A stretch of DNA of 64,000 bases from an uncultured bacterium. GTDB lineage: Bacteria > UBA8481. This document shows, one piece after another, positions 1 to 64,000 of this stretch. The notes under the pieces are model-generated. The model worked only from the letters and a program-made list of their open reading frames with translations, was not told the origin of the DNA and searched no databases. The translations under genes were made by a program, and so were the position numbers. The DNA lies in the NCBI GenBank assembly GCA_964548165.1, contig CAZJQD010000008.1, positions 1,979-65,978 of the forward strand, given 5' to 3'. Position 1 is the first letter of the stretch. Each line of letters starts with the position of its first letter.

Positions 1-797
1 TTGAGATCCTGGAGTCGACCACGGCGCGCGCCGCGGATCGCGGTGCCGCGCTCGTCGCGTGGAGCGAGACGGTCCTGCTGGAGTATCCCAACCTGCCGGG
101 ATCGGCCGCGCAACGGCTCCAGTCCCTCTCGGATCGGTTAGCCGTCTCCCTGCTCGTGGGCGCCCCCACCTACGTGAGCGCGAACGACAAGCGCAACAGC
201 GCCTACCTGGTCCGCCCGCGACGGAATGGATCGGCTGATTCGACGCTGGTGGCGCCGCGGTTCTCTCGCTACGACAAGGTGCATCTTGTCCCCTTCGGAG
301 AGTTTCTACCCGGATGGGGTCCGGATGACGGGCACGTGATCCTGCCCGAGGGAACCGGAGACTTCAGCCCGGCCGCGCACGTGCATCCGATCCAGGGGAT
401 CGGACCGCTCATCTGCTACGAGGGGGCGTTACCGAACCTGGCGCGCGACCAGGCCCAGGCTGGGGCTCGGCTCCTGGCCAACCTCGCGAATGATGCCTGG
501 ACGCACAGCTCCGTGGAGGCTGAACAGCACTATCGTCTCTCGCTCCTCAGGGCCGTCGAGAATGGGCGCCCGCTGGTACGCGCTGGGAACGTCGGGCGGA
601 GCGCGCTTGTCCGGGCGGACGGGACTGTTGTCGAGACCCTGGCGCCCGGGGAGCGAGGGGTCCTGGTGGGAGACCTCGCCCTGGCCGCGGATCGCACGGT
701 CTACACGCGTTTCGGGGATTGGGTCGGCTGGCTCTGCCTCCTGGGGACGCCGTTCTCCTTGACAGTCGGCGGCAAGCGCTGGGATCATTCACCTTGA
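1..797 (+). CDS. lnt: apolipoprotein N-acyltransferase (Lnt), C-terminal CN-hydrolase part; 5' end lies outside window
   Basis: Frame-3 ORF is open to the window start (…EILESTTARAADRGAALVAWSETVLLEYPNLPG… precedes the first Met at 156). Nitrilase/CN-hydrolase-type domain with the Lnt-typical segment DKVHLVPFGEFLP. Stop TGA at 795-797. Confidence 0.75.
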   Translation, partial: EILESTTARAADRGAALVAWSETVLLEYPNLPGSAAQRLQSLSDRLAVSLLVGAPTYVSANDKRNSAYLVRPRRNGSADSTLVAPRFSRYDKVHLVPFGEFLPGWGPDDGHVILPEGTGDFSPAAHVHPIQGIGPLICYEGALPNLARDQAQAGARLLANLANDAWTHSSVEAEQHYRLSLLRAVENGRPLVRAGNVGRSALVRADGTVVETLAPGERGVLVGDLALAADRTVYTRFGDWVGWLCLLGTPFSLTVGGKRWDHSP

Positions 798-798
798 T

Positions 799-1992
799 AT
801 GCTGAAAGTCCTCACCGTCAGTACCAATATCAGTGCCGGTCACCGCCGCGCGGCTGAGGCCGTGGGCCAGGCGATCCAGGCCGCGGCTCCGGGTTCCGTC
901 ATCGCCGCCCGCGACGCCATGGAACTGATCGGTGAGCGGCGACGTCGCCTCCTGACCGACACCTACCTGGGGATCCTGCGCCAGCAACCGGATTTCTGGA
1001 ACTTTCTCTACCACCAGCGCTGGTTGAAGGGGCCCATCCTGGGCATGAACCGGCTCTTCCTGGGGAGCGCCCCCGAGCGTTTCGTGGAGATGGTTGATGC
1101 CTTCGGGCCCGATGTCATCATCTGCACCCAGGCGATCCCGGCGCGTATCCTGGCCGACCTGAAGCTGGACGGCCGTATCGCGGCGCCCATCCTCTCGGTG
1201 GCCACCGATTACGGCATTCACCCCTATTGGGCGCATCCGGGCATCGACTGGTTTGCGGTTCCCAGCAACACGGCGCGCGAGGAACTGGCCGCGGACGGAG
1301 TCGCGCGTCGCAAGGTCTCGGTCACGGGAATTCCCGTCCACGCCGTCTTCGAGAACCCGCCAACCCGCGAGGACGCGCGTCGCTCGCTCAACCTGCCTGA
1401 GACCGGAAAGCTGGTCCTGGTGATGGGGGGTGGCAATGGGCTCGGGATCACGGCGTCGGATGTGGCGGCGCTGGAGCGGACCCCGGGCGTGACGGGGGTC
1501 ATCCTCATTGCCGGATGCAACGAGCGCCTCCTCGATGAGGCCGCGGCGACCCCGCGGGTGCCGGGGGTGACGCGCGTCGTACGGGCGACGGTCTCGGGTA
1601 TCGAACGCTACTATGCCGCCTGTGATCTCCTCGTCTCCAAGCCCGGCGGGCTCACCATGTCCGAGGCGACCGCGATCGGCCTGCCGATCGTCATGATAGC
1701 GCCGTTGCCTGGGCAGGAGGTTCGCAACGCGGATTTCCTATGTCGCGCGGGCGCCGCGGTCTGGGCTCGTTCCAACGCGGAGATGACGGGGATCGTGTTC
1801 CGATTGATGAGCGATGAGGCGCGGATCGAGGAGTTGGCCCGGGGATCGGCTGCCGTGGGCCGGCCGACGGCCGCCCGAGACATCGCGCGCATGGTCCTGG
1901 AGCTGGCGGGACTCCGCGCAGAGATCTCCGATAGCGCGGAGCCACGGTTGGCCGCTCTCAGCCCGCTTCCTTCCTCCGCCCTCGCGCGCTGA
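799..1992 (+). CDS. MGDG-synthase-family glycosyltransferase (GT28, UgtP/processive diacylglycerol glycosyltransferase-like)
   Basis: ATG lies 1 nt after the lnt stop. C-terminal GT28/MurG-type nucleotide-sugar motifs (GGGNGLG … SKPGGLTMSEA … GLPIVMIAP). N-terminal region typical of MGDG_synth-like glycolipid synthases. Confidence 0.7.
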   Translation: MLKVLTVSTNISAGHRRAAEAVGQAIQAAAPGSVIAARDAMELIGERRRRLLTDTYLGILRQQPDFWNFLYHQRWLKGPILGMNRLFLGSAPERFVEMVDAFGPDVIICTQAIPARILADLKLDGRIAAPILSVATDYGIHPYWAHPGIDWFAVPSNTAREELAADGVARRKVSVTGIPVHAVFENPPTREDARRSLNLPETGKLVLVMGGGNGLGITASDVAALERTPGVTGVILIAGCNERLLDEAAATPRVPGVTRVVRATVSGIERYYAACDLLVSKPGGLTMSEATAIGLPIVMIAPLPGQEVRNADFLCRAGAAVWARSNAEMTGIVFRLMSDEARIEELARGSAAVGRPTAARDIARMVLELAGLRAEISDSAEPRLAALSPLPSSALAR

Positions 1993-2076
1993 ACTCCTTC
2001 GTTCGCCCCCGCGCGCGCCCTCGCGCGCGCCCTCGCGGGGATCGCGCCGCCGCGGCGTGATCGGTAGTTCGCTCCA

Positions 2077-2880
2077 GTGAACCTGTTTCTTCGTTCCTGC
2101 GCGCGCCTGGCGCCGCTTCTCGGGCCGGCGAAGGCCGCTCATCTACTCGGGGGCGCCGCATCGATGGCCGCGGGTCTTGTGCCGGCGCGGCGCGTGATTC
2201 GCGCCAACCGCGCCTACTTCGGCCTACCGGGCGCCCACGGCGAGCGCGACGCGGCCGTCCTCGGTCACTTCGGCGCCTATCTCGGCGAGTTTCTCGGCGC
2301 GGCCGGAGATCCGGGGCGACTCGACGGCATGGTGGCGGCTGAGCAGTTCGCGGCCCTCGACGCGGTCGTGGCCGCGAAGCGAAGCGTCGTCGTGGTCACG
2401 CCCCACCTCGGGAACTGGGAGATTGGCTCCTGGGCCCTGGAGAGGCACAGCCCCGGGACCGTGATGCTCCTGCGCAAGACCGGCGACCCGGTCCTGGACG
2501 CGGCCTTTCGCCGGTCGCGGGGCCAGCGAGCGGTCATCGACGTGACCGAGGGCGTCCGCCCCCTGGTCGCGGCGCTCAAGGCGGGGAGGGTGGTCGCGGC
2601 TGCCATCGACGAGCCCCGGGATCACGGGATCGACGTGGCGTTCCTGGGCCGCGTGGTTCGCTTTCCCGCGCCGCTCTTTCGGATCGTCGCGGACGCGAAG
2701 GCGCTCGTCCTCCCGGCCCGCTGTCGCCGGCTAGCGCGTGGGCGGATCGCCGTTGAGGTCAGTGGCCCCGTCACGGATACCGGCCCGCGAGAGACGGCGC
2801 AGGCCGTCGCCGATGTGTTTAGCGCGTGGATTCGCGAGGATCCGGATCAGTGGATGATGCTGGGGGAGTTTCGGAATTGA
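2077..2880 (+). CDS. lysophospholipid / lipid A-type acyltransferase (LpxL/HtrB-LPLAT superfamily)
   Basis: GTG start. HtrB/LpxL-family catalytic HLGNWE (H-X4-E) motif. About 267 aa, same strand, 84 nt after the glycosyltransferase. Confidence 0.65.
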   Translation: MNLFLRSCARLAPLLGPAKAAHLLGGAASMAAGLVPARRVIRANRAYFGLPGAHGERDAAVLGHFGAYLGEFLGAAGDPGRLDGMVAAEQFAALDAVVAAKRSVVVVTPHLGNWEIGSWALERHSPGTVMLLRKTGDPVLDAAFRRSRGQRAVIDVTEGVRPLVAALKAGRVVAAAIDEPRDHGIDVAFLGRVVRFPAPLFRIVADAKALVLPARCRRLARGRIAVEVSGPVTDTGPRETAQAVADVFSAWIREDPDQWMMLGEFRN

Positions 2881-2939
2881 GGCGTGGCCCTAATGCCGTT
2901 TGCCAAAGGGTGGGGGGTCGCGCATAATCCTCGCCGGCG

Positions 2940-3767
2940 ATGCGGCGTTATTTCCCTCATGTTTCCTTGACGGTTCTGGGGATTTCCACAGCCCTCTTGG
3001 TGTCATCCGCCATGACTTACAGGTTATCGGCGATCCCGGCTCCCTCGAGCGCGGTCGGAGCGCTTTCGCTTGCTATGCCTGCGCCGTCCGGCGCATTCAA
3101 TCCGGAGAAGAATCTCTTCGGTGCGGCGCTGGAACCCGAGCCGGCGCCGACGGCAACGGTTGCCGCCCCGCCCGCGACGCCTCCCGGCAAGTTGCTCGTC
3201 GTCGGCATCATGCAGGGCGGCGCACGATCATCGGCCATCATCCGTAACCTCGCGGCCGATTCGGTATCTGTCTTTCAGCAGGGAGCCTGGGTCTTTGGGC
3301 GCTCGGAATACCTGGCGCGCGTGGAGCCCAGCGCCGTGATCCTGGCTGGTCCCTACGGCCGGCGCCGGCTCCTCGTCGGCGTGATGCCGGATGATCAGGC
3401 GCCGATCGTCGAAGCGGCCCGGCCGCCCGCGACCGCGGCCGCCACGCCCGGCATCGAGGTCTCGCGCGCCGAGATCAACGCTTCGGTGCGATCGCCCGAG
3501 GAACTGATCGGAGCGTCGAAGCTGGTCCCGGAGGTTCGCGACGGGCGGATCGTCGGGATCCGGATCACGGTCGTCGCCGAGAACTCCATCGTGAAGAAGA
3601 TGGGCATGGAGCCCAACGACATCATCAAGGCCGTCAACGGGCAGGCCCTCGACTCACTCGAGCGGTCCACGCAGGTCTGGGAGCAGGCCAAGAAGGCGCC
3701 GGAACTGCACATGCTGGTGGAGCGGGCGGGACAGGAGCGGACGATGTCCTACTATCTCCGGCCATGA
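2940..3767 (+). CDS. gspC: type II secretion system protein C-like (N-terminal TM anchor, C-terminal PDZ domain)
   Basis: N-terminal MRRYFPH + TM helix VSLTVLGISTALLVSSA. C-terminal PDZ-like RIVGIRITVVAENSIVKKMGMEPNDIIKAVNGQALDS. Stop overlaps the gspD start (ATGA). Confidence 0.6.
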   Translation: MRRYFPHVSLTVLGISTALLVSSAMTYRLSAIPAPSSAVGALSLAMPAPSGAFNPEKNLFGAALEPEPAPTATVAAPPATPPGKLLVVGIMQGGARSSAIIRNLAADSVSVFQQGAWVFGRSEYLARVEPSAVILAGPYGRRRLLVGVMPDDQAPIVEAARPPATAAATPGIEVSRAEINASVRSPEELIGASKLVPEVRDGRIVGIRITVVAENSIVKKMGMEPNDIIKAVNGQALDSLERSTQVWEQAKKAPELHMLVERAGQERTMSYYLRP

Positions 3768-6496
3768 CCGCCGGCGCGCGGAGAATCCCGGGTCGGGCGG
3801 TGATCCTGGCGCTTTTCGTCCCGCTGGTCCTCTTGACATCGGGCCAGCCGGCGGCTGTTGCCGAGGCCCCGGTGACAGGCGCGCCTGGGAGCGGCGCGGC
3901 CGCGAGCCATGACGCGTCGGTCCAGCTGGCCGAGGCCCAGATGGCGGCCGCGCGCAGCGAGGCCGCGGCCGGCCGCTACGAGGCCGCCCTGGCCGCCTAC
4001 GACGCGCTCGCCGCCGGCGGCGGTCCGGGCGCCGATGCCGCGCTCTTCCAGAAGGGGCTCCTGCTCTTCTCCCGCCTTCGTCGTTTTCCCGACGCCATCG
4101 CCGTCTTCGAGGACGTGCCGCGCCGGTTCCCGGACTCGCCGCAGGCCGACGATGCCTACTACTACGCGGGGTTCGTGGCCCAGTTTCATCTCCGCGATGC
4201 CGATCGCGCGGTGGCCCTGTACCGCGCCGGGTACGCGGCATACCCGGGCGGCGACTATCGCTGGGCGCTGGCCGACAAGATCCGCGAGCTGACAGGCCGG
4301 TCGCCGGCGGAACTGGAGCGGGGGACCTTGCCGCGCGATACATCCCTGGTGCCCCAGGGCGTCGTGTACCAGGGCGGGGACGCGGCGATGCGCCGCCCGT
4401 CACCGACGACGGACGTCTCGGAGAGCGCGCCCCTTCGCCCGCGCGCGGCGCGCGAGATCCTGATGCAGTTCGACAAGGCGCCGATCCGGACCTTCGTGCA
4501 GTGGATGGCCACGGTCACGGGTCGCAACTTCATCGTCGACGACGACATCGCGGGCGAGATCACCGTCTTCTCGGGCCGCGCGATCCCGATCGCCGAGGTC
4601 TACCGCGTCTTCCTCTCGATCCTCGAGGTGAAGGGGTTCGCCGCCGTGGAATCGGGCGACGTCATCAAGATCGTCGCGCGCGGTTCGGCCGCCCAGTTCG
4701 AGCTCCCGATCGTCCTCGACGAGGATGGATTCGTGCCCACGGACCGCGTGGTGACGCGCATCTTCCGGCTGCGCACCGTGGGCGCCGCGGGCGCCCAGAC
4801 GCTGTTGAGGCCCTTCCTGGCCCCGACGGACCAGCTCGTCTCCTCGGCCGACGCCAACACGCTCATCGCCACGGGCCCCGGCATCAACATCGCCCGGCTC
4901 GCCGAGCTCATCGCGCTCATCGACAACCAAAGGTCGCCGCTCGTCGTGCGCAGCTACCGCATTCAGTACGCGCGCGCCGCCGCTATCGCGGACAAGATCG
5001 GGCTCCTGGCCGGAGCGTTGACTCCGCCGGGTGCGACCGCGCCGCCCTTGAAGATCCTGCCGGACGAGCGGACCAACATGCTCCATGTGCTCGCGGACGA
5101 CGCGTTGCAGACCGAGGTGCGTCGGCTCGTCCTGGAGTTCGACGTGGACCGGACCACCGAGCGGCTGATGCGCGTCTTTCCGCTGGGGTACGCGCGCGCC
5201 GAGGAGGTCGTGAAGCAGCTGCGGCAACTGCTCGGCCTGGAAGCCCTGGAGAGCGCGGCCGATTACGGCGGCATCACGCAGACGGTCATCCTCGCGGATG
5301 CCCGCCTCAACGCGGTCTCCGTGGCCACCTATACCCCGCGCGTCCTCGACATGATCGACTCCTACATCCGAACGATCGATCATCCGCCCGCGGACGCGCT
5401 CCGACGCATGCATGTCCTGCGCCTGCAGAACGCCGAGGCCGCGCTCCTGGCCGAGATGCTCAACAAGATCTACGGCTCCTCGACCTCGACGACGGGTGCG
5501 CCGACCGCGGGCGCAGCGAACCCGGCGGGGCTCGCCGACCAGGTGATCATCACCGCCGATCAGCGCACGAACTCCTTGATCGTCACCTGCACGGACGTGG
5601 ACTGGCAGAAGCTCGAGCGCCTGATCGCGGATCTCGATGTCCGCAAGAAGCAGGTCCTCATCGACGCCGTCGTCCTCGAGACGAACCTCGACGAGGCCCG
5701 CTCCCTGGGCGTGACCCTGGGCTCGGCCGACCAGCCGCTGGAAGGTCACACGCGCGTCGCGGTCCGGAGCGATCCGATCGGGTTCCTGCCGACCTACCAG
5801 GCCCTGGTCGCCCAGGGCGGGCTCACCGTCGGCGTCGTCCGCGGCCAGCTCGTCGCCGGCATGCTCAATGCCCTCCTCAGCTCCTCCCGCACCAACGTCC
5901 TGCAGATGCCGCAGATCCTGGCCTTGGACAACGAGGTGGCGACGCTGAAGGTCGGCAACCTCACGCCGATCGTGACCTCGCGTTCCGTCGGCGGCGCCAA
6001 CATCCAGATCGGCGGATCGAGCTCGGTCTTCCAGAACGTGGAGTATCGCAACATCGGCTTGAACGTGACCCTTCGCCCGCACATCGGGGACCGCGGAGAC
6101 ATCCTCATCGAGTCCCGCATCGAGATCCAGAATCGCAACCTCCAGGCGGAGGCGGGGCTCGACCTCCCGGTCTTCACGTCTCGCGAGATCGAGCAGAAGT
6201 TCCAGATCAACGATGGCGAGTACATCGTGCTCGGCGGGTTGCTGAGGACCCAGGACGACGCCACCCAGCGCGAGACGCCGTGGCTCTCGCGGGTTCCGCT
6301 CATCGGCACGCTCTTCAAGTCCTCGCGGAACTCGGAGTCGAAGACGGTACTCCTCATCTTCCTGAGGCCTCGCGTCGTCACCGACGAAGAGACGGCTCGC
6401 GTCGTCACGGAGGAGGAGCGCCTGCAGTACGAGGCCGAGGCTCGCCAGCGGCCGGGCCAGTCGACGACCGAGGCCAGCCGGTGGATCCGGCCCTGA
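3764..6496 (+). CDS. gspD: type II/IV secretin (GspD/PilQ family) with an extra N-terminal TPR (YbgF/BamD-like) domain
   Basis: Signal/TM, then ~200 aa Ala/Tyr-rich TPR-like region (…YYYAGFVAQFHLRDADRAVALYRAGYAAYPGGDYRWALADKI…). N0 domain (FDKAPIRTFVQWMATVTGRNFIVDDDIAGEITVF). Secretin core (TNSLIVTCTDVDWQKLERLIADLDVRKKQVLIDAVVLETNLDEARSLGV). C-terminal GGLLRTQDDATQRETPWLSRVPLIGTLFKSSRNSESKTVLLIFLRPRVV. 910 aa. Confidence 0.85.
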   Translation: MTAGARRIPGRAVILALFVPLVLLTSGQPAAVAEAPVTGAPGSGAAASHDASVQLAEAQMAAARSEAAAGRYEAALAAYDALAAGGGPGADAALFQKGLLLFSRLRRFPDAIAVFEDVPRRFPDSPQADDAYYYAGFVAQFHLRDADRAVALYRAGYAAYPGGDYRWALADKIRELTGRSPAELERGTLPRDTSLVPQGVVYQGGDAAMRRPSPTTDVSESAPLRPRAAREILMQFDKAPIRTFVQWMATVTGRNFIVDDDIAGEITVFSGRAIPIAEVYRVFLSILEVKGFAAVESGDVIKIVARGSAAQFELPIVLDEDGFVPTDRVVTRIFRLRTVGAAGAQTLLRPFLAPTDQLVSSADANTLIATGPGINIARLAELIALIDNQRSPLVVRSYRIQYARAAAIADKIGLLAGALTPPGATAPPLKILPDERTNMLHVLADDALQTEVRRLVLEFDVDRTTERLMRVFPLGYARAEEVVKQLRQLLGLEALESAADYGGITQTVILADARLNAVSVATYTPRVLDMIDSYIRTIDHPPADALRRMHVLRLQNAEAALLAEMLNKIYGSSTSTTGAPTAGAANPAGLADQVIITADQRTNSLIVTCTDVDWQKLERLIADLDVRKKQVLIDAVVLETNLDEARSLGVTLGSADQPLEGHTRVAVRSDPIGFLPTYQALVAQGGLTVGVVRGQLVAGMLNALLSSSRTNVLQMPQILALDNEVATLKVGNLTPIVTSRSVGGANIQIGGSSSVFQNVEYRNIGLNVTLRPHIGDRGDILIESRIEIQNRNLQAEAGLDLPVFTSREIEQKFQINDGEYIVLGGLLRTQDDATQRETPWLSRVPLIGTLFKSSRNSESKTVLLIFLRPRVVTDEETARVVTEEERLQYEAEARQRPGQSTTEASRWIRP

Positions 6497-6518
6497 GCCC
6501 CCGCTTCGCCCCGTTGCC

Positions 6519-7991
6519 GTGACCCTCTTTCGCGAGTCTGCCGATCCCGCGCTCATTCGGCGTTTCCCCCGCGAGTTCCTGCTCTCGTCGGCCGTCGTGC
6601 CCTTGCGCGAGGAGGACGGCGTCGTCGTCGTCGTGGGTGCGCCCGAGGCGCGGGGAGCGGCGGAAGAGATCGGGTCGGTATTGGAGAAGCCTGTCCGGTT
6701 CACGCCCGGTGATCCCCGGGACATCCGCCGGTTCGTCACCGAGAAGTACGACGCGGGCGGGGGCGGCCGGCAGGAGGCCATCGACGAGCTCGAGCGCGAG
6801 GGCAGGGACGTGCGCGAGCTCGAGGAGCTGGCCAACGAGGCACCGGTCGTGAGGCTCGTGGGGGCCGTCCTCCAGGCGGCCCGGGAGCGCGGCGCTTCGG
6901 ACGTCCACATCGAGCCGCACGACGACGAGAGCGTGATCCGGTTCCGGGTTGACGGCGTTCTGGCCGAGCACGATCGCCTGCCGCGAGGTCTCCACCGCGG
7001 CGTCGTCTCGCGCATCAAGATCATGTCGCGCCTCGATATCGCCCAGACGCGGCTCCCGCAGGACGGCCGGATCACCGTGACGTCGGGGGGGAAGGAACTG
7101 GACCTCCGGGTCTCGACGATCCCGACGCCGCAGGGCGAACGCGTGGTGCTGAGGCTCCTGGAGCGCGGATCGGTCCGGAGGGGGCTGGGAGAGCTTGGCT
7201 TCACGGAATCGCTCCTGCCCCTCTGGCACGACCTCCTCGCGAATCCCCACGGCATCATCCTCGTGACCGGTCCCACCGGCAGCGGCAAGACGACGACGCT
7301 CTACGCCGCTCTCGACATCCTGCACACGGGCAAGGTCAACATCCTGACGGTCGAGGACCCGGTCGAGTACCAGATCGAGGGGATCGGGCAGATCCAGGTG
7401 AACCCGAAGATCAACCTGACCTTCGCCTCGGGCCTGCGCGCGATCCTGCGCCAGGATCCGGACGTCATCATGGTAGGCGAGATCCGCGACGAGGAGACGG
7501 CCGTCATCGCCGTGCAGTCCGCGCTCACCGGCCACCTCGTGCTCTCGACCCTCCACACCAACGATGCGCCGTCCGCGCTGCCGCGCCTGGTGGACATGGG
7601 CGCCGAGCCGTACCTGCTGGCGTCGAGCGTGCGCGGCGTGTTGGCGCAGAGGTTGGTGCGCCGTCTCTGCCCCCACTGTCGTCGGTCCCGCGCGGCAACG
7701 CGCGAGGAGGCCGCGTGGATGGGGGCTGATCACGTCGGCGTGACGCTCTATGATCCTGGCGCGTGCGAGCATTGCGCGGGCGTCGGATTCCGCGGCCGCA
7801 CGGGCCTCTTCGAGCTGATGCCGGTCACGGATGCGCTTCGCCCGCTCATCATGCAGAAGGCCTCGGCCTCGGCGCTCAGGCAGGCCGCGGCCGCGGAGGG
7901 CTTCCACTCGCTTCGCGAGGATGGGCGACGCGTGGTGGCGGCGGGCATCACCACGATCGCGGAGGTCGTGCGAGTCACCGAGGATATCTAG
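6519..7991 (+). CDS. gspE: type II secretion ATPase GspE (PilB/GspE family, canonical motifs intact)
   Basis: GTG start 22 nt after gspD. Walker A GPTGSGKTTT, Asp box EDPVEY, Walker B IMVGEIRDEET, His box LVLSTLHTNDA, tetracysteine CPHC…CEHC. Confidence 0.9.
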   Translation: MTLFRESADPALIRRFPREFLLSSAVVPLREEDGVVVVVGAPEARGAAEEIGSVLEKPVRFTPGDPRDIRRFVTEKYDAGGGGRQEAIDELEREGRDVRELEELANEAPVVRLVGAVLQAARERGASDVHIEPHDDESVIRFRVDGVLAEHDRLPRGLHRGVVSRIKIMSRLDIAQTRLPQDGRITVTSGGKELDLRVSTIPTPQGERVVLRLLERGSVRRGLGELGFTESLLPLWHDLLANPHGIILVTGPTGSGKTTTLYAALDILHTGKVNILTVEDPVEYQIEGIGQIQVNPKINLTFASGLRAILRQDPDVIMVGEIRDEETAVIAVQSALTGHLVLSTLHTNDAPSALPRLVDMGAEPYLLASSVRGVLAQRLVRRLCPHCRRSRAATREEAAWMGADHVGVTLYDPGACEHCAGVGFRGRTGLFELMPVTDALRPLIMQKASASALRQAAAAEGFHSLREDGRRVVAAGITTIAEVVRVTEDI

Positions 7992-8012
7992 CGTGCCCAT
8001 CTACTATTCACG
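7987..8012. repeat. copy 1 of a duplicated 26-nt motif, ctagNgtgcccatctact… (partner at 8130-8155, which contains the gspF GTG start)
   Basis: ctagcgtgcccatctactattcacga versus ctagagtgcccatctactcgtatcga. A 13-nt exact core (gtgcccatctact) plus the ctag; 21 of 26 positions identical, 143 nt apart. Confidence 0.6.
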
Positions 8013-8039
8013 ACCATCCCGGCAAAGCCGGGCCGGTCG

Positions 8040-8072
8040 CCAAGGGGGGTGCACGAACAGCTCCCCCCTTGG
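8040..8072 (+). other. perfect 10-bp GC stem-loop in the gspE-gspF spacer (ccaagggggg-N13-ccccccttgg); no downstream U-tract
   Basis: Left arm 8040-8049, right arm 8063-8072, exact reverse complements. Preceded by a smaller hairpin cccggc-aaa-gccggg (8018-8032). Confidence 0.5.
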
Positions 8073-8129
8073 ACACCCCCCATCTCGCACTTGTAGATAT
8101 GGCAGGATCCTGTTCAGATTGAGCGGACA

Positions 8130-8155
8130 CTAGAGTGCCCATCTACTCGTATCGA
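8130..8155. repeat. copy 2 of the duplicated 26-nt motif; overlaps the gspF start codon
   Basis: See 7987-8012. Encodes the N-terminus VPIYSY of GspF. Copy 1 opens a 46-codon ORF (VPIYYSRP…) that ends at the TAG of this copy. Confidence 0.6.
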
Positions 8156-9340
8156 GCCGTGCAGGGCGGGCGGACGACGCGTGGCGAGATTGCCGCGGAG
8201 AACGAGCGGCAGGCGCGAGCGCTGATCCGGGAGTCGGGTGCGACCCCGGTTTCCATCGCGGCGAAGACCTCGGAACGCGCGCGTCCCCCCGACCTGGCCT
8301 GGCTTGCCGCGTTCACGCGACAGCTCGGCACCCTCCTGAAGGCGGGATTCCCCCTCGATCGCGCGCTCACGACGCTCGCCGGGTCCGCACCGGATCCGCG
8401 CGCGCGCACCGTCCTGGCCGCGCTGGATGATGGTGTGAGGCGGGGGCAGAGGTTTTCGGACGCGGCGGCACGGGCCTTCTCGACGGCATCGATGGGCGGC
8501 GTCGGCGCCGCCTCGGAACTGGTCGCGATCCTCGAGGCGGGCGAGGCCGCGGGCGACCTGGCGCCGGTCCTGCTCAACTACGCCGAGATGCTCGACCGGC
8601 GGCTCGTCTTCCGCCGTCGCCTCCGCGGCGCGCTCTTCTATCCGCTCATCGTCGCCGGCATGGCCGTCCTCGTCGTGGCCTTCCTCTTCGTCTACGTGGT
8701 GCCCACGATCACGAGGCTCTTCGAGGGAACGAACCTCCCGCTCCCCTTGCCGACGAGGATCCTGATCGTCGTGGCCAATGCCGTCCAGGCCGGCTGGATG
8801 CCCGGGATCGCGGTGCTCCTGGTCGCGGCCTGGTTCCTGAAGCGGTGGATGGCCACGGCGCAGGGGAGGCTCAGCGTTGAGGCGCGCCTGCAGTCCCTGC
8901 CGGTGATCGGATCCATCCTGGCGCAGGCGGCGGGCGCCCGGTGGCTCCGCACGTTCGGGACGCTCCTGGGGAACGGCGTCGAGATCCTCTCGGCGCTCGA
9001 CATCGCCGGACGCACGGCGGCCTCGCCGCGCCTGCAGAAGGCCGTGGCGAGAGCGAGGCCGCGCGTTGCGGAGGGGGTTCCGCTGGCCAAGGCCCTGGCG
9101 GAGACGGGCGCGTTTCCCGCGGTCGCGGTGGAGGCCGTCACGCTCGGCGAGAGTTCGGGCACCCTGCCGCACCTCCTCCTGGAACTGGCGGCGGCGTGGG
9201 AGGGCGAGGTCGAGACGTCGGCGGAGCGATTCGCCGATCTTCTGGAGCCCCTGGTGCTCGTCGTGATGGGCGTCCTGGTCGGCGGCATCGTGCTGGCCGT
9301 TCTCCTGCCCATCTTCGAGTTCAACGCCTCGGTGCGGTAG
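8135..9340 (+). CDS. gspF: type II secretion system inner-membrane platform protein GspF (GspF/PilC family)
   Basis: GTG start. About 400 aa with two GspF-type repeats and three TM segments (…LIVAGMAVLVVAFLFVYVVPTI…, …GVLVGGIVLAVLLPIFEF…). Confidence 0.85.
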   Translation: MPIYSYRAVQGGRTTRGEIAAENERQARALIRESGATPVSIAAKTSERARPPDLAWLAAFTRQLGTLLKAGFPLDRALTTLAGSAPDPRARTVLAALDDGVRRGQRFSDAAARAFSTASMGGVGAASELVAILEAGEAAGDLAPVLLNYAEMLDRRLVFRRRLRGALFYPLIVAGMAVLVVAFLFVYVVPTITRLFEGTNLPLPLPTRILIVVANAVQAGWMPGIAVLLVAAWFLKRWMATAQGRLSVEARLQSLPVIGSILAQAAGARWLRTFGTLLGNGVEILSALDIAGRTAASPRLQKAVARARPRVAEGVPLAKALAETGAFPAVAVEAVTLGESSGTLPHLLLELAAAWEGEVETSAERFADLLEPLVLVVMGVLVGGIVLAVLLPIFEFNASVR

Positions 9341-9396
9341 CGGCCCGTCGTTCTTTCGCCGGGATTACCCGCAGGATGAGTGTCGGGCCTGTCGCT

Positions 9397-10296
9397 TCAC
9401 CACATCTCCCAGGGGGGCGGAGTCATCTTCTCGCGAAGGTAATCCAGGAACGCTCGCGTCTTCGCCGCAAGGTGCCGGCGCGCGGGGTAGACGACGTGGA
9501 TCTCCCGCTCGGCGGGAAGATAGGATTCGAGAACCTGCACCAGGCGTCGTCGTCGAATCTCGGCGGCGCAGAGGAAGGACGGAAGAAAGGCGATGCCCAG
9601 GCCGGCGATCGCGGCCTCGCGCGCGAGGGCGAGCACGGTGGAGGTCTGGCGCGGCTTGATCGCGACGCGGATTCTCTTCCCGCGTCGCTCGAGCGTCCAG
9701 GAGGGTTTCTCCGTGATCCTCCCGTAGACGAGCGCATCATGCGCGGCCAGGTCCGACGGGCGCCGCGGCGTACCACGCGCCGCGAGGTATTTCGGGCTCG
9801 CCACGAGGATGAAGCGGAACCGCCCGAGCGGTCGCGAGATGAGGGAGGAATCCGCGAGAGGGGCGGCGCGGAGGGCGAGATCGATGCTTTCGTCCACGAG
9901 ATCGACGGTGCGATCGGTGAGCGCAAGATCGAGGCGAACCTCCGGGTGTCGGGCAAGGAAGCCGGTGGCCACGGGCCCGAGGAATGCGATTCCGAACTCG
10001 ACCGGCGCCGTGATCCGCAGTAACCCGCTGGGCGTCTCCCGCATGCCCGTGATCGTCCTCTCGGCCTCCGTGGCGATCGCCACGATCCGGGCGGCCTGCT
10101 CGTGGAACTCGCGGCCGGCTTCCGTCAGGGAGAGGCTGCGGGTGGTGCGGTGGAGGAGGCGCACGCCAAGGTGATCCTCGAGGCTTGCCACCTTGCGACT
10201 GACGAAGGACTTCGGGACGGCGAGCGTCCGGGCCGCGCGGGAGAAGCCCCCGGCGTCCACGACCGCGACGAAGATGCGCATCCCGTTCAAGTCCAC
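9397..10296 (-). CDS. LysR-family transcriptional regulator
   Basis: N-terminal HTH (LNGMRIFVAVVDAGGFSRAARTLAVPKSFVSRKVASLEDHLGVRLLHRTTRSLSLTEAG) plus LysR substrate-binding domain. Divergent from pirin. Confidence 0.85.
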   Translation of the reverse strand: MDLNGMRIFVAVVDAGGFSRAARTLAVPKSFVSRKVASLEDHLGVRLLHRTTRSLSLTEAGREFHEQAARIVAIATEAERTITGMRETPSGLLRITAPVEFGIAFLGPVATGFLARHPEVRLDLALTDRTVDLVDESIDLALRAAPLADSSLISRPLGRFRFILVASPKYLAARGTPRRPSDLAAHDALVYGRITEKPSWTLERRGKRIRVAIKPRQTSTVLALAREAAIAGLGIAFLPSFLCAAEIRRRRLVQVLESYLPAEREIHVVYPARRHLAAKTRAFLDYLREKMTPPPWEMW

Positions 10297-10311
10297 GCTT
10301 GGCCTCCCGGT

Positions 10312-10333
10312 ATCGTTCTATTATTAGAACGAT
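10312..10333. promoter_or_regulatory. perfect dyad ATCGTTCTA-TTAT-TAGAACGAT in the AT-rich lysR/pirin divergent region; candidate LysR-type (T-N11-A-like) operator
   Basis: 9-bp arms are exact reverse complements. Lies 16 nt upstream of the lysR GTG and about 75 nt upstream of the leader ORF. Confidence 0.5.
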
Positions 10334-10408
10334 AAGTGCTAAATATACAGACTAGTAGACTATTGGCAACGGGCCTATTCTGGGTTCAGGTCGCAAGGAG
10401 GAAGAACC

Positions 10409-10504
10409 ATGAAGGGGTTTATGCAAACGGGGTCCTGGTCGGTGGAGGGCGTCTTCGCCGGGGAGAGGACGGCGGCGAGGGGCGAGAGGAGGGTCCGGGG
10501 ATGA
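10409..10504 (+). CDS. 31-codon upstream ORF / leader peptide (MKGFMQTGSWSVEGVFAGERTAARGERRVRG), translationally coupled to pirin
   Basis: Strong SD AAGGAGG 7 nt before the ATG. Its TGA overlaps the pirin ATG (ATGA at 10501-10504). Confidence 0.35.
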   Translation: MKGFMQTGSWSVEGVFAGERTAARGERRVRG

Positions 10505-11202
10505 GCATCATACTTCGGCATGGCGGGGAACGCGGGCGTACAAGCTGGGAGTGGCTCGAGAGCCGGCACACCTTCTCGTTCGGCGAGTATTTCGACCCGC
10601 AGAACCACAACTTCTCGATCCTCAGGGTCATCAACGACGACGTCATCGCGCCGGGCGCGGGATTCGGGATGCATCCGCACCGGGACATGGAGATCCTGAC
10701 CTATATCCTGGACGGCGCGGTTGCGCATCGCGACTCGACGGGCGCCGAAGGAGTGACCGGCGTCGGCGAGATCCAGCGCATGACGGCGGGGTCCGGGATC
10801 AGGCACAGCGAGCAGAACGCCTCGAGGACCGACCCCGTCCATCTCCTGCAGATCTGGATCATGCCCGAGCGCAAGGGGTTGACGCCCGGGTACGAGCAGC
10901 GTGCGATCGCGTGGTCGTCTCCGTGGACCATCCTGGCCGCTCCGGCCGGAGAGCCGGCCACCGTGACCCTCTCGGCGGATGCGCGCCTGCTGGCCAGCCG
11001 TCCGAAGTCGGGGGAGGAGGTCACGATGACACCCGCCGAGGGCCGCAAGACGTGGATCCATGTCGCGCGCGGCGCCGTCCACCTGGGGGAACACGCTCTA
11101 ACGGCGGGCGACGGGGCGGGAATCGCCGGGGAGCGCCGCCTTGTGTTTCGGGCGGATGCGGACTCCGAGATCCTGGCGTTCGATCTGCCGAAGGTGGAGT
11201 GA
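10501..11202 (+). CDS. pirin-family protein (YhhW-like bicupin; quercetin 2,3-dioxygenase family)
   Basis: MSIILRHGGERGRTSWEWLESRHTFSFGEYFDPQNHNFSILRVINDDVIAPGAGFGMHPHRDMEILTYILDGAVAHRDSTG is near-collinear with E. coli YhhW. Start refined from the track ORF (10336) to the internal Met with SD GAGGAGG. Confidence 0.85.
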   Translation: MSIILRHGGERGRTSWEWLESRHTFSFGEYFDPQNHNFSILRVINDDVIAPGAGFGMHPHRDMEILTYILDGAVAHRDSTGAEGVTGVGEIQRMTAGSGIRHSEQNASRTDPVHLLQIWIMPERKGLTPGYEQRAIAWSSPWTILAAPAGEPATVTLSADARLLASRPKSGEEVTMTPAEGRKTWIHVARGAVHLGEHALTAGDGAGIAGERRLVFRADADSEILAFDLPKVE

Positions 11203-11319
11203 GATGGCGGTCGCTACAGCGGTAGCTCCCGAAATTGGTGTAGAGTGAATCAAGGGGCGAGCGGGTTTGCTCGACCGCAATTTCCACGGTAATTCAATTC
11301 CAACCAGGAGGAAGATGTC

Positions 11320-11919
11320 ATGACGAAGGTTCTTGTCCTGTATTACTCCAGCTACGGCCACATCGAGACCATGGCCGGGGCCGTTGCCGAGGGGGCCCGC
11401 GAGGCGGGCGCCGACGTGGTCGTCAAGCGCGTGCCCGAGCTTGTGCCCGAGGCGGTCGCGGTGAAGTCGGGCTTCAAGCGCGACCAGGAGGCTCCGCTGG
11501 CGACCGTCGACGAGTTGCCGCAATACGACGCCATCATCATCGGCGTGCCGACGCGCTTTGGCAACATGCCGGCCCAGATGAAGAACTTTCTCGACCAGAC
11601 CGGCGGGCTCTGGCTCCAGGGCAAGCTCATCGGCAAGGTCGGCAGCGTCTTCACTTCGACCGCGACCCAGCATGGCGGCCAGGAAAGCACGATCCTCTCC
11701 ACGCACACGGTGCTCCTGCATCACGGGATGGTCATCGTCGGCCTGCCTTACTCCTTCCAGGGGCAGACGACCAATGACGAGATCACGGGAGGGTCGCCTT
11801 ACGGCGCCTCGACCATCGCGGGAGGGGATGGATCGCGAAAGCCAAGCACGAATGAACTGGCCGGCGCCCGCTACCAGGGCCGCCACGTCGCCACCATCGC
11901 CGGCAAGCTCAAGTCGTAA
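11320..11919 (+). CDS. wrbA: NAD(P)H:quinone oxidoreductase WrbA (flavodoxin-like)
   Basis: [25 protein letters not shown]…[21 protein letters not shown]…[17 protein letters not shown]… collinear with E. coli WrbA. SD AGGAGG upstream. Confidence 0.9.
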
Positions 11920-11927
11920 GGGTTTCC

Positions 11928-11980
11928 CGAGGTCAACCGATGGCTCTTTCCCAGGATTCGCGGGCAGGAGGTTGACCTCG
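11928..11980. terminator. 11-bp perfect inverted repeat (cgaggtcaacc … ggttgacctcg, 31-nt loop) between the convergent wrbA and thiD; candidate bidirectional terminator
   Basis: Arms at 11928-11938 and 11970-11980 are exact reverse complements. No clear U-tract. Confidence 0.35.
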
Positions 11981-12017
11981 TGGGCCCGGTGGCCGATCCG
12001 GTACGTGCGGCGAGGGT

Positions 12018-12821
12018 CTAGAATCCGGTCGTATTGAGGACGGTATGGGTGCGCACGCGTCGGCTGGTGGCGATGGCGTTGGTGAGAAAGTCCTTCGCGG
12101 CGGCCACCGCCTCCGGAAGGTCCAGGCCGCGCGCCAGGCCCGCGGCAATGGCCGCGGCATACGTGCACCCGGTTCCGTGAGTCGAGACGCCGCGGATGAA
12201 CGGGGACGAGAGCAGGAGCTCGTCCTTGCCGTCCCAGAAGACATCGACCGCATCCTTCACGCCCCGGAGATGGCCGCCTTTCACGAGAGCGGCGGCGCCG
12301 TAGACCTGGTGAAGTTGCCGCGCCGCCGCGCGCATGGCATCCACGGTCGCGATCCTGCGCCCGAGCAGGATCGCGACCTCATCGAGATTGGGCGTGATGA
12401 GCGTGGCCAAGGGGAAGAGGAGTTGCCTCAGCGCCGCGATAGCCGAGGGTTTCAGGAGAGGCGCGCCGCTTGTCGCGGCCATGACCGGATCGACGATGAG
12501 GGGGATCGGCGATCGCCTCGCCTGTCTCGTCCAGCGCTCGGCAACCACCCGGATGATGCCGCCGCTGAAGAGCATCCCCGTCTTGGCGGCGTGAGGGCGT
12601 AGCTCGGCGAAGACGGCGTCCACCTGGGCGGCAATCATGGCCGCGCTGACTGACTGGACGCGGGAGACCGTCCGCGGATTCTGGGCCGTGATGCAGGTCA
12701 CGACCGAGGTGCCGTGCACGCCGAGCGCGGCAAACGTCTTGAGGTCGGCCTGGATGCCGGCGCCCCCGCCGCTGTCGGAACCGGCGATGGTCAGGGCGAC
12801 GGGGAGAACGGGACGCTTCAT
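12018..12821 (-). CDS. thiD: hydroxymethylpyrimidine/phosphomethylpyrimidine kinase ThiD
   Basis: PfkB/ThiD fold: [39 protein letters not shown]…VDPVM…GGHL…[14 protein letters not shown]. Confidence 0.9.
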
Positions 12822-13041
12822 GGCGCCATCCTACTTTTTGTGCCGGTATTCGTCATCGGGCATGTTTCTCTGCCTTTCCCTGCCTTCCGGTCTCCTCCAG
12901 GGCTCCGGGAAACCTTTTGACATGCCGAGGGTCGGTATCTATAACTCGTGGCACAAACAGAACCGGCGGGCATCGGGGGCCGCCGGTAGACCGGTGAGGG
13001 GATGAGCCGCAAGTCGGCTGGGGCCCCGGGAGGAAAAATTA

Positions 13042-13323
13042 ATGTCGTTTGTTCGCAGGTGGTTTCTGCTCGGTGTCGCGATCCTGGCGATCGTCGTCGG
13101 GTTCGGGCTGGGCATGACGTTCATGATGCACACGATCGAGGTTTTCAACTCGGCCATCGACACGGCCGGGCGGGACCCGGTCAGTCTGATCGTGAACCTG
13201 GCCCATGGCATCAAGGGTATTCTCGCGTGGATCGTCTTCGGCCTTACGATGACGAATGCCCTGATCATCGCCTCGTCGCTGTCGTTGCCGCTTCTCATTG
13301 CGAAGGGCGAGGGCTGCAAGTAG
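13042..13323 (+). CDS. small two-TM membrane protein, hypothetical (93 aa)
   Basis: SD GGAGG 9 nt upstream in an unusually AT-rich start context (ggaggaaaaattaATG). Two hydrophobic helices. Lower-GC codon choice (ttt, gtt) than neighbours. Followed by an intrinsic terminator. Confidence 0.45.
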   Translation: MSFVRRWFLLGVAILAIVVGFGLGMTFMMHTIEVFNSAIDTAGRDPVSLIVNLAHGIKGILAWIVFGLTMTNALIIASSLSLPLLIAKGEGCK

Positions 13324-13341
13324 TTCCAGGCGTTCCAGGAC

Positions 13342-13374
13342 CCCCGGCGGCCGCGAGGTCGCCGGGGTTTTTTT
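13342..13374 (+). terminator. Rho-independent terminator (8-bp GC stem ccccggcg/cgccgggg, 10-nt loop, T7 tract)
   Basis: Stem 13342-13349 / 13360-13367, followed by ttttttt 13368-13374. Lies 18 nt after the small-ORF stop and abuts the stop codon of the convergent ppiD-like gene. Confidence 0.6.
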
Positions 13375-14890
13375 ATCGCTGTTCCATCCGGCTCCGGACA
13401 CTCTCGGCGTAGACGATGTCAGCTCGCTTCCGGAGCGCGTCGAGCCAGTCCCTGTAGAGCTGGTTCTTGAGGAAGTCGCGGTACTCACGCTCGGTGCTGA
13501 CCCGGAAGTTGTCCCAGAGGTCCGGATTTCCACCGCGGCGTCGCTCGATGCGGACGACATGGAACCCATGACCGGACTGGATGACGTCCGAGGGCTTACC
13601 TACCTCCAGGTCGAAGACGGCGCGCGTGATGGCGGGGTCCAGGACGATGCTGCGGCCCGTGCCGAAGTTGCCCACTTCCGAGCCGATCCGTTCCAGGCTC
13701 CCGCTGTCCGGATACAGCTCCGGGGTCATCTCCCCGGGGATGACGTCCCCGAGAAGGCCCCCGTTGGACGCCGACTTGCCGCTGGAAAATTGGCGGGCCA
13801 GGGCGGCGAAGTCCGCGCCCTCGGCGATCCGGCGCCGCAGGTCTTCGGCCAATGCCTTGGCGCGGGCGACTTCGCTGTCGCCCGACAGGGTGTTGCGGAT
13901 GCCGTCCGCCACGTCCGCGTAGGCCTGCCGGTGAGGCATCTCGTGGGCATCGAAGAGCGCGATGTGGTAACCGAACTCGGTCTCGATGATCTCGGTCGGG
14001 ATCCCGACGGGCCAGTTGAAGGCCACCGTGTCGAATGCGGGGACCATCTGCCCGCGCTGGAACCAGTCCAGCTCCTCGGCGTGAGCGGGGGACATCGTGT
14101 CCGCCTTGAACTGCGCGAAGAGGCGGCCGAAGTTCTCGCCCGCGCGCAGTCTCAGGAGGAGGGCTTCCGCCCGCGAGCGAGCGGCGAAGCGCTGTTCCGC
14201 GTCGGCGCCGGGAGCGAGCCGGAAGAGGATGTGGCGACCTCGGACACGCTCGCCGATGATGAAGGAGTCCCCGTGAGCGTCGTAATAGGCTTTCGCGTTC
14301 GCCTCGGCCACGAACGAGCCGGGCCGGACCAGGATGTGCCTCAAGAGCGCGCGCTGGTAACGGAGATTGTAGTAGTCGCGCAGTTCCTCGGGGGTGACGA
14401 CGACGCTGCCGGAAACCCAGTTGTAGACCTTCCACTGGGTGATGTCCTCGCCGATCACCTTTTCATAGGCCGCCCACTGGGAAGCCGGGAGGTCGCGGCG
14501 GGCGCGGGCAAAACGGCCCAGGTCGAGGTTGCCGTCCTCGTTGCGGAAGAGCCGTTCCCGGGTCTGATCGACGATCTCGTGATCGGTTGCCCGGAGCTTG
14601 AGGCGCTCGGCTTCCTGCATCGCGAGCCGCGCGCCCACGAGCTCGTCGACGACGGTCTTGTAGAGCTTCTGCTGGTCGGTCTCGGTCAGGTTGCCGGCGT
14701 TCTCGAGCCGCTGGCCGTAGGCGCGGTCGACTTCCTCGAAGCTGATCTCGTCGCCGTTGACCTTGACCGCGTAGGGGGTGCCCCGCGTGTCGCTGACATT
14801 GGCTCCCCATTCAAGGATGATGGTCGCCACGAAGGCCAGGACGAGCGCTATGACTCCCCACTTGGCCATATTTCTAAATTTCTGGAGCAT
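13373..14890 (-). CDS. periplasmic chaperone / peptidyl-prolyl isomerase, PpiD/SurA (parvulin) family
   Basis: True start MLQKFRNMAKWGVIALVLAFVAT (N-terminal TM anchor), 505 aa; the 1031-aa track ORF is an antisense artefact over the next gene. Parvulin domain (…GRHILFRL…FGYHIALF…). SurA/PpiD-like chaperone regions. Confidence 0.75.
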   Translation of the reverse strand: MLQKFRNMAKWGVIALVLAFVATIILEWGANVSDTRGTPYAVKVNGDEISFEEVDRAYGQRLENAGNLTETDQQKLYKTVVDELVGARLAMQEAERLKLRATDHEIVDQTRERLFRNEDGNLDLGRFARARRDLPASQWAAYEKVIGEDITQWKVYNWVSGSVVVTPEELRDYYNLRYQRALLRHILVRPGSFVAEANAKAYYDAHGDSFIIGERVRGRHILFRLAPGADAEQRFAARSRAEALLLRLRAGENFGRLFAQFKADTMSPAHAEELDWFQRGQMVPAFDTVAFNWPVGIPTEIIETEFGYHIALFDAHEMPHRQAYADVADGIRNTLSGDSEVARAKALAEDLRRRIAEGADFAALARQFSSGKSASNGGLLGDVIPGEMTPELYPDSGSLERIGSEVGNFGTGRSIVLDPAITRAVFDLEVGKPSDVIQSGHGFHVVRIERRRGGNPDLWDNFRVSTEREYRDFLKNQLYRDWLDALRKRADIVYAESVRSRMEQR

Positions 14891-14959
14891 GACCAAAGAG
14901 CGTAGCTCAACGGGTTCCTCGCGGCAACAGCGTTGCGCATCGGGCGCGGGGAGCAGAGA

Positions 14960-16231
14960 ATGGCCGCGATGCGTGTCGCGAATCGCAAGTGGTGGCGGAC
15001 CGAGCCATCCGGGGGAGGCGCTCCCGGCGGGGGCGGAGGCGGGGGGCGCCGCAGGAACGGCGAGCCGCCCTGGACGCGCCTCGTCGACTGGCTGACCGGC
15101 CTCGATACGGCGGCCGCCGTCATGCTGGCGATCGGCGTCGGCCTCCTCACGGCCGTCGCGCTCTATCTCTATCCTCCCTGGCATACGGCGCCGCGAGGGG
15201 CTCCGCCCGCGCTCGACGTGAGGGAGACGCGGCAGAGGCTGGCCGAGGACCCGCTCGACTACGCGACCCGTCTGGAGTTCGCGCGGTATTACCTCCAGTG
15301 GGGCCTGGCCGTCTCGCGGCGGCAGGCGCCGATGGATGACACCATGACAGACTCGGAGATGTACGCCTACTTCGAGGGGCGGCTCCAGGAGTGGGAGAAG
15401 CTGGGCGAGAACGTCTCGGGCCTGCGCGACATGCTCAGGCGGGACTTCGCCGCTTTCCGGACCCGCTTCGTGACCGAGGAACGGGCGGTCTCCAAGGGCA
15501 TGTTCGAGCAGGCGGTGCTGCTCTATCGCCAGACGCGCGCGCTCGGCGCCAATCTCTCCGCCCGTGATCTCTACGACCTCGGCACCGCCTACTACCAGAT
15601 GGGTCCGGAAGGCTACGAGGGAGCGGCCCGGTTTCTCGGGGAGGCCGTTGACCGCGGCCTGGTCTCGCCGCGCGCGCTGACGTTTCTCGGCAACGTCGCC
15701 GTCGCTCGCGGAGATTATGACCGCGGCATCGCGCTCTACCTGCAGGCCCTCGACGATGCCCCGGAGGACCCGATTCTCGCCTTCAACCTGGCCCTGGCTT
15801 ACAAGGAGCGGGGCAACTTCGAGCCCGCGATCGAGTACCTGCGGGTGACGCTGCGCCTGTACCAGGACAAGGAGAATCTCGTGGAGGACGAGCTCTCGAT
15901 CATCCTGCAGTCCCGTCTCGCGCTCGGCTGGTGCCTCCTGAAGGTGGGGCGTCACGCGGAGGCGATCGAGCAGTTGGAGACGCTCCTGGAGGGACAGCCT
16001 GACCTGGCGGAGGCCTACTACTGGCTGGGGGTCGCCTACGAGGCCCTGGGCCGCCATGAACTCGCGCGCAGTCACTACCAGCGGGCCGTGCGGTTGCAGC
16101 CCGGGTTCCGGGATGTGAACGAGCGCCTGGCGGCGGTGGAACGCCTCATCGCGGCCGAGCGCGCGGGCGCGACGGGCCGGCCAATCCGGGGCGTGCCCGT
16201 CTCGCGGCAATCCGCGCCCCGCGCCCGCTAG
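14960..16231 (+). CDS. TPR-repeat membrane-anchored protein, hypothetical
   Basis: Start placed at the Met with SD GGGGAG (the track ORF begins at 14933). Gly-rich N-tail, one TM helix (AAAVMLAIGVGLLTAVALYLY), then multiple TPR units (…AEAYYWLGVAYEALGRHELARSHYQRAVRLQP…). Confidence 0.5.
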   Translation: MAAMRVANRKWWRTEPSGGGAPGGGGGGGRRRNGEPPWTRLVDWLTGLDTAAAVMLAIGVGLLTAVALYLYPPWHTAPRGAPPALDVRETRQRLAEDPLDYATRLEFARYYLQWGLAVSRRQAPMDDTMTDSEMYAYFEGRLQEWEKLGENVSGLRDMLRRDFAAFRTRFVTEERAVSKGMFEQAVLLYRQTRALGANLSARDLYDLGTAYYQMGPEGYEGAARFLGEAVDRGLVSPRALTFLGNVAVARGDYDRGIALYLQALDDAPEDPILAFNLALAYKERGNFEPAIEYLRVTLRLYQDKENLVEDELSIILQSRLALGWCLLKVGRHAEAIEQLETLLEGQPDLAEAYYWLGVAYEALGRHELARSHYQRAVRLQPGFRDVNERLAAVERLIAAERAGATGRPIRGVPVSRQSAPRAR

Positions 16232-16247
16232 ACGCACGCCGCGCCCG

Positions 16248-17138
16248 ATGATGCCACGGCTCCAGATTCTCTTCGCGTTTCTCCTCTGGTCCACGACCGG
16301 TCCCCTGGTGCGAGCCGCGGACCTGCCCGTCGCCAACTTCATCACGATCGCGAACGCGGCCGGCCTCGGATTTCTTCTCCTCATCTTCGGCCGCCGCATC
16401 GTCGGAGGTCTTGGCGCCCTCCCGCGCGGGCCCATGCTCAGGCTCTGCCTGGGCGGCATCGTCAACATCTGGAGCTCGTACGTCGCGTTCTCCTATACCT
16501 CGGTCGCGAACGTGATCCTCTTTCACTACGTTGCACCCGTTCTCGTAGCCGTCGCGGCGCCGATGCTCTTGAGGGAGAGACCCGAGCCCGGAACGTGGCT
16601 GGCCCTTGGGCTCGCGTTCATCGGGCTCGTCGTGTCCGCGTGGCAGGACGTGGCCGTGGGTGGGCGTCGCGACCTCGTGGGCATCGCGCTCTCCCTGGTC
16701 TCGGCGTTTGGATACGCGCTGGCCATCCTGGAGTCGCGGACCGTCGCGCGCGCGGGATGCGATCCGTTCGCGGTCGTGATGATCCAGGCCGGTTCGCTCT
16801 CGATCGTCACGCTCCCGCTCATCCACTGGACGGCATGGCCCCTCGAGGGAACCCTCCTGGGGGCGCTGGCCGGCGTTCTGCACCTGACGATCGCCGCGGG
16901 CTTCTACCTGGTCGGGCTCCGTCGCGTGCCCGCCTCCACCGGCGCGGTCCTGGGGTACAGCGAGATCGTCTTCGGGCTCTTCTGGGGTGCCGTTCTCTTC
17001 GGGGAACCAGTCACTGTCTGGAAGATCGTGGGGTCGACCGCCATCGTCGGCGCCGGGTTGATGCTCGTTCGCACCACGAAGTTTTCGAGTTCTCCTGGGC
17101 CGGAAAATGCGTCGCCGGCTCCCATCAACCCGACCTGA
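16248..17138 (+). CDS. DMT-superfamily (EamA-like) transporter
   Basis: About 10 predicted TM helices in two EamA-like halves. 296 aa. Confidence 0.7.
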   Translation: MMPRLQILFAFLLWSTTGPLVRAADLPVANFITIANAAGLGFLLLIFGRRIVGGLGALPRGPMLRLCLGGIVNIWSSYVAFSYTSVANVILFHYVAPVLVAVAAPMLLRERPEPGTWLALGLAFIGLVVSAWQDVAVGGRRDLVGIALSLVSAFGYALAILESRTVARAGCDPFAVVMIQAGSLSIVTLPLIHWTAWPLEGTLLGALAGVLHLTIAAGFYLVGLRRVPASTGAVLGYSEIVFGLFWGAVLFGEPVTVWKIVGSTAIVGAGLMLVRTTKFSSSPGPENASPAPINPT

Positions 17139-17268
17139 TCGCGGCCGATCCGGGGCCTGGGCCGTAGACGAGCGCCATTCCCCGCACTTTGCATCGGGCG
17201 CCCTAAAGCCCGGCACGCCGAGGACCGATATTCGGAGAGCAGATCTCAGCTCCCGAGGAGGGCAACGG

Positions 17269-17778
17269 ATGAAAAAGCAGTCGCGGAAGTCGACCACGGT
17301 GACGGACATCGCGTCCGGTCGGAGGAAGACCTCGAAGTCGTCCTTCGGGAACGAGGGTCCGACCCTACGCACGGAAGGCAAGGTCGTCAGCCTGTCGCGA
17401 CGGGTGGAGTCCTCGTCGGGGTCGCCTGAACGCGCCACTTCCCGCAAAGATCGCGCCGCCGAGTGCCTGGCGGAGCTGGGATTGAGCGATCGCGAGATCG
17501 CGGCGATCCGCGAGAGCGTGCCGGTCGTGCCCTTCGACATCGAGCTCGTGGGTCGTTGTCGCGCCTTCGTCACCGCGCACCTCCACGGGTGGGACCATGC
17601 CACGTGGCTGGCTTTCGTGGAGGACCTGGCGGCGGACGGCTATGCGATCGGGACGGATAGCGGCCGCTGGTGGCTGGCCCAGAAGTTCGTCGGCAGTATC
17701 CTCGAGGCGATCCGGGCCTCCGAGCTTGCCGCGATCGTGGCGGCGGATACCACGCTCCCGGTGGCCAAGGCGGCGTAA
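17269..17778 (+). CDS. hypothetical protein (basic disordered N-terminus plus a conserved-looking C-terminal domain)
   Basis: Start refined to MKKQSRK with SD GAGGAGG 6 nt upstream (the track ORF begins at 17107). No family recognised. Confidence 0.45.
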   Translation: MKKQSRKSTTVTDIASGRRKTSKSSFGNEGPTLRTEGKVVSLSRRVESSSGSPERATSRKDRAAECLAELGLSDREIAAIRESVPVVPFDIELVGRCRAFVTAHLHGWDHATWLAFVEDLAADGYAIGTDSGRWWLAQKFVGSILEAIRASELAAIVAADTTLPVAKAA

Positions 17779-17813
17779 AGAGAGGCTCCTAACCTGATGT
17801 GTTCATGTAATTG

Positions 17814-17986
17814 AACCACGGAGACACAGAGACACGGAGAAAGTCCGGGCTCGAAATCAGAATCACAGATAGTCGAGCGGACTTTATAATGGGACCCAAT
17901 TGAGGGAAGTATTACGGGAGAAGCGTTGTAGTTCCCCCGACTTAAGCATGGTGCCTCTGTGCCTCAGTGCCTCCGTGGTTCGATTT
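17814..17986 (+). repeat. AT-rich island holding a 26-nt imperfect inverted repeat that encloses ~115 nt, followed by a T6 tract; candidate structured ncRNA or MITE-like element
   Basis: Left arm aaccacggag-acac-agag-acac-ggag (17814-17839). The reverse complement of 17951-17980 is aaccacggag-gcac-tgag-gcac-agag-gcac, 22 of 26 identical; the mismatches would be G·U-compatible on the opposite strand. Both arms are internal tandem triplications of an 8-mer. Inner 13-bp bulged hairpin aaagtccgggctcga…tcgagcggacttt. Followed by cgattttttgg. Local GC about 48% against about 70% background. Lies between two convergent gene 3' ends. Confidence 0.4.
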
Positions 17987-18092
17987 TTTGGCTCGGGATA
18001 ATGGTCTTCGGGACCGGAGCGGCGACGCGCGGAGGAAGAGGTTCACCGCACGGGCGCTGTCTTCGGTCCTTTGTCGTTAAGGGGGAATCGTC

Positions 18093-18140
18093 AAAGCGCG
18101 ATCGCTAGAGCGCGGTCGCTAGAGCGCGATCGCTAGAGCG
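18093..18140. repeat. three tandem copies of a 15-nt unit (gcgcgatcgctagag / cgcggtcgctagag / cgcgatcgctagag), each carrying the GCGATCGC and CTAG palindromes, plus a degenerate fourth unit; abuts the stop of the RnfC-like gene
   Basis: Read directly: aaagcgcgatcgctagagcgcggtcgctagagcgcgatcgctagagcgcgatctcgag. The last unit overlaps the minus-strand stop codon at 18133-18135. Confidence 0.6.
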
Positions 18141-19449
18141 CGATCTCGAGGCGATGGGCGCGGAGCGAGAGCACCTGCCCGTCGATGGGGCTATGGACGC
18201 GCGCGCTGACGCCTTCCGCAGCCTCGCCGACGACGTCGCCGATCTTGACCCGGTCCCCGACTGCCTTCGTGGGTATGGCGGGCGCGCCGGAGTGGCCGTC
18301 GAGCGGGAGAAAGACCCGGCCGGGGGCCAGGGGCAGTCCTTGCAGGGGCGCCGGCACATCCCACTCGCCGATGCCGAGCCGCTCCACGAGCGCGTGCACG
18401 GGGACCTTCCGGTTCTCGAAGAACTCGTTGAGGACGACGTTCTGTTCCCGGAACGGGCTCTTGAGGTTGTGCTTCTTCATCGCCACGCGCGTCTGGACCA
18501 TCATCTCGCGGACCGGCAGGGGAATGGGGCAGGCCCAGAGCGAGCAGAGTCCGCACTCACAGCAGAGCGAGGCATTGAAGACGTCGGGGGCCATGGGTTG
18601 AGCGGAGAGCCCCGAGCGCATGACCTTGGAGGGCCAGCAGCGGTGGCCGAGCAGGTAGCGTGGGCAGAATTCGGTGCAGAGGTTGCACTGGTCGCAGGCG
18701 GCGCGCGCGACGTGCTGGTGCTGCTCGGGCTTCTGCTGGCGCCGCGTCACGTAGGGATGATCGGCGGGGAAGACGAGGAAGCCGCTCGTCTTCTTCGTGA
18801 CGATGGCCGAGGCGGGATCCACGAATCGCCCCATCATCGGCCCTCCATCCAGGATGGCGAAATCGGCGACGGATGGTCCTCCGGCTGCTTCCAGGCAGAA
18901 CGAGAGGGGTGTGCCGATCGCGGTCTCGACGGTGATGGGGTTATGGACCGCGCCGCCGATCGTGATGTGACGCGAGGTTACCGGGCGTCCCTCGTCGACG
19001 GCGGCGGCGAGCTGGATGAGCGTGACGACGTTCTGGACGAGGCAGCCGACGTCGCCGGGGCGCCCGCCCTCGGGGATGATCCGGCCCGTGACCTCGTAGA
19101 CGATGTTGAACTCGTCGCCGGCAGGATAGTAGTCGTCGAGGATGGCGACCTCGACGCCGGTGCCGGCGGCGGCCTTCTCGACCGCGGCGATGGTGGCGTG
19201 GTGCTTGTGCTTGATGGCGACGCTGAATCGCGTGGCGCCGACGGCCTCGCCGGCCAACTGGAGGCCGCGGACGAGCTGGCGCGCGTAGGCGCGGCCGACC
19301 TGCTGATCGATCCTGAGGAGTGGTTCGCACTCGGCGCCATTGGCGATCACCCAGTTGGCCTTGCCGGAAAGCTTGATGTGGGTGGGAAAACCGGCGCCGC
19401 CGGCGCCCACGATGCCGGCCGCTTTCGCCGCTTCATTGATACTCATCAT
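18133..19449 (-). CDS. RnfC/PduS-family NADH-binding iron-sulfur flavoprotein (orphan; no other rnf genes nearby)
   Basis: GIVGAGGAGFPTHIKL (NuoF/RnfC-type NADH/FMN-binding glycine motif) near the N-terminus. SLBB-like segment. Two 4Fe-4S ferredoxin motifs CDQCNLCTEFCP and CCECGLCSLWACP. C-terminal barrel-sandwich-like GDRVKIGDVVGEAAEGVSARVHSPIDGQVLSL. Start set at MMSINEAAK (the track ORF begins 25 codons earlier). Confidence 0.65.
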   Translation of the reverse strand: MMSINEAAKAAGIVGAGGAGFPTHIKLSGKANWVIANGAECEPLLRIDQQVGRAYARQLVRGLQLAGEAVGATRFSVAIKHKHHATIAAVEKAAAGTGVEVAILDDYYPAGDEFNIVYEVTGRIIPEGGRPGDVGCLVQNVVTLIQLAAAVDEGRPVTSRHITIGGAVHNPITVETAIGTPLSFCLEAAGGPSVADFAILDGGPMMGRFVDPASAIVTKKTSGFLVFPADHPYVTRRQQKPEQHQHVARAACDQCNLCTEFCPRYLLGHRCWPSKVMRSGLSAQPMAPDVFNASLCCECGLCSLWACPIPLPVREMMVQTRVAMKKHNLKSPFREQNVVLNEFFENRKVPVHALVERLGIGEWDVPAPLQGLPLAPGRVFLPLDGHSGAPAIPTKAVGDRVKIGDVVGEAAEGVSARVHSPIDGQVLSLRAHRLEIAL

Positions 19450-19477
19450 CTGCCGTACAATACTCCCACAGGATCCC

Positions 19478-20311
19478 ATGACGTTCAAGACGACATCTTC
19501 GAGCCCGAGCGAGGGCCCGCTCAACCGCGTGCGCGCCGCTCCCCGCGATCTTGTCGCATTCTTGTTGCTCGTTCTCGGCCTGAATGCCTGCGCCTCGGCG
19601 GGCCCGACCCTGCCGGAATCCGGGACTCCCTCGGAACTGGCCCGCGCCTACTACGACCTGGTGCTCGCGGACCAGGCGCCTCCCGTGCGCGACCTCGAAC
19701 GCCGCCTCGTCGGCACCGGAGCCTTCGCGGAACCCATCGGCTGGACGGGCTCGGGCAAGATCTTCGCCTCGGTGCTGGCGGGAACGATCACGAGCGAGAC
19801 CGTCGCGATGCCGCGCTCCCCGCGCCGGTCGGGGACGGGAGAGGTACAGGCCATCGAGGTACGGACGCTTCACGCGACGGAGGTGCCGGACTGGTTTTCG
19901 TACATCGGGGAGTCGCGCCCGGGGTTCGCGAGCCTGGTGGCGGATCGCGTCTGGCTGGACGAGCGCGTCACCCGCGACACGGCCGTCCTCGCCGCGACGC
20001 TCTGGCACGAATACCAGCATGTCCGGGACCGGCGTCATTATCGCCGTCTCTCGCCGGCCATCCTCGAGGCCCGCGGCGCGATCCGGGAACTGACGACGGG
20101 CCTGGACGTGCGCGGCCTGCTCGGTCGCCTGGAGACGGCGCGAGCGAGCGGCGCCGAGGCCGCGCATTACCGCGAAGCGGCCGAGCGGGTGATGACGTCC
20201 ATGGCGCTTGTCCTGGGCGCGTCGGCCGCGAGCGCGCCCGCGATCGCGGCGTTCGGCGACGAGGTTGTGGCCGCGGCCGCCGATGTTCTTGTCTCCCTGG
20301 CGGGGATGTAG
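19478..20311 (+). CDS. secreted/lipoprotein putative zinc metallopeptidase (HExxHxxxxxH motif), hypothetical
   Basis: Start refined to MTFKTT…. Signal peptide with LVAFLLLVLGLNAC(ASA), lipobox-like or AxA site. LWHEYQHVRDRRHY has metzincin-like HExxH-X5-H spacing, but Gly is replaced by Asp. Stop 2 nt before the radical-SAM ATG. Confidence 0.5.
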   Translation: MTFKTTSSSPSEGPLNRVRAAPRDLVAFLLLVLGLNACASAGPTLPESGTPSELARAYYDLVLADQAPPVRDLERRLVGTGAFAEPIGWTGSGKIFASVLAGTITSETVAMPRSPRRSGTGEVQAIEVRTLHATEVPDWFSYIGESRPGFASLVADRVWLDERVTRDTAVLAATLWHEYQHVRDRRHYRRLSPAILEARGAIRELTTGLDVRGLLGRLETARASGAEAAHYREAAERVMTSMALVLGASAASAPAIAAFGDEVVAAAADVLVSLAGM

Positions 20312-20313
20312 CG

Positions 20314-22941
20314 ATGAGCCTGGGGACCTCCAACTGGCTCGCGGACGCGGGCGCCGCGGGGATCGGTGTGGGCGCGGACGCATCGGGGAGCGGCGCGATC
20401 CTCAAGCCCGGCCGTTACCTCGGCGGCGAGGTCAACGCGGTCGCGCGGCCCGGAGCCTCGCCCGCGCTCGCGCTCTGCTTCCCCGACGTCTATGAGATCG
20501 GCATGAGCCACCTTGGGCTCAAGATCCTCTACGAGGCCGCGCTCAAGGATCCGGATTTCGCCGCGGAACGCGTCTTCGCGCCGTGGCATGACGAGGAGGC
20601 GCGGCTGAGGCGAAGCGGCGGTGTCCTGCGATCGCTCGAGACCGGCCGACCACTTGGCGAGTTCGACCTCGTCGGCTTCTCCATCTCCTACGAGCTCTCC
20701 TACACGGACGTCCTCAACATGCTCGCCCTCGGCGCGGTTCCGCTCCGGGCCTCGGAGCGGGGCGACCAGGATCCGATTGTCCTCGCGGGTGGACACAGCG
20801 CCCTGCACATGGCGCCGCTCAGGGACTTCCTGGACGGCGTCTTTCTCGGCGAGGCCGACGAAGCCATGGGGGAACTCCTCGGGGCCTGCCGCGGGCCGCG
20901 GGACCGCGACGCCCGCCTCGATCGCCTCTCGACGATCGAGGGCGTGCATCTCCATGCCCCGCGGTTCGCGGGGCAAAAGGGGAGGCGACGCATCTTCTGG
21001 GGGTTTGGCCAGTCCAAGGGCGTCCTGAGGCCGGTGGTGCCGAATATCCAGGCCGTTCATGATCGGGTCTCGGTCGAGATCATGCGCGGGTGCACGCGGG
21101 GTTGCCGATTCTGCCAGGCCGGGTACATCACGCGGCCCCAGCGGTATCGCGATCTCGGGGCCGTCCTGGAGGAGGCGGAGACCGCCCTCGCGAACACGGG
21201 CTACGACGAGGTCTCGCTCGTCTCGCTCTCGTCGTGCGATCACCCGGGCATCCGCCCCCTGGCCGAGGCTCTCAACGCGCGTTTCTCGCCGCGCTCGGTC
21301 AGCGTCTCGATCCCCTCGACGCGCGTCGACGCGTTCGACATCGAGGTGAGCGAGCTGACCTCGAGCGGACGACGCACGGGGATCACCCTGGCGCCGGAGG
21401 TCGGTTCGGAGCGGATGGACCGCGTCATCAACAAGGGCTCGCCCACCTCCAAGCTCATCCAGAACCTCGAGGAAGCCTTTGGTCGCGGCTGGAAGACGGT
21501 GAAGCTGTATTACCTGATGGGGATCCCGTTCGAGACCCTCGCGGACGCGCGCGCGATCGGCGAGCAGTTGACGGTCCTGTATCCGATCGCGAAGAAGGCG
21601 CGCGGCGACATCCATGCCTCCGTCTCGATCCTCTGTCCCAAGCCCTGGACGCCCTTCCAGTGGCTGGGGATGGAGCGGGTGGAGATCCTCGAGGAGAAGA
21701 AGAAGGCGATCCGCGACGCGGCGCCGCGCGGGGTGAAGCTGGCGTTTCACGATCCCGAGCAATCGCTCGTGGAGGCCGCGCTCGCGCGCGGCGGCGCGCG
21801 GCTCGGGGCCGTCATCGAGGCGGCCTGGCGCCGCGGGGCCACGCTCCAGGCGTGGGGCGAGTTCTTCAACGCGGAGGCGTGGCGAGCCGCGTTCGTGGAC
21901 GCGGGCACCACGCTCGAAGCGGAGGCCCACCGCGAGTATGGGCACGACGAGGATCTCCCGTGGGAGGAGATCGAGCTCGGCGTAACGCGCGAGTTCCTGC
22001 GGCGGGAATGGGACGCCGCGGCGCGCGCGGCGCGCGGCGGGGATCGGTATTTGACCGAGGATTGCTCGACGGGCCGCTGCACCAACTGCGGCATGCCCTG
22101 CGTGGGCACGCATCCCACGGTCGATCTCAAGATGGAGGACGACGCCAGGAACGCTGTAGACCGCGAAGCGATCCCGGGGAGGCCACCCGCGGCGGCGCCG
22201 GCCGTGCCCCGTTCGCCCGATCGCTCTCTCCCCGTTCCGGTCGTGTCGCCCATGGTGCGTCGCGTCTCGTTTCGTTTCCGTCGCACCGGCGCGGCGACGC
22301 AGTTGGGCCATCTCGACCTGATGCGTCTCTTCGAGAGAGCATTGCGGCGAGCCGACCTCAGGGTCGCAACCTCGAGCGGGTTCAACCCGCGCCCGAAACT
22401 CAGGTTCGCCATGGCCCTGCCGCTGGGCGTAAGCGCCGAGCGGGAGTATGCGGAGCTGGACCTCGTGGAGCCCGTGCCCGAGGACTGGTGCGAGCGGCTC
22501 GACGCCACGCTCCCGGACTCCATCGGGTTGTTTGAAGCCGCGCCGCTCGAGGGAGCGCGGATGCCGCGCGTCATCGGAGCCGTGTATCGCGTGGAGTCCG
22601 GGGCCGCGGGAGCGATGGCGACGCGGCTGGCAGAGCGCATGACCGAGGCGGTGGCGCGAGGGGCGGCGCGCTCCGGCGGAAAAGTAGGTCGCAAGCGGCA
22701 GGGTGGGGGCCGGCGGGTGTCTCGCGGCGAGGACGCGAACGGAGCCGGCAGTCGCCCCCCGGCTCCGGCCACGTTCATCCTGGGCGAACATTGTTCGCTG
22801 GAGGGCCAGACCGAGGGTGCCGTTTACCTGAAGCTGGCCGTGCATGATGCGGGGAGCCTGGCGGTCGCCGATGTCCTGGCCCTGGTGCGAGACCTCGATC
22901 CGGCGCCGCGCGTCACGCGCACCGATCTCCTTCTGGAGTAA
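20314..22941 (+). CDS. radical SAM protein of the TIGR03960 family fused to a TIGR03936 (DUF2344) domain
   Basis: Start MSLGTSNWLADAGAAG; the 1595-aa track ORF is a read-through artefact. B12-binding-like N-terminal region. Radical-SAM Cx3Cx2C (MRGCTRGCRFCQAGY). C-terminal DUF2344-like region (…LGHLDLMRLFERALRRADLRVATSSGFNPRPKLRFAMALPLGV…). 875 aa. Confidence 0.8.
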   Translation: MSLGTSNWLADAGAAGIGVGADASGSGAILKPGRYLGGEVNAVARPGASPALALCFPDVYEIGMSHLGLKILYEAALKDPDFAAERVFAPWHDEEARLRRSGGVLRSLETGRPLGEFDLVGFSISYELSYTDVLNMLALGAVPLRASERGDQDPIVLAGGHSALHMAPLRDFLDGVFLGEADEAMGELLGACRGPRDRDARLDRLSTIEGVHLHAPRFAGQKGRRRIFWGFGQSKGVLRPVVPNIQAVHDRVSVEIMRGCTRGCRFCQAGYITRPQRYRDLGAVLEEAETALANTGYDEVSLVSLSSCDHPGIRPLAEALNARFSPRSVSVSIPSTRVDAFDIEVSELTSSGRRTGITLAPEVGSERMDRVINKGSPTSKLIQNLEEAFGRGWKTVKLYYLMGIPFETLADARAIGEQLTVLYPIAKKARGDIHASVSILCPKPWTPFQWLGMERVEILEEKKKAIRDAAPRGVKLAFHDPEQSLVEAALARGGARLGAVIEAAWRRGATLQAWGEFFNAEAWRAAFVDAGTTLEAEAHREYGHDEDLPWEEIELGVTREFLRREWDAAARAARGGDRYLTEDCSTGRCTNCGMPCVGTHPTVDLKMEDDARNAVDREAIPGRPPAAAPAVPRSPDRSLPVPVVSPMVRRVSFRFRRTGAATQLGHLDLMRLFERALRRADLRVATSSGFNPRPKLRFAMALPLGVSAEREYAELDLVEPVPEDWCERLDATLPDSIGLFEAAPLEGARMPRVIGAVYRVESGAAGAMATRLAERMTEAVARGAARSGGKVGRKRQGGGRRVSRGEDANGAGSRPPAPATFILGEHCSLEGQTEGAVYLKLAVHDAGSLAVADVLALVRDLDPAPRVTRTDLLLE

Positions 22942-23067
22942 AGCCGCGACGGCCGCCGACCGATAGCGCGGCATAGGGGGCGGACTGGCAGGAGGGCAGT
23001 CCGTCGCCGATAGGGAAAACCTGTGGAACATAAGGGGATAGCGTGTAGATTTGCAGAGGTTGGGAAC

Positions 23068-23096
23068 TTGACGAGAGCTTCTGAAAGCTTTAGAAA
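23068..23096 (+). promoter_or_regulatory. candidate sigma70-type promoter for smc (TTGACG-N17-TAGAAA) in the moderately AT-rich spacer
   Basis: -35 TTGACG at 23068-23073, 17-nt spacer, -10-like TAGAAA at 23091-23096, about 60 nt upstream of the smc GTG. Sequence-only prediction. Confidence 0.25.
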
Positions 23097-23157
23097 AGAG
23101 CGTCCCAGAACTGGAACGACACAGCTGAGCACACAGCTTAAACGCAGGAGCGTATCC

Positions 23158-26100
23158 GTGGTACTCAAGAGAATCGAAGTCTTCGGCTTCAAGTCGTTCC
23201 CCGACCGTACCGTTCTCGAGTTTCCCGAGGGCATCACGGCCATCGTGGGATCCAACGGATGCGGCAAGTCCAACGTCAGCGACGCCATCCGCTGGGTGCT
23301 CGGCGAGCAGTCGGCGAAGTCGTTGCGCGGCGACCGGATGGAAGACCTCATCTTCTCCGGCACGTCGTCGCGCAAGCCCTTGAACCTGGCCGAGGTCATC
23401 CTTACCTTCGACAACACGCACGGGCTCTTCCCCATCGAGTTCACGGAGGTTTCCGTCGGCCGCCGCCTGTTCCGTGACGGAACCTCCTGCTACCTCCTGA
23501 ACAAGCAGGAATGCCGGCTTCGCGACATCTTCGACCTCCTGATGGATTCCGGCATCGGGCGGCGCGCGCACGCCATCATCGAGCAGGGCAAGATCGACGA
23601 GATCATCACCGCGAAGCCCGAGGAGCGCCGGCAGATCATCGAGGAGGCCGCGGGTATCGCGAAGTACCGTTCACGCCGCGCCGATGCTCTTCGCCGCCTG
23701 GAGGCCACGCGCGAGAGCCTGCGCCGCGTCGACGATCTGATCCTGGAGCTGGAGCGGCAGGACCAGTCCCTGCGTCGCCAGGCGCGCAAGGCGGAGCGCC
23801 ATCGTGAGCTGACCACGGAGCTGAAGCAGGTCGAGCTCGCCCACGCGCGCGAGCGCGCCAGGACGCTGGATGAACAGCTGACCGCGGCGGGCGAACGCGT
23901 TCTCGAGCTCGACAAGGACGTCACGCGGATGGATGTCGAGCTGGCCGAGCTGGCCGTGGCGATCACGGCCGGGCGTGAGAGCCTGGATATCGCCCGTCGC
24001 CAGCTACGGGAGGCCGGATTGGAGCTCTCCGAGGCGGAGAAGGCTTCCTCGGCCGCCGAGTCGCGGCTCGGCGAGATGCGCGCCCGCCAGGACGATGACG
24101 CCCGTTCGCTGGCCGCCGTCGCCCGGGAGATTGACGCGTTGGATCAGCGCCTGGCTGCCGCCGCCGTGTCCCGCGCGAATGCGGCTGCCGAGTCGCAGGC
24201 GCTGGGCGAGACCCTGGCAGGGCTCGATGCGCGGCGCAGCGAGGCGGCGTTGACGCGCGATGATCGGCGCGCGGCCGTGGCGGCGGAACGTCGTCGTGGC
24301 GAGGAGCTGGCCACGGAGCGCCGGGCTGCCGACGCGGTGCGCGAGCGCCTGGCATCCGAGGAGAACTTCCTGGCCAGGACCCTCGCGGGTCTCGCGGAGC
24401 GCGACCTGGCGCTGGCGGCGCAACTGGCAGAGGCGATCGCGGCTCGCGAGGCCCTGGAGGCCGAGGCGGCGACGGCGCGCGGCGAGCTCTCCTCGGCCAC
24501 GGAGGCCGTGGTGGAGGCGGTGACGGCCAGGACGGAATCCGAGGAGCGCGCCATCGCGGCCGGTCATCGCTTCGATGCCACGACGCAGGCCCTGCACGCC
24601 GCCGAGCGCGAGCTTGCCGTGACGTCGTCGCGGCTGGAGTCGGCGTTGGCGCGCGCGGCCGCGGAGGCCGAGGTCGTGGCGGCGGCGGCCGCGGATGCCG
24701 GTTGCCCGCTCGCGCCGTTGGGTGACGCCCTGGGTGTGAGCGCGGAGCATGCGGCGGCGGTGGCCGCGGCGCTCGGGGATGTCCTTCACGGCGTGGTTGC
24801 CGGTGGCGAAGCCCCCGATCTCGATCGCCTCTCAACGAGCCTGGCGGGTCGCGCCGTCGTCGGCGAAGCGGCGGCGAAGTTCGCGGTCGCCTGGACGCCA
24901 CGCGAGGGGTTGACGCCCCTGGCCAGCGTGCTCGGGCCCTCCGCCGCCCCGGCCCTGCGATCGCTCCTGTCAGGCTGGTACCTGGCCACCGATGATGTGA
25001 TCGCGTCGTCGCAGTTGGCTCTCCTGGCCGAGTTCGAGCGGATCGTCACGCTGTCGGGCGCCGTTCATTGGCCCTTCGGCGCGCGCCGGGTTCCTGCCGC
25101 CGGCACCGGAGAAGAACTTTCCGCGGTGAGGGTTGCCCTGTCCGTTGCCCGCGCCGAGGCTGCCGCCGCGGTCGCCGCGCGCGAAGAGGAACGCGAGGAG
25201 GCTCGGGCGGCCCGCGATGAAGCCCGGTTGGCCTCGGTGGCGGCGCAGGCCCACCTCGACGACAAGAGGACGCAGGCTCGAAAGATCGAGTCCCGTCTCT
25301 CCGCGCTGACCACGCGCCTCGCGGACGCGCCAGAGCGCGCGCTGGGTTACGAGCGCGAGCAGGTGCAGGCCCAGGTCGTGACGGCGTCCGCCCGCCTGGC
25401 GGCGGTGAAGGAGGAGCGCGCGTCGGCCGCGGCCGCGGCGGAGTCCCAGGACGAGGAGCTCAGGCTCATTGCCGGGGTGATTCGCGACGCGGAGACGGCG
25501 GCAGAGAGCGCTCAGCAGGTGCTGGCCGGGCTCGATGTCGAGCTGGGCCGCGCCCGGGAGCGCCTGGCGGGTCTTGCCGCGGAAGAAGCTCGCCAGGCGC
25601 AATGGGAAGCGGAGTCGGCGGAGTCCCGCGCTCGGTACGGAGCCATGCGCGACGAGATCGCGGCGAGGCAGGAGCGGTTGGCCCAGGCGATCGGCGAGGT
25701 GCAGTCCGAGGTCGCCGAGCTCGTGGGGCGCCTGGCGGAACGTCGTCGGACGTTCGCGGCCTGCGAGACGGCGTGCGCGGACCTGGAGTGCGAGAACGGG
25801 GGCCTGGAGGAGAGCCAGCGCGCCCTCGCCCGGGCTCGCGAGTCCGCGCTCAGTGATCGCCACGCGGCCGAGATGGGCCAGATGAGTCTCCGGGGAGACC
25901 TCGCGGTGGTGCGTGACCGCGTCCGTGAAAAGTACGGCATCGAGGACATCGCGCAAATTCCGGCCGACGTCTCGGCCGGTCTCGAGGCGAGCGCGGGTCG
26001 AGTGGAGGAGCTGAAGGAGGCCCTGGAGCGCCTTGGTGGCGTCAATTGGGAGGCCAAGCAGGAGCTGGACGAGGTCGTCAAGCGCCTGGAATTCTACAAG

Positions 26101-26709
26101 GTTCAGCGCGAGGACCTCTCGAACGCCGAGAGTGGCCTGACGTCGGTGGTCGGCGACATCGATCAGCGCACCATGACGCTCTTCAACGAGACCTTCCGCG
26201 CGGTGAACACCAACTTCGGCCTGCTCTTCAACCGCCTCTTCGGCGCCCGTGCCGACATGCAGGGGAGCGCCGAGCTGGTGCTGCTCGATCCGGAGAACCC
26301 CCTCGAGTCCGGGATCGACATCATCGCGATGCCGCCGGGGAAGAAGCCCCAGACGATCTCGCTGCTCTCGGGCGGTGAGAAGGCGCTCACCGCCGTGGCG
26401 CTCCTCTTTGCCGTCTTTCTCGTCCGCCCCAGCCCGTTCGCGGTGCTCGACGAGCTCGATGCGCCCCTGGACGAGGCGAACGTGGGCAAGTACGTGCAGC
26501 TCCTGCAGGAGTTCTCCCAGCGGACGCAATTCATCATCATCACGCACAACAAGCGAACGATGGAGGCCGCCGATACGCTCTACGGCGTGACCCAGGCCGA
26601 GAAGGGCATCTCGACCATCATCGGCGTGCGTATGGCGGGCCAGGCCGCGTCAGCCGGGGAGACCGAGGCGGAGAGCGCGATCGACGCCATACCGGAAGCG
26701 GCGGGCTGA
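23158..26709 (+). CDS. smc: chromosome segregation protein SMC
   Basis: GTG start with SD AGGAG. N-terminal VLKRIEVFGFKSF…GSNGCGKSNVSDAIRWVLGEQ Walker A. Long coiled coils and hinge. C-terminal LSGGEKALTAVALLFAVF…AVLDELDAPLDEANV (signature and Walker B). 1183 aa. Confidence 0.9.
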   Translation: MVLKRIEVFGFKSFPDRTVLEFPEGITAIVGSNGCGKSNVSDAIRWVLGEQSAKSLRGDRMEDLIFSGTSSRKPLNLAEVILTFDNTHGLFPIEFTEVSVGRRLFRDGTSCYLLNKQECRLRDIFDLLMDSGIGRRAHAIIEQGKIDEIITAKPEERRQIIEEAAGIAKYRSRRADALRRLEATRESLRRVDDLILELERQDQSLRRQARKAERHRELTTELKQVELAHARERARTLDEQLTAAGERVLELDKDVTRMDVELAELAVAITAGRESLDIARRQLREAGLELSEAEKASSAAESRLGEMRARQDDDARSLAAVAREIDALDQRLAAAAVSRANAAAESQALGETLAGLDARRSEAALTRDDRRAAVAAERRRGEELATERRAADAVRERLASEENFLARTLAGLAERDLALAAQLAEAIAAREALEAEAATARGELSSATEAVVEAVTARTESEERAIAAGHRFDATTQALHAAERELAVTSSRLESALARAAAEAEVVAAAAADAGCPLAPLGDALGVSAEHAAAVAAALGDVLHGVVAGGEAPDLDRLSTSLAGRAVVGEAAAKFAVAWTPREGLTPLASVLGPSAAPALRSLLSGWYLATDDVIASSQLALLAEFERIVTLSGAVHWPFGARRVPAAGTGEELSAVRVALSVARAEAAAAVAAREEEREEARAARDEARLASVAAQAHLDDKRTQARKIESRLSALTTRLADAPERALGYEREQVQAQVVTASARLAAVKEERASAAAAAESQDEELRLIAGVIRDAETAAESAQQVLAGLDVELGRARERLAGLAAEEARQAQWEAESAESRARYGAMRDEIAARQERLAQAIGEVQSEVAELVGRLAERRRTFAACETACADLECENGGLEESQRALARARESALSDRHAAEMGQMSLRGDLAVVRDRVREKYGIEDIAQIPADVSAGLEASAGRVEELKEALERLGGVNWEAKQELDEVVKRLEFYKVQREDLSNAESGLTSVVGDIDQRTMTLFNETFRAVNTNFGLLFNRLFGARADMQGSAELVLLDPENPLESGIDIIAMPPGKKPQTISLLSGGEKALTAVALLFAVFLVRPSPFAVLDELDAPLDEANVGKYVQLLQEFSQRTQFIIITHNKRTMEAADTLYGVTQAEKGISTIIGVRMAGQAASAGETEAESAIDAIPEAAG

Positions 26710-26888
26710 GTCGCGCGGGAGGTTCGCCCGGCGCCGCCAAGGCGCGCTGAAGAGCCACCAGCGTCGGCATCCTCCTGCCGCTCGATCATCTTTGCGAAGA
26801 AACTCGACGGGCATCCGGTGCGTCTGATGGCGCATGCGCACGTTTTGGCTTATGACGGGACCCGTCCGCGCCGACAGGACGTAGCGGA

Positions 26889-27716
26889 ATGGCGTCGAGA
26901 GGCGACAAGAAGGGGACAGCGCGGGACCGCCGACAGCGTCCAGGCGACGAGGAGGACGTGGCGCCCGCGGCCGCGGCCCCCGCAAGTTCACCGGTCTCCC
27001 GCTGGCGTCGCCTTCTGCTGGCGTTTGCCGGCCTCGTCCTGCTGATCGGTTCGACCGCCTTTGCCGGGGCCTGGATGGGTATCCGGTCGGTGGAAACCTC
27101 GATCAATCATGGGCCCCAGGAGGTCGAAGAGGACGAGAGCGCGAGCCTGCCGCAACTGACTCTGACGCGCGGCCTGGACATTTCGATGGAGCGCTCGCTT
27201 CCCAGGCAGGGCGGGGAGGATCGTTTCCTGAGGGGACTGGTCAACTGGCGGCCCGGGGGTCGATTATCCGAGTCGGCCCCGCAGTCACCGGTGACCCCGG
27301 ATCAGGAGGCGGACGTCGAGCGCCCGATGGTGCCGCGCCCGCTGGCGGACACGCGCGTGGATCGGGACCCGTCCATCATCAGCGCCGCGGCGGAGCGAGC
27401 GGGGAGGCTGGGGGGTGCTGAACCGATCCGCGCTCCTCGCGCCATCGCCGGCGCGCGTACGCCGGCCGAGACCGGTGCGACGGTCCCGGGCAATCCCGGC
27501 GCCGTCTTGCCTGATGCGAGCCCCCAGTACGGGGTTCCAGCCTCGACAATATCTCCTCCCTCCGTCTACAATGACGCGGTCGGCGAGGCTGGGCGGCGCT
27601 CTCCTGTTCCCTACGCGGCTGAATACGCGCCCCCGCTCATGCCACCGCCCGTTGACGCTTCGCCCTTGGAATCCGGGGATGACCCGGGTTGGCGCCAGCG
27701 AGGACTCGTACCTTGA
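26889..27716 (+). CDS. hypothetical Pro-rich membrane-anchored protein
   Basis: One TM helix (RWRRLLLAFAGLVLLIGSTAFAGAWMGI), GC3-rich coding statistics, no recognised domain. Lies directly upstream of the polysaccharide export block. Confidence 0.35.
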   Translation: MASRGDKKGTARDRRQRPGDEEDVAPAAAAPASSPVSRWRRLLLAFAGLVLLIGSTAFAGAWMGIRSVETSINHGPQEVEEDESASLPQLTLTRGLDISMERSLPRQGGEDRFLRGLVNWRPGGRLSESAPQSPVTPDQEADVERPMVPRPLADTRVDRDPSIISAAAERAGRLGGAEPIRAPRAIAGARTPAETGATVPGNPGAVLPDASPQYGVPASTISPPSVYNDAVGEAGRRSPVPYAAEYAPPLMPPPVDASPLESGDDPGWRQRGLVP

Positions 27717-27795
27717 ATGGGAGGCAGGAGGCTTGGATTCTTCCGGCATTTTGGATCTTGTGTTCAGGCGACCCGGTGCCGATGGTGCCAAGAGG

Positions 27796-29175
27796 ATGGA
27801 TGTGAAATCAGCGGATAGTCCGCGAAAGGTGGCGAAAACCGTGATGACTTACTTTGCCCACGGCGCCCGTGCAGGGCTGCGGCCGTTGACTGGCATGCTC
27901 GTGGTACTCCTGGGGCTCGTCTTGGCCCTGGTTCTCGTCGCGCCGCCGATGGAAGCGGAGGAGATTACCCTGCCGGGAGTGGGCTACACGCCCGCATCCT
28001 CCGATGTTCGGCCGGGAACTGCCTGGCGAAGCGATCGCGTCGGGGAAGAGGTCTATCGCATCGGCGCCTCGGACGTCCTGGAGATCTCGGTCTGGCAGAG
28101 CCCCGATCTCAACCGGACGGTCACGGTTCGCTTTGATGGCCGCATCACGTTTCCGCTGGCGGGGGAGGTCGTCGCAGCCGGGCTTGCCCCCACGGAATTG
28201 GCGGCCGAGATCGGCGAGAGGCTCCGGGAGTTCATCCGCAATCCCCAGGTGAATGTCACGGTCCGCGAGTTCCAGTCCCGGCAGGTGCTCGTGCTGGGCC
28301 GCGTGGGCAAGCCGGGAATCTATCCTCTCCGAGGACCTCTCAAGGTCCTCGAGCTCCTGACCGCCGCCGACATCAAGCTCAACGAGATCGATCTCAAGAA
28401 CATCACCGTCATGCGGGCGACCGGCGAGGTTCTCAAGATCGACCTGGAGGCCCTGCTTTACCGCCAGGACGTCCGTCAGAACATCGACCTTCGCGCCGGG
28501 GACAACATCTTCGTGCCGGAGCGCCCATCGGCTTCCGCGACGACGGTCCAGTCCAAGGAGATCATGGTGCTCGGCGAGGTCGTCAAGCCCGGTGCACTCT
28601 CGTTTCCGGCGGATCGCACGGTCACGGTCAAGGAGGTGCTCCTGGGCGCCGGCGGATTGACCAATGCGGCGGCGCTGACGGGGGCCAAGGTCGTGCGCAG
28701 CGACCGGATCCAGGAGCCCGTGGATCTGAACCGGCTTCTTTTCAACGCGGACATGTCGCAGGACCTCGTCCTCCACGCCGGTGACGTGCTTTACATCCCG
28801 AAGCGCCGCGAGATGAGGGTCTACGTGCTCGGCATGGTCCGCACGCCCGGCGTCTACACGGGCCAACCCAATACGCTCGATCTCATGCAGGTCCTCTCGC
28901 AGGCGGTGCCCACCCAGTTCGGCGCCGTGCTCTCCAACGTGAAGATCGTACGCGGGTGGCCGAACAGCCCCAAGGTCATCTCCGCCAACGTGGAGGCGCT
29001 CTTGTACAGGGGACGACTCGAGGAGAATATCCCGCTCCAGGAGGGCGACGTGGTCTACGTTCCCGAGTCCTTCCTGGCGAATGCCCTGGATGTCGTCCAG
29101 CGCGTCCTCGGTCCGCTCTCCGGCACGGTGAGCTTCGTCGACACCGTGCAAGACGTCTCGGACCGCAACCGCTGA
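27796..29175 (+). CDS. wza: outer-membrane polysaccharide export protein Wza (Poly_export + SLBB domains)
   Basis: Poly_export motif region (…IGASDVLEISVWQSPDLNRTVTVRFDGRITFPLAGEVVAAGLAPTELAAEIGERL…) and repeated SLBB-type modules (…VLGEVVKPGALSF…, …VLGMVRTPGVYTG…). Start uncertain: ATG 27796 chosen, alternatives 27841 and 27844. Confidence 0.75.
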   Translation: MDVKSADSPRKVAKTVMTYFAHGARAGLRPLTGMLVVLLGLVLALVLVAPPMEAEEITLPGVGYTPASSDVRPGTAWRSDRVGEEVYRIGASDVLEISVWQSPDLNRTVTVRFDGRITFPLAGEVVAAGLAPTELAAEIGERLREFIRNPQVNVTVREFQSRQVLVLGRVGKPGIYPLRGPLKVLELLTAADIKLNEIDLKNITVMRATGEVLKIDLEALLYRQDVRQNIDLRAGDNIFVPERPSASATTVQSKEIMVLGEVVKPGALSFPADRTVTVKEVLLGAGGLTNAAALTGAKVVRSDRIQEPVDLNRLLFNADMSQDLVLHAGDVLYIPKRREMRVYVLGMVRTPGVYTGQPNTLDLMQVLSQAVPTQFGAVLSNVKIVRGWPNSPKVISANVEALLYRGRLEENIPLQEGDVVYVPESFLANALDVVQRVLGPLSGTVSFVDTVQDVSDRNR

Positions 29176-29191
29176 GAAGCAGGCGAAATCC

Positions 29192-31270
29192 ATGAACGGC
29201 GAGATGTCGCTCTGGGATTATCTCCGGGTTATTCGCCGTCGCTATCGCGTCATCCTCGCCGTGCCCTTCCTGGCCCTCTTGGTATCCATGCTGTATGCCA
29301 GGAACCTGTCGGAGATTTACGCCACTCGCGCGCTCCTGGAGATCCAGAAGAACCTGATTCGCGAGGGCGCGGGACTCCAGCGCGTCTTCGTCTCGGCCTT
29401 TGAACGGGCGACGCTGACCCGGCTTGCCGGGAACAAGGAAGTCGCCGCTTTCGCCGCGGAGCTCCTGGCCCAGGATCCGGAGTTTGCGGGCATGGACAGC
29501 GCGCGGTTGGCTGATGAGATCCGGGCCACGACCCAGGTCGGCAACCTGGAAAGCTCCAATCTGATCGAGGTTGGCGCCCGGGGCTCGAATCCCTCGCGCA
29601 TCACCAAGTTCTGCAACGCCTACGCGCAGGCTGTCATCCGGTATCACGACGAGCAGCGCCGCACGAGCGTGCAGGATCTCAAGGACTACCTGCTGGCGCA
29701 GATCGGGCGTTACGCCGAGAAGATCCATGGGCTCGAGCAGGACCTCATCCGGCTTCGCGCCCAGGGCGGCGGTGGCGCGACAGCGTCTCAGCCGGACCTG
29801 GCCCTGAGGATCGAGGAACGCCTCGCCGAGCTGAGATCGCGCGCGCGCCTGTCGGACGAGAGGCTGGCGGCCGTCGATCGCGCGGCCCTTTCCTCGGACG
29901 TGGAGGCCCTGGTGGCGGCGGTTCCCATGCCCGATCTTGCCCGGGACCTGCAGGAGCTGCGTGCCAAGCGGGCCGAGCTGGCGGATCTTCTCGGGAAATA
30001 CACCGAGGTGTATCCCTCGGTGGCCAGGGTCCGAGAGACCATCAGTCGACTGGAGGAGGGTTTGCGGGGCCGGTTGCCCGGCGCCGTCGCCACCGCTCGA
30101 CAGGTCGTCCTGGCCGAGAGGGAGTCCGTGCGACGGGAGCTCGAGCGGCTCCAGGCGGAACGGGCGATGATCGCGGCGGCGATGAGCGCTCTTCCGGACC
30201 GGCTCCAGCAGGAGGGATCGGCCCAGCGGGAGCTGGCGATCGCCACGTCGGTCAACCAGATGTTCCGCCAGCGTCTGGAGGACCTGGACCTATCCCTCTC
30301 CACTCCCTCGGATCGTCTCATCCTGGCGGAGGCGGCGCAGGTGCCCGCGAACCCCTATTACCCGAATCGCCGCCTGATCCTCTCGATCGGATTTTCGATT
30401 GGCCTGGCGCTCGCTCTGGCAACGGCCTTTCTCCTCGAGACGCTGGATACCAGCCTCTCGGCGATCAGCGAGGTGGAGCGGTTCGTCGGCAAGCCCATTC
30501 TCGCGGTCATCCCCTCGATCCGGATCGCGCCGCAGAAGGTCGCGGACTGCAAGTTCCCGGTGCGCAAGGAGCTCCTGGAGCGCCTCCCGCTCCTCGTGGA
30601 TTCACGGTCGCCCGCCGCCGAGGCCTATCGCACATTGCGCGCGGTCCTGCAGAGCCGCTTCTTTGCGGACGGTGGTCGCACCCTGCTGGTGACCTCCACG
30701 ACGCCCCAGGAAGGAAAGACGACGACGATCGTCAACCTCTCCATGGCGTGCGCGGCCGCCGGCATGAGAACGGTGCTGGTGGGCGCCAACATGCGCCACC
30801 CCGTCATCGGCCGCCATTTCGCCATCGATCGAACCCGCGGCCTCAACGAGATCCTCCAGGGGAGCATGACGATCGAGGAGTGTCTCCAGGCGACGGGACA
30901 CGAGAACCTCTCGATCATCGACTCCGGCGGCTTCGCCCGGCGGCCCGCGGAGCTCCTGGCCGGCCCCCGTTTCGATGAGCTCCTGGGGAGGCTGAAGGGG
31001 AGCTTTGACGCGGTCCTGGTGGATTCCCCGCCCAGTCTCCCGGTCGCCGACGCGGCCACCATGGCGTCCAAGGTGGACGGCGTTCTTCTCGTGTATCTTG
31101 TCAGCGTGGCGCCCCGTGATGCGCTCCTTCGCTGCAAGGAGATGCTCGAGAAGGTCGGTGGTCGGATCGTGGGGATCGTCTTCAACGACATCTGGGGAGC
31201 TTCGCAAATGGATTACGCGGGTTATTACTACCACCAGAAATACGCCGGCGACGAACTGAAGAGGTTGTAG
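29192..31270 (+). CDS. polysaccharide co-polymerase / tyrosine autokinase (Wzc/GumC/EpsB-like, PCP-2a), paralog 1
   Basis: N-terminal Wzz-type region (EMSLWDYLRVI…, TM), coiled coil, second TM. Cytoplasmic BY-kinase domain with P-loop TSTTPQEGKTTT, Walker B LVDSPP, and a C-terminal Tyr cluster YAGYYYHQKY. Confidence 0.8.
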   Translation: MNGEMSLWDYLRVIRRRYRVILAVPFLALLVSMLYARNLSEIYATRALLEIQKNLIREGAGLQRVFVSAFERATLTRLAGNKEVAAFAAELLAQDPEFAGMDSARLADEIRATTQVGNLESSNLIEVGARGSNPSRITKFCNAYAQAVIRYHDEQRRTSVQDLKDYLLAQIGRYAEKIHGLEQDLIRLRAQGGGGATASQPDLALRIEERLAELRSRARLSDERLAAVDRAALSSDVEALVAAVPMPDLARDLQELRAKRAELADLLGKYTEVYPSVARVRETISRLEEGLRGRLPGAVATARQVVLAERESVRRELERLQAERAMIAAAMSALPDRLQQEGSAQRELAIATSVNQMFRQRLEDLDLSLSTPSDRLILAEAAQVPANPYYPNRRLILSIGFSIGLALALATAFLLETLDTSLSAISEVERFVGKPILAVIPSIRIAPQKVADCKFPVRKELLERLPLLVDSRSPAAEAYRTLRAVLQSRFFADGGRTLLVTSTTPQEGKTTTIVNLSMACAAAGMRTVLVGANMRHPVIGRHFAIDRTRGLNEILQGSMTIEECLQATGHENLSIIDSGGFARRPAELLAGPRFDELLGRLKGSFDAVLVDSPPSLPVADAATMASKVDGVLLVYLVSVAPRDALLRCKEMLEKVGGRIVGIVFNDIWGASQMDYAGYYYHQKYAGDELKRL

Positions 31271-31280
31271 GAGCGGCGCG

Positions 31281-33530
31281 ATGGCCATCGGCTATGAAAT
31301 GTCGCTCCAGGATTACCTCCGGGTCATCTCGAAGCGTCGCTGGATCATTGTCATCTGCGCCTTCACGATCTTCGTCACGGCCATCGTCTATACCTCGAAA
31401 CTGACTCCCCGCTACGTGGCGCAAGGACGGGTGGAGTTGAACTACCAATCGACGCTGGCGAGCCTGCTTGCGGATGCCCTGCTCTACAAGGGGAACGAAT
31501 TGGCGACCGCGATCCAGTTCGCCTCTTCGATGCCGGTGATGGAGCGGGCCGCCAGGGAGCTGGGGCTCGTGGGGCCCCAGGCGACGAAGTCCCAGGCGAT
31601 AGCCGCCGCCGCCGACCTGCAGAGCAAGGTGGGCGTATCAGGCGACGGCCAGACCAATTTCATCCAGATATCCTTCACGCACTCCGATCCGCGGTTCTGC
31701 GCGGCCGCCGTGGACGCGATCGCCAATGCCTTTGCCAGGGAATATCGTTCCAGGAACACCCGGGATGCGGACCAGATCAAGATGTTCCTGGAAGAGCAGA
31801 TGCGTGCGGCGGAGCAGAAGCTCATCGACGCGGAGAACCAGATGCTGGCCTTGAAGCAGTCCCAGCGCGGGGTCACGCTGGAGCCGGGTATCCAGGCGAA
31901 CATCCAGCGCGTCGCGGAGATGGAGGCGGAACTGGAGCGGGTGAGGGCGGAGCGTCGGGGCGTCGAGGCTTCCTTCAACCAGCTGGCGGAGGAAGAGCGG
32001 AGCGAGGTTCCAGGAGGGGAGGCGACCGCCGCGGTGCAACGCGATCCGGCGGTGCAGGCCCTCAAGAAGCAGTTGTTCGAGGCCGAGGTCGAGCTGGCAA
32101 CGCGGCTGAAAACGCTGACTCCCAGGCACCCGGAGGTTCGGGCGGCCCAGGAGACCATTCGCCGCTTGCGCACGGAGATGGAGCTCACGATCGGCCAACT
32201 GGTCGAAGGCCATCGTTCCGGGCTGGAAGCCCGCGTCGTCGCGCTTCGCACGCGCGAGGACGCGCTCCTGCGCTCCCTTCCCAACTTGCGCGCCGCGCTC
32301 GACGACCTGCCGCGGCACCAGGTGGAAGTGGCCCGGGTGCAGCGAGCGATCGTCATGAACGAGAAGCTCTTCACGTTCTTCCGGGACAAGCTGGAGGAGA
32401 AGAAGTACGACGAGCTGGTCAACAGGGAAAACGCGATCACGGTCATCGAGCGGGCCGCGGTACCGCGCGTTCCGATCTACCCTGCGCGCTCCGCCAACGC
32501 CGCGATCGGTGTCGCCATCGGATTGATCCTCGGCCTGGCCCTGGCCTTCGTGGTGGAGGCGATGGACACATCGATCGGAACGATCGAGGATGTCGAACGC
32601 ACGACGGGCCTGTCCGTCATGGGCGTCATCCCCTCCATCGCCGTGGACGAGGAGTTGCCCGGTCGAACCCAGCAACCGGTGGTGGCGCTCGATCCCGAGC
32701 GGTCCAAGGCGAAGGATCTGCACGAACGGTTGAGCGAGCTGGAGGAGGTGTCGGCAGTCTCGGCGGGATCGGGGCGTGGCGGGAGCGAGGCGTTTCGCCC
32801 CCAGCTCATCACGTTCTACGATCCGAAGTCGCCCATTTCCGAGGCCTACCGCACGCTCCGCACCAATGTCCAGTTCAAGGGCCTGATGGGCAACGCCAAG
32901 ACGCTCACCATCACGTCCTCTGGTCCCCAGGAGGGCAAGACCACGACCCTGTGCAATCTCGCCGTCGCCATTGCCCAGTCCGGCCAGCGCGTGCTCGCGA
33001 TCGGCTGCAATCTCCGTCGCCCCGCCCTGCACAAGATGTTCGGCATTCGCAAGAAGCCGGGATTGACCGACGTGCTGATCGGCGCTCGGACCTGGCAGGA
33101 GGTTGTGCAGGAGACGGGCATCGAGAACCTGCATGCCTTCTGTTCCGGCCCCATCCCGCCGAATCCCTCCGAGCTCCTGGGTTCGCCCGAGATGACGGAA
33201 CTGATCCGCCAGGTTCGGGAGGCTTACGACGTGATTCTGCTGGACTGCCCGCCCGTCCTGCCCGTGACCGATGCCGCCGTGCTGGCCTCGAAGACCGACG
33301 CGGTTCTCCTCGTGTACTTCGTGGGGCGCGCGGCGCGCGAGGCCCTGCTCAGGGCGAAGGTCCAGCTCGAGAATGTCGGCGCCAAGATCCTTGGAGTCGT
33401 CTTGAACCAGATCCCGGCCGAAGGTCGCCTCGGCTACTCCTACTACTATTATCACTACCACTATTACGGGGAGACGGCGCGCGAGGATAAATTGCAGCAG
33501 CAGAAAGTTCTCAAGAAGAAGCGCAGCTGA
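31281..33530 (+). CDS. polysaccharide co-polymerase / tyrosine autokinase (Wzc-like), paralog 2
   Basis: Same architecture as paralog 1 (EMSLQDYLRVI…; P-loop TSSGPQEGKTTT; LLDCPP). Longer C-terminal Tyr cluster YSYYYYHYHYYGE. SD GGAG. Confidence 0.8.
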   Translation: MAIGYEMSLQDYLRVISKRRWIIVICAFTIFVTAIVYTSKLTPRYVAQGRVELNYQSTLASLLADALLYKGNELATAIQFASSMPVMERAARELGLVGPQATKSQAIAAAADLQSKVGVSGDGQTNFIQISFTHSDPRFCAAAVDAIANAFAREYRSRNTRDADQIKMFLEEQMRAAEQKLIDAENQMLALKQSQRGVTLEPGIQANIQRVAEMEAELERVRAERRGVEASFNQLAEEERSEVPGGEATAAVQRDPAVQALKKQLFEAEVELATRLKTLTPRHPEVRAAQETIRRLRTEMELTIGQLVEGHRSGLEARVVALRTREDALLRSLPNLRAALDDLPRHQVEVARVQRAIVMNEKLFTFFRDKLEEKKYDELVNRENAITVIERAAVPRVPIYPARSANAAIGVAIGLILGLALAFVVEAMDTSIGTIEDVERTTGLSVMGVIPSIAVDEELPGRTQQPVVALDPERSKAKDLHERLSELEEVSAVSAGSGRGGSEAFRPQLITFYDPKSPISEAYRTLRTNVQFKGLMGNAKTLTITSSGPQEGKTTTLCNLAVAIAQSGQRVLAIGCNLRRPALHKMFGIRKKPGLTDVLIGARTWQEVVQETGIENLHAFCSGPIPPNPSELLGSPEMTELIRQVREAYDVILLDCPPVLPVTDAAVLASKTDAVLLVYFVGRAAREALLRAKVQLENVGAKILGVVLNQIPAEGRLGYSYYYYHYHYYGETAREDKLQQQKVLKKKRS

Positions 33531-34981
33531 TGTCCCTTGCCGACACCGCCAGGGGGCTGGATTCGCCCTACCGCATCGATGGAGGGCGCACGAATAGACC
33601 CATGGCCGGCGCCATGGGCGTGGTCTTCCTGGCCTTGGGAATCGTCCTGCTGCTGGCCGGGCAAGCCAGCTCGTCCGGTTCCTCCATGCTGGCGATCGCC
33701 ATCGTCAGCGTCATCGTCGTCCTCTTCACGCTCATCGACGTCGAGTTCGGCATCTATTGCCTTGTCGCGGGAATGCTGCTGTCGCCCGAGATCGAGCTGG
33801 ATTTCATCAGGCTTCCCTCGCGCGCCGTCGTCATTCGCGTGGACGACCTCATGATCCTCATGGTCAGCGCCGCCTGGTTCGCGCAGACCGCGGTGCGCGG
33901 CAAGATCGACCTGCTCATGAATACGCCCCTGAACCGGCCCATCCTCCTCTTCACGTTGCTCTCGGTGATATCCACGGTGAGAGGGTCCTTCACCGGCGCC
34001 GTCGGTTCCCCCATGACCGCGTTCTTCTTCGTCTTGAAGTTCGTCGAGTTCTTCCTGCTCTATTTTCTCATCGTCAACACGGTCACCAACGAGGAGGCCA
34101 TCAGGCGCATCATGAAGGCCTATTTCCTCACCCTGCTGGTCGTGGTGGCCTACGCCACGTGGAATGTTCTCATCGTGAAGACCCACGGCAGGGCCACGAC
34201 ACCCTTCGAGAGCTCGGAGGAACCCGGAACGCTCGGCGGCTACCTGCTCTTCTCCTTCGCCCTGGCCTTCGGCCTGCTCAACTACGTGCCTGGCATCGTC
34301 AGCAAGCTCTTCTATGGGGCCATCATGGTGGCCATCGTACCGCCCTTCCTGTACACGCTCTCCCGGGGATCCTACATGGCGTTCTTTCCGATGTTCCTGA
34401 CCGTGATCCTCTTGAGCCGCCGCAAGATCGTTCCGCTCATGCTCCTCGTCGTCACGGTCTTTGCCGCGCCCTACATGCCACAGGCCACCATAGAACGCGT
34501 GGAGTATACCTTTCAGAATCGGGTTGAGAACTTGTGGTCCAGCGATCCGGACGACAAGGTCGAGCTCGATCCTTCGTCCCTCGCGCGCCTCGAGCGGTAC
34601 GACGGGGTCATCCGCCAGTGGCAATACCAGCCGCTCCTGGGCCAGGGCGTGACCGGCGTTGGTTTCGTCGACAGCCAGATCATGCGCGTATTGGGCGAGC
34701 TGGGCATTCTCGGCCTGTTGACGCTCATCTGGATATTCAAGGCCTTGTTCCAGACGGCTCTTCGCATGTACCGCTGGTTGCCGCCCGGCTATTCCAAGGG
34801 GCTCGTGCTCGGCATGATCGCGGGTACCGCCGGCCTCATCTTTCACGGGGCCACGGCCAATACCTTCACGGTCGTGCGCATTGCCGGGCCGTTCTGGGTT
34901 ACCGCCGGTCTCACCGTCGTCATCTTCAAGATCCACGAGAAGGAACTTCTGCTCCAGGAGAGCCAGCAGCGTGCGGCTTGA
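33530..34981 (+). CDS. O-antigen ligase / Wzy-type polysaccharide polymerase family membrane protein
   Basis: ATG overlaps the wzc2 stop (TGATG). About 10-12 TM helices with a large periplasmic loop, typical of the Wzy_C/O-antigen ligase family. 483 aa. Confidence 0.65.
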   Translation: MSLADTARGLDSPYRIDGGRTNRPMAGAMGVVFLALGIVLLLAGQASSSGSSMLAIAIVSVIVVLFTLIDVEFGIYCLVAGMLLSPEIELDFIRLPSRAVVIRVDDLMILMVSAAWFAQTAVRGKIDLLMNTPLNRPILLFTLLSVISTVRGSFTGAVGSPMTAFFFVLKFVEFFLLYFLIVNTVTNEEAIRRIMKAYFLTLLVVVAYATWNVLIVKTHGRATTPFESSEEPGTLGGYLLFSFALAFGLLNYVPGIVSKLFYGAIMVAIVPPFLYTLSRGSYMAFFPMFLTVILLSRRKIVPLMLLVVTVFAAPYMPQATIERVEYTFQNRVENLWSSDPDDKVELDPSSLARLERYDGVIRQWQYQPLLGQGVTGVGFVDSQIMRVLGELGILGLLTLIWIFKALFQTALRMYRWLPPGYSKGLVLGMIAGTAGLIFHGATANTFTVVRIAGPFWVTAGLTVVIFKIHEKELLLQESQQRAA

Positions 34982-35180
34982 GGATGCGGCTCAATACCTG
35001 CTCATCCTCGCCGTCGTACTGGGCGTGTTTCTCTGGTTCTCGGTCGAATACTGGGAGCAGATCGTCGCGCCGACCTTCCAGACCATTGGCGCCTGGTTCC
35101 AGTTGCTCCGAGTGCCGGTCCTCGCGTTCTTCCTTCTCGGCCTGGCCTTTCTCCTCTTTCGCTTGAACGGCCCGAGGTGA
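34971..35180 (+). CDS. small two-TM membrane protein, hypothetical (69 aa, GTG start)
   Basis: In-frame GTG inside the track ORF 34881-35180. Two hydrophobic helices. Stop overlaps the proC GTG (GTGA). Confidence 0.3.
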   Translation: MRLEDAAQYLLILAVVLGVFLWFSVEYWEQIVAPTFQTIGAWFQLLRVPVLAFFLLGLAFLLFRLNGPR

Positions 35181-35986
35181 TCCCCGGCGTGCCCTGGATG
35201 TTCGCGGGCGGCGGGCGCATGGCCGGCGCCATGCTGCAGGGGCTGGTATCCCGCGGCGCCGTTGCGTCGTCGCTGGCGGTGGCCGATCCCGATCCCGCGA
35301 CGCGCGCCGCGCTGGGCCGGACCCTCTCCATGACACGCTTGCATTCCTCCGTCGAGACCATGGTGGGCGCGGAGTCCGGCGGCCTTGTCCTGGCCGTCAA
35401 GCCCCAGCAGATGGACGCCGTGCTCGCGGCCGTGGCGGGCCGTCACTTTCCGGTCGTCGTCTCGATTGCCGCGGGCATTCCGACGGCGCGTATCGAGCAG
35501 GCCCTGGCTCCCGGGACCCCCGTGGTCCGGGCCATGCCCAACACGCCCGCTCTCGTGGGCAAGGGGATCACGGCGATCGCCCCGGGACGCACCGCCGGGA
35601 GAGAAGCGATGGGCCTGGCCCGTGACCTCATGGGGGCGATCGGCGAGGTCGTGGAGCTGGCCGAGGATCAGATCGACGCCGTCACCGCGATCTCGGGATC
35701 GGGTCCCGCCTACTTCTTCCTCTTCATGCAGGCCCTCCAGGAGGCGGGCGTGGCGCTCGGTCTCGCTCCCGATGTCGCGCTCAGGCTGGTTCTCGGAACC
35801 GCCGAAGGGGCCGTGGCCCTGGCCCGGCACCAGGAGGGGGATTTTACCGCGATGATCGCGGCCGTCACCTCCAAGGGCGGCACCACCGAGAGAGCGCTCG
35901 AGGCGCTCCGCCGACGCGACCTGCCGGGCGCGGTCCGAGAGGGGGCCGAGGCAGCCGCCGCGCGGGCCCGGGAGCTGGCGGGATGA
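35177..35986 (+). CDS. proC: pyrroline-5-carboxylate reductase ProC
   Basis: N-terminal Rossmann region (MFAGGGRMAGAMLQGL…), P5CR dimerisation domain (…ISGSGPAYFFLFMQALQEAGVALGL…TSKGGTTERALEAL…). Start is either GTG 35177 or ATG 35198. Confidence 0.85.
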   Translation: MIPGVPWMFAGGGRMAGAMLQGLVSRGAVASSLAVADPDPATRAALGRTLSMTRLHSSVETMVGAESGGLVLAVKPQQMDAVLAAVAGRHFPVVVSIAAGIPTARIEQALAPGTPVVRAMPNTPALVGKGITAIAPGRTAGREAMGLARDLMGAIGEVVELAEDQIDAVTAISGSGPAYFFLFMQALQEAGVALGLAPDVALRLVLGTAEGAVALARHQEGDFTAMIAAVTSKGGTTERALEALRRRDLPGAVREGAEAAAARARELAG

Positions 35987-36291
35987 TCATCGCCGCCAAC
36001 GCATTGCATGGCCTGGCGCTCGTCCTCGATTTCATCCTCGGTGCCTATCTCTGGATCGTGATCGGCGCCGCGGTGGTCAGCTGGGTCGGCGCCGATCCGT
36101 GGAATCCCATCGTTCGCTTCCTGCGACAAGCCACGGATCCCGTCTATCGCCGGATCCGGCGGATGCTTCCGTTTCTCGCCTCGGGTGGCCTGGATTTCAC
36201 CCCCCTGGTCGTGATCGCGATCATCTACTTCCTGCAGGCCGCCCTGGTGGGCTCGCTCTATGACTATGCGAGGATCCTCAAACTTTCCTGA
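35983..36291 (+). CDS. yggT: YggT-family integral membrane protein
   Basis: ATGA overlap with proC. About 100 aa, 2-3 TM helices. Conserved proC-yggT linkage. Confidence 0.7.
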   Translation: MIIAANALHGLALVLDFILGAYLWIVIGAAVVSWVGADPWNPIVRFLRQATDPVYRRIRRMLPFLASGGLDFTPLVVIAIIYFLQAALVGSLYDYARILKLS

Positions 36292-36403
36292 CTCTCCACG
36301 GGGTTCTGATACACTGCGCCCTCGCTGGGCGGCGAGATCATGAAACGCGCCCGGCCCCCCCGCGACCTCGAGGGGAGCGCGGAGGATTTACCAGGAGGAA
36401 CGC

Positions 36404-37267
36404 GTGAGCGGATCTGAGGGACTCATCGGAGTCATCGGCGGCAGCGGCATCTACCAGATGGAAGGCCTCGTGGACGTGGAGGAGATCCGCGTCGACACGC
36501 CCTACGGATCGCCGTCCGACGCGATCATCCTGGGCACGCTCTCGGGACGCCGTTGCGCCTTTCTCCCGCGGCATGGCCGGGGGCACCGTCTCCTGCCGCG
36601 CGAAGTCCCCTCCCACGCCAATCTCTATGCCCTCAAGAGCCTCGGTTGCGACTGGGTGCTGGCGCTCTCGGCGGTTGGTTCGCTCAAGGAGGACGTCAGG
36701 CCCCGCGACGTCGTCATTCCCGACCAGGTCGTCGACGGGACGCGTCAGCGGCACGGTACCTGGTTCGGCGACGGGATCGTGGCTCACGTCTCGATGGCCG
36801 ATCCCTTCTGCCCCGTGCTCCGCCGCGCGCTCGTCGACAGCTGTCGCGCGCTCGGGGTGAGCGTGCACGACGGAGGAACCTACTACTGCATGGAGGGGCC
36901 GGCCTTCTCCACGAAGGCGGAATCCGCCGTGAACCGTTCCTTCGGCCACAGCGTCGTCGGCATGACCGCGCTCCCGGAAGCTCGGCTGGCCCGCGAGGCC
37001 GAGCTGGCCTACGCGCTCGTCGCGCTCTCCACGGACTACGACGTCTGGCACGAGTCGGGGGAGGTCTCCGTCGAACTCGTCCTGGAGAACCTGCACGCGA
37101 ACGCGCGCAACGTCCAGCGGATCGTCAAGGACGTGGTAGGGAAGATTCCCCGCGAGCGGACGAGCCCCGCGCACGAGGCTCTCCGGGGGGCGATCATGAC
37201 CGATCGCAAGCTCTGGCCGCCGGCCACCATCGAGCGGCTCGGGATCATCGTGGAGAAGTACGCGTGA
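36404..37267 (+). CDS. mtnP: S-methyl-5'-thioadenosine phosphorylase (MTAP/MtnP, PNP family)
   Basis: GTG with SD AGGAGG. IGVIGGSGIYQMEGL…LPRHGRGHRLLP…ALSAVGSL…HVSMADPFC…YYCMEGPAFSTKAES…VVGMTALPEARLAREAELAYAL. Confidence 0.85.
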   Translation: MSGSEGLIGVIGGSGIYQMEGLVDVEEIRVDTPYGSPSDAIILGTLSGRRCAFLPRHGRGHRLLPREVPSHANLYALKSLGCDWVLALSAVGSLKEDVRPRDVVIPDQVVDGTRQRHGTWFGDGIVAHVSMADPFCPVLRRALVDSCRALGVSVHDGGTYYCMEGPAFSTKAESAVNRSFGHSVVGMTALPEARLAREAELAYALVALSTDYDVWHESGEVSVELVLENLHANARNVQRIVKDVVGKIPRERTSPAHEALRGAIMTDRKLWPPATIERLGIIVEKYA

Positions 37268-38982
37268 GCGCGGCGTATGGCAAGGAACACCTGGGATCGC
37301 TCCTCGTGCGCGCCGGCGTCCTCAAGGAGTCGGATCTCAAGGCCGCCCTCGACGAAGCGCAGAGCGACAATCGCCGACTCGGCGACGTGCTGATAGCGCG
37401 GGGACTCACGACCGAGGACCAGATCCAGCACTTCCTCAGCATTCAGCTGGGCTACCCGACCATCGACCTCGATCGGACCTGGATCGACCCCGAGGTCGCG
37501 CACGCCCTGCCGGAAAAGTTCGCGCGCCGCTACGGCGTGCTTCCGCTCTACCGCGCCGACGCCTCGGGAGGCCAGGCCGTGGTCGTGGCCATGACCGATC
37601 CCACCGACATCGTGGTGCAGGACGAGATTCGCAACGCGCTCGGGCAGGAGATCTTCGTGGTGATGTGCCTTCCGCGCAGCGCCATGGATCGCCACCTCGA
37701 CCGCCTCTGGCTCTCCGCCCCCGTCGTCGTGGAGGAGCCCGCCAGCGCCGCGGTCACGGAGTCGGCGCCCCCGCTCCTGCCGCTGGGCGGCGAGGAACTC
37801 AAGCCCTCCGTCGCCAGGCTCCTGGAGACGCTCTTCAAGCAGGCCCTGGATCTGCGGGCGTCCTCCGTGCATCTCGAGCCCAAGCAGAAATTCGTCTCGG
37901 TTCGCTATCGCATCGATGGGCAGTACACCAACGTCACCTCGCTGCCCCGGGACCTCTACCAGGCCGTCTTGACGCGGCTCAAGATCCTCGGGAAGCTGAC
38001 GGTTGGCGAGGCCGTGCAGGTGCTCGAGGAGGGGCGCTTTCATCTCCGTCCCGACCTGGTGGCGCCGCCCATCGATATCCGCGTGAGCATCGTTCCCGCG
38101 CTCTTCGGCGAGAAAGTAGTCCTTCGGATCACGCGGCGCTCGGAGATCATCCGTCCCCTGGCGGACCTGGGGTTCGAGGCCGGGCAGACCAGGGAGCTGG
38201 ACGAGCTCCTGGCGGCCCCTGCCGGCCTGATCCTGGTTGCCGGAAAGAATGATTCCGGCAAGACCACGACCGCGTACTCGTGCCTCTCCGTGATGGGAGG
38301 ACCCTCGACGATGATCGTCACGATCGAGGATCCCCCTGCCTACCCGGTGTCGAGTTTCAACCAGTTGAGAAAAGTGCACCTGCCGGAGACCCCGGAGACC
38401 GCCGCCTGGGACATGACCGTCAAGGCGGTGGAGAGACAGGAGCCGAACCTCGTGTACATGTCGAGCGTGGAGACGCGTGACGAGGTCAAGATGATGCTCA
38501 GGCTCGCCGCAACCGGTCGGCGGGTCCTGGCCACGCTCTTCGCCGATGACGCCGTCTCCGCCCACTGGGTTGCTCTCCAGCTGGGCGCCGACTCGTTTGC
38601 CATCGGATCGGTTCTAGCCGGCGTGATCAACGCCCGCCTCGTCCGCCTGCTCTGCCCTCATTGCCGCCGCCCCGCCCAGGCGCCGCCGCCGGACGCCGTG
38701 CTCGCGCGGTTGGAGCTCACGCGCGACTGGTTGAAGGGGAAGACACTCTACGCCGCCGTCGGATGCGAACTGTGCGGCGGTCACGGGTACCTGGGCCGGA
38801 CCGGCGTCTTCGAGGTTTTGACCGTGAAGGAACATCTCCGGGAGATGGTCGAGTCCAAGGTGCCATCCGACCTCATGCGCCGAGCCGCGATCGAGGCCGG
38901 CATGATGCCGCTCAGGGAGGCCGGATTGGCCAAGGTCCTGCGCGGGGAGACCACCATCGAGGAACTCGCCAGCCGCATCTAA
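37264..38982 (+). CDS. GspE/PilB-family ATPase-like protein with an N-terminal MshEN (T2SSE_N) domain; both c-di-GMP-binding motifs intact, His-box degenerate (likely regulatory pseudo-ATPase or divergent ATPase)
   Basis: GTG start overlaps the mtnP stop (GTGA). MshEN 24-residue motifs HLGSLLVRAGVLKESDLKAALDEAQ and RLGDVLIARGLTTEDQIQHFLSIQ. P-loop VAGKNDSGKTTT. Asp box IEDPPAYP. Walker-B-like YMSSVETRDEV. His box LVLSTLHTNDA replaced by RVLATLFADDA. Tetracysteine CPHC…CELC retained. Confidence 0.8.
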   Translation: MSAAYGKEHLGSLLVRAGVLKESDLKAALDEAQSDNRRLGDVLIARGLTTEDQIQHFLSIQLGYPTIDLDRTWIDPEVAHALPEKFARRYGVLPLYRADASGGQAVVVAMTDPTDIVVQDEIRNALGQEIFVVMCLPRSAMDRHLDRLWLSAPVVVEEPASAAVTESAPPLLPLGGEELKPSVARLLETLFKQALDLRASSVHLEPKQKFVSVRYRIDGQYTNVTSLPRDLYQAVLTRLKILGKLTVGEAVQVLEEGRFHLRPDLVAPPIDIRVSIVPALFGEKVVLRITRRSEIIRPLADLGFEAGQTRELDELLAAPAGLILVAGKNDSGKTTTAYSCLSVMGGPSTMIVTIEDPPAYPVSSFNQLRKVHLPETPETAAWDMTVKAVERQEPNLVYMSSVETRDEVKMMLRLAATGRRVLATLFADDAVSAHWVALQLGADSFAIGSVLAGVINARLVRLLCPHCRRPAQAPPPDAVLARLELTRDWLKGKTLYAAVGCELCGGHGYLGRTGVFEVLTVKEHLREMVESKVPSDLMRRAAIEAGMMPLREAGLAKVLRGETTIEELASRI

Positions 38983-39025
38983 TTTTGTAACCCCGGGGCC
39001 CTAATCGGCCGATAGGTCGATCGAT

Positions 39026-41116
39026 ATGGGTTCGTGGGCTCGCATAGGCGCCTTGTCATTCCTCGCGTTCACCGCCGTGGGTGCCTTCGGCTACTACGGG
39101 CGGCAGGGGGGGCTCGATGCCGCCGCCGGGTTCTCGCTCATGGGCGCCGCGGTGGGGGCCGAGGCGCGGATCAAGGAAGTTCTCCAGGAAAATCCCTCGG
39201 ACATCGAGGCCTGGATGCAGCTTGGGGATTTCTACCAGGAACATCGCCGGCTTCCGGAGGCGCTGGGGGCCTATGAGCAGGCGGCCCTGATCTCGGCCGG
39301 CGAACCGGGTGCGGTCCTGCGCCTGGCACAGGTCCAGATTCGCCTTGGCGCGCTGCTCGACGCCGAGACGCGCGTGGCGGGGCTCCTGGCCGCGCGGCCC
39401 GTCGACTCGGCGGCCATCAAGGTGCTCGGATGGATCGCCGTTCACCGGGCCATGGATGGCGCCGTGGGGATCGATGGCCTGTCGCCCGATCCCGAGCGCC
39501 TGGCGGAGGCGGATCGCCGATTCGCACGCGCGCTACGCATTTCGCCCGACGACGCCGAGGCTTTCCTTGGCCGCGCGGTCGTGGCCAGGCTCGAGGGCCG
39601 CGATGTCTCCGCGCTCGCCCTGGCCGAGGAAGCCATCGATCGAGACAGCGCCTTGTATTGGCCCTGGCAGATCCGCGGCGAGATCCTGGTCGACCTGGGG
39701 CGCGATTCTGACGCCCAGGCCGCCCTGGCGGGCGCCCGGGCCCGGGATCGGGGCCGCCCCTACTCGCTCATGGAGATGGCCGCGCTCTCTCGTCGTCTCA
39801 AGCGCCCCGAAGAAGCCGCCGCGTTCATGGCGGGAGTCGGACCTGATGGCGCGTTCAATCGCGGCGCCGACCTCCTGGCCGCCAACAGGCCCGCCGAGGC
39901 CGAGGCGGCCTTCCTGGACGCGCTCCTCGCGGATCCCGAGGATGACCTGGCGATGGATCGGCTCGAGAGAGTCCGGCTCCTCATCTATCCGGCTGACGAT
40001 ACGCGGCGCGTGGAGCTTGCGGACCGGCGTCTTTTGAAGGCCGCCCGGTCCGAAGCGGTCAACAACACGCTCCTGGCCTACCTGCATTACCGCCGCGCCG
40101 TCGCCCTGGCGCCTCAGCTCTCCGAGGCTCGGCTCAAGATGGCCCGGTTCTTCGAGCGCCAGGGATCCTTCACCTCCGCGGTCACGCAGTTGCGTCGCGT
40201 CGAGGAGCTGACGCGGTCCCAGACCGAGCGGCTCGTGGCCTCGGACCTCCTCGAGATGATCACCCGGCGGGCGCTCACCGAGATGGAGTCGACTCATGCC
40301 GTGAGTTTCGGGGCGATCTGGGAACAGCCGACCGGGGTCCTGGGCGAGCTCGTGGGCAACCCCGAGGTCCTGGAGGAGCGAATACGATGGAGCGTGACGC
40401 CCGTGCCTCGGCCCAGGTTGCGCGTCGCCATCCTTCCTTTCGCCGAGGCCCTGAGGCCCTTTCACGCGGGGGTCGGCCGGTTGAGTGGGGAATGGCTGTC
40501 GGGAACGCTGGGCCTCCTGCCGGGCTTCGAGCTCATTCCTGCCGCCGAGGTCGAGGCGGCCATGGCGCGGCATGGATTCACCAATCCCGACGCGATCGAT
40601 CCGGGATTGCTGGGCAAGGAACTCGGCGCCGAGCTGATCGTGCGCGGGCGCATCCTGGAGGCGCGCGAGGACGTGACGCTCCGGGTCGAGGCGGTCCTCG
40701 TTCCCGTCGGCCCCGTGGTCTGGCGGCAGGAGTACGCGGTTCGAGGAGGTGAGGCGCTGACACGAACCATCCTCGAAGCTGCGCGCGCGCTCGCCTGGCA
40801 CGCGCCCCTGGAAGGGACCGTCGTCCGGCGCCGAGACCGGAACCTGGTCACGGTCAACCTGGGCCGGGCCTATGGCGTCCGCATCGGGGATACGATGGTG
40901 ATCGAACGGCGCGGGCTCGAACTGTTCGCCCCGGGATATGACTGGCCCGGCCGCCGCGCCGACGTGATCGGCGAAGGGAGGGTTGTGGGGCTGACGGAAC
41001 GCTATGCCGAAGTGCGCTTGTTGCCGACAACGACCCCGGCTTCGGGCGTAGAAGCCCGACCCTCGACGCCCACGCAACTCGTCCGCGCGGGCGATATCGT
41101 TCGTCGCCGGCGATAA
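39026..41116 (+). CDS. TPR-repeat protein with signal/TM anchor and an uncharacterised C-terminal alpha/beta domain, hypothetical
   Basis: N-terminal hydrophobic segment. About 350 aa of TPR-like Ala/Leu-rich repeats. C-terminal ~250 aa (…RLRVAILPFAEAL…VTVNLGRAYGVRIGDTMVIERRG…) of unknown family. Confidence 0.5.
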   Translation: MGSWARIGALSFLAFTAVGAFGYYGRQGGLDAAAGFSLMGAAVGAEARIKEVLQENPSDIEAWMQLGDFYQEHRRLPEALGAYEQAALISAGEPGAVLRLAQVQIRLGALLDAETRVAGLLAARPVDSAAIKVLGWIAVHRAMDGAVGIDGLSPDPERLAEADRRFARALRISPDDAEAFLGRAVVARLEGRDVSALALAEEAIDRDSALYWPWQIRGEILVDLGRDSDAQAALAGARARDRGRPYSLMEMAALSRRLKRPEEAAAFMAGVGPDGAFNRGADLLAANRPAEAEAAFLDALLADPEDDLAMDRLERVRLLIYPADDTRRVELADRRLLKAARSEAVNNTLLAYLHYRRAVALAPQLSEARLKMARFFERQGSFTSAVTQLRRVEELTRSQTERLVASDLLEMITRRALTEMESTHAVSFGAIWEQPTGVLGELVGNPEVLEERIRWSVTPVPRPRLRVAILPFAEALRPFHAGVGRLSGEWLSGTLGLLPGFELIPAAEVEAAMARHGFTNPDAIDPGLLGKELGAELIVRGRILEAREDVTLRVEAVLVPVGPVVWRQEYAVRGGEALTRTILEAARALAWHAPLEGTVVRRRDRNLVTVNLGRAYGVRIGDTMVIERRGLELFAPGYDWPGRRADVIGEGRVVGLTERYAEVRLLPTTTPASGVEARPSTPTQLVRAGDIVRRRR

Positions 41117-41187
41117 TCAAGGGAGTGCGGAACGGGTGGCAGGAAGTCGCTCCAAGGGCTAGGATATCCCTCGCCAGAGGCCTCTTG

Positions 41188-42456
41188 ATGACACCCCATT
41201 GCCAAGTCCCGTCCTCCCCGGGCCCCTCTTCGGGCGGACGTTTCGCTCCGGGCGCCCGCAAGCCCCGCCTGCTCCACCGGTCTGCCCGTGCCTCGATCGT
41301 GGCGTTCCTGGTGAGCTTGGCCTGTCACGAACCCGCCGCCGCCCGGATTGGATACGGGGTTGCGTCCATCGACGACGCCTCGACGCTCTGGGCTCAAACC
41401 TGGGAGATCAAGCTCGGTCTCGAGGCCGGCGCCAATTACCGGCTCGAGGGAAGCGATGTCACGGCCGTCAGGGTGCCCACCCAGATCCGCTACGGGTGGC
41501 GCGAGCGCCTGGAGTGGGGATTCCTCCTGCCCTTTCTCTACCAGCAGACCGACAATAATAAGTTCGACGGGAGCGGGATTGGCGATATTGCCATCGCCTT
41601 GAAATACCAGATGACGCAGGACGAGGAGAACTACCCGGCCACGGCCACGGAGGTACGCCTGGGCTACGGCGCGGGAACGGCCACGGCCAGCGACGCGCTC
41701 TCGATTGCGATCAACTACGCTGTCTCGAAGTCCTTCGGTGAGCGCGGCGTCGCCCACGGAAACCTGGGCTACACGTTCTTCACCGCCGATCGGCAGGACG
41801 TTCTCAGCTGGGGAGCCGCCTACGATTACCGCTTCCTGGAGACCTTGAGGGGATTCCTCGGGGTCAACTCGGGAAGCCAGATGATGCCCGGGGTGCGAAA
41901 TGACATCATCGCCGAGCTGGGCGTGACCAGGCAGGCCGGTCCCTCGCTCGAGTACCAGCTGGCCGCCGGGATCGGCCTGAACAAGAACAGCCCGGACTGG
42001 CAGGTGCGTTTCGGTTTTACCAAGGAGCTCGGGCGCGGGGCGGGCGAGGCCACGAATTTTCGCAGGGCCGAGTGGAGCCATCCGCCGGCGCCGGGGGCCG
42101 CCGAGATCGTGGCGCGGGGAGAGAATGCGGCACGAACGGGCGATTACACCCTGGCCATATCGTACTATCGCGAGGCGATCACCATCGACTCGTCGCTCCC
42201 CTCGGCCTGGAACAACATGGGAATCGCCTACTTCAAGCTGGGCCGCACGACCGAGGCCATGGAGGCCTATGAAAACGCGGCTAAGCTTGCGCCCGACAAT
42301 GCCGACATATACTTCAACATGGGACTCGCTCATTACAAGTTGGGAGACATCTATGCCGCCCGGCGGGCATTTGCGCGCGCGCTGGAACTGAACCCCGAGC
42401 ACGGGCAGGCGCGGAGCAACCTCTTGTCCCTGGAAGGACGCACGGGAGCGCGATGA
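41188..42456 (+). CDS. predicted outer-membrane beta-barrel protein fused to C-terminal TPR repeats, hypothetical
   Basis: N-terminal half has alternating-hydrophobicity beta-strand pattern with aromatic girdle residues (…YRLEGSDVTAVRVPTQIRYGW…, …QVRFGFTKEL). C-terminal three TPRs (…AWNNMGIAYFKLGRTTEAMEAYENAAKLAPDNADIYFNMGLAHYKLGDIYAARRAFARALELNPEH…). Start uncertain. Confidence 0.45.
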   Translation: MTPHCQVPSSPGPSSGGRFAPGARKPRLLHRSARASIVAFLVSLACHEPAAARIGYGVASIDDASTLWAQTWEIKLGLEAGANYRLEGSDVTAVRVPTQIRYGWRERLEWGFLLPFLYQQTDNNKFDGSGIGDIAIALKYQMTQDEENYPATATEVRLGYGAGTATASDALSIAINYAVSKSFGERGVAHGNLGYTFFTADRQDVLSWGAAYDYRFLETLRGFLGVNSGSQMMPGVRNDIIAELGVTRQAGPSLEYQLAAGIGLNKNSPDWQVRFGFTKELGRGAGEATNFRRAEWSHPPAPGAAEIVARGENAARTGDYTLAISYYREAITIDSSLPSAWNNMGIAYFKLGRTTEAMEAYENAAKLAPDNADIYFNMGLAHYKLGDIYAARRAFARALELNPEHGQARSNLLSLEGRTGAR

Positions 42457-42890
42457 AAAACCTGATCATTATTGCCCTGGTTCTTGCCGCGGGCTGGTTC
42501 GGCTGGCAGAAGTTCACCCAGGGATACTGGGCCTCCGCCACGGCCAGGGACTTCGTCGAGGAACTGCGCCTCGGGATGGACAGCGGTTACCTCTCCAAGG
42601 CGATCAGCAGCTGGCAACCCCCGCTCCCGGAGAAGCAGCTGACGCTTCCGGCCGAGGGGATATCACCGGATTTCACGGTGACCATGGACAGCGAGCCCGT
42701 CCAGATCGCCGGGCGCACGACGATCTACTACCTCGTCACGTTCGGGAAGTCGCCCGTGGCCACGGGCGGTCGAAGCCTGCGCTACGAGTATCGCCTTACG
42801 CTCGTCAACGAGGGGACGAATTTCATCCCCAAGTGGACGACGGTCATGTTTCATCCCACGTCTCGCCGTGCGAATCGCGACGCGGCCTGA
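42453..42890 (+). CDS. small secreted/membrane-anchored hypothetical protein
   Basis: ATGA overlap with the upstream gene. N-terminal signal-anchor MKNLIIIALVLAAGWFGW. Confidence 0.45.
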   Translation: MKNLIIIALVLAAGWFGWQKFTQGYWASATARDFVEELRLGMDSGYLSKAISSWQPPLPEKQLTLPAEGISPDFTVTMDSEPVQIAGRTTIYYLVTFGKSPVATGGRSLRYEYRLTLVNEGTNFIPKWTTVMFHPTSRRANRDAA

Positions 42891-45153
42891 CGCCCTCCGC
42901 GTTCCCGTGAGGACTCCAGGCCATTCCGCCGGCACGGTCCTCGCCCTGTTCCTTCTCGTCGTTTCGGCCGGAGGCCTTGCCGAGGCCGCGTCGCAGAGCG
43001 TGCAGTTGCAGCAAGCGCGGCGGCTCTTCGAGGCCGGTCGCTACGCGCAGGCGATCGGGGAGTTCCGGCGGATCGCCGCGAGCGGTGAGAACACATCCGA
43101 GGCCGTGATCGCCGGGTACTACGTGGGGCTGACCGAGGAGAGGCGCGGCAACCGCGATGGCGCCATCACGGCCTATCGGGCGCTCTTGTCGCGCCATGGA
43201 GAATCCACGGAGATGGCGGGTTTCGCGCGCCAGAGGCTCAGGGAGCTCGAGTCCGGGGCGCCGCCTCGTGCGGCCGAGGTCTCCGACGCCGCCGTTGCCC
43301 CCGCGGTGCCGGCGCCCGACGTGACTACCACCGCGGCGCCGACGGCGGTCGATCGCCTCGCGCAGTCCGTGCTCTCGGACATCATGAGCAGCGATCGCGG
43401 CGCGGCACGCGTGTCGCGTCGCGCTCCGCCGTCTCGCCGCTCGCCTCGCCCGATCGCGGCGTCGCCGGCCCCCGTCTGGCCGAGCGCCGGGGGCGGATCC
43501 TCCTCCGCAGGAGCGGATTTTCCCGTCGCGCCCGAAGCGAGCTTTCCGATCGCGTCGGCCCTGGGCCCTGTTCCGGGCCCCTCGGCGATGGCACCCCGCT
43601 ATCCCTCTCCGTCCGCGGTGCCGGATTACCCCCTGGTGACCAGCATCACGTGGGGCCAGGGGGCAAGCGCCCCCTCCCGCGGCACGCTAGCCACATCCTC
43701 ACCGGACGCCACCATGGAGCCCGCTGCTGTCCAGTCCACCGGGTATCAACCCCTGGGCGAGGATGTCGCACGAGCCACTCACGTGCGCCGATCGATGCCG
43801 ACGACGGCGTTGGCGACGGACGTCTCGTCGCCCGGCGCTGGGCGACCGGTGGCTGCCTCGACGGCGCCAGTCGTGACCTGGGAAGTGTCGGTGGAGCCGG
43901 CCGCATCACCGGTGACACGCCCGGCGGGGCGAGTTCCCCCTCCAGCCTCGGGCACTGCGCTCGGTGGACCTCGAGGTTTTGCATGGCCGCAAGGCGATCC
44001 GGAGGGACTTCCTCCACTCGGGGCCTCCAGGCCCTCGTTCTCGCCGATCGCCATTCCGGCTGATGTGCCGTCGCTCTTGGGGTCCGATCCGCGCTCCGCT
44101 GGCGGATCACCTTCCCCGCTACCGGCGCCGCGTTCAGCGTCCCCGACCCCGGCGCCAGGAGGCGAGGTTGGCCCAGCGCAGGTGCCCCCCCCGTCTCCGG
44201 TCCCGGCGCCGCTCCCCGCCGCGCGTCCTGAAGATCGCGCCGCCGCTCTCGGAACTGCGCCTTGGGCGGGACTTTCCGTTGGAGCGCCGGTTGGTGTCTC
44301 TCTGCCCGCGCTCACGGTCGAGGAATTGGCCCCTGCTCCCCAGGTCAATCCTTCACCGACACCGCAGGCCGCGACGGCGCCGGTTCAGCCCCTGGAGGGG
44401 TGGTTGCTTCCCAGCCCCTCCGCGGTATCCCCGATCTCCCAGGATCCCTATTCCCTTCCCGCCCCTCTGCCGGCCAGCGGCGGTTCCGTCGGCGGTGACT
44501 TCGGCGATCTATCCCTTCCTTCGCCGTCCTTGACCGCGAGTGTCGGCATTCCCTCGGGCGCCCGGCCACCCTCGGTGAGCGCCCTCGATCAACCCCTGGC
44601 GCCGATCGAGCTGGCCCCGACCGGTGTCCCGGGTCAGACGCTCGCCGCGCCCGGTCCCTCGGCGCCCTGGGTCGAGAAGGCGCTCTCGTTGAAGCGGTTG
44701 GGACAATATCCCGAGGCGATCGAGGCCTACCGCCAGGCGCTCCTCGTGGACACCGGGAATCCCGTCGTCTTGAACAACCTTGCCGATCTCCTGGTGGAGC
44801 AGGGCGGGGACCTCGACGAGGCGATCCGGCTCGTCAAGGACGCGCTCGCCGCGGAGATCGCCGATCGGGGACCCTATTTTTCGACCCTGGGATGGGCCTA
44901 CGCGCGTCGTGGCGACCTGGACGAGGCGGAAAAATATCTCGACGAGGCCGTCAGAGTCGCGGCGACGGCCAGCCGGCTTTATCGTCGCGGCAGGGTCTAC
45001 GCCGCCCTGGGGCAGGCTGCGAGGGCCAGGGCCGACTTCGATCGGGCGCTCGTGTATGCTGAGGACGCCGCCACGGCTTCGCTGGTGCGCCAGGCCCTGG
45101 CGGAGATGGATCAACCGATCCCGGGTCAAGGAACACCCGGGATCATCCGATAA
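42868..45153 (+). CDS. secreted TPR protein with a ~450-aa Pro/Ser/Ala-rich low-complexity core, hypothetical
   Basis: Signal peptide (…AGTVLALFLLVVSAGGLAEA). N-terminal TPR-like repeats. Long PxxP/SP-rich disordered region. C-terminal TPRs (…ALSLKRLGQYPEAIEAYRQALLVD…). Alternative GTG start at 42907. Confidence 0.5.
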   Translation: MRIATRPDALRVPVRTPGHSAGTVLALFLLVVSAGGLAEAASQSVQLQQARRLFEAGRYAQAIGEFRRIAASGENTSEAVIAGYYVGLTEERRGNRDGAITAYRALLSRHGESTEMAGFARQRLRELESGAPPRAAEVSDAAVAPAVPAPDVTTTAAPTAVDRLAQSVLSDIMSSDRGAARVSRRAPPSRRSPRPIAASPAPVWPSAGGGSSSAGADFPVAPEASFPIASALGPVPGPSAMAPRYPSPSAVPDYPLVTSITWGQGASAPSRGTLATSSPDATMEPAAVQSTGYQPLGEDVARATHVRRSMPTTALATDVSSPGAGRPVAASTAPVVTWEVSVEPAASPVTRPAGRVPPPASGTALGGPRGFAWPQGDPEGLPPLGASRPSFSPIAIPADVPSLLGSDPRSAGGSPSPLPAPRSASPTPAPGGEVGPAQVPPPSPVPAPLPAARPEDRAAALGTAPWAGLSVGAPVGVSLPALTVEELAPAPQVNPSPTPQAATAPVQPLEGWLLPSPSAVSPISQDPYSLPAPLPASGGSVGGDFGDLSLPSPSLTASVGIPSGARPPSVSALDQPLAPIELAPTGVPGQTLAAPGPSAPWVEKALSLKRLGQYPEAIEAYRQALLVDTGNPVVLNNLADLLVEQGGDLDEAIRLVKDALAAEIADRGPYFSTLGWAYARRGDLDEAEKYLDEAVRVAATASRLYRRGRVYAALGQAARARADFDRALVYAEDAATASLVRQALAEMDQPIPGQGTPGIIR

Positions 45154-45249
45154 CGGCAGGGGAGGGTGCCTCGGCATCGTGAACCGCTTGCGACCGCGAC
45201 GGTCGTGGCGTCTTCAGGATACCGGGCAACGCAGAGAACGAGGCTGATC

Positions 45250-48120
45250 ATGCACGCATACCACATCCGGCTCATGAGGACGATCCTGGTTCTCTTTTTC
45301 ATGGGACTCACCGCGATCCTCCCGGCCCTGGCCCAATCCTCGGCGGGCGCGGGCAACATGGCGGCCCTGGCGCGCACCCATTATCAATTGGGCGTGCAGT
45401 ACGAGCGTGGCGGCCAGCCCGGCAAGGCGATCGACGAGTATCGCAGCGCATTCGAGGCCGACCCCACGCTCCTTGATGCCTATATCCAGTGCGGCAATCT
45501 CCTGGTGCGTAGCCAGCGGTTCACGGAGGCGGCCGAGGTGTACCGTCGCGCCGCGCAGGTGGATCGACGCCGCGCCGACCTCCAGCTCGTGCTGGGGGAC
45601 ATCTACCGCCAGCTCAACGACACGCGGGCCGCGCGCGACGCCTACTCCGCCGTTCTCGCCCTGGAGCCCCAGCACCCGAAGGCGACCCTGGAACTGGCGC
45701 GCCTGCAGATGAAGAGCGGCGCCTGGGCCGAGGCCGTTCGCGTCCTGGACGCGAACCGCGCCTTGTCCAACGATCCCGGAGCCCTGGCGGTTCGTGCCTA
45801 CTCCGAGCATCGCCTGGGGCGACTGGATATCGCCGCCCAGCTCTACGAGCGGCTTCTCGAAGCCAACCCGGAGAATGGCGATGCGCGCCTCAACCTGGGC
45901 ATCGTGGAGGCGGCCCGGGGCCGTACGGCCGAGGCCGTGGCGCAGTTCCAGCGCGCGACGCTCCTCGTCTCGGATAAGGCCCAGGCCTATCGCTACCTGG
46001 GCATGGCCCAGCTCGAAGCGGGCCGCGATCACGACGCGCTTGAGAGTCTCCGGCGCGCGGTCAGCGAGAACGGCTCCGATGTGGCCGCCCGCTACCGCCT
46101 GGCCCAGGTGCTCGTCAAGCTCTCCCGCCCGGTCGAGGCCGTTCAGCAGTTGGAGACCCTGCGTTCCTCCTCGGGAAACTTTCCCGAGCTGAGCGCGCTG
46201 CTGGGCCGGGCACTCCTGGCGGCGGGCCAAGTGCAGAGGGCGCGCGCCGAATTGGAGCGCGCTCATGCGGACAATCCCGGGGACACCGAGGTCACGCTGG
46301 CCCTGGCTGAGACCCTGCAGAAGGTTGGAGAGACGCGGCGGTCGCTGGAATTGTACGAGGCCGTGATCGCGCGCCGCAACGCACCGGCATTCGCCTACCG
46401 ATCCGTGGCCGACCTGCATGCCTCGCTCGGTGACGCCGTGCGCGCTCTCGAGTATGAGCGTGCGTACCAGGACCGGCGCCAGCGCGAGGACATCACGGAG
46501 GCGGTCAGCACCGAGCGTCGCTCCTGGCAGATGCGTCTCGACGAGACGCGGAGCAACCTGGAGCGCCAGCTGGCGGAGACGCGTCGCAGTGCCGACGAGC
46601 GCGTGCGCGCCGCCGAGGCGCGGGCCCAGGAGGCCTCGGTCGCGGCCCGCACCCAGGCGCGGGCCTGGGACACGGCGGCGGAGTGGGCTCGGCTCCAGCG
46701 CCAGGTCGATGAGCGCGTGGCGGAGATTCGCCGCGAGATCGAGACCCAGTACGGGGCGCGACCGAACGGCACGCCGGCGGGCACGAGCGCGCCCGTTCCG
46801 GTCGGCACGGGAGTGCCTCAGTCCCTGGCCGATGCGCGCCGGGCCGTGGACCTGGCCGAGCAGAGGGCGATGGCGGCGGAGAACGAGCTGCGCCGCCTTC
46901 GCGAGGGGCGACTGGACACCAGCGCCCAGGCGGAGATCTGGGCGGCGCGCGCCGCTTCCGAGCAGGCGCGGCAGAAGATCCTCGAGCTCTCGGCCGCGAT
47001 CGAGCGTGAGCGCGCGACGAGGGAAGAAGCGCAGGCGGGGGCCGAGCGCGTCCGCGCCGAGGCGACACGCGAAGTGCTCTCGATGCGCGCCCTCGTGGAG
47101 GGCGTGGATGCCGAGGTATGGCGTGGCCTGGGTGAGATTCGCGCGGACACCACGAATCTCCAGAACGAGGATCCGCTGGCGCGCCTGAAGTTCTATGTCC
47201 AGAACGTCCGGCTCTCGGCCGACGCCCGGGTCTCGCGGGCCCAGCTTGCGGCCGAGCAGAGGCTCAACGAGGCCAGGACGCGCGCGGAGTCGCAGGTGGA
47301 GCGCATTCTCCGCGACGCCCAGGGCCAGGTTGATCGAGCCCGCGTCCAGGCCGCCGAGGAGGTTCGGCGCAGTCAGCAGGCCGCGGATTCGCAGGTTGCG
47401 CAGAGGGTGTCGCAGGAGCGGGAGCGCCTCGCCTCGGAGGCCCTGGCCCGGCGGATGGCCCAGGCCGAGCAGTTGCGGGCAAGCATCGAGGCGGATGCCC
47501 AGGTGCGGTTCCTCGAGGAGAAGGCCCAGATCGAGGCCACGTACGAGGCCGATCGCATCCGCATGCAACGGGAATACGACCAACAGCTCGAGCGCTTCCA
47601 GTCCGAGTACCAGCGTCGCCTCGAGGCGGCTCAGGCCGAGTCGCGGCGCGCGAGCGAGCAGGTCGAGGCGCTGACCCGGAACGACACGGGCCTGTTGATG
47701 CGCTCCGAGGTCTACCAGAGGCTCGTTCGCGAGAATGCGATGGTCCGCGAGGATCTCGCCGGCGCTCGGCGAAGGCTCGAAGAGATGGGCCGCGACAAGG
47801 AAGACCTGGTTCGCGAAGCGGACGGGCTCCGGCGCGAGTTCGCCAACGTCCAGGCGCGGTTGGCGGCCCTGGAGCAGGAGTCGCGGCGCTTCTCGGGGAT
47901 CGAGGTCCTGGCCGAGCCCCTGCGCGCCGGCGTCGACCTCAATGCCGCCACGCTCGCGGAGCTCCAGGCGCTTCCCGGGGTCGGCATCCAGGAGGCGCGC
48001 AACATCGTCTGGTATCGTGAGAATGTCGGGCCGTTCCGCTCGACCGAGGAGCTCGTCAAGGTGCCGGGCTTCGAGGCCGCCAAGGCCCAGGCCATCCGCG
48101 CCCTCGTACGCGTCCGCTGA
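45250..48120 (+). CDS. secreted TPR + long coiled-coil protein ending in a ComEA-type helix-hairpin-helix DNA-binding domain (paralog 1)
   Basis: Signal peptide MHAYHIRLMRTILVLFFMGLTAILPALAQS. TPR block. About 500 aa Arg/Glu/Ala-rich coiled coil. C-terminal …VDLNAATLAELQALPGVGIQEARNIVWYRENVGPFRSTEELVKVPGFEAAKAQAIRALV, collinear with the ComEA HhH consensus (LNTA…EL..LPGIG…A.AI..YRE.NG.F.S.EDL.KV.GIG.K). Confidence 0.6.
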   Translation: MHAYHIRLMRTILVLFFMGLTAILPALAQSSAGAGNMAALARTHYQLGVQYERGGQPGKAIDEYRSAFEADPTLLDAYIQCGNLLVRSQRFTEAAEVYRRAAQVDRRRADLQLVLGDIYRQLNDTRAARDAYSAVLALEPQHPKATLELARLQMKSGAWAEAVRVLDANRALSNDPGALAVRAYSEHRLGRLDIAAQLYERLLEANPENGDARLNLGIVEAARGRTAEAVAQFQRATLLVSDKAQAYRYLGMAQLEAGRDHDALESLRRAVSENGSDVAARYRLAQVLVKLSRPVEAVQQLETLRSSSGNFPELSALLGRALLAAGQVQRARAELERAHADNPGDTEVTLALAETLQKVGETRRSLELYEAVIARRNAPAFAYRSVADLHASLGDAVRALEYERAYQDRRQREDITEAVSTERRSWQMRLDETRSNLERQLAETRRSADERVRAAEARAQEASVAARTQARAWDTAAEWARLQRQVDERVAEIRREIETQYGARPNGTPAGTSAPVPVGTGVPQSLADARRAVDLAEQRAMAAENELRRLREGRLDTSAQAEIWAARAASEQARQKILELSAAIERERATREEAQAGAERVRAEATREVLSMRALVEGVDAEVWRGLGEIRADTTNLQNEDPLARLKFYVQNVRLSADARVSRAQLAAEQRLNEARTRAESQVERILRDAQGQVDRARVQAAEEVRRSQQAADSQVAQRVSQERERLASEALARRMAQAEQLRASIEADAQVRFLEEKAQIEATYEADRIRMQREYDQQLERFQSEYQRRLEAAQAESRRASEQVEALTRNDTGLLMRSEVYQRLVRENAMVREDLAGARRRLEEMGRDKEDLVREADGLRREFANVQARLAALEQESRRFSGIEVLAEPLRAGVDLNAATLAELQALPGVGIQEARNIVWYRENVGPFRSTEELVKVPGFEAAKAQAIRALVRVR

Positions 48121-48121
48121 A

Positions 48122-48150
48122 CCTCAGCCGACGGACTGAGGATTTCGGGA
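48122..48150 (+). terminator. weak hairpin (cctcag-N8-ctgagg) plus atttc, immediately after the stop of the first ComEA-like gene; possible attenuator or terminator
   Basis: 6-bp stem at 48122-48127 / 48136-48141. Short, interrupted U-tract. Low confidence. Confidence 0.2.
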
Positions 48151-48187
48151 GTCTGCCGCCGACTTTTGCTATGATGCCGGGCAGGTC

Positions 48188-49747
48188 ATGAAGAGCTTCG
48201 CCTTGCCATCGGTAGTCCTCGTCCTCGCGCTCACCTCGCTTGCGGTTCCCGCCGTGGCGCAGGCGGCCGTCTCCCCCCGTGACACGACGCTGGCCGAGAT
48301 GGCCGCGGGTCTTCGAGCCAGCGACGAGGCGGTTCGCCGCATCGTCGAGCGCGCGATGGCGGCCGTGGAGCTCGCCGAGGCGCGCGCCAACCGCGAGGTG
48401 GCCCTCGCCCAGATTCGGATTGCCGATCTCGAGCGCGCCGTGGCGGCCCAGGGCGCGGAGATCGAGGCCTGGAAGCAGTCCGAGGCCGAGCTGGGGATCG
48501 CGTTGAATGCATCGCTGGCCGAGGCGGATCGCCATGCGCGGGAGGCCAGCGCCGCGGTTATGGAGCGCGATGATGCCCGGGCGCAACTGGCCGCCGCGCG
48601 CCTGGAATTGGCGGCGCTTGCCGAGTGGCGGGACACGGCGACGCGGGCCACGGCCCAGGCGCGTCGCGCGCTCGCGGAACGCGAGGAGCTGGCCGAGCGC
48701 CTCTCGGCCATGCATGCCCAGTTCGGTCTCAGTGAGCAAGCCGTGACGGAGGCGCGGGCGCGGGCGGAGGCCCTGGTCGCGCTCTACGGGGATACGCTGG
48801 CGGCCCTGGGCCGCGAGAACGAGACGCTGCGGGCCAGCATCGGCCAATTCCAGGATCGCATCCAGGCCTACCAGCACCGATCCGGCGTGATGGAGGAATC
48901 CTTGCGACAAGAGGCAGCCCGCGCCGCGTCCTGGGAGACCGCGATCGTCGAGATGCGGGCTCGGGTGGCGGAACATGACCGCGTCCTGGCGGAGGAACGA
49001 TCGGCCAGGGCTTCGGAGCGGCGCCAACTGGCGGACAGCCTGGCCTGGGAACGCGGGCGGGCAGCCGATCTCGGTCGGGCCCTGGACGCGGAGCGGGCGA
49101 GGCTAGGCGACCTCGAGGCGCGGCACGCCGCGTTGACGGAATCCGAGCGGGCGGCGCGCGCGGCCCTGGCGGCGGGCGCGGGATTGACCGAGACCGTCAA
49201 CGCCGTCATGGCCGAGCGTGATGCGCTGAGGATCGAACTCCAGAGCACGGTGCAGGTCCTGAACGATGCGGCGACCGCGCTGGCATCGGCGCGCGCCGAG
49301 CGGGACGAGGCCCGGCGCGGCATCGCTCCCGTAATGCCCTCGGAGGCGTCGCAGGTCGCATTGCTCGAGGCTCGACTGGCGGCCCGTGACCGCGAGATCG
49401 CGGCGCTTCGCCAGGCCCTGCTGGCCGTCTCCTCGCCACTGTCCCCTGGCGCTGTCGTCACCGTGCCGGTCGAGACCGCGCCGCCCGTGGCCGCCACGCC
49501 GGTCGTGATCCCGCCGGCTCCGGTCGTCCCGCCTGAAGTCCCGGCCTATGATTTTGACCCGATGCGCGGAAGTTATGACGACCTGGCCTCCATTCCCGCC
49601 GTGGGACCGACGCGGGCGCGGGCCATCGTCTGGTATCGCGAGAACGTGGGGCCGATTCGCGGCGAGAACGATCTCAAGTCCGTCCCTGGTTTCAACGATG
49701 ATCGGATCAGGCTGTTGCGCCCCTTCTGGCGCTCGAAGGAGAACTGA
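48188..49747 (+). CDS. secreted coiled-coil protein ending in a ComEA-type HhH domain (paralog 2)
   Basis: Signal peptide MKSFALPSVVLVLALTSLAVPAVAQA. About 400 aa coiled coil, Pro-rich linker. C-terminal …YDDLASIPAVGPTRARAIVWYRENVGPIRGENDLKSVPGFNDDRIRLL shares the signature AIVWYRENVGP(F/I)R…(K/S)VPGF with paralog 1. Confidence 0.6.
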   Translation: MKSFALPSVVLVLALTSLAVPAVAQAAVSPRDTTLAEMAAGLRASDEAVRRIVERAMAAVELAEARANREVALAQIRIADLERAVAAQGAEIEAWKQSEAELGIALNASLAEADRHAREASAAVMERDDARAQLAAARLELAALAEWRDTATRATAQARRALAEREELAERLSAMHAQFGLSEQAVTEARARAEALVALYGDTLAALGRENETLRASIGQFQDRIQAYQHRSGVMEESLRQEAARAASWETAIVEMRARVAEHDRVLAEERSARASERRQLADSLAWERGRAADLGRALDAERARLGDLEARHAALTESERAARAALAAGAGLTETVNAVMAERDALRIELQSTVQVLNDAATALASARAERDEARRGIAPVMPSEASQVALLEARLAARDREIAALRQALLAVSSPLSPGAVVTVPVETAPPVAATPVVIPPAPVVPPEVPAYDFDPMRGSYDDLASIPAVGPTRARAIVWYRENVGPIRGENDLKSVPGFNDDRIRLLRPFWRSKEN

Positions 49748-49750
49748 ACG

Positions 49751-50200
49751 ATGACCAACCTGCGAAGCGTGGTGACCCTGGGTATCCTGGCGGCGGTCCT
49801 GGCGTCTGCGGCCTGCACGGCGCCACAGACCCAGGCCGACCCGGCTTCGTCCGGCGGCGATATCAACTATCTTCAGCCCCTGCAGACCTCGCCCGAACTG
49901 CGCATCCGCGACCTGCCTGTCCCCGCCGGATTCACGTACAAGGCCGATCGCTCGGTCATCCTGGAGTATGGACCGACGCTGGCGGCGACTCTTCTGTACG
50001 AGGGAAGCTCCTCGATCGGCGATGTCATCGCGTTCTATCGGCGCGAGATGGAGAAGTTCGAGTGGACGACGAAGGCCGTCTTCGAGCGTGAGGAGGTCAA
50101 GATGATCTTCACGAAGGAAGGCCGCTACTGCGCGGTGACGTTGCGCGGGTCTTCCGGCCTGGGCCGGCGCACCACCATCACCATCGATTACGTCCCCTGA
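49751..50200 (+). CDS. lipoprotein, hypothetical
   Basis: MTNLRSVVTLGILAAVLASAAC: canonical lipobox L-A-S-A-A-C. 149 aa. Confidence 0.5.
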   Translation: MTNLRSVVTLGILAAVLASAACTAPQTQADPASSGGDINYLQPLQTSPELRIRDLPVPAGFTYKADRSVILEYGPTLAATLLYEGSSSIGDVIAFYRREMEKFEWTTKAVFEREEVKMIFTKEGRYCAVTLRGSSGLGRRTTITIDYVP

Positions 50201-50213
50201 TCCCGTTCCATCC

Positions 50214-51506
50214 GTGACGGGGACCCGCTCGTTGTTTTTCCAGGGAGTTCTCATCGCGGCACTGCACCTGGTCGCGACCGGAACGGTAGCCGCCGAGCCG
50301 ATGCCCAGCGATGCCTGGTTTGCCGCCGTCGGACGCGGCGATATCGCAACAGTGAGAGCGATGGTTTCCGCCGGCGCGACGGTCGATGTTCCCAGCCGCG
50401 TCCTGGGTCGCACGGCACTCATCCTGGCGGCCAGTTTCGGACACGGGGAACTCTGCCAGGTCCTTCTCGATGCGGGAGCATCGGTCGAGGCTCGAGAGTC
50501 GCGGACGGGGCGTACGGCTCTCCATTACGCGGCGCGTTCCGGGTTCCGGGACATCGTGGATCTGCTCCGGCAACGAGGCGCCAATCCGAAGCGCCGCGAT
50601 GAGCTATCCGGTCTCGACGCCGCCGGATTCGCATTAATGGGCGGTCATGATGCGCTGGCCCGCGAGCTGGCCGGGACGGTGCACGTCCCGCCGCCGACGG
50701 CGGGATTCGCTTCGCCACCATCTCCTCCGGTGGTCCATCGGCCGGAAGGGCGCGGTGAGCCGGAGGCCGCGGTCGCGCGCCCGGACTCCGTCGCCGCCAC
50801 GCGGCACGTGTCGGCACCGCGTTCCGATTCCCCCCTGCGCTCGGATGACGACGGCGAGACCCTGCCGCTTGCGTGGTTGTGGGACACGGCCCCGGCGGGA
50901 GGCGCGCAGGGACTCCTTGATGCGGCCGTATTCGAGGGAGTTCGCGCCTATAGCGTCGCCGCCGTCGACTCCGCGTTGGCCGCCGGAGGGCGCGTCGATG
51001 GTCGGGACTGGGACGGCTTCACGCCCCTCTTCCTCGCCGTGCTCCGCAACGACTCGAACATGGTGCGGGCACTCCTGGAGCGGGGCGCCGTGGCGGAGAC
51101 CCGCGATCGCGTCGGCTGGACACCGCTCCTGCATGCCGCGTGGAAAGGGTATGCGAGCATCGTGCGCATCCTCGTCAACCACGGCGCCCTCGTCGAGGCG
51201 CGCGGCGTGGATTCGTCGACAGCCCTGCACCTGGCGGCGGAGCGCAATCACTACCAGGCGATCGAGACGCTCATCGATTTGGGATCGCGCGTGAACCTGA
51301 GGACCCGGGACAACCGCTATGTCGGCTGGACACCGCTCATGATCGCCGCCGCCCGCGGTAACGATGTCTCGGTCGGCTACCTGCTGCGGGCTGGCGCAAA
51401 GCCGAACCTTCGCGGGCAGAACGGGTGGACGGCCCTTAAGGCGGCCTTCATGAATTATCGCACCATGGCGGCCGAGATCCTCAGGATGCACGGCGCGGAG
51501 ATGTAG
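50214..51506 (+). CDS. secreted ankyrin-repeat protein
   Basis: Signal peptide. At least six ankyrin repeats (…GRTALILAASFGHGELCQVLLDAGASV…, …GWTPLLHAAWKGYASIVRILVNHGALV…, …GWTPLMIAAARGNDVSVGYLLRAGAKPN…). Confidence 0.75.
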   Translation: MTGTRSLFFQGVLIAALHLVATGTVAAEPMPSDAWFAAVGRGDIATVRAMVSAGATVDVPSRVLGRTALILAASFGHGELCQVLLDAGASVEARESRTGRTALHYAARSGFRDIVDLLRQRGANPKRRDELSGLDAAGFALMGGHDALARELAGTVHVPPPTAGFASPPSPPVVHRPEGRGEPEAAVARPDSVAATRHVSAPRSDSPLRSDDDGETLPLAWLWDTAPAGGAQGLLDAAVFEGVRAYSVAAVDSALAAGGRVDGRDWDGFTPLFLAVLRNDSNMVRALLERGAVAETRDRVGWTPLLHAAWKGYASIVRILVNHGALVEARGVDSSTALHLAAERNHYQAIETLIDLGSRVNLRTRDNRYVGWTPLMIAAARGNDVSVGYLLRAGAKPNLRGQNGWTALKAAFMNYRTMAAEILRMHGAEM

Positions 51507-51721
51507 GCCCGGCACCAAGATCGGGGGTACGGGCTCCCGGTGATCGTGGATCGGCCCCTGTCGTCTTCAACCCGCCGCTCTTCTACCCGGCATGCCTGCT
51601 GGGCCACCTCAATTTCACTCACGCGGTCATCGGAGTGATGGCCGTGGTACCGCTCTTTCTCGCCGCGCGCCACTGGCTCGGCAATCGCGTGGGCGCGGCG
51701 TCCGTCGCGTCCCACAGGCGA

Positions 51722-52750
51722 TCATCCTGGCATGCGCGCCATGAGCTTCCATGGCCGCATCCAGACGAAGGCGGGAAACCCTTCGATGGCCCAGCTGAAG
51801 GGGAGGGGATCGTCATTGAAGACATCAAGCCGCGGCCAGGCCCATGGCGCGTGATCGGCGCGCGCCACTCCGGGCGTGGCCATCAGGCACGAACAGTATC
51901 CCAGCCGCGCGAGTTCGGGTCCGACCACGGGAGACGTGTCCCGGGCCTGTCCATAGGGATACGAAAAGAAGGCCGGTGGTCTGCCCGTCAGGGCTTCAAT
52001 TCGCTCGTGAGCGCCGCGGATCTCGGCCAGCGCGTCGGAGGGTGATAGGGAACCGAAGGAGGAATGCGTCGTTCCGTGACTGCCGATGACATGCCCCGCG
52101 CGGTGCAGGGAAACAACCTCGTTCTCGTCCAGGTAGAGTCGACTTTCACCTGGCGAAGGGGGACACAGGCCGGTCTCCCGGAGAATTCGCTCCAGCAGGC
52201 TTTCCCGTTCTTCGCCGTACACCGTGCCGCGCAGGGAGGTTTCCAGGGCCTTCGCCGACTCCCAGCGACCATCCGTGGCCTGTCGAACCACCCTGTCCGC
52301 TGCGGGACCGACGCGACGGCGCCACCAGAACCAGCGATGCAACCAGAGATAGCGCCGGTTGCCGACGCCGTCGGTGGCGAGAAAGAAGGCGGCCGGGATC
52401 CCGTGGCGTTCCAGTATGGGGGCGGCGATCCGCGCGTTATCACCGAAGCCGTCGTCGAACGTGATCGTGACGATGCGGTCCTCGCCGCGTGTAGACGCCG
52501 CGATGAACTCGTTCAAGCCGAGAACGCGATAGTGCTTGAGCAACCACAGGAGTTGCTCCTCGAAATGACCGGGTGTCACGTAGAGGCCGAGCGCATCCGG
52601 GATGAAATCATCATTTTGATCCCGGATCCGGTGATAGAGCAGGATCCGTCCGATCCCCTTGCGCCGGCGCAACCGTTCGAGGCCACCCAGGCCCGACGCC
52701 ACTTTCATGCCTGTTCGCGCGCAGGCGTGGGCCACGGAGCGGAGGCTCAT
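51722..52750 (-). CDS. polysaccharide deacetylase-family (NodB/CE4; ArnD-like) protein
   Basis: NodB motif IVTITFDDGFGDN. Start refined to MSLRSV, which overlaps the formyltransferase stop (ATGA). 342 aa. Confidence 0.75.
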   Translation of the reverse strand: MSLRSVAHACARTGMKVASGLGGLERLRRRKGIGRILLYHRIRDQNDDFIPDALGLYVTPGHFEEQLLWLLKHYRVLGLNEFIAASTRGEDRIVTITFDDGFGDNARIAAPILERHGIPAAFFLATDGVGNRRYLWLHRWFWWRRRVGPAADRVVRQATDGRWESAKALETSLRGTVYGEERESLLERILRETGLCPPSPGESRLYLDENEVVSLHRAGHVIGSHGTTHSSFGSLSPSDALAEIRGAHERIEALTGRPPAFFSYPYGQARDTSPVVGPELARLGYCSCLMATPGVARADHAPWAWPRLDVFNDDPLPFSWAIEGFPAFVWMRPWKLMARMPG

Positions 52751-53571
52751 CGATGGTCCGGCGGCTCGGGGACGAGGATGCCTCGGCGAAGATCCCGGAG
52801 ACATCGCGCGCGGTAGCCGGGGGCCGGAGCCCGGTAGACCTTCCCCCCGGGCCTGGTCGCTTGAGGCGAGGCGGTCCGATCGACGATCGAGCGCACCAGG
52901 CTCGGAAGCCGTTCCACCGCGCGCCGAAGGCAATCATCGTAGCAATCCTCCGGATCCCGGTATCCTCCCTGGTGAATGATCTGCTCGTGGTGGATCGGGC
53001 CGCGATCGAGCTCAGGGGAAATCTCGTGGAACGTGAAGCCGACGGGCCCGCCAGTGACCAGCGCCCAGAAGATCGTCTCGGTTCCGCGATAATGGGGGAG
53101 TATCCCCGTGTGGTAGTTCAGGATGGTCCCGGAAACGAGTCGCAAGGTCTCTGCCGAGAGAATCCGGGTTCCGGCGACGAGCACGTGGTCCAGTTTTTGA
53201 GCCTCGAGGACGACCGCGGCTTCCGGGGAGTTGAGATCCGAGACGATGGTCACGGGCACGCCGAACCGACGCGCCACGTCCGCGACCGGGGTTGCCTGCC
53301 GGCGGCGGCGGTGGAGCCAGCGGGCCGGCCATAGCAGGGCCCGTGGGACCAGGGAAAGCCCCTCGGATTTCAGGCGGGCGCGCCAATGTCTTGCCGTGGC
53401 GCGAGGACCGCTTCCCGCGTCGATCGTGACGATCAAGTCATAGCCTTCCGGGGCGAGAGCGGTGACGAACGCGGCGCCGGAGAAGGAATGGGGAACGGTC
53501 CAGATGCCGATCCGCGCCGGGCTCGAATGGGCGGACAAGTCCATGCCGGATGAACGATCAGGTCTCTCCAT
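52747..53571 (-). CDS. formyltransferase (Fmt/ArnA-N-terminal-type sugar N-formyltransferase family)
   Basis: Formyl_trans_N catalytic segment ILNYHTGILPHYRGTETIFWALVTG and FTFHEISPELDRGPI. Confidence 0.7.
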   Translation of the reverse strand: MERPDRSSGMDLSAHSSPARIGIWTVPHSFSGAAFVTALAPEGYDLIVTIDAGSGPRATARHWRARLKSEGLSLVPRALLWPARWLHRRRRQATPVADVARRFGVPVTIVSDLNSPEAAVVLEAQKLDHVLVAGTRILSAETLRLVSGTILNYHTGILPHYRGTETIFWALVTGGPVGFTFHEISPELDRGPIHHEQIIHQGGYRDPEDCYDDCLRRAVERLPSLVRSIVDRTASPQATRPGGKVYRAPAPGYRARCLRDLRRGILVPEPPDHR

Positions 53572-53630
53572 CCAGGTGGTCCTTTCGAGGAGTTTCGAAC
53601 GAGATCCGGCAGGGGACCGTAACCGAGGAT

Positions 53631-53652
53631 GCTACGCCCGGACGAGCGTAGC
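53631..53652. other. 7-bp perfect palindromic hairpin (gctacgc-N8-gcgtagc) in the spacer between the methyltransferase and formyltransferase genes of the minus-strand operon
   Basis: Read directly. Possible intra-operon processing or attenuation site. Confidence 0.3.
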
Positions 53653-53720
53653 GAACGGCGGAGGGCGGAGTCAAGCGCGTGCCCCCCGCGGCATTGTCGG
53701 CGGCATCTTCTCCCGCGGGA

Positions 53721-54596
53721 TCATGATGGACGACTGAGCCTCGCTTCCAGCGTGGCCGGTTCGGCGCGGTAGAGTCCTGAGAGGACCAGGGCCAGCGGGA
53801 GAAGAAACGGGATCAGCAGCAGGGACACGAGGCCCCATGCGCGCGCACGGGGGTCGCCCTTCAAGGTGCGATAGAACGCATTGGGCTCCGGGAGGATGAG
53901 GTTGAGCATGGTCTGCAGCCAGCCGGCAGGATCGTATTCCCGGCGTGTTCCCGATTCATCCACCAGGCTGAGCTCGCAGGCTGCGGCGAACGCGCGGAGC
54001 GTCGCGCGCGTCAGGTGCGTGCGGTGGCGGGGAGGATCGAGGTGGAACCAGGCCGCGCGTCCCCACTGCGATTGCGTGGAGTTGAAATTGGGCACGGCCA
54101 GGAAGAGCGTTCCTCCCGGAGCGAGCAGCGCCGCGAGGCGCTTCAAGCGCGGCAGTGGATCGTCGAAGTGCTCGAAGGAGTGCCAGAGCGTGATGAGCTT
54201 GGGGCGGAACGCGGACCGCTCGACGTCCTCCACGGTTCGAAACTCGGCGTGGGGAGCGAAGGGATCAAGGCCCCGCGCATCCCAGCCGAGCGCGCGCGCC
54301 GCGCGGACGAAGTCGCCCTCGCCGGATCCGCAATCGAGCAGTGGTCCCGGGCGAGCGCCCGCCAGGATGCGCCTCCGGGAGGCGCCGACGCCGGGCAGGA
54401 GTTTCTTGAACCATCCGATGGAGAAGTAGGGGAGAGGGTAGGAAGCGCCCGAACCGATGGTGCGCACGAGACCGCAGGGCTCGCAGCGGACGATCCGGTA
54501 CGTGTCCTGCGGTGCCGACGGATCCCTGGCCTCAAACAGCGCCTGGAAGGCCGGCGATCCGCAGAGCGGGCAGACCTCAGAGCCTGAAGAGGACAT
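53721..54596 (-). CDS. class I SAM-dependent methyltransferase with N-terminal Cys4 zinc ribbon
   Basis: CPLCGS…CEPCG ribbon. SAM motif I LLDCGSGEGDF. Post-I acidic residue. Hydrophobic C-terminal tail. 20-nt overlap with the downstream (5') GT2 gene. Confidence 0.7.
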   Translation of the reverse strand: MSSSGSEVCPLCGSPAFQALFEARDPSAPQDTYRIVRCEPCGLVRTIGSGASYPLPYFSIGWFKKLLPGVGASRRRILAGARPGPLLDCGSGEGDFVRAARALGWDARGLDPFAPHAEFRTVEDVERSAFRPKLITLWHSFEHFDDPLPRLKRLAALLAPGGTLFLAVPNFNSTQSQWGRAAWFHLDPPRHRTHLTRATLRAFAAACELSLVDESGTRREYDPAGWLQTMLNLILPEPNAFYRTLKGDPRARAWGLVSLLLIPFLLPLALVLSGLYRAEPATLEARLSRPS

Positions 54597-55305
54597 GACG
54601 AATCCACAGGTACCAGATGTGAAGGATCATCTGCACGCCGATGACGACGGCCGTCCAGCGGCTCGATGTCAGCCCGGGTCGTCCGACCCTCGGGCGAAAG
54701 TGCAGCGGGATCTCGACGGTCTGGCCGTGTCGAATCATGTGGAACATCATTTCCGGTGAGAAGTGAGAACCGCCCACGGTAAAGAGGTTGCGGATGCGCT
54801 CGTAGAGGGGCCGGCTGATGAGCCTCATGCCGCAACCGACGTCCGTCAGCGACGGGCGGCCCAGCAGGAGTTCCATCATCTTGGCGACGGCCCAGTTTCC
54901 ATACTTCAGAAAGGGGCCCATGTTGGCTCCGGCCCAGATCATGGATGTCGACGTCCGCGTCCCGAAGACGCCGTCGAAGTCGTCGGAGTAGAGCAGGAGC
55001 TTCCGGATGTCCTCGCCGCGGAACGTCAGGTTCGGCGGCGCGTGGATGAGGAGGTCTCCCGTGGCCGCCGCCAGGCCCGCCTGGCACGAATGGCCGTAGC
55101 CTTGCTTCGCGACGGGAACAAGCCGGACTCGTGGATCCTCCTTCCTGTGAAGCTCGACCTCGCGGACGGTGCCGTCCGTGGAGTTGTTGTCGGTAACGAC
55201 GATCTCGTCTACCACGTCGAGCCCGAACTCGCGTATGGCCTGCCGGATGGATTCCTCGTAGTTGTAGCAGAGCAGCACCACGGAGACGCGCTTGCCCTTC
55301 CACAC
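54577..55305 (-). CDS. GT2 polyprenyl-phosphate glycosyltransferase (DPM1/ArnC/GtrB-like)
   Basis: VSVVLLCYNYEESI…VVTDNNSTDGT…(DxD-like)…GTR, plus a single C-terminal TM (AVVIGVQMILHIWYLWI). 242 aa. Confidence 0.8.
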   Translation of the reverse strand: MWKGKRVSVVLLCYNYEESIRQAIREFGLDVVDEIVVTDNNSTDGTVREVELHRKEDPRVRLVPVAKQGYGHSCQAGLAAATGDLLIHAPPNLTFRGEDIRKLLLYSDDFDGVFGTRTSTSMIWAGANMGPFLKYGNWAVAKMMELLLGRPSLTDVGCGMRLISRPLYERIRNLFTVGGSHFSPEMMFHMIRHGQTVEIPLHFRPRVGRPGLTSSRWTAVVIGVQMILHIWYLWIRHVLFRL

Positions 55306-55306
55306 G

Positions 55307-56554
55307 TCAGAGGATCCGGAGAGCGGGAACCGGGATGATGTAGCGACCTCCGCGGGTCGAGAACGCGCTTGTCTTCTCCACGATCTCGTCCACGAAGTTC
55401 CAGGCCAGGATCAGGAGGTAATCGGGAGGCTCCGTGTCCAGGCGGGATCGGGGCGAGATCGGAATCCTCGTGCCCGGGGCCAGGTGGCCCTGCTTTTCGG
55501 GGGTATCGTCGACGATGTACTGCACGAGCGTGGAATCCGCCTGGGCGGCATTGAGGAGGATGGCGCCCTTGGCGCTCGCGCCGTACGCGGCCACGCGCTT
55601 GCCTTCCTCCCGGAAACGGGTCAGCGCCGTGCGCAGTTCGCCTCGAATCCAGTCGATTTCTCTCGCGAAGCGGCGGTAGGGATGTTCCTCGTGAAGCCCT
55701 GCGTCCCTCTCGAAATCGAGCATGGCTCGAACGGCGTCGCTGGCGTACGTGCCGCGCCCGAAGTAGAGCCGGAGTCCACCTCCGTGGATGGGAATCCGGC
55801 GAACGTATCGAGCGCGAAGCCCATGGCGCTCTCCCAGCCGGAGAAGGGGTTGGAGCAGGAAGTAGGAAAGATGCTCGTGGTAGATCGTGTCGAACTCGCT
55901 CTTCTCGACGAGATCGGCCAGGTAGGGGACTTCGAGGACGAAGTGGCCGGTCGGCGCGAGGACGCGCGCGACGGCAGAGAAAAACTCGTCGAGGTCATCG
56001 ACGTGCGCGACGACGTTCGTGGCCGTCACGAGCTCCATGCAGGGCCACTGCCGGGCGGATTTCTCCGCTGCTTCGTGTCCCCAGAACGCCGAGAGAACCT
56101 CGTGGCCGGCCGCCCGGGATGTGGGGGCAAGATTGCCAGCCGGGTCGACCAGGTGCGTGCGATATCCGCGCCCCGCGAAGGAGGAGAGGAGCGTGCCATC
56201 ATTGCCGCCGATATCGAGCACGGGGGCGCCCCTGGGAAGGCCTGCAATTTCCTCGGCCTCGCGAGCGAAGCGGTCGCAGTGTCGGATGAACGTGGACGAT
56301 ACGCCCGACCGGTAGGCATAGGTCGTGAACATGAGCGCGGGGTCGACGACGACGCTCAACTGGGCATTGGCGCAATCCATGCACCGCATGACCACCAGGG
56401 GTATGCGGGGTTCGGGAGCCCTGTCGTCAGGGGAGATGAAGCGATTGGCCAGCGGCATGAGACCGAGATCGACGATGACACTGAGGCGGCGACCCCCGCA
56501 GATGCGGCACTCTTCCCGCGGGTGATACGACGCATCGCCCATGGCGGTCTGCAT
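55307..56554 (-). CDS. SAM-dependent sugar C-methyltransferase (TylC3/NovU-like; Zn-ribbon + Methyltransf + C-methyltransferase C-terminal domain)
   Basis: N-terminal CRICGG…CMDC ribbon. SAM motif VLDIGGNDG. C-terminal domain typical of NDP-hexose C-methyltransferases. 415 aa. Confidence 0.7.
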   Translation of the reverse strand: MQTAMGDASYHPREECRICGGRRLSVIVDLGLMPLANRFISPDDRAPEPRIPLVVMRCMDCANAQLSVVVDPALMFTTYAYRSGVSSTFIRHCDRFAREAEEIAGLPRGAPVLDIGGNDGTLLSSFAGRGYRTHLVDPAGNLAPTSRAAGHEVLSAFWGHEAAEKSARQWPCMELVTATNVVAHVDDLDEFFSAVARVLAPTGHFVLEVPYLADLVEKSEFDTIYHEHLSYFLLQPLLRLGERHGLRARYVRRIPIHGGGLRLYFGRGTYASDAVRAMLDFERDAGLHEEHPYRRFAREIDWIRGELRTALTRFREEGKRVAAYGASAKGAILLNAAQADSTLVQYIVDDTPEKQGHLAPGTRIPISPRSRLDTEPPDYLLILAWNFVDEIVEKTSAFSTRGGRYIIPVPALRIL

Positions 56555-56735
56555 GACGTAACCATAGCTTCAGCCCTCGAATTGGAAAAGGTCTAATCCG
56601 GTCTGCAGGCGCGCCACATCGGGCCCGGAAGGATCCCCTGGCGAAGCGTCCGGACCTGTCCTGCCCCCGGCAAGACCCGAGGTGGCGGGCAGGAGTGTTG
56701 ACCGTGGCGGGCGCGCGGTTCGCTACGGAGCGGGT

Positions 56736-57212
56736 TCAGTCGAGGCGTTCGGGATGGCCCGTGAAGCGAAGGCCGATGGCGCCGCGGAGTCCTGTTGCCG
56801 CCGCGTTGTAGGCGGTCTTCATCTCCTGGTAGTTGCGGAGCGCGATGGCGCGGCGGTTCTGGGCGCCGGCGAGTTCATCGGCGGCGCGACGTGACAGGGG
56901 ATCATCGACGGCGGTGGACGGGCGCGGAGCCCGACCCGCGGCGGAGAGGATCCCGTTGTAGAGCCGATCTTTCTCGCTGGAGCTCGTGGCGCCCCGGTAG
57001 GAGGCGATGGCCGCGTCGACCTCGCTGCCCGCTATGCCGGCCGCGCCGAGCGCCGCGAGGACGCGCTCCTCCTGGTTTCTCAGCTCGGCCTCGGCCGCCC
57101 CGACCTCCCTGATCAGTCCATTCATGTGGTTGGAGCAGTCCCAGGCGACGGCGGCCAGAAGGAGCGCGACGAAGACAAGGCCCGCGCAACCGATAAAGGC
57201 CAGGCCGCGCAT
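56736..57212 (-). CDS. LemA-family protein, divergent paralog
   Basis: N-terminal TM (GLAFIGCAGLVFVALLLAAVAW), then LemA-like helical region (NHMNGLIREVGAAEAELRNQEERV… versus canonical YNQLVKARNA…). Confidence 0.5.
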   Translation of the reverse strand: MRGLAFIGCAGLVFVALLLAAVAWDCSNHMNGLIREVGAAEAELRNQEERVLAALGAAGIAGSEVDAAIASYRGATSSSEKDRLYNGILSAAGRAPRPSTAVDDPLSRRAADELAGAQNRRAIALRNYQEMKTAYNAAATGLRGAIGLRFTGHPERLD

Positions 57213-57292
57213 GGGGATGCCCGGCTCGCCGGCGGCCGACGGGGCACCCTGGGAGCCCGGCGCGGCCGCGGAAGAGGTCGACGGAGCGTCGC

Positions 57293-57865
57293 TCAGAACT
57301 TGACCTGCGGCGCACGCTCCACGAGCTCGTCAGGGACGTCGTAGAACGCGCGAGGTTGGAAGCCGAAGAGGCCGGCAAAGAGGACGGTGGGGAACTGCTG
57401 GCAGGTGTCGCGATACATGCGGGCCACGCTGTTGTAACCGTTGCGCGCCGCGGCGATCCGGTTCTCGGTGTTCGTCAGCTCGTTCTGCATGTTCATGAAG
57501 TTGGCGTCCGCCTTCAATTGCGGGTAGGCCTCGGCGACGGCCAGGAGGCCACGCAGCGCCTGGGTCAGCGCGCCGTCGGCGTTTCCGACCTCGGCGGGAC
57601 CATGAGCGGAGGCCGCTCGTCCGCGGGCCGCGATCACGGCCTCCAGCGTCTTGGATTCGTGGGTGGCGTAGCCCTTCACGCTCTCGACCAGGTTGCCGAT
57701 GAGGTCGAGTCGTCGCGCGAGGTCGACCTCGATATCGGACCAGGCCTGGTCGGTGGCGTTTCTCGCCTTGACGAGCTGGTTGTAGAGGGCGGCCATCCAT
57801 CCGAAGAAGATCACGGCCACGACGAGCACGACGAGCGCCGTGATCCCCAGGATTCCCATCATCAT
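57293..57865 (-). CDS. lemA: LemA-family protein
   Basis: Start refined to MMMGILGITALVVLVVAVIFFGW with SD AAGGAG. LemA signature …YNQLVKARNATDQAWSDIEVDLARRLDLIGNLVESVKGYATHE…. Confidence 0.75.
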   Translation of the reverse strand: MMMGILGITALVVLVVAVIFFGWMAALYNQLVKARNATDQAWSDIEVDLARRLDLIGNLVESVKGYATHESKTLEAVIAARGRAASAHGPAEVGNADGALTQALRGLLAVAEAYPQLKADANFMNMQNELTNTENRIAAARNGYNSVARMYRDTCQQFPTVLFAGLFGFQPRAFYDVPDELVERAPQVKF

Positions 57866-57998
57866 GTTTACGTCTCCTTGTCCTGTTCCCGACCATTCCG
57901 GCCTGGCCGGACTGGTCGCCAAGGGGGGCGCGCCAACAGATCCCCCTCGAACTCCCCCCGGCGCCTCGTCCGCTTCCAGTGACCGGCGCCCGCCCTGG

Positions 57999-59210
57999 CT
58001 ACCATCCGCGCGACGCGCCGCCGCCGCCGCTCATGCCTCCTCCGAATCCGCCGCCCGAGCTCGAACCGCCGCCCGAGGAGGACGAGATCCGTGGAATAGT
58101 GGCGTATCGCGTCGTCTGATGCTTGCAGGCGGCGCAATGACCGTCAACTCGCTTCTGGCCGCTCGATACCGTGGTCGCCGGCGAGAGGACCGTCTCGGTC
58201 TCCTTCATCGTTCGTCGCCCGCACCTCGGGCAGGGGATGAAGCCGGAGAACCAGGCCACGTACTCCTTCGTCTCGTACTTCAGGCAGCGAGGACAGATCC
58301 AGACGTCGTAGTCGACGGCACCCAGCTCTTCCTCCAGGCGCTGCTCGACGGAAAGGCTGGCGTCGTCGTCGGTCTCGGAGAGGAGCCGGAGCCGGGTGCC
58401 GCAGGTGCGGCAGGAGTGGGGGCCGTAGCGGAGAAAGCCGCGCGTGTTGGTGATGAGCGAGACGACGAGGAGCGCGGCGCTTCCCGCCAGGAGCGGCAAG
58501 AGATCACCCGATGCCGTCTTATCGAACAGGATGTTGAGGCCGACTCCGCCTGTCACGAGCGCCGAACCACCGGCGATGACACTCCCGACCAGGAACGCGA
58601 AGGGCGGATAGTTCTCGCGGTGTCGTCCCCACCAGCCCAGGAGGAGCTGTCCCAACCCTGCCAAGGCGCCGAAGAGTGCGGCCCCCCACGTGATGCCACG
58701 CTTGCCGCGCAGGAAGGCGGGCGCCGAGCTCGCAAAGCCCCGCGCCTCCTCGGGGTGGGCGCGTAGGCGCGCCGTGATCGCCATCGCTGCGGCCTCGACG
58801 CCGCCGGCGAAGTCGCCGTCGCGGAAGCGGGGAATGGCATGCTGATCCAGGACCTCGCCGCAGAGCCCGTCCGGGAGGATCGGCTCCAGGCCGTAGCCGA
58901 CCTCGATTCTCGCCCGTCGCTCGGTCGGCGCCACGAGCAGAAGGACGCCATTGTTGCGGTCGCGCTTGCCGATGCCCCAGGCATTGAAGAGCCCGTTGGC
59001 ATACTCGTCGACGGACTGCCCCTCGAGGGAGTTGACCGTGACGATGGCAAGCTCGGCCGTCGTGGCCGCCTCCATCGCGCGCGCCTCGACCTCCAACTTC
59101 TCCTCGATCGCCGGCGGCAGGATCTCGGCCAGGTCGAGGACGCGTCGGCCGGAAGGGGGCGATGGATAGGCGAGAGCCCCGGCGAGCAGTACTGCGGCCA
59201 GGACCTTCAT
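57999..59210 (-). CDS. TPM-domain protein (YgcG-like) with TM segments, a Cys-rich zinc-ribbon region and a Gly-rich tail
   Basis: Signal peptide. TPM domain (…AELAIVTVNSLEGQSVDEYANGLFNAWGIGKRDRNNGVLLLVAPTERRARIEVGYGLE…). Two TM helices. Four CxxC (CRTC, CPRC, CPRC, CAAC). Tail GGGSSSGGGFGGGMSGGGGASRGW. Confidence 0.7.
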   Translation of the reverse strand: MKVLAAVLLAGALAYPSPPSGRRVLDLAEILPPAIEEKLEVEARAMEAATTAELAIVTVNSLEGQSVDEYANGLFNAWGIGKRDRNNGVLLLVAPTERRARIEVGYGLEPILPDGLCGEVLDQHAIPRFRDGDFAGGVEAAAMAITARLRAHPEEARGFASSAPAFLRGKRGITWGAALFGALAGLGQLLLGWWGRHRENYPPFAFLVGSVIAGGSALVTGGVGLNILFDKTASGDLLPLLAGSAALLVVSLITNTRGFLRYGPHSCRTCGTRLRLLSETDDDASLSVEQRLEEELGAVDYDVWICPRCLKYETKEYVAWFSGFIPCPRCGRRTMKETETVLSPATTVSSGQKRVDGHCAACKHQTTRYATIPRISSSSGGGSSSGGGFGGGMSGGGGASRGW

Positions 59211-59223
59211 GCCCGACCGACGC

Positions 59224-59916
59224 TCACCCGGCGATCGTCGCCGGGGTCAGGAGCGCGATCGCGGGCAGGACGCGATCGGCCTCGCGCCGCAGGTCGTCGG
59301 CGGAGTACGTGTGGGCCACGGCGAGCGTGCGGCAACCGGCGGCGCGAGCCGATCTCAGGCCTCCCTTGGAATCCTCGACGGCCAGGATCGCGGATGGCGG
59401 GATCGCGAGGATCGCCGCCCCCTTCACGTAGGGCTCCGGATCGGGCTTGGAGACCGCGACATCCTCGCTGGCGACGATGCCGCGGAAGAGGTTCGCGATC
59501 CCGCCGATCGCCAGCGCGGCCTCGATCTCGGCGCGCCGCGCCCCGCTGACGATCACGAGGGGCCAGGCGGTGGCGCAGGCCCTCACGGCCTCCAGGGCGC
59601 CGGGAAAGAACGGGGGCTTATCACCGAGCAGGTCCATGTAGATCGCGATCTTGCGCTCCATCACGACCTCCGCGTCCTGATCGGGAACGCGTCCCGGGTG
59701 ATCGAGGCGGATCCGCTCGATGGCGCCGCGGTCGTCGTAGGCGAGGTAGCGGTCCCAGTAGATCTCGCGGGTGAGCGTGATGCCGTAGGGCTGGAAGGCG
59801 CGGCAGAGAGCCTCGCAGTGGAGGTTCTCGTCGTCGACGATGACCCCGTTGAAGTCGAAGGCGATGCCGCGAATGGGGCCCGCATCGCGCGCACCCCTGT
59901 CGCCGGCGCCGCTCAC
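59224..59916 (-). CDS. HAD-superfamily hydrolase (beta-phosphoglucomutase/phosphatase-like subfamily IA)
   Basis: Motif I IAFDFNGVIVD (DxN instead of DxD). Motif II SGAR. Motif III/IV …K…EDSKGGLRSARAAG. GTG start inferred; the 503-aa track ORF is a mixed-frame artefact. Confidence 0.55.
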   Translation of the reverse strand: MSGAGDRGARDAGPIRGIAFDFNGVIVDDENLHCEALCRAFQPYGITLTREIYWDRYLAYDDRGAIERIRLDHPGRVPDQDAEVVMERKIAIYMDLLGDKPPFFPGALEAVRACATAWPLVIVSGARRAEIEAALAIGGIANLFRGIVASEDVAVSKPDPEPYVKGAAILAIPPSAILAVEDSKGGLRSARAAGCRTLAVAHTYSADDLRREADRVLPAIALLTPATIAG

Positions 59917-60533
59917 AGGGCGCGCAACGCCGCGGGCACCATCGCCGCGAAGAGGAGTTCGCCGGGAACGCCGGCCAGGGCCAGTGCCATGGCCGGTTGC
60001 GGCTTGAGGCTCAGGCCCAGGAGAATGCCCGCGTTGATGGCGAGGAGCGCTGTCGGGAGACCGAGGATGGCGCTGCCCAGGAGGAAGAACGCCACGGGGC
60101 GCTGGTGGGTCGTCAGTGCCAGGAGAACGAGGAGCGAGGGAAGGGCGACGAGGATGGCGCCGCCCGCGGGCTGCGTGCGCGCGAATCGGGGACGGAGAAC
60201 GGCGAGAACGGGCGACGCCAGGTAGACGCCGATCCCTGCGCCGGCGAAGGCGGCGGTGGCAAAGGCGACGATCGGGGAGAGGCTCGTCGCGGCAAAGCGC
60301 GCCAGGCCGGCGTTGAGGACCGTGGCGGCCACGGCATAGCTGATCATGAGCGTGTACCAGCGGTAGGGAAGCCCCCGGCCGCCGAGGCTCGTGAAGACCA
60401 TGGCCCAGAAGGCCCCGGCAAAGGTGCCGGCCGCCATGGGCGAGAGGGCGATGGAGCGGCCGGAAAGGGTGGGGATCTCCAGGGCGAGCGGCGAGGAGGT
60501 GAGGAGAAATCCCAGCGGTTCCAGCGCGTTCAT
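59913..60533 (-). CDS. hypothetical polytopic membrane protein (about 6 TM)
   Basis: Start at MNALEP, overlapping the S8 peptidase stop by 1 nt (TGATG). Very hydrophobic Ala/Leu-rich sequence. No family assigned. Confidence 0.4.
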   Translation of the reverse strand: MNALEPLGFLLTSSPLALEIPTLSGRSIALSPMAAGTFAGAFWAMVFTSLGGRGLPYRWYTLMISYAVAATVLNAGLARFAATSLSPIVAFATAAFAGAGIGVYLASPVLAVLRPRFARTQPAGGAILVALPSLLVLLALTTHQRPVAFFLLGSAILGLPTALLAINAGILLGLSLKPQPAMALALAGVPGELLFAAMVPAALRAL

Positions 60534-62797
60534 CAGCCGGCGAGCGCGTACCAGGCTGCTGAGAGTGCGCGGCCCGGAGCGGTGCCGAGGAGCGTGTCGC
60601 GGAACGCCCGGATGAGGTCCAGGGCGGTGGGCGGCCACGGTGATCGGGCGAGCAGGCAACCACCGCCACCGCCCGGTGAACCGACGCTCCCTGTGACGGC
60701 GATAATGGCAGGCACGCTGGGCGTAATGGCGGCACCGGCGTAGGCGTAGGCTCGCTCAGGCTGGGGATTGCCGCTGGTGGTGGCGTCGGTCGCCACGGCG
60801 TAGAGCCAATAGCTGGTCCCGATGGTCAGCGTCGATAGCGAGACGCTCTCGGACTGGTCGTCGGTCAGGCCCGAGGCCAGGAGCGTGCCATCGAAGCCGA
60901 CGGCGTCGGTGTCGGCGTAGACCGCGATGGTCACGGTGTTCGTCTCCGTCTGGAACGCCTTCCAGGAGACCTTCACCGTGGAGACCTCGCTGGAGGCCGT
61001 CTGAGGGGCCTCGACCGAGACCTGGAGCGCGCTGGGGTAGAGCCGTGCCTCGGTGGAACCGAAGGCCAGGTTGGAGTAGCGGCCGCGCGCCGATTGGGCG
61101 GCGCCGAGCGCGAAGGGAGCGCCGAGGTACAGGGTATCGCCGAGCGGAGGTCCGCCACGGCGCACGAGGGCCGAACCCGTCGTCTCGCCGTTGATGGCCA
61201 GGAGCAAGCCGGAGTCGCCGTAGGTGATGGCCACGTGGTACCACTGGTCGGGATTGAGCGCCCGGGGAGAGACGACGGAGCCCGAGTCCTGCATGCGCAG
61301 CTCGAGCTTGCGATCCGACCGATAGAAAAGCTCCAGGTTGCCGCTGCCGCGCCCGTTGTTGCCGCGCTGGGTCAGGACGAAGGCGGTGTCGCCAGGCTGG
61401 ACGCTGTCGGGGCGCCAGTAGAACTGGATGGAACCCCGGTCAGCGGCGTGGCGCTGGAAATACCCGGCGCTGGAATCCTGCGCGGAGAGGACAAGGGCAT
61501 GGGCGGACTGCCGGCCGCCGCCCGCGACCAGCGTGGCTGTTCGCGTGTCGCCGTGAGGAAGCGAGTCGCCGTAGCGGGAATTGGCCGCCGCGACCCGCAG
61601 GAGGCGGGCCAGGTCGAGCCGGCCGGCGCCCGTGAAATCGTCGAAGCCCGCGGACTCGATGTCCTTGGCCGTGGAGCGGAGGAGCTTGAGGAATTGCGCT
61701 GGTGTGATCCCGGGGCGCACGCCTTTCACCATGGCCGCCGCCGCCGATACAAGAGGTGTGGCAAACGACGTGCCGCTCGTGGTGGTGAAGGTTCCGTTCA
61801 GGGTGAGCGTGACGATGGCGGAGCCCGGCGCGACGACGTCGACCCCGGTCAACCCGGATGAGGCCCCGTAGGACGAGAAGGCCGAGCGGGCATCGGCCGA
61901 CGTCGAGGAACCTACGCCGATGGCGTAGGAAGAGCTGGCAGGATAGATGACGAACTGCCCACCGCTGTTCCCGGTCGCGGCGACCGTGATGATGCCCGCG
62001 TTGTAGGCTTCCAGCAGGCGTGTCTCGATCAAGGGATCGATGGCCGCATCGTCGAATCCGAGCGAGAGGTTGATGACGGTGGCCTTGAGGGCGATGGCGC
62101 GCCGGATGCCGCTGTCGATGTCCGCGCTGGTGCCGATGGCGTCGGCGCCCGACAGGACACGGATGGCGAGGATGTTGGAGAACCAGTCGGCGCCCGCGCA
62201 GTGGATGCCGTTATTCGTGACCGCGCCCGCCGTGGCGGCGACCCGCGTGCCGTGTCCGGATCCCGATGGCGTGTCGGAAACGTCGCTGTTGCCGTCGATG
62301 ATGTCGATCGCGGGGGCCGTCCTGAGGCGCGCGGCGAGGTCGATGTGCGTGGTGTCGGCCCCGGAATCGATGATCGCGATCGTCTCGGACGCGCTCCCGC
62401 GCGCGTACTCCCAGGCCTCGGGCGCGCCGATGATCGCCAGGTGGTACTGGGAGGCGAACTGCGTGTCGTTCGGGATGACCGTCAGGCCCCGGTAGATGTA
62501 ATTGGGCTGGGCGAAGAGCACGTCACTGCGCCCCTCGAGCTCCGCGACGGCGTCCTCGACGCTCTGGCCGGACCGCGTCCTCACGACCTCGAAATCCGGG
62601 CCCGTCGACTCCTCGGTGGCGCGATAGCCGAGCGCGCCGAGGAGCCCTGCCGGGACCGCGGGCTTGAGCCGCACGATGACCTCGCCGGGCACATAGGGAT
62701 AGGGATCGGCGGCTTCCGTGCGTACAAGGACGGCCAGCAGGCAGAGGAGCGGGAGGAGCAACGTCGCTTTTTTCACGGTTTCCTGATTAAATCCCAT
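60533..62797 (-). CDS. secreted subtilisin-family (S8) serine peptidase with a C-terminal LamG/concanavalin-like domain
   Basis: Signal peptide. Catalytic triad Asp (IAIIDSGAD), His (GHGTRVAATAG), Ser (GTSFATPLVSAAAAM). LamG_3-like segment (…NPDQWYHVAITYGDSGLLLAINGE…). Tail …GSPGGGGGCLL…. An alternative GTG start 6 codons downstream would give MKKATLLL…. Confidence 0.8.
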   Translation of the reverse strand: MGFNQETVKKATLLLPLLCLLAVLVRTEAADPYPYVPGEVIVRLKPAVPAGLLGALGYRATEESTGPDFEVVRTRSGQSVEDAVAELEGRSDVLFAQPNYIYRGLTVIPNDTQFASQYHLAIIGAPEAWEYARGSASETIAIIDSGADTTHIDLAARLRTAPAIDIIDGNSDVSDTPSGSGHGTRVAATAGAVTNNGIHCAGADWFSNILAIRVLSGADAIGTSADIDSGIRRAIALKATVINLSLGFDDAAIDPLIETRLLEAYNAGIITVAATGNSGGQFVIYPASSSYAIGVGSSTSADARSAFSSYGASSGLTGVDVVAPGSAIVTLTLNGTFTTTSGTSFATPLVSAAAAMVKGVRPGITPAQFLKLLRSTAKDIESAGFDDFTGAGRLDLARLLRVAAANSRYGDSLPHGDTRTATLVAGGGRQSAHALVLSAQDSSAGYFQRHAADRGSIQFYWRPDSVQPGDTAFVLTQRGNNGRGSGNLELFYRSDRKLELRMQDSGSVVSPRALNPDQWYHVAITYGDSGLLLAINGETTGSALVRRGGPPLGDTLYLGAPFALGAAQSARGRYSNLAFGSTEARLYPSALQVSVEAPQTASSEVSTVKVSWKAFQTETNTVTIAVYADTDAVGFDGTLLASGLTDDQSESVSLSTLTIGTSYWLYAVATDATTSGNPQPERAYAYAGAAITPSVPAIIAVTGSVGSPGGGGGCLLARSPWPPTALDLIRAFRDTLLGTAPGRALSAAWYALAG

Positions 62798-62802
62798 CCC
62801 CC

Positions 62803-63744
62803 GTGGCCATGGAACCTCATTTTTTGCGCGCGTTGCTCGATCCGCTGGCCTCCACGTGTCGCACCGGCATGCTTGAAAGCGATCCCGTCGGGCTTGTCCA
62901 CGAGTTCCATGAGCCCCGCGATGTCGAGGTGGCGGGGCTCTTCGCTTCCTCGCTGGCGCTCGGCAGGGTCACTTCGATCCGCGAGAAGATTCGCGATCTG
63001 CTTTCACGCCTGGATCGCTGTCCGGCAGGCGTCTGCCGCGGTGAGCGACCCTCCCAGCTCGCCCGCCGATTTCGCGGTTTCCGGCACCGCTTCTTCGGCG
63101 GCGACGATCTTGCCGTGCTCGCCGCCAACGCCGGGAGCCTCATGCGGGAATGGGGGAGCCTGGAGGCGGCATGGCAATTTCCTGCCGCCCCTGAGCCCGC
63201 CTCCGCCGCGCTCGCGCCCATCGCCGCCTCGCCTCCATCCTTCGAGGCCGCCGCCGATCGCTTTGCGCGGGCGCTCTCCATGCCCGTGCGGGGGTTGTCA
63301 CCGGCGTCGCGACTTCCCCTGGTGGTCTCCCCGGCCGGGGGATCGACCTGCAAGCGCCTGGCCCTGTACGTGCGCTGGATGGTGCGGCCCGCGGATGGAG
63401 TCGACCTGGGCATCTGGTCCTGTCTCACGCCCGCGGACCTGGTGATCCCGCTCGACGTGCATCTCTTCCGCATCTCCCGGCTGCTGGGATTGACCCGCCG
63501 GCGGACCGCGAATTGGGCCGCCGCGCGTTCCGTGACGTCCGCCCTGGCCGCGCTCGATCCGACGGATCCCGTGAAGTATGATTTCGCGCTCTCGCGGATC
63601 GGCATCGTTCACGGATGTCGCGGACGCTGGCACGCGATGACCTGCCCTGCGTGCCCCGTCCGCACGGCCTGTTCCGCCCCGCGCCGCCGACGGGCGACGA
63701 GTGGTGAAGCGAGCCCGCTCCGGCGGCGAAAGAGGACCCTGTGA
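62803..63744 (+). CDS. TIGR02757-family (DUF2400) protein, HhH-GPD/DNA-glycosylase-superfamily-associated
   Basis: Family-typical segments DPVGLVHEFHEPRDVEVAGLFASSLALGRV, LALYVRWMVRP and KYDFALSRIGIV. Start is 5 nt from the divergent S8 start. Confidence 0.55.
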   Translation: MAMEPHFLRALLDPLASTCRTGMLESDPVGLVHEFHEPRDVEVAGLFASSLALGRVTSIREKIRDLLSRLDRCPAGVCRGERPSQLARRFRGFRHRFFGGDDLAVLAANAGSLMREWGSLEAAWQFPAAPEPASAALAPIAASPPSFEAAADRFARALSMPVRGLSPASRLPLVVSPAGGSTCKRLALYVRWMVRPADGVDLGIWSCLTPADLVIPLDVHLFRISRLLGLTRRRTANWAAARSVTSALAALDPTDPVKYDFALSRIGIVHGCRGRWHAMTCPACPVRTACSAPRRRRATSGEASPLRRRKRTL

Positions 63745-64000
63745 CCACGCGAGATGAGCAAGAGCCGGAGCGACTGAGGACCTTTGCCGCGGAGTTGGCG
63801 CGCGAGGCGGGCGCGTTGTTGCGAGAGCGATTCACCGGTGAACGTGCCGGGGACGCCCGCGCCAAGAGCCCGCGCAACATCGTGACGGAGGCGGACCTGG
63901 CGGCCGAGCGCCTGCTCCGGGAACGGATCATGGGGCGCTTCCCCGATCACGCCATCGTGGGCGAGGAGTACGCGCCGCGCGAGGGGCGCGGCGTCTCGTG
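63741..64000 (+). CDS. inositol monophosphatase-family protein (SuhB/IMPase), N-terminal part; 3' end outside window
   Basis: GTG overlaps the upstream stop (GTGA). IMPase motif …DLAAERLLRERIMGRFPDHAIVGEE…. ORF is open to the window end. Confidence 0.65.
   Translation, partial: MTTRDEQEPERLRTFAAELAREAGALLRERFTGERAGDARAKSPRNIVTEADLAAERLLRERIMGRFPDHAIVGEEYAPREGRGVS

Follow-up and report, generated by a model that had tools for sequence, protein, structure and literature searches.

Two adjacent genes of an uncultured bacterium, here termed P1 (956 aa) and P2 (519 aa), encode exported proteins in which a ComEA-type helix-hairpin-helix (HhH) domain ends a long helical stalk, and in this pairing a known domain is arranged in a new way. 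Both are genuine open reading frames (ORFs) of the + strand within the window, namely, the whole stretch of 64,000 nucleotides that was analyzed, and the ORF list places them at the coordinates assigned to them in an earlier note (Table 1). The C-terminal peptides quoted in that note were also recovered by six-frame translation, with WYRENVGP occurring exactly twice. The start of P1, ATG 45250, agrees with the Logan gene call and with the N-termini of its orthologues; the exact P2 protein is present in public data as P0121; and an identical locus sequence was assembled independently in a Logan run. The architecture indeed appears to be undescribed: our sources give P1 and P2 no name, and literature searches returned ComEA biology instead of a long stalk joined to an HhH domain.

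The family is very rare, with seven loci in genome and metagenome scans and only about a dozen sequences from uncultured bacteria known overall, the single labelled relative being Candidatus Hydrogenedentota J006. Orthologues of both proteins (30-78% identity, same gene order, locus GC of 43-70%) exist and are always adjacent, and therefore the pair is not the product of mis-assembly, against which the earlier note had cautioned. No relatives were found in viral contigs, and PADLOC left P1, P2 and most neighbours without a match, giving generic ankyrin and TPR repeat matches only; a phage origin or a defence system was rejected on these grounds. Every carrier is an uncultured organism, represented by a handful of contigs, and domain content is the level at which the family is established.

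Domain architecture of P1 and P2

Hydrophobic N-terminal segments ending in an AxA-Q site were read by eye in both proteins (a 19-mer at aa 6-32 of P1; aa 1-29 of P2), in agreement with the Sec signal peptides first proposed and with the exported nature of ComEA. Signal-like N-termini are kept in the orthologue alignments, and P25, A26, A28 and Q29 of P1 are invariant (alignment A3).

The long coiled coil originally claimed for both proteins stood in part. AlphaFold2 (AF2) predicts long helices, and a hydrophobic 3.5-residue periodicity exceeded 1000 of 1000 shuffles in the helical regions and not in the TPR control; however, about 40% of P1 (aa ~40-405) is TPR. This assignment, which applies to P1 only, P2 being devoid of TPR, comes from TPR_2 (96.6 bits, E 1.9e-28) together with many other Pfam TPR models, and the region is modelled with pLDDT >90. 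Foldseek of the P1 model against the PDB gave generic TPR superhelices only, topped by those of OGT (E 3e-15) and SPINDLY. An SMC or M-protein-like nature finds no support in Pfam, where neither SMC_N nor an anchor motif was detected; a sub-threshold NCBIfam match to SMC_prok_B (17.5 bits, cut-off 567) is due to coiled-coil composition.

The remainder of P1 comprises two distinct helical parts. First, a linker that is indel-rich and weakly conserved in the six-sequence alignment A1, with AF2 helices at 396-501 and 526-550 separated by a low-confidence gap and an Ala/Pro/Gly-rich break at ~502-525. Second, a conserved domain of ~315 aa, with 60-88% identity to the window sequence among seven sequences and nearly free of indels (317 columns; A5), the heptad signal of P1 peaking at aa 813-896. 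Profile searches of the PDB and Pfam gave no significant match for this domain, the best one, ATP synthase subunit b (E 0.16), being rejected as compositional, and only five clusters contain it among 1.84e9 representative proteins. The helical half of P1 was modelled with pLDDT of 45-68, a low confidence that reflects the only three sequences in the alignment from which the model was built. Antisense to P1, a 789-aa ORF at 45214-47583 exemplifies the long spurious ORFs found in high-GC DNA.

In P2, AF2 places stalk helices at 44-196, 201-378 and 387-413, with pLDDT mostly of 75-92, and the length of the orthologues varies between 502 and 638 aa. Near the N-terminus, R50-A59 (RRIVERAMAA), V60 and L62-A65 show no variation among the five sequences of the P2 family, and we infer that this motif may serve for docking. 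The linker that precedes the HhH domain (29% Pro, AF2 pLDDT <50) is present in all orthologues in variable form. The two proteins had been called paralogs, which holds for the HhH domain and not for the rest: hhalign (98% probability, 41% identity) aligns 58 aa of that domain and nothing else, whole-protein paralogy being thus rejected. By sequence comparison, P1 and P2 are domain-level paralogues rather than paralogous proteins.

Table 1. Features of the P1-P2 locus, in window coordinates.
Feature	Position	Strand	Basis
MshE/PilB-like ATPase with c-di-GMP-binding MshEN domain	36553..38982	+	T2SSE E 1.6e-66, MshEN (Pfam)
TPR protein, 696 aa, upstream of core, some genomes only	39026..41116	+	Pfam
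Outer-membrane β-barrel (Phenol_MetA_deg-like) with C-terminal TPR, conserved partner	41125..42456	+	Pfam
145-aa protein with N-terminal membrane anchor, conserved partner	42453..42890	+	ORF
TPR, ~450-aa Pro/Ala/Ser-rich linker, TPR protein, 761 aa, conserved partner	42868..45153	+	Pfam
P1 gene, 956 aa: signal peptide, TPR superhelix, helical linker, conserved helical domain, ComEA-type HhH	45250..48120	+	
P1 signal peptide, aa 1-28 (...LPALA-Q)	45250..45333	+	by eye
P1 TPR domain, aa ~40-405, about 11 repeats	45367..46464	+	Pfam, AF2, Foldseek
P1 variable helical linker, aa 406-575	46465..46974	+	alignment A1, AF2
P1 conserved helical domain, aa 576-889, orphan	46975..47916	+	alignment A5
P1 ComEA-type HhH domain, aa 890-956	47917..48117	+	HHH_3
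P2 gene, 519 aa: signal peptide, conserved N-terminal motif, coiled-coil stalk, Pro-rich linker, ComEA-type HhH	48188..49747	+	
P2 signal peptide, aa 1-24 (...VPAVA-Q)	48188..48259	+	by eye
P2 helical or coiled-coil stalk, aa 44-413	48317..49426	+	AF2, heptad test
P2 invariant N-terminal motif DEAVRRIVERAMAAVELAEA, aa 46-65, candidate docking helix	48323..48382	+	
P2 Pro/Val/Ala-rich flexible linker, aa 414-455	49427..49552	+	
P2 ComEA-type HhH domain, aa 456-519	49553..49744	+	HHH_3
149-aa putative lipoprotein, conserved partner directly after P2	49751..50200	+	
Exported ankyrin-repeat protein, 430 aa, frequent but not universal	50214..51506	+	Ank_2 E 3e-53

Comparison of the HhH domains with ComEA

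Both C-termini matched Pfam HHH_3 (PF12836) above its gathering threshold of 27 bits, as anticipated in the earlier note, namely, aa 894-953 of P1 with 61.8 bits (E 6.7e-17) and aa 462-513 of P2 with 34.5 bits (E 2.3e-8). PF12836 is carried by all orthologues, and the HhH domain is the most conserved part of both proteins in the orthologue alignments. After the eukaryotic nuclease EEPD1, the best PDB sequence matches are DNA-binding domains of ComEA; the P1 domain aligns without gaps to ComEA 8DFK/8DSS and EEPD1 9YI2, and the P2 domain to G. stearothermophilus ComEA 8DSS. A word-index search of 5.8e9 proteins with the HhH alignment gave as nearest relatives ordinary ComEA proteins of 75-130 aa (40-55% identity) and added two family fragments, P0126 and P0127; the proteins that it returned were all ≤130 aa, without the known family members among them, and the search was therefore unable to reveal long architectures.

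The motif that was thought to replace the ComEA consensus is a gap-free substitution variant and only mildly atypical, IVWYRENVGPF aligning to IIAYREENGRF and IIAYREEHGPF of ComEA, but its substitutions are family-specific. The Trp, located after hairpin 1, is present in 15 of 15 family domains versus 2 of 609 other HHH_3 domains, and at sequence level this invariance suggests an added or different interface. Hairpin 1 is canonical in both proteins (LPGVG in P1; IPAVG, with AVG for PGVG, in P2). The second Gly of hairpin 2, found in 423 of 609 related domains, gives way to N, D, E or T in all 15 family domains, so that the G-h-G hairpin expected of both HhH motifs in ComEA is missing from the second. 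Lys-to-Ala mutation at either K164 or K199 abolishes transformation in B. subtilis ComEA (PMC9747964). The P2 family keeps a basic residue at the equivalent of K164, as Arg, where the P1 family has an invariant Glu; both families have Arg or Lys at the K199 equivalent, and Asp occupies the K193 position in P2. The two proteins score below the NCBIfam cut-offs of TIGR01259 comEA (152.35 bits; P1 47.3, P2 26.7) and of TIGR00426 (53.1 bits; P1 46.4, P2 26.3), and their 956 and 519 aa depart from both the ~100-aa single domain and the ~200-aa TM-OD-DBD organization of ComEA.

P1 and P2 resemble Gram-positive ComEA in logic and fall outside that family. The proteins of B. subtilis and G. stearothermophilus (8DFK, 8DSS; PMC9747964) are likewise exported, with the same C-terminal double HhH in Pfam terms, and combine, as proposed for P1 and P2, a DNA-binding domain, a flexible linker, which the Pro-rich disordered tether of P2 parallels (PMC9747964), and a self-associating envelope-anchored module. 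In contrast, P1 and P2 have no transmembrane anchor or SLBB-like oligomerization domain, carry 370-850 residues of TPR and coiled-coil stalk, and belong to a diderm host and an operon without competence genes. With the Gram-negative ComEA of V. cholerae and T. thermophilus (2DUY), for which a role in keeping incoming DNA inside the periplasm has been proposed, they share a signal peptide and an HhH domain that is periplasmic in ComEA (PMC3879209); however, the latter is a free single domain of ~100 aa, whereas P1 and P2 are an obligate gene pair with the HhH at the tip of a 500-950 aa scaffold. Other exported HHH_3 fusions, i.e. secretin with four HHH_3 copies, nuclease and metallo-β-lactamase (P0285, P0295, P0289, P0290), also append a ComEA-type HhH to a large envelope or extracellular protein, and a kinase fusion is among the nearest matches as well. 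Joining HHH_3 to a large exported protein is therefore not unusual in itself; these fusions combine 3-7 tandem HhH with a catalytic or channel domain, unlike the single copy on a helical stalk of P1 and P2.

A conserved envelope-type operon

The P1-P2-lipoprotein adjacency is kept in every locus long enough, across GC contents of 43-70% and including L009 and L011-L013; the lipoprotein has no Pfam match. Upstream, the C-terminal TPR of the 761-aa protein precedes P1 in every locus reaching that far (L001-L010), and the genes for the β-barrel with TPR and for the 145-aa anchored protein are syntenic in L002, L005, L006 and L009. More variable are the ankyrin protein (L002, L004-L007), the 696-aa TPR protein (L002, L005 and L006, absent from L009) and the MshE-like ATPase, which is adjacent in three genomes only, with upstream orthologues of 573 and 558 aa in L005 and L006. 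This ATPase has a c-di-GMP motif (NF053729, 50.3 bits, cut-off 38), and its true start probably lies at about aa 240 of the ORF. Secreted S8 protease and ankyrin proteins recur near the locus. Rfam, promoter and terminator scans gave nothing above chance.

A Wza/Wzc/Wzc/Wzy-like polysaccharide export cluster immediately precedes the operon in the window, and polysaccharide-modifying genes follow the operon. Neither comEC, comF, type IV pilus nor other competence genes were found in the conserved operon by Pfam and synteny; a TPR-secretin/GspE/GspF set 35 kb upstream is not syntenic elsewhere and is outside the conserved module. The host is a diderm, since genes for a lipid A acyltransferase, a secretin and a SurA-like protein are all found in the window. 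The TPR of P1 and three neighbouring TPR proteins matched NCBIfam models of PilF/PilW/Tgl pilotins, PrsT and BcsC/PgaA/PelB, and in one neighbour TPR is joined to an outer-membrane β-barrel, an arrangement shared with BcsC, PgaA and PelB. However, these scores are far below the cut-offs (e.g. PrsT, 96.6 bits versus 312), and none of these families has a coiled coil with an HhH domain.

Functional interpretation of the pair

By analogy with ComEA, the explanation that we tentatively favor, with considerable reservation, is that P1 and P2 act in the periplasm as oligomeric DNA receptors, mounted on stalks and docked to a TPR scaffold of the envelope. Both would be Sec-exported, probably periplasmic parts of a lineage-restricted envelope module, with a core of β-barrel-TPR, small anchored protein, TPR-linker-TPR protein, P1, P2 and lipoprotein, extended in some genomes by an ankyrin protein, a further TPR protein and an MshE-like ATPase that senses c-di-GMP. 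P1 and P2 would each mount one ComEA-type double HhH on a long heptad-periodic α-helical stalk that probably drives oligomerization; P1 would dock via its 11-repeat TPR superhelix and P2 probably via its invariant N-terminal helix, with its HhH held on a Pro-rich tether of ~40 residues. Several HhH domains at a fixed distance from the TPR scaffold could then bind the phosphate backbone of dsDNA non-specifically, and DNA may thereby be captured or retained in the envelope, be it for uptake or for anchoring of extracellular DNA. The logic would be that of Gram-positive ComEA, i.e. anchor, oligomerization domain, flexible linker and DNA-binding domain. From the sequences, the role of periplasm-spanning or matrix DNA tether first suggested for the pair is plausible.

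The envelope-type partners, namely, the β-barrel, the TPR proteins and the lipoprotein, count in favor of DNA receptors, together with the HHH_3 matches of both domains, their gap-free alignment with ComEA, the small ComEA proteins as nearest relatives, the basic residues kept at the K164 and K199 equivalents in P2 and at the latter in P1, the conservation of the HhH domains and of the signal-like N-termini, the long heptad-periodic helices, the Pro-rich tether of P2, the constant P1-P2-lipoprotein adjacency and the diderm host. Against this explanation count the low AF2 confidence of the helical half of P1, the lack of competence genes in the operon, the existence of ComEA folds not known to act on DNA, and the departures of the HhH domains from ComEA, several of which speak for a different, rather unlikely explanation: that these domains were repurposed to bind something other than DNA, such as one another, a different protein or an exopolysaccharide of anionic or phosphorylated nature, and that P1 and P2 serve as structural scaffolds for a machine that assembles polysaccharide or the envelope. 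The Trp, the loss of the hairpin-2 Gly and an acidic hairpin 2 are common to both families, and such a derived signature in two otherwise unrelated proteins fits co-evolution for a shared partner; the Glu of P1 at the K164 position and the sub-cut-off ComEA scores point the same way. PsbU and T2SS GspK are ComEA-fold domains without known DNA role, and their Pfam models cross-match related HhH proteins. Nevertheless, hairpin 1 is canonical, the key basic residues are retained at both positions in P2 and at one in P1, only ~36% of related HHH_3 domains have a basic residue at the K164 position in any case, and genuine ComEA-type domains are the nearest relatives in sequence. As for the genomic context, the polysaccharide cluster and the c-di-GMP-binding ATPase of three genomes agree with repurposing, but adjacency to that cluster is documented for the window only, and the core of L009 adjoins argB with no ATPase or EPS gene immediately upstream.

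The same ATPase and EPS genes would also suit a role of P1 and P2 at the cell surface or, once secreted, in the matrix, where they would link extracellular DNA to the surface of the cell or to exopolysaccharide, as in the matrix-embedded tether of the earlier note; outer-membrane export would proceed through the operon β-barrel or a type II-like system elsewhere in the window. The stalks and TPR, apt for multivalent cross-linking, would fit this role as well, as would the TPR-secretin, GspE and GspF set and the recurrent S8 protease and ankyrin proteins. We consider this improbable: neither P1 nor P2 showed a sorting motif or a signal for translocation across the outer membrane, a diderm protein with only a Sec signal stays in the periplasm by default, the secretin cluster is outside the conserved module, and the Phenol_MetA_deg-type barrel is small, no barrel of this type being known to us to export folded proteins. 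Finally, an annotation or assembly artefact, with low-complexity Ala/Arg/Glu helices from a 70% GC genome and chance HhH matches, could invoke the composition (16-27% Ala, 14-18% Arg) and the many spurious ORFs of high-GC DNA, such as that antisense to P1, but has virtually no chance of being correct, as it is already refuted by conservation across GC contents and gene order, and further opposed by the HHH_3 E-values, the heptad periodicity (for P2, again above 1000 of 1000 shuffles), the nearly indel-free block and the independent Logan assembly.

Extending the DNA-receptor explanation, it is doubtful, albeit conceivable, that the six-gene core is an undescribed trans-envelope DNA-capture apparatus of Hydrogenedentota-like uncultured bacteria, with two co-evolved stalk-mounted ComEA-derived domains, driven or gated by the ATPase in some genomes. 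If true, this would imply type-IV-pilus-independent DNA uptake, or a machine that anchors extracellular DNA to the envelope or matrix.

In natural transformation, ComEA universally serves as the receptor for DNA in the periplasm. Its oligomerization on DNA has been argued to supply the pulling force for uptake (PMC9747964, PMC13168374), and a diderm lineage that builds the ComEA logic differently would offer an independent natural experiment on this idea. If the domains of P1 and P2 bind DNA, the module becomes a candidate machine, of a kind not yet described, for capturing DNA or anchoring eDNA; otherwise, it would clearly illustrate the repurposing of a ComEA domain to bind a different ligand in the envelope.

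Gene models and architecture of P1 and P2

The GC content of the window is ~68-70%, and long spurious open reading frames (ORFs) are abundant on both strands. The two forward-strand ORFs singled out in the earlier note are, nevertheless, real genes: the open frame of P1 extends back to a GTG at 45166, its ATG start at 45250 agrees with an independent gene call and with the N-termini of orthologues, and a protein identical to P2 (P0121) exists in public data. An antisense ORF of 789 aa covers P1 entirely; it is without orthologue support, and is one of the many long spurious ORFs due to the ~70% GC. Both N-termini, read by eye, are basic, then hydrophobic, then AxA-Q, in agreement with the Sec signal peptides previously assigned to them.

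P1 consists, in this order, of a TPR superhelix, a helical linker, a helical block and a terminal HhH domain (residues 890-956). The superhelix (residues ~40-405; ~eleven repeats; TPR_2, E 1.9e-28) is modelled by AlphaFold2 at pLDDT >90, and the TPR domains of OGT and SPINDLY are the top Foldseek matches of P1. The linker (406-575) is weakly conserved with many indels; the helical block (576-889), for which no relative was found in PDB or Pfam, is nearly indel-free, with 60-88% identity to the window sequence (n=7 sequences). In P2, the signal peptide is followed by the invariant motif RRIVERAMAAV-LAEA (within residues 46-65), helices predicted by AlphaFold2 at 44-196, 201-378 and 387-413, a disordered tether (414-455; 29% Pro) and the HhH domain (456-519).

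The claim that both proteins are long coiled coils holds in part. In both P1 406-889 and P2 44-413, hydrophobic residues recurred with a 3.5-residue period more strongly than in 1000/1000 composition-preserving shuffles, which was not the case for the TPR region used as control. The coiled-coil call therefore reflects more than Ala/Arg/Glu composition. P2 comes nearer to the claim, whereas P1 is not mostly coiled coil, given its TPR superhelix. The two proteins had also been called paralogs, which is true only of their last 58 residues (98% probability, 41% identity); nothing else aligned, either by profile-profile comparison or by BLASTP, and paralogy of the whole proteins was thus rejected.

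The HhH domain and its derived signature

The C-termini of P1 (61.8 bits, E 6.7e-17) and P2 (34.5 bits, E 2.3e-8) both exceed the Pfam gathering threshold for HHH_3, as anticipated; neither domain reaches the NCBIfam ComEA cut-offs. The sequence IVWYRENVGPF, thought to replace the ComEA motif, aligns gap-free with IIAYREENGRF and IIAYREEHGPF from the crystal structures of ComEA DNA-binding domains (8DFK and 8DSS); it is thus the ComEA consensus with substitutions and not a different motif. The substitutions themselves are real and family-specific, as seen in a comparison with 609 HHH_3 domains, taken from the 263 closest proteins recovered outside the family. First, the residue after hairpin 1 is Trp in 15/15 domains of the P1/P2 families, and in only two of the 609 others. 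Second, the second Gly of hairpin 2, present in 423/609 of the latter, occurs in 0/15 family domains, which have N, D, E or T instead. Judged by sequence, the HhH domains of P1 and P2 are clearly ComEA-derived, and the derived residues common to these otherwise unrelated proteins suggest that the domain arose once in the lineage, or that both proteins co-evolved towards a partner they share.

Four lysines mutated in Bacillus subtilis ComEA, in which transformation falls to ~0.5% of wild type with K164A and to ~0.3% with K199A (PMC9747964), were mapped onto both families. The P2 family has Arg at the K164 and K199 positions, which in P2 are the first R of PTRAR and the second R of RLLRPF, respectively; P2 has Asp at that of K193. 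In the P1 family, K164 is matched by a Glu that never varies, part of the QEAR motif in P1, and K199 by Arg/Lys. DNA binding seems likely for P2, and uncertain for P1.

Distribution and genomic neighbourhood

Members of the P1/P2 family are extremely rare: among 5.8 billion clustered proteins, searches with the full-length sequences recovered two orthologues of P1 and four of P2. Exhaustive phmmer with P1 560-956 against 1.84 billion representatives found five clusters only with a match to both helical block and HhH (E ≤ 4e-107), all other matches listed (best 150 of 7,966) being to the HhH domain alone. Two loci were present among 185,579 species-representative genomes, one of them labelled Candidatus Hydrogenedentota J006, and five short contigs among 241 million metagenome records; a scan of viral sequences gave no locus of the family. 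The source habitats include Hainich groundwater.

Synteny was assessed by tblastn, with nine proteins of the window as queries and all retrieved loci as targets. Gene order is strict, namely, β-barrel plus TPR protein, small anchored protein, TPR-linker-TPR protein, P1, P2 and a 149-aa lipoprotein, and this core is kept in every locus with a long enough contig, at locus GC contents from 43% to 70%. P2 directly follows P1 in 14/14 loci (~ten distinct sequences), so that the pair is present in related genomes, contrary to what mis-assembly would predict, and these conservation data exclude an artefact. An exported ankyrin protein usually lies downstream. Upstream there is a ~700-aa TPR protein in four genomes (window, L002, L005 and L006) and an MshE/PilB-like ATPase in three (window, L005 and L006), with a c-di-GMP-binding MshEN motif (50.3 bits against a cut-off of 38); the Hydrogenedentota locus has argB in their place.

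Two partners deserve separate mention. The TPR-linker-TPR protein has a 450-aa low-complexity centre rich in Pro/Ala/Ser in the window, and a ~900-aa centre rich in Lys, Glu and Pro in the Hydrogenedentota relative (L009 4481-7960), both TPR ends being kept while linker length and composition are wholly changed. The C-terminal third of the 696-aa TPR protein (…LRVAILPFAEALRPF… LIVRGRILEAR…), which matched no Pfam model, resembles on reading a CsgG/LpoB/TolB-N-like α/β module, frequent in periplasmic scaffold proteins.

Features of the window and their coordinates
Feature	Coordinates	Strand	Content
Type II secretion or type IV pilus-like set	3764-9340	+	Secretin, GspE/PilB ATPase, GspF/PilC platform protein
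1,595-aa ORF	18154-22941	+	Radical_SAM_N2, Radical_SAM, DUF2344, all in C-terminal half
SMC	23023-26709		Follows the 1,595-aa ORF
Polysaccharide export cluster	27415-34981	+	Wza-like Poly_export/SLBB, two Wzc-like, Wzy_C/O-antigen-ligase-like membrane protein
ATPase	36553-38982		MshEN-type
Tightly spaced or overlapping genes	39026-51506		
696-aa TPR protein	39026-41116	+	
TPR-linker-TPR protein	42868-45153	+	
Antisense ORF	45214-47583	-	789 aa, spurious
P1	45250-48120	+	956 aa, real gene
P2	48188-49747	+	519 aa, real gene
Subtilase block	57999-62797	-	
TPM-domain protein	57999-59210	-	Confirmed in window
Subtilase	60533-62797	-	Confirmed in window

The envelope module lies just 3' of the Wza/Wzc/Wzc/Wzy-like polysaccharide export cluster, with proC in between; the Wzc-like chain-length-determinant/tyrosine-kinase proteins (692 and 749 aa) occur in succession. 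The organism is diderm, as shown by genes in the window for a lipid A acyltransferase, a secretin and a SurA-like protein. The secretin of the type II secretion or type IV pilus-like set (910 aa) has an N-terminal TPR plus an N0 domain, and its ATPase (490 aa) also has an MshEN domain, making two MshEN-type ATPases in the window; no pilin genes were recognised near this set. The ~780-aa N-terminal extension of the 1,595-aa ORF, without a Pfam match, may be an over-extension in high-GC DNA. A second conserved neighbourhood block is found on the opposite strand downstream of the operon in L004-L007, where a HAD hydrolase accompanies an S8 subtilase bearing a Laminin_G_3 domain; two of these loci, L005 and L006, also have TPM-domain and LemA proteins between operon and subtilase. 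Of this block, the subtilase and a TPM-domain protein alone were looked for, and confirmed, in the window.

Candidate functions and related systems

What we say of P1 and P2 function is inferred throughout. The best-supported reading, which we hold tentatively, is that they are stalk-mounted ComEA-type receptors within a TPR-rich complex of the envelope. Oligomerisation would be supplied by the stalk, P1 would dock via its TPR and P2 via its invariant N-terminal helix, and the Pro-rich tether would give reach to the HhH domain of P2. The plan of Gram-positive ComEA, namely, anchor, oligomerisation domain, flexible linker and DNA-binding domain, would thereby be reproduced with unrelated parts (PMC9747964). 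The main rival, which we consider rather unlikely, is that the HhH domains have been co-opted to bind another ligand or to make protein-protein contacts, as favoured by the Trp, the degenerate second hairpin and the acidic substitutions; the polysaccharide and c-di-GMP neighbourhood leans the same way. A surface-exposed cross-linker of eDNA is improbable, no export route being in evidence.

HHH_3 domains appended to large exported proteins are not rare among the nearest non-family matches listed, which include secretins of 1,500-2,800 aa with four C-terminal HHH_3 domains, as well as nuclease, metallo-β-lactamase and kinase fusions. These giant secretins (P0285, P0295, P0309, P0316, P0333 and P0377, all database proteins from outside the window) carry ~four tandem ComEA-type HHH_3 domains C-terminal to the channel domain, an array confirmed by Pfam in P0285 and P0295; they look like outer-membrane channels with built-in DNA-binding modules, and we know of no description of them. 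What is new in P1 and P2, in contrast, is the single HhH domain on a TPR and/or coiled-coil stalk, the obligate pairing, the derived signature and the conserved operon. This architecture is nowhere described in the literature searched, as the earlier note had supposed. The P1/P2 finding, limited to a few uncultured genomes, is real, unannotated and mechanistically suggestive.

Follow-up and report, generated by a model that had tools for sequence, protein, structure and literature searches.

A minus-strand operon that may encode the cytoplasmic half of a split extracytoplasmic glycosylation system

The window analysed here is a stretch of 64,000 nucleotides from an uncultured bacterium. A sequence-only reading had claimed a five-gene operon on its minus strand at 51722-56554, and we found all five open reading frames (ORFs) at these coordinates, each encoding a protein with the Pfam domain expected of it. 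In the direction of transcription, the features of the locus are:

56555..56735, minus strand: upstream intergenic region of 181 nt, the presumed operon promoter region (gap to a 158-aa ORF at 56736-57212)
55307..56554, minus strand: C-methyltransferase, TylC3/MtmC-type NDP-hexose, 415 aa (Pfam and PDB matches)
54577..55305, minus strand: small GT2, polyprenyl-phosphate glycosyltransferase type, 242 aa (Pfam, PDB, NCBIfam)
53721..54596, minus strand: Zn-methyltransferase, a zinc-ribbon class I SAM enzyme with one C-terminal transmembrane (TM) helix, 291 aa (Pfam, TM scan)
53572..53720, minus strand: gap of 149 nt between the Zn-methyltransferase and formyltransferase genes (read from sequence)
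52747..53571, minus strand: formyltransferase, stand-alone short N10-formyl-THF type, 274 aa (Pfam, family alignment)
51722..52750, minus strand: CE4 deacylase, predicted cytoplasmic, 342 aa (Pfam, motifs, alignment)

Reading the junctions directly, we found that 1 nt separates the C-methyltransferase stop from the GTG start of the GT2 gene, that the GT2 and Zn-methyltransferase genes overlap by 20 nt, and that the formyltransferase and CE4 genes meet at an ATGA with a 4-nt overlap, as had been claimed for both overlaps. Because the ATGA junction places the CE4 start at 52750 (342 aa), the upstream TTG at 52933 chosen by the ORF lister was rejected. All five ORFs are uninterrupted, their codon bias is normal, and their third-position GC of 0.75-0.85 is typical for the window. 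None of the five proteins reached a curated NCBIfam cut-off, and neither a sigma-70 consensus nor an Rfam element was found in the 181-nt upstream region. The operon arrangement is far beyond chance, as this order of genes is found again in metagenome contigs independent of one another. The 149-nt gap is the boundary between two modules, each of which also exists apart from the other: the C-methyltransferase-GT2(-Zn-methyltransferase) block is found without formyltransferase and CE4 in two related loci (L006, L009), and metagenome loci carry the formyltransferase-CE4 pair without the C-methyltransferase-GT2 block.

The first protein of the operon has Pfam matches to Methyltransf_13 (1.2e-17), Methyltransf_23 (7e-16) and Methyltransf_14 (2.2e-49), and aligns over its full length with the D-mycarose 3-C-methyltransferase structure 4rv9 (5e-90) as well as with TcaB9 and 5t64 (about 1e-69). 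A zinc site formed by C16/C19/C58/C61 precedes the SAM domain and a C-terminal sugar-nucleotide domain, and the motif YHEHLSYF lies at residues 225-232. The Zn-methyltransferase (Methyltransf_23, 1.6e-20) carries CxxC pairs at residues 9-12 and 38-41 and, by TM scan, a TM helix at residues 254-276; it probably acts at the membrane face, with the sugar as its methyl acceptor. Its orthologues occupy this place behind the GT2 gene in L006 (49% identity) and in L054, where the two genes likewise overlap by 20 nt.

The GT2 (Glycos_transf_2, 3.5e-15) had been called ArnC-like. Its specific matches in PDB and NCBIfam are to polyprenyl-phosphate (Pren-P) glycosyltransferases only: the best PDB matches are the ArnC structures 9hwj, 9bhc and 8vxh (2e-7), and the top NCBIfam matches are dolichyl-P-hexose transferase, AglJ and ArnC, all far under their cut-offs. 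To that extent the label holds, but it is overstated, for the DXD motif and both ArnC TM helices are absent. DXD is conserved across the whole Pren-P glycosyltransferase family (ArnC structural paper), and in ArnC D100 is the proposed base and D102 a metal ligand. In the alignment, the window protein has APPNLTF at this position (residues 89-95; window 55021-55041), and PPN or IPN stands in place of EPD/DAD both here and in all four orthologues linked to a C-methyltransferase; in ArnC numbering, D100 is replaced by P or I, D102 by N and Q104 by T. Every family member keeps the equivalents of R128 and R205, by which ArnC binds the phosphate of Und-P, so that the protein lacks one Pren-P hallmark and retains another. 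No TM helix was predicted by TM scan, compared with two in ArnC; an amphipathic helix occupies the C terminus (residues 217-242), the only confident part of a single-sequence AF2 model (pLDDT 40.8). By alignment, the active site of the enzyme is unusual.

The loss of both DXD carboxylates, together with the lack of a neighbouring GT-C in the window only, could mean that the GT2 has lost its transferase activity and works as a partner protein that binds lipid or sugar without catalysis, or that the operon is a decaying remnant. We consider this very improbable, given that R117, D155-x-G-C and R206 are still present and invariant, and that the five ORFs are uninterrupted and normal in codon bias. 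Moreover, five independent lineages (the window, L054, L002, L006 and L009) have the C-methyltransferase and GT2 genes side by side or overlapping, and all of them keep the PPN/IPN form; GT2 identity across these lineages (71-87%) exceeds that of the adjacent C-methyltransferase (56-68%), which argues for strong purifying selection. A GT-C has also been retained beside the GT2 in three of the lineages.

These GT-Cs belong to the PMT_2 family and lie close to the GT2 in three of the four orthologous loci (L002, L006, L009); in L002 the GT-C gene runs 14 nt into the GT2 3' end, and in L006 it is at most about 850 nt away. In L009, an RmlD-like reductase gene sits between the C-methyltransferase and GT2 genes. 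In both L006 and L009 the C-methyltransferase-GT2-GT-C module occurs without any formyltransferase or CE4. The L006 GT-C carries the JGI label 'ArnT-like'. A sister clade of GT2s (44-52% identity, seven phyla) shows the same tendency: a polytopic membrane protein is encoded within 1.2 kb in 13/16 loci, and Pfam assigns it to PMT_2 in L012, L014, L019 and L020. By tblastn, L011, L012 and L024 carry a window-type CE4 immediately 3' of the sister-clade GT2, and in L014 a homologous CE4 aligns at the same position. One sister-clade member matched AglJ (1e-23), Dol-P-hexose transferase, PpgS and ArnC in NCBIfam.

The formyltransferase (Formyl_trans_N, 2.6e-13; Formyl_trans_C absent) had been described as resembling the ArnA N-terminal domain, and this was borne out. 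The peptides cited for it are present, the triad N152/H154/D189 is intact and invariant as N/H/D in a 42-member family alignment, and the family profile matched the ArnA formyltransferase domain best (1.8e-36), ahead of Fmt (1.5e-33) and GDP-perosamine formyltransferase (1e-29); with the single sequence, Fmt and ArnA-type models scored equally, so a best match to Met-tRNA Fmt was not found. Among 1.8e9 representatives there were no relatives above about 41% identity. The CE4 (Polysacc_deac_1, 1.7e-20) contains ILLYHRI (36-42), TFDDG (97-101), HGTTH (225-229) and FSYPYG (262-267), with an insertion of about 75 aa between motifs 1 and 2, and neither a signal peptide nor a TM helix was predicted. 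Although TFDDG is present, the description of this protein as ArnD-like goes too far: it belongs to another CE4 branch, the ArnD model did not match it even at E<=1 (a genuine ArnD scores 523 bits), and its top NCBIfam matches are HfsH (first), PdaB, IcaB and PgaB. It aligns with the CE4s encoded behind the GT2 genes of the sister clade.

Formyltransferase followed by CE4 is a conserved two-gene cassette: of 23 metagenome loci, at least 12 have a window-type CE4 directly 3' of the gene for a formyltransferase relative. A second pair of CE4 and formyltransferase, non-orthologous and with a 4-nt overlap, is present in L002. Such cassettes also occur in Wzx/Wzy and GT4-rich loci (L032, L033, L044) and are therefore not specific to lipid-phosphate systems. 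This bears on a conventional polysaccharide modification, in which an ordinary GT2 would add a C-methyl, N-formyl or O-methyl sugar to an Und-PP repeat unit for Wza/Wzc/Wzy export, with HfsH-like partial deacetylation by the CE4. A Wza-Wzc-Wzc-Wzy_C block is present in the window at 27.4-35 kb, HfsH heads the CE4 matches, orthologues of the C-methyltransferase are found with GT4s, other GT2s, TylF and Wzx (L008, L028, L029), and no GT-C is nearby. We nevertheless regard this reading as rather unlikely, in view of the exclusive similarity of the GT2 to Pren-P enzymes, the GT-C or polytopic neighbours of its sister and orthologous loci, and the separation of the operon from the Wzy block, which lies 17 kb away on the other strand beyond unrelated genes.

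The host is a high-GC outer-membrane (diderm) bacterium with lipid A genes; the window encodes an LpxL-like acyltransferase, a secretin and a SurA-like protein. As had been claimed, the window contains neither an ArnB-type aminotransferase nor an ArnT-like GT-C: tblastn queries with ArnB, ArnT and the C-domain of ArnA (all E. coli) and with three PMT_2 proteins of related loci gave no hit. A flippase, a 4,6-dehydratase and a 4-ketoreductase are likewise missing from the window, in which the only large polytopic proteins are the Wzy_C protein about 20 kb away and a 296-aa protein with 8 TM helices. A strict Arn analogue along the lines of the earlier reading, in which an NDP-4-amino-3-C-methyl sugar is N-formylated, the GT2 loads it onto undecaprenyl phosphate, the CE4 removes the formyl group and an ArnT-like enzyme encoded elsewhere transfers it to lipid A phosphate, would account for the clustering of formyltransferase, GT2 and CE4, the translational coupling of the first and last, the ArnA-type family profile, the lipid A genes and the JGI name of the L006 GT-C. 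It is quite improbable all the same. The aminotransferase that a formyl on/off cycle requires is absent from the window and from within 10 kb of the L002 pair; the CE4 is of a type other than ArnD, DXD and the ArnC TM helices are missing from the GT2, and L006 and L009 dispense with formyltransferase and CE4 altogether. The GT-Cs partnering the GT2 relatives did not match the ArnT model (a real ArnT scores 806 bits), which leaves lipid A unsupported as the target.

We favour, at a probability of roughly 0.5, the reading that a three-component system for extracytoplasmic glycosylation is split here, and that the operon, built from two joined modules, is its cytoplasmic half at the membrane face. 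The missing signal peptide of the CE4 and the C-terminal helices of the GT2 and Zn-methyltransferase speak for it; the lost DXD carboxylates, the genes missing from the window and the cassettes found outside lipid-phosphate systems speak against it. The products of the five genes probably make a methylated (amino)sugar with a methyl branch and place it on a lipid carrier in the membrane, for later transfer outside the cell. The domain identities, the intact catalytic motifs, the coupling of the genes and the recurring pairs (C-methyltransferase with GT2, GT2 with GT-C, formyltransferase with CE4) are observed directly, and from them we infer the substrates, reaction order and acceptor as follows. 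In the first module, the C-methyltransferase would, from its family chemistry, C-methylate an NDP-4-keto-6-deoxyhexose from the housekeeping pool; the GT2 would move the finished sugar to polyprenyl phosphate, as suggested by homology and the GT-C neighbours of its orthologues; and the tail-anchored Zn-methyltransferase may add another methyl at the membrane. In the second, the formyltransferase and CE4 would act on an amino group of this sugar, either through an Arn-style transient N-formyl added before lipid loading and removed after, or through acetyl-to-formyl exchange, with the CE4 acting first and the formyltransferase second. The loaded lipid would next be flipped, and a PMT_2-type GT-C, which is not encoded beside the operon, would transfer the sugar to an envelope acceptor. 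The earlier logic of modifying a nucleotide sugar, transferring it to polyprenyl phosphate and deacylating it thus survives in the domains and comparative loci, although its ArnC and ArnD labels were too strong. On this reading, the operon represents a variant of the lipid-phosphate donor and GT-C glycosylation scheme not described before in this form.

Among known systems, the operon follows the logic of Arn polymyxin resistance but is not the Arn pathway. With Arn of E. coli and Salmonella it shares the grouping of formyltransferase, Pren-P-type GT2 and CE4, the Asn-His-Asp triad of the ArnA domain, and PMT_2-family GT-Cs as partners of the orthologous GT2s. It differs in that the window lacks ArnB, ArnT, ArnE/F and the UDP-GlcA decarboxylase domain, the 274-aa formyltransferase stands alone without the C-terminal subdomain, the 242-aa GT2 has no TM helices and PPN in place of DAD, the CE4 is of another branch, two extra methyltransferases are present, and lipid A as acceptor is unsupported. 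The best PDB matches of the formyltransferase include short sugar N-formyltransferases (WbkC-type GDP-perosamine, VioF, WlaRD, Rv3404c) and the LgrA F domain, which have the same triad, about 240-275 aa and a single Formyl_trans_N core with a short C-terminal extension. Core identity is at most about 30-40%, however, and the window enzyme has about 40 residues inserted after the second strand and belongs to a family consistently paired with a CE4 gene, a pairing that to our knowledge has not been described for the known enzymes.

The deacylase aminosugar systems of Bordetella (LgmA/B/C), Francisella (FlmF2/NaxD/FlmK) and Mycobacterium (PpgS/Rv3779) have a GT2, a deacylase and a GT-C among their required genes; they handle plain HexNAc, without a formyltransferase or C-methyltransferase. 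LgmA, LgmB and LgmC are needed for GlcN on lipid A (PMC4993483). The likeness is one of enzyme class, with a weak PpgS match of the sister-clade GT2 in sequence, and on-carrier deacetylation would fit the GT2-CE4-PMT_2 order of the sister clade (Omnitrophota, Ratteibacteria). Three-component periplasmic glycosylation systems (GtrA/GtrB/Gtr*, CsbB/GtcA/YfhO and the pentofuranose systems, PMC11127046) make a polyprenyl-phosphate sugar with a cytoplasmic synthase and combine this enzyme with a flippase and a GT-C. The GT2 family of the window shares the GT2-GT-C gene neighbourhood, whereas the window locus itself lacks flippase and GT-C, its GT2 lacks TM helices and DXD, and its donor would be tailored by a C-methyltransferase. 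We know of no description of a lipid-phosphate donor tailored in this way. The TylC3/EryBIII/MtmC/TcaB9/KijD1 C3-methyltransferases share with the window enzyme a three-domain layout, a four-Cys zinc site and full-length similarity; known members supply antibiotic or O-antigen deoxysugar pathways relying on soluble Leloir glycosyltransferases, whereas the window clade is translationally coupled to a Pren-P-like GT2.

The five minus-strand open reading frames that the sequence-only reading had placed at 51722-56554 were all recovered, each with the Pfam domain proposed for it above the gathering score:

Genes of the operon in transcriptional order, with Pfam matches
55307-56554, minus strand: TylC3/MtmC-type sugar C-methyltransferase (C-MT); Methyltransf_13, Methyltransf_23 and Methyltransf_14
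54577-55305, minus strand: family 2 glycosyltransferase (GT2); Glycos_transf_2, 3.5e-15
53721-54596, minus strand: zinc-ribbon methyltransferase (ZnMT); Methyltransf_23
52747-53571, minus strand: formyltransferase (FT); Formyl_trans_N, 2.6e-13
51722-52750, minus strand: deacylase (CE4); Polysacc_deac_1, 1.7e-20

The proposed overlaps were likewise seen, 20 nt between GT2 and ZnMT and 4 nt (ATGA) between FT and CE4, the latter setting the CE4 start at 52750 (342 aa). Read from the sequence, C-MT and GT2 are separated by a single nucleotide, and FT is preceded by a 149-nt gap after ZnMT. GC content by codon position in these genes is typical of the window. Scans of the operon for promoters, terminators and Rfam elements returned nothing above background, and no tRNA genes were found. 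As the 3' end is faced by a convergent ankyrin-repeat gene and a LemA/TPM set lies upstream past a 181-nt gap, the operon is an isolated five-gene unit, outside any large glycan island. The upstream set (56736-59210, minus strand), which directly precedes the operon on the same strand, encodes three proteins that are probably unrelated to it: a 158-aa protein with an N-terminal anchor, a LemA protein (57293-57922), and a Cys-rich, Gly-tailed membrane protein of 403 aa (57999-59210) with no Pfam match on record.

C-MT matches the D-mycarose 3-C-methyltransferase structure 4rv9 (5e-90, residues 15-411) along its whole length, as it does TcaB9 and 5t64 (about 1e-69); it retains four zinc Cys residues and carries all three Pfam domains above cut-off. 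Judged from these alignments, its placement among the TylC3/MtmC/TcaB9 NDP-hexose C-methyltransferases is secure. Approximately 14 relatives share 56-68% identity with C-MT, and the next ones share at most 47%. ZnMT contains two CxxC pairs and one C-terminal transmembrane (TM) helix.

Relatives of C-MT and GT2 occur together at several loci of other genomes or metagenomes (designated L002, L003 and so on):

Loci carrying both C-MT and GT2, with identity to the window protein in brackets
L054: C-MT (68%), GT2 (87%), and ZnMT with the same 20-nt overlap
L002/L003/L010 (Hydrogenedentota MAG): C-MT (60%), GT2 (81%), PMT_2 (convergent), CE4, and a 252-aa FT-like protein
L006: C-MT (56%), GT2 (79%), ZnMT (49%), PMT_2, DUF2079
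L009: C-MT (62%), RmlD-like reductase, GT2 (71%), PMT_2

The gene orders in L054, L002, L006 and L009 mark the C-MT-GT2 pair as a conserved, translationally coupled unit, and in L002/L003/L010 the CE4 and FT-like genes overlap by 4 nt. Of the four other lineages, three (L002, L006 and L009) complete the pair with an acceptor transferase of the GT-C type, encoded at 12847-14445 in L006 and at 7132-8661 in L009, and the window is the exception. Elsewhere, C-MT orthologues accompany GT4s and Wzx (L008) or another GT2 and TylF (L028, L029), while those of L004, L005 and L030 have no such partners and lie near RmlD-like and GT87 genes. The orthologues at L004 (4730-5962) and L030 (3714-4898), which have no GT2, adjoin an RmlD-like reductase and have a GT-C gene of family GT87 at most approximately 5 kb away, an arrangement that may point to the same sugar taking a second lipid-linked route.

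The observation that the window holds no ArnT-like protein was borne out, as no similarity to PMT_2, ArnT or any other GT-C was found in its 64 kb. When the PMT_2 proteins of L002, L006 and L009 were used as a profile query, the only matches were distant GT39/GT83-like proteins, none of which could be attributed to this MAG, and among the operon genes no GtrA, SMR, MATE or ArnE/F-like flippase was recognised. Of the polyprenyl-phosphate sugar synthase, flippase and GT-C that together make up a three-component system, the window holds the putative synthase alone. We also considered a hydrophobic stretch of approximately 50 aa (51566-51720, plus strand), located past the CE4 stop and before the ankyrin gene, where relatives have a convergent GT-C gene, as the relic of a lost GT-C-like gene. 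By tblastn (5e-4) it is similar to residues 92-140 of the DUF2079 membrane protein encoded behind the GT-C in L006, but it has no Pfam DUF2079 match at E<=1 and a geometry unlike a simple truncation, so this reading was dropped and the similarity is probably due to chance.

The GT2 (242 aa) finds its best PDB matches in three ArnC structures (2e-7 to 1e-6), and among NCBIfam models it scores highest, though far under the cut-offs, with dolichyl-phosphate hexose transferase, AglJ and ArnC; as a GT-A GT2 catalytic domain it is most similar to the polyprenyl-phosphate glycosyltransferases (Pren-P GTs). Its description as ArnC-like holds for this similarity and for the Arg residues that bind the lipid phosphate, but not for the DXD motif or the C-terminal TM helices. 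Whereas ArnC, GtrB and DPMS carry two (or four) C-terminal TM helices after juxtamembrane helices, the window GT2 has none, no 19-residue segment attaining the hydrophobicity threshold, and it ends in a single amphipathic helix (residues 217-242). A single-sequence structure prediction was confident in the C-terminal helix only (mean pLDDT 40.8), and the model was for that reason rejected as input for a fold search.

In ArnC, the DXD motif lies in 100-DADLQN-105, with D100 proposed as the base and D102 serving as metal ligand, and R128 and R205 bind the lipid phosphate (10.1101/2025.01.29.634835). When the GT2 family was aligned with E. coli ArnC (12 sequences including ArnC), the DXD position read APPNLT in the window, likewise PPN in L002, L006 and L054, and IPN (SIPN) in L009, so the window-type GT2s are without the equivalents of both carboxylates. 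The sister clade, comprising more distant GT2 relatives without a C-MT, has EPD there. Both phosphate-binding residues (R117 and R206 in the window) are invariant across the 12 sequences, as is D155-x-G-C. By alignment, then, the window GT2 fails a defining feature of ArnC and the Pren-P GTs. An enzyme that has lost both carboxylates may be non-catalytic, although we consider this very improbable: the GT2s are 71-87% identical while the C-MTs are only 56-68% identical, which argues that the changed form is under selection rather than decaying. A catalytic GT2 without DXD could be metal-independent, use another donor, or rely on a compensating residue, for example the clade-specific Arg in LLGRPS. 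From the GT-C neighbours of its orthologues, polyprenyl phosphate is the putative acceptor.

A scan of GTDB representative genomes identified 16 further loci, in Omnitrophota, Ratteibacteria, Nitrospirota, Chloroflexota, Planctomycetota, Marinamargulisbacteria and Acidobacteriota, whose GT2s are 43-53% identical to that of the window and form the sister clade. C-MT is present in none of the 16. A polytopic membrane protein is encoded at most 1.2 kb from the GT2 in 13 of them, and is PMT_2 by Pfam in L012, L014, L019 and L020. A CE4 of the window's subfamily (tblastn) comes right after the GT2 at L011, L012 and L024, and at L014 a homologous CE4 aligns at the same position, with methyltransferases nearby; the CE4s of these loci share the motifs ILxYHRI, TFDDG, GSHxxTH and FxYPYG. 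One sister-clade GT2 matches AglJ at 1e-23, as well as Dol-P-hexose transferase, PpgS and ArnC. Together this provides strong contextual evidence that the family supplies GT-C enzymes with lipid-phosphate sugar donors, following the three-component glycosylation logic reviewed in PMC11127046.

Two sister loci have further features of note. An Omnitrophota MAG (L012, 5666-16122) carries an array with four detected PMT_2 paralogues, two different GT2s, two methyltransferases and a CE4, interrupted by an IS200-like transposase; with similar arrays in L013, L014 and L024, it looks like a multi-acceptor lipid-phosphate glycosylation island. In a Chloroflexia MAG (L016, 10752-11618), the sister-clade GT2 is followed by a Trm112p-like zinc ribbon fused to Methyltransf_11, an architecture that parallels the window ZnMT, and then by a gene for a 444-aa protein with six TM helices and no Pfam family.

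No relatives of FT were returned by a k-mer-based homologue search, and the best among 1.8 billion representatives searched exhaustively shares 41% identity (3e-20). The FT family is a diffuse one of stand-alone enzymes of roughly 255-280 aa (FT itself has 274), in which the catalytic triad N152, H154 and D189 is invariant across a 42-sequence alignment. The family profile best matches the ArnA formyltransferase domain (129 bits, 1.8e-36), followed by Fmt (120 bits, 1.5e-33), GDP-perosamine formyltransferase (107 bits, 1e-29) and then the LgrA F domain. As a single sequence FT scores 43.8 bits against fmt, 42.1 against PRK06988 and 32.9 against the curated ArnA model, whose cut-off is 777; across family members, NCBIfam ranks PRK06988 above ArnA and ArnA above fmt. 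Pfam detected Formyl_trans_N alone in FT, with neither Formyl_trans_C nor a fused decarboxylase, whereas Fmt and ArnA both possess a C-terminal domain (tRNA-binding in Fmt). Orthology of FT with Fmt was rejected on account of this missing domain and a score of 43.8 bits against a cut-off of 201.5.

CE4 displays the deacylase motifs TFDDG (97-101), HGTTH (HxxxH, 225-229) and FSYPYG (262-267), and no signal peptide was found. Its earlier designation as ArnD-like was discarded after a positive control: CE4 gave no match to the ArnD model NF011923 at E<=1, against 523 bits for E. coli ArnD, and a phmmer search with E. coli ArnD against CE4 returned nothing at E<=10. Its best matches, all weak, are HfsH, PdaB, IcaB and PgaB. 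GT2 and CE4 might instead serve in a conventional polysaccharide role, for which the HfsH match speaks; we regard this as unlikely, as the GT-C neighbours of the GT2 family point to lipid-phosphate donors.

A metagenome scan with a 4-sequence FT alignment returned 23 loci, and in at least 12 of these a window-type CE4 lies immediately downstream of FT (L033, L035, L036, L040, L041, L043, L044, L046-L049 and L053). CE4 genes stand on both sides of the best FT relative (L032), in the company of a methyltransferase, GT4s and PMT_2. Other surroundings include Wzx, an acyltransferase and Wzy_C (L044), Wzy_C (L033), an ArnC-like 331-aa GT2 (L040) and DegT aminotransferases (L038, L052). As the pairing recurs in such varied surroundings, FT-CE4 is a portable two-gene unit of glycan loci, joined in the window to the C-MT-GT2-ZnMT block across the intergenic gap. 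Its conservation supports coupled formyl/deacyl chemistry in either reaction order. An Arn-style cycle, in which formyl is added, the sugar loaded and formyl removed, needs an aminotransferase, which is absent in the window and near L002; in the alternative order, where N-deacetylation by CE4 frees the amine for formylation by FT, none is needed.

The host is a high-GC diderm, with secretin, GspE, GspF, an LpxL-like acyltransferase, a SurA-like chaperone and SMC recognised by Pfam in the window. An MGDG_synth-like glycosyltransferase (799-1992, plus strand) precedes the LpxL-like lipid A acyltransferase (2077-2880, plus strand), and the latter indicates a lipid A-containing outer membrane. An outer-envelope target, LPS or other, is possible but not indicated. 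The Arn-like reading finds partial support, and a strict analogue of Arn acting on lipid A is improbable in our estimation: the FT triad and the Pren-P-type GT2 stand on the side of the Arn-like reading, but the ArnD-type CE4, the DXD motif and a GT-C in the window are all missing.

Further envelope-related genes are found on the plus strand. Those at 3764-9340 resemble type II secretion or type IV pilus genes and encode a 910-aa secretin (N-terminal TPR, N0, Secretin_N, Secretin), an ATPase of the GspE type and a platform protein of the GspF type. Modified sugars might be consumed by a block for polysaccharide export and assembly that lies 17 kb from the operon, on the opposite strand:

Polysaccharide export/assembly block, 27415-34981
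27415-29175, plus strand: Wza-like Poly_export/SLBB protein
29192-31270 and 31281-33530, plus strand: two Wzc-like proteins (AAA_31, GNVR, Wzz)
33530-34981, plus strand: Wzy_C protein with 11 TM helices

Three consecutive large proteins are encoded at 42868-49747 (plus strand): a Pro/Ala/Ser-rich protein of 761 aa with TPR ends, a 984-aa protein with TPR and a long Glu/Arg/Ala-rich coiled coil, and a 519-aa coiled-coil protein. The second and third share a helix-hairpin-helix-like tail of approximately 55 aa (…VWYRENVGP(F/I)R…VPGF…) reminiscent of ComEA.

Collectively, we favour, at a probability of about 0.5, the reading of a split three-component glycosylation system whose cytoplasmic half is this operon. 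Such a system would load polyprenyl phosphate with an (amino)sugar that is C-methyl-branched and further methylated, with the FT-CE4 unit providing a transient formyl protecting group or acting as an acetyl-to-formyl exchanger. More tentatively, and with doubt prevailing, the GT2 orthologues may constitute a DXD-dispensing Pren-P GT clade dedicated to the C-methyl-branched sugar from the coupled TylC3-type enzyme, and FT-CE4 a portable amine-handling unit for different glycan pathways. The systems occur in the poorly known phyla Hydrogenedentota, Omnitrophota, Ratteibacteria, Planctomycetota and Chloroflexota, whose envelope chemistry is, to our knowledge, essentially unexplored, and the operon enzymes are all small and fit for heterologous work.

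Relative to known systems, the novel elements are the coupling to C-MT, a GT2 clade without DXD and the conservation of the FT-CE4 cassette. The branched-chain (C-methyl) deoxysugars that we know of belong to antibiotic and O-antigen pathways with soluble glycosyltransferases. If our reading is correct, this would be the first branched-chain sugar to reach the cell envelope via a lipid-monophosphate donor and a GT-C, adding C-methyl deoxysugars to the repertoire carried on polyprenyl phosphate, and FT-CE4 would be a widely distributed, previously unremarked two-gene unit for amino-sugar tailoring. A conserved DXD-less Pren-P GT clade would also call into question the recent mechanistic proposal for ArnC, GtrB and DPMS that assigns the role of base to the first Asp and metal binding to the second.
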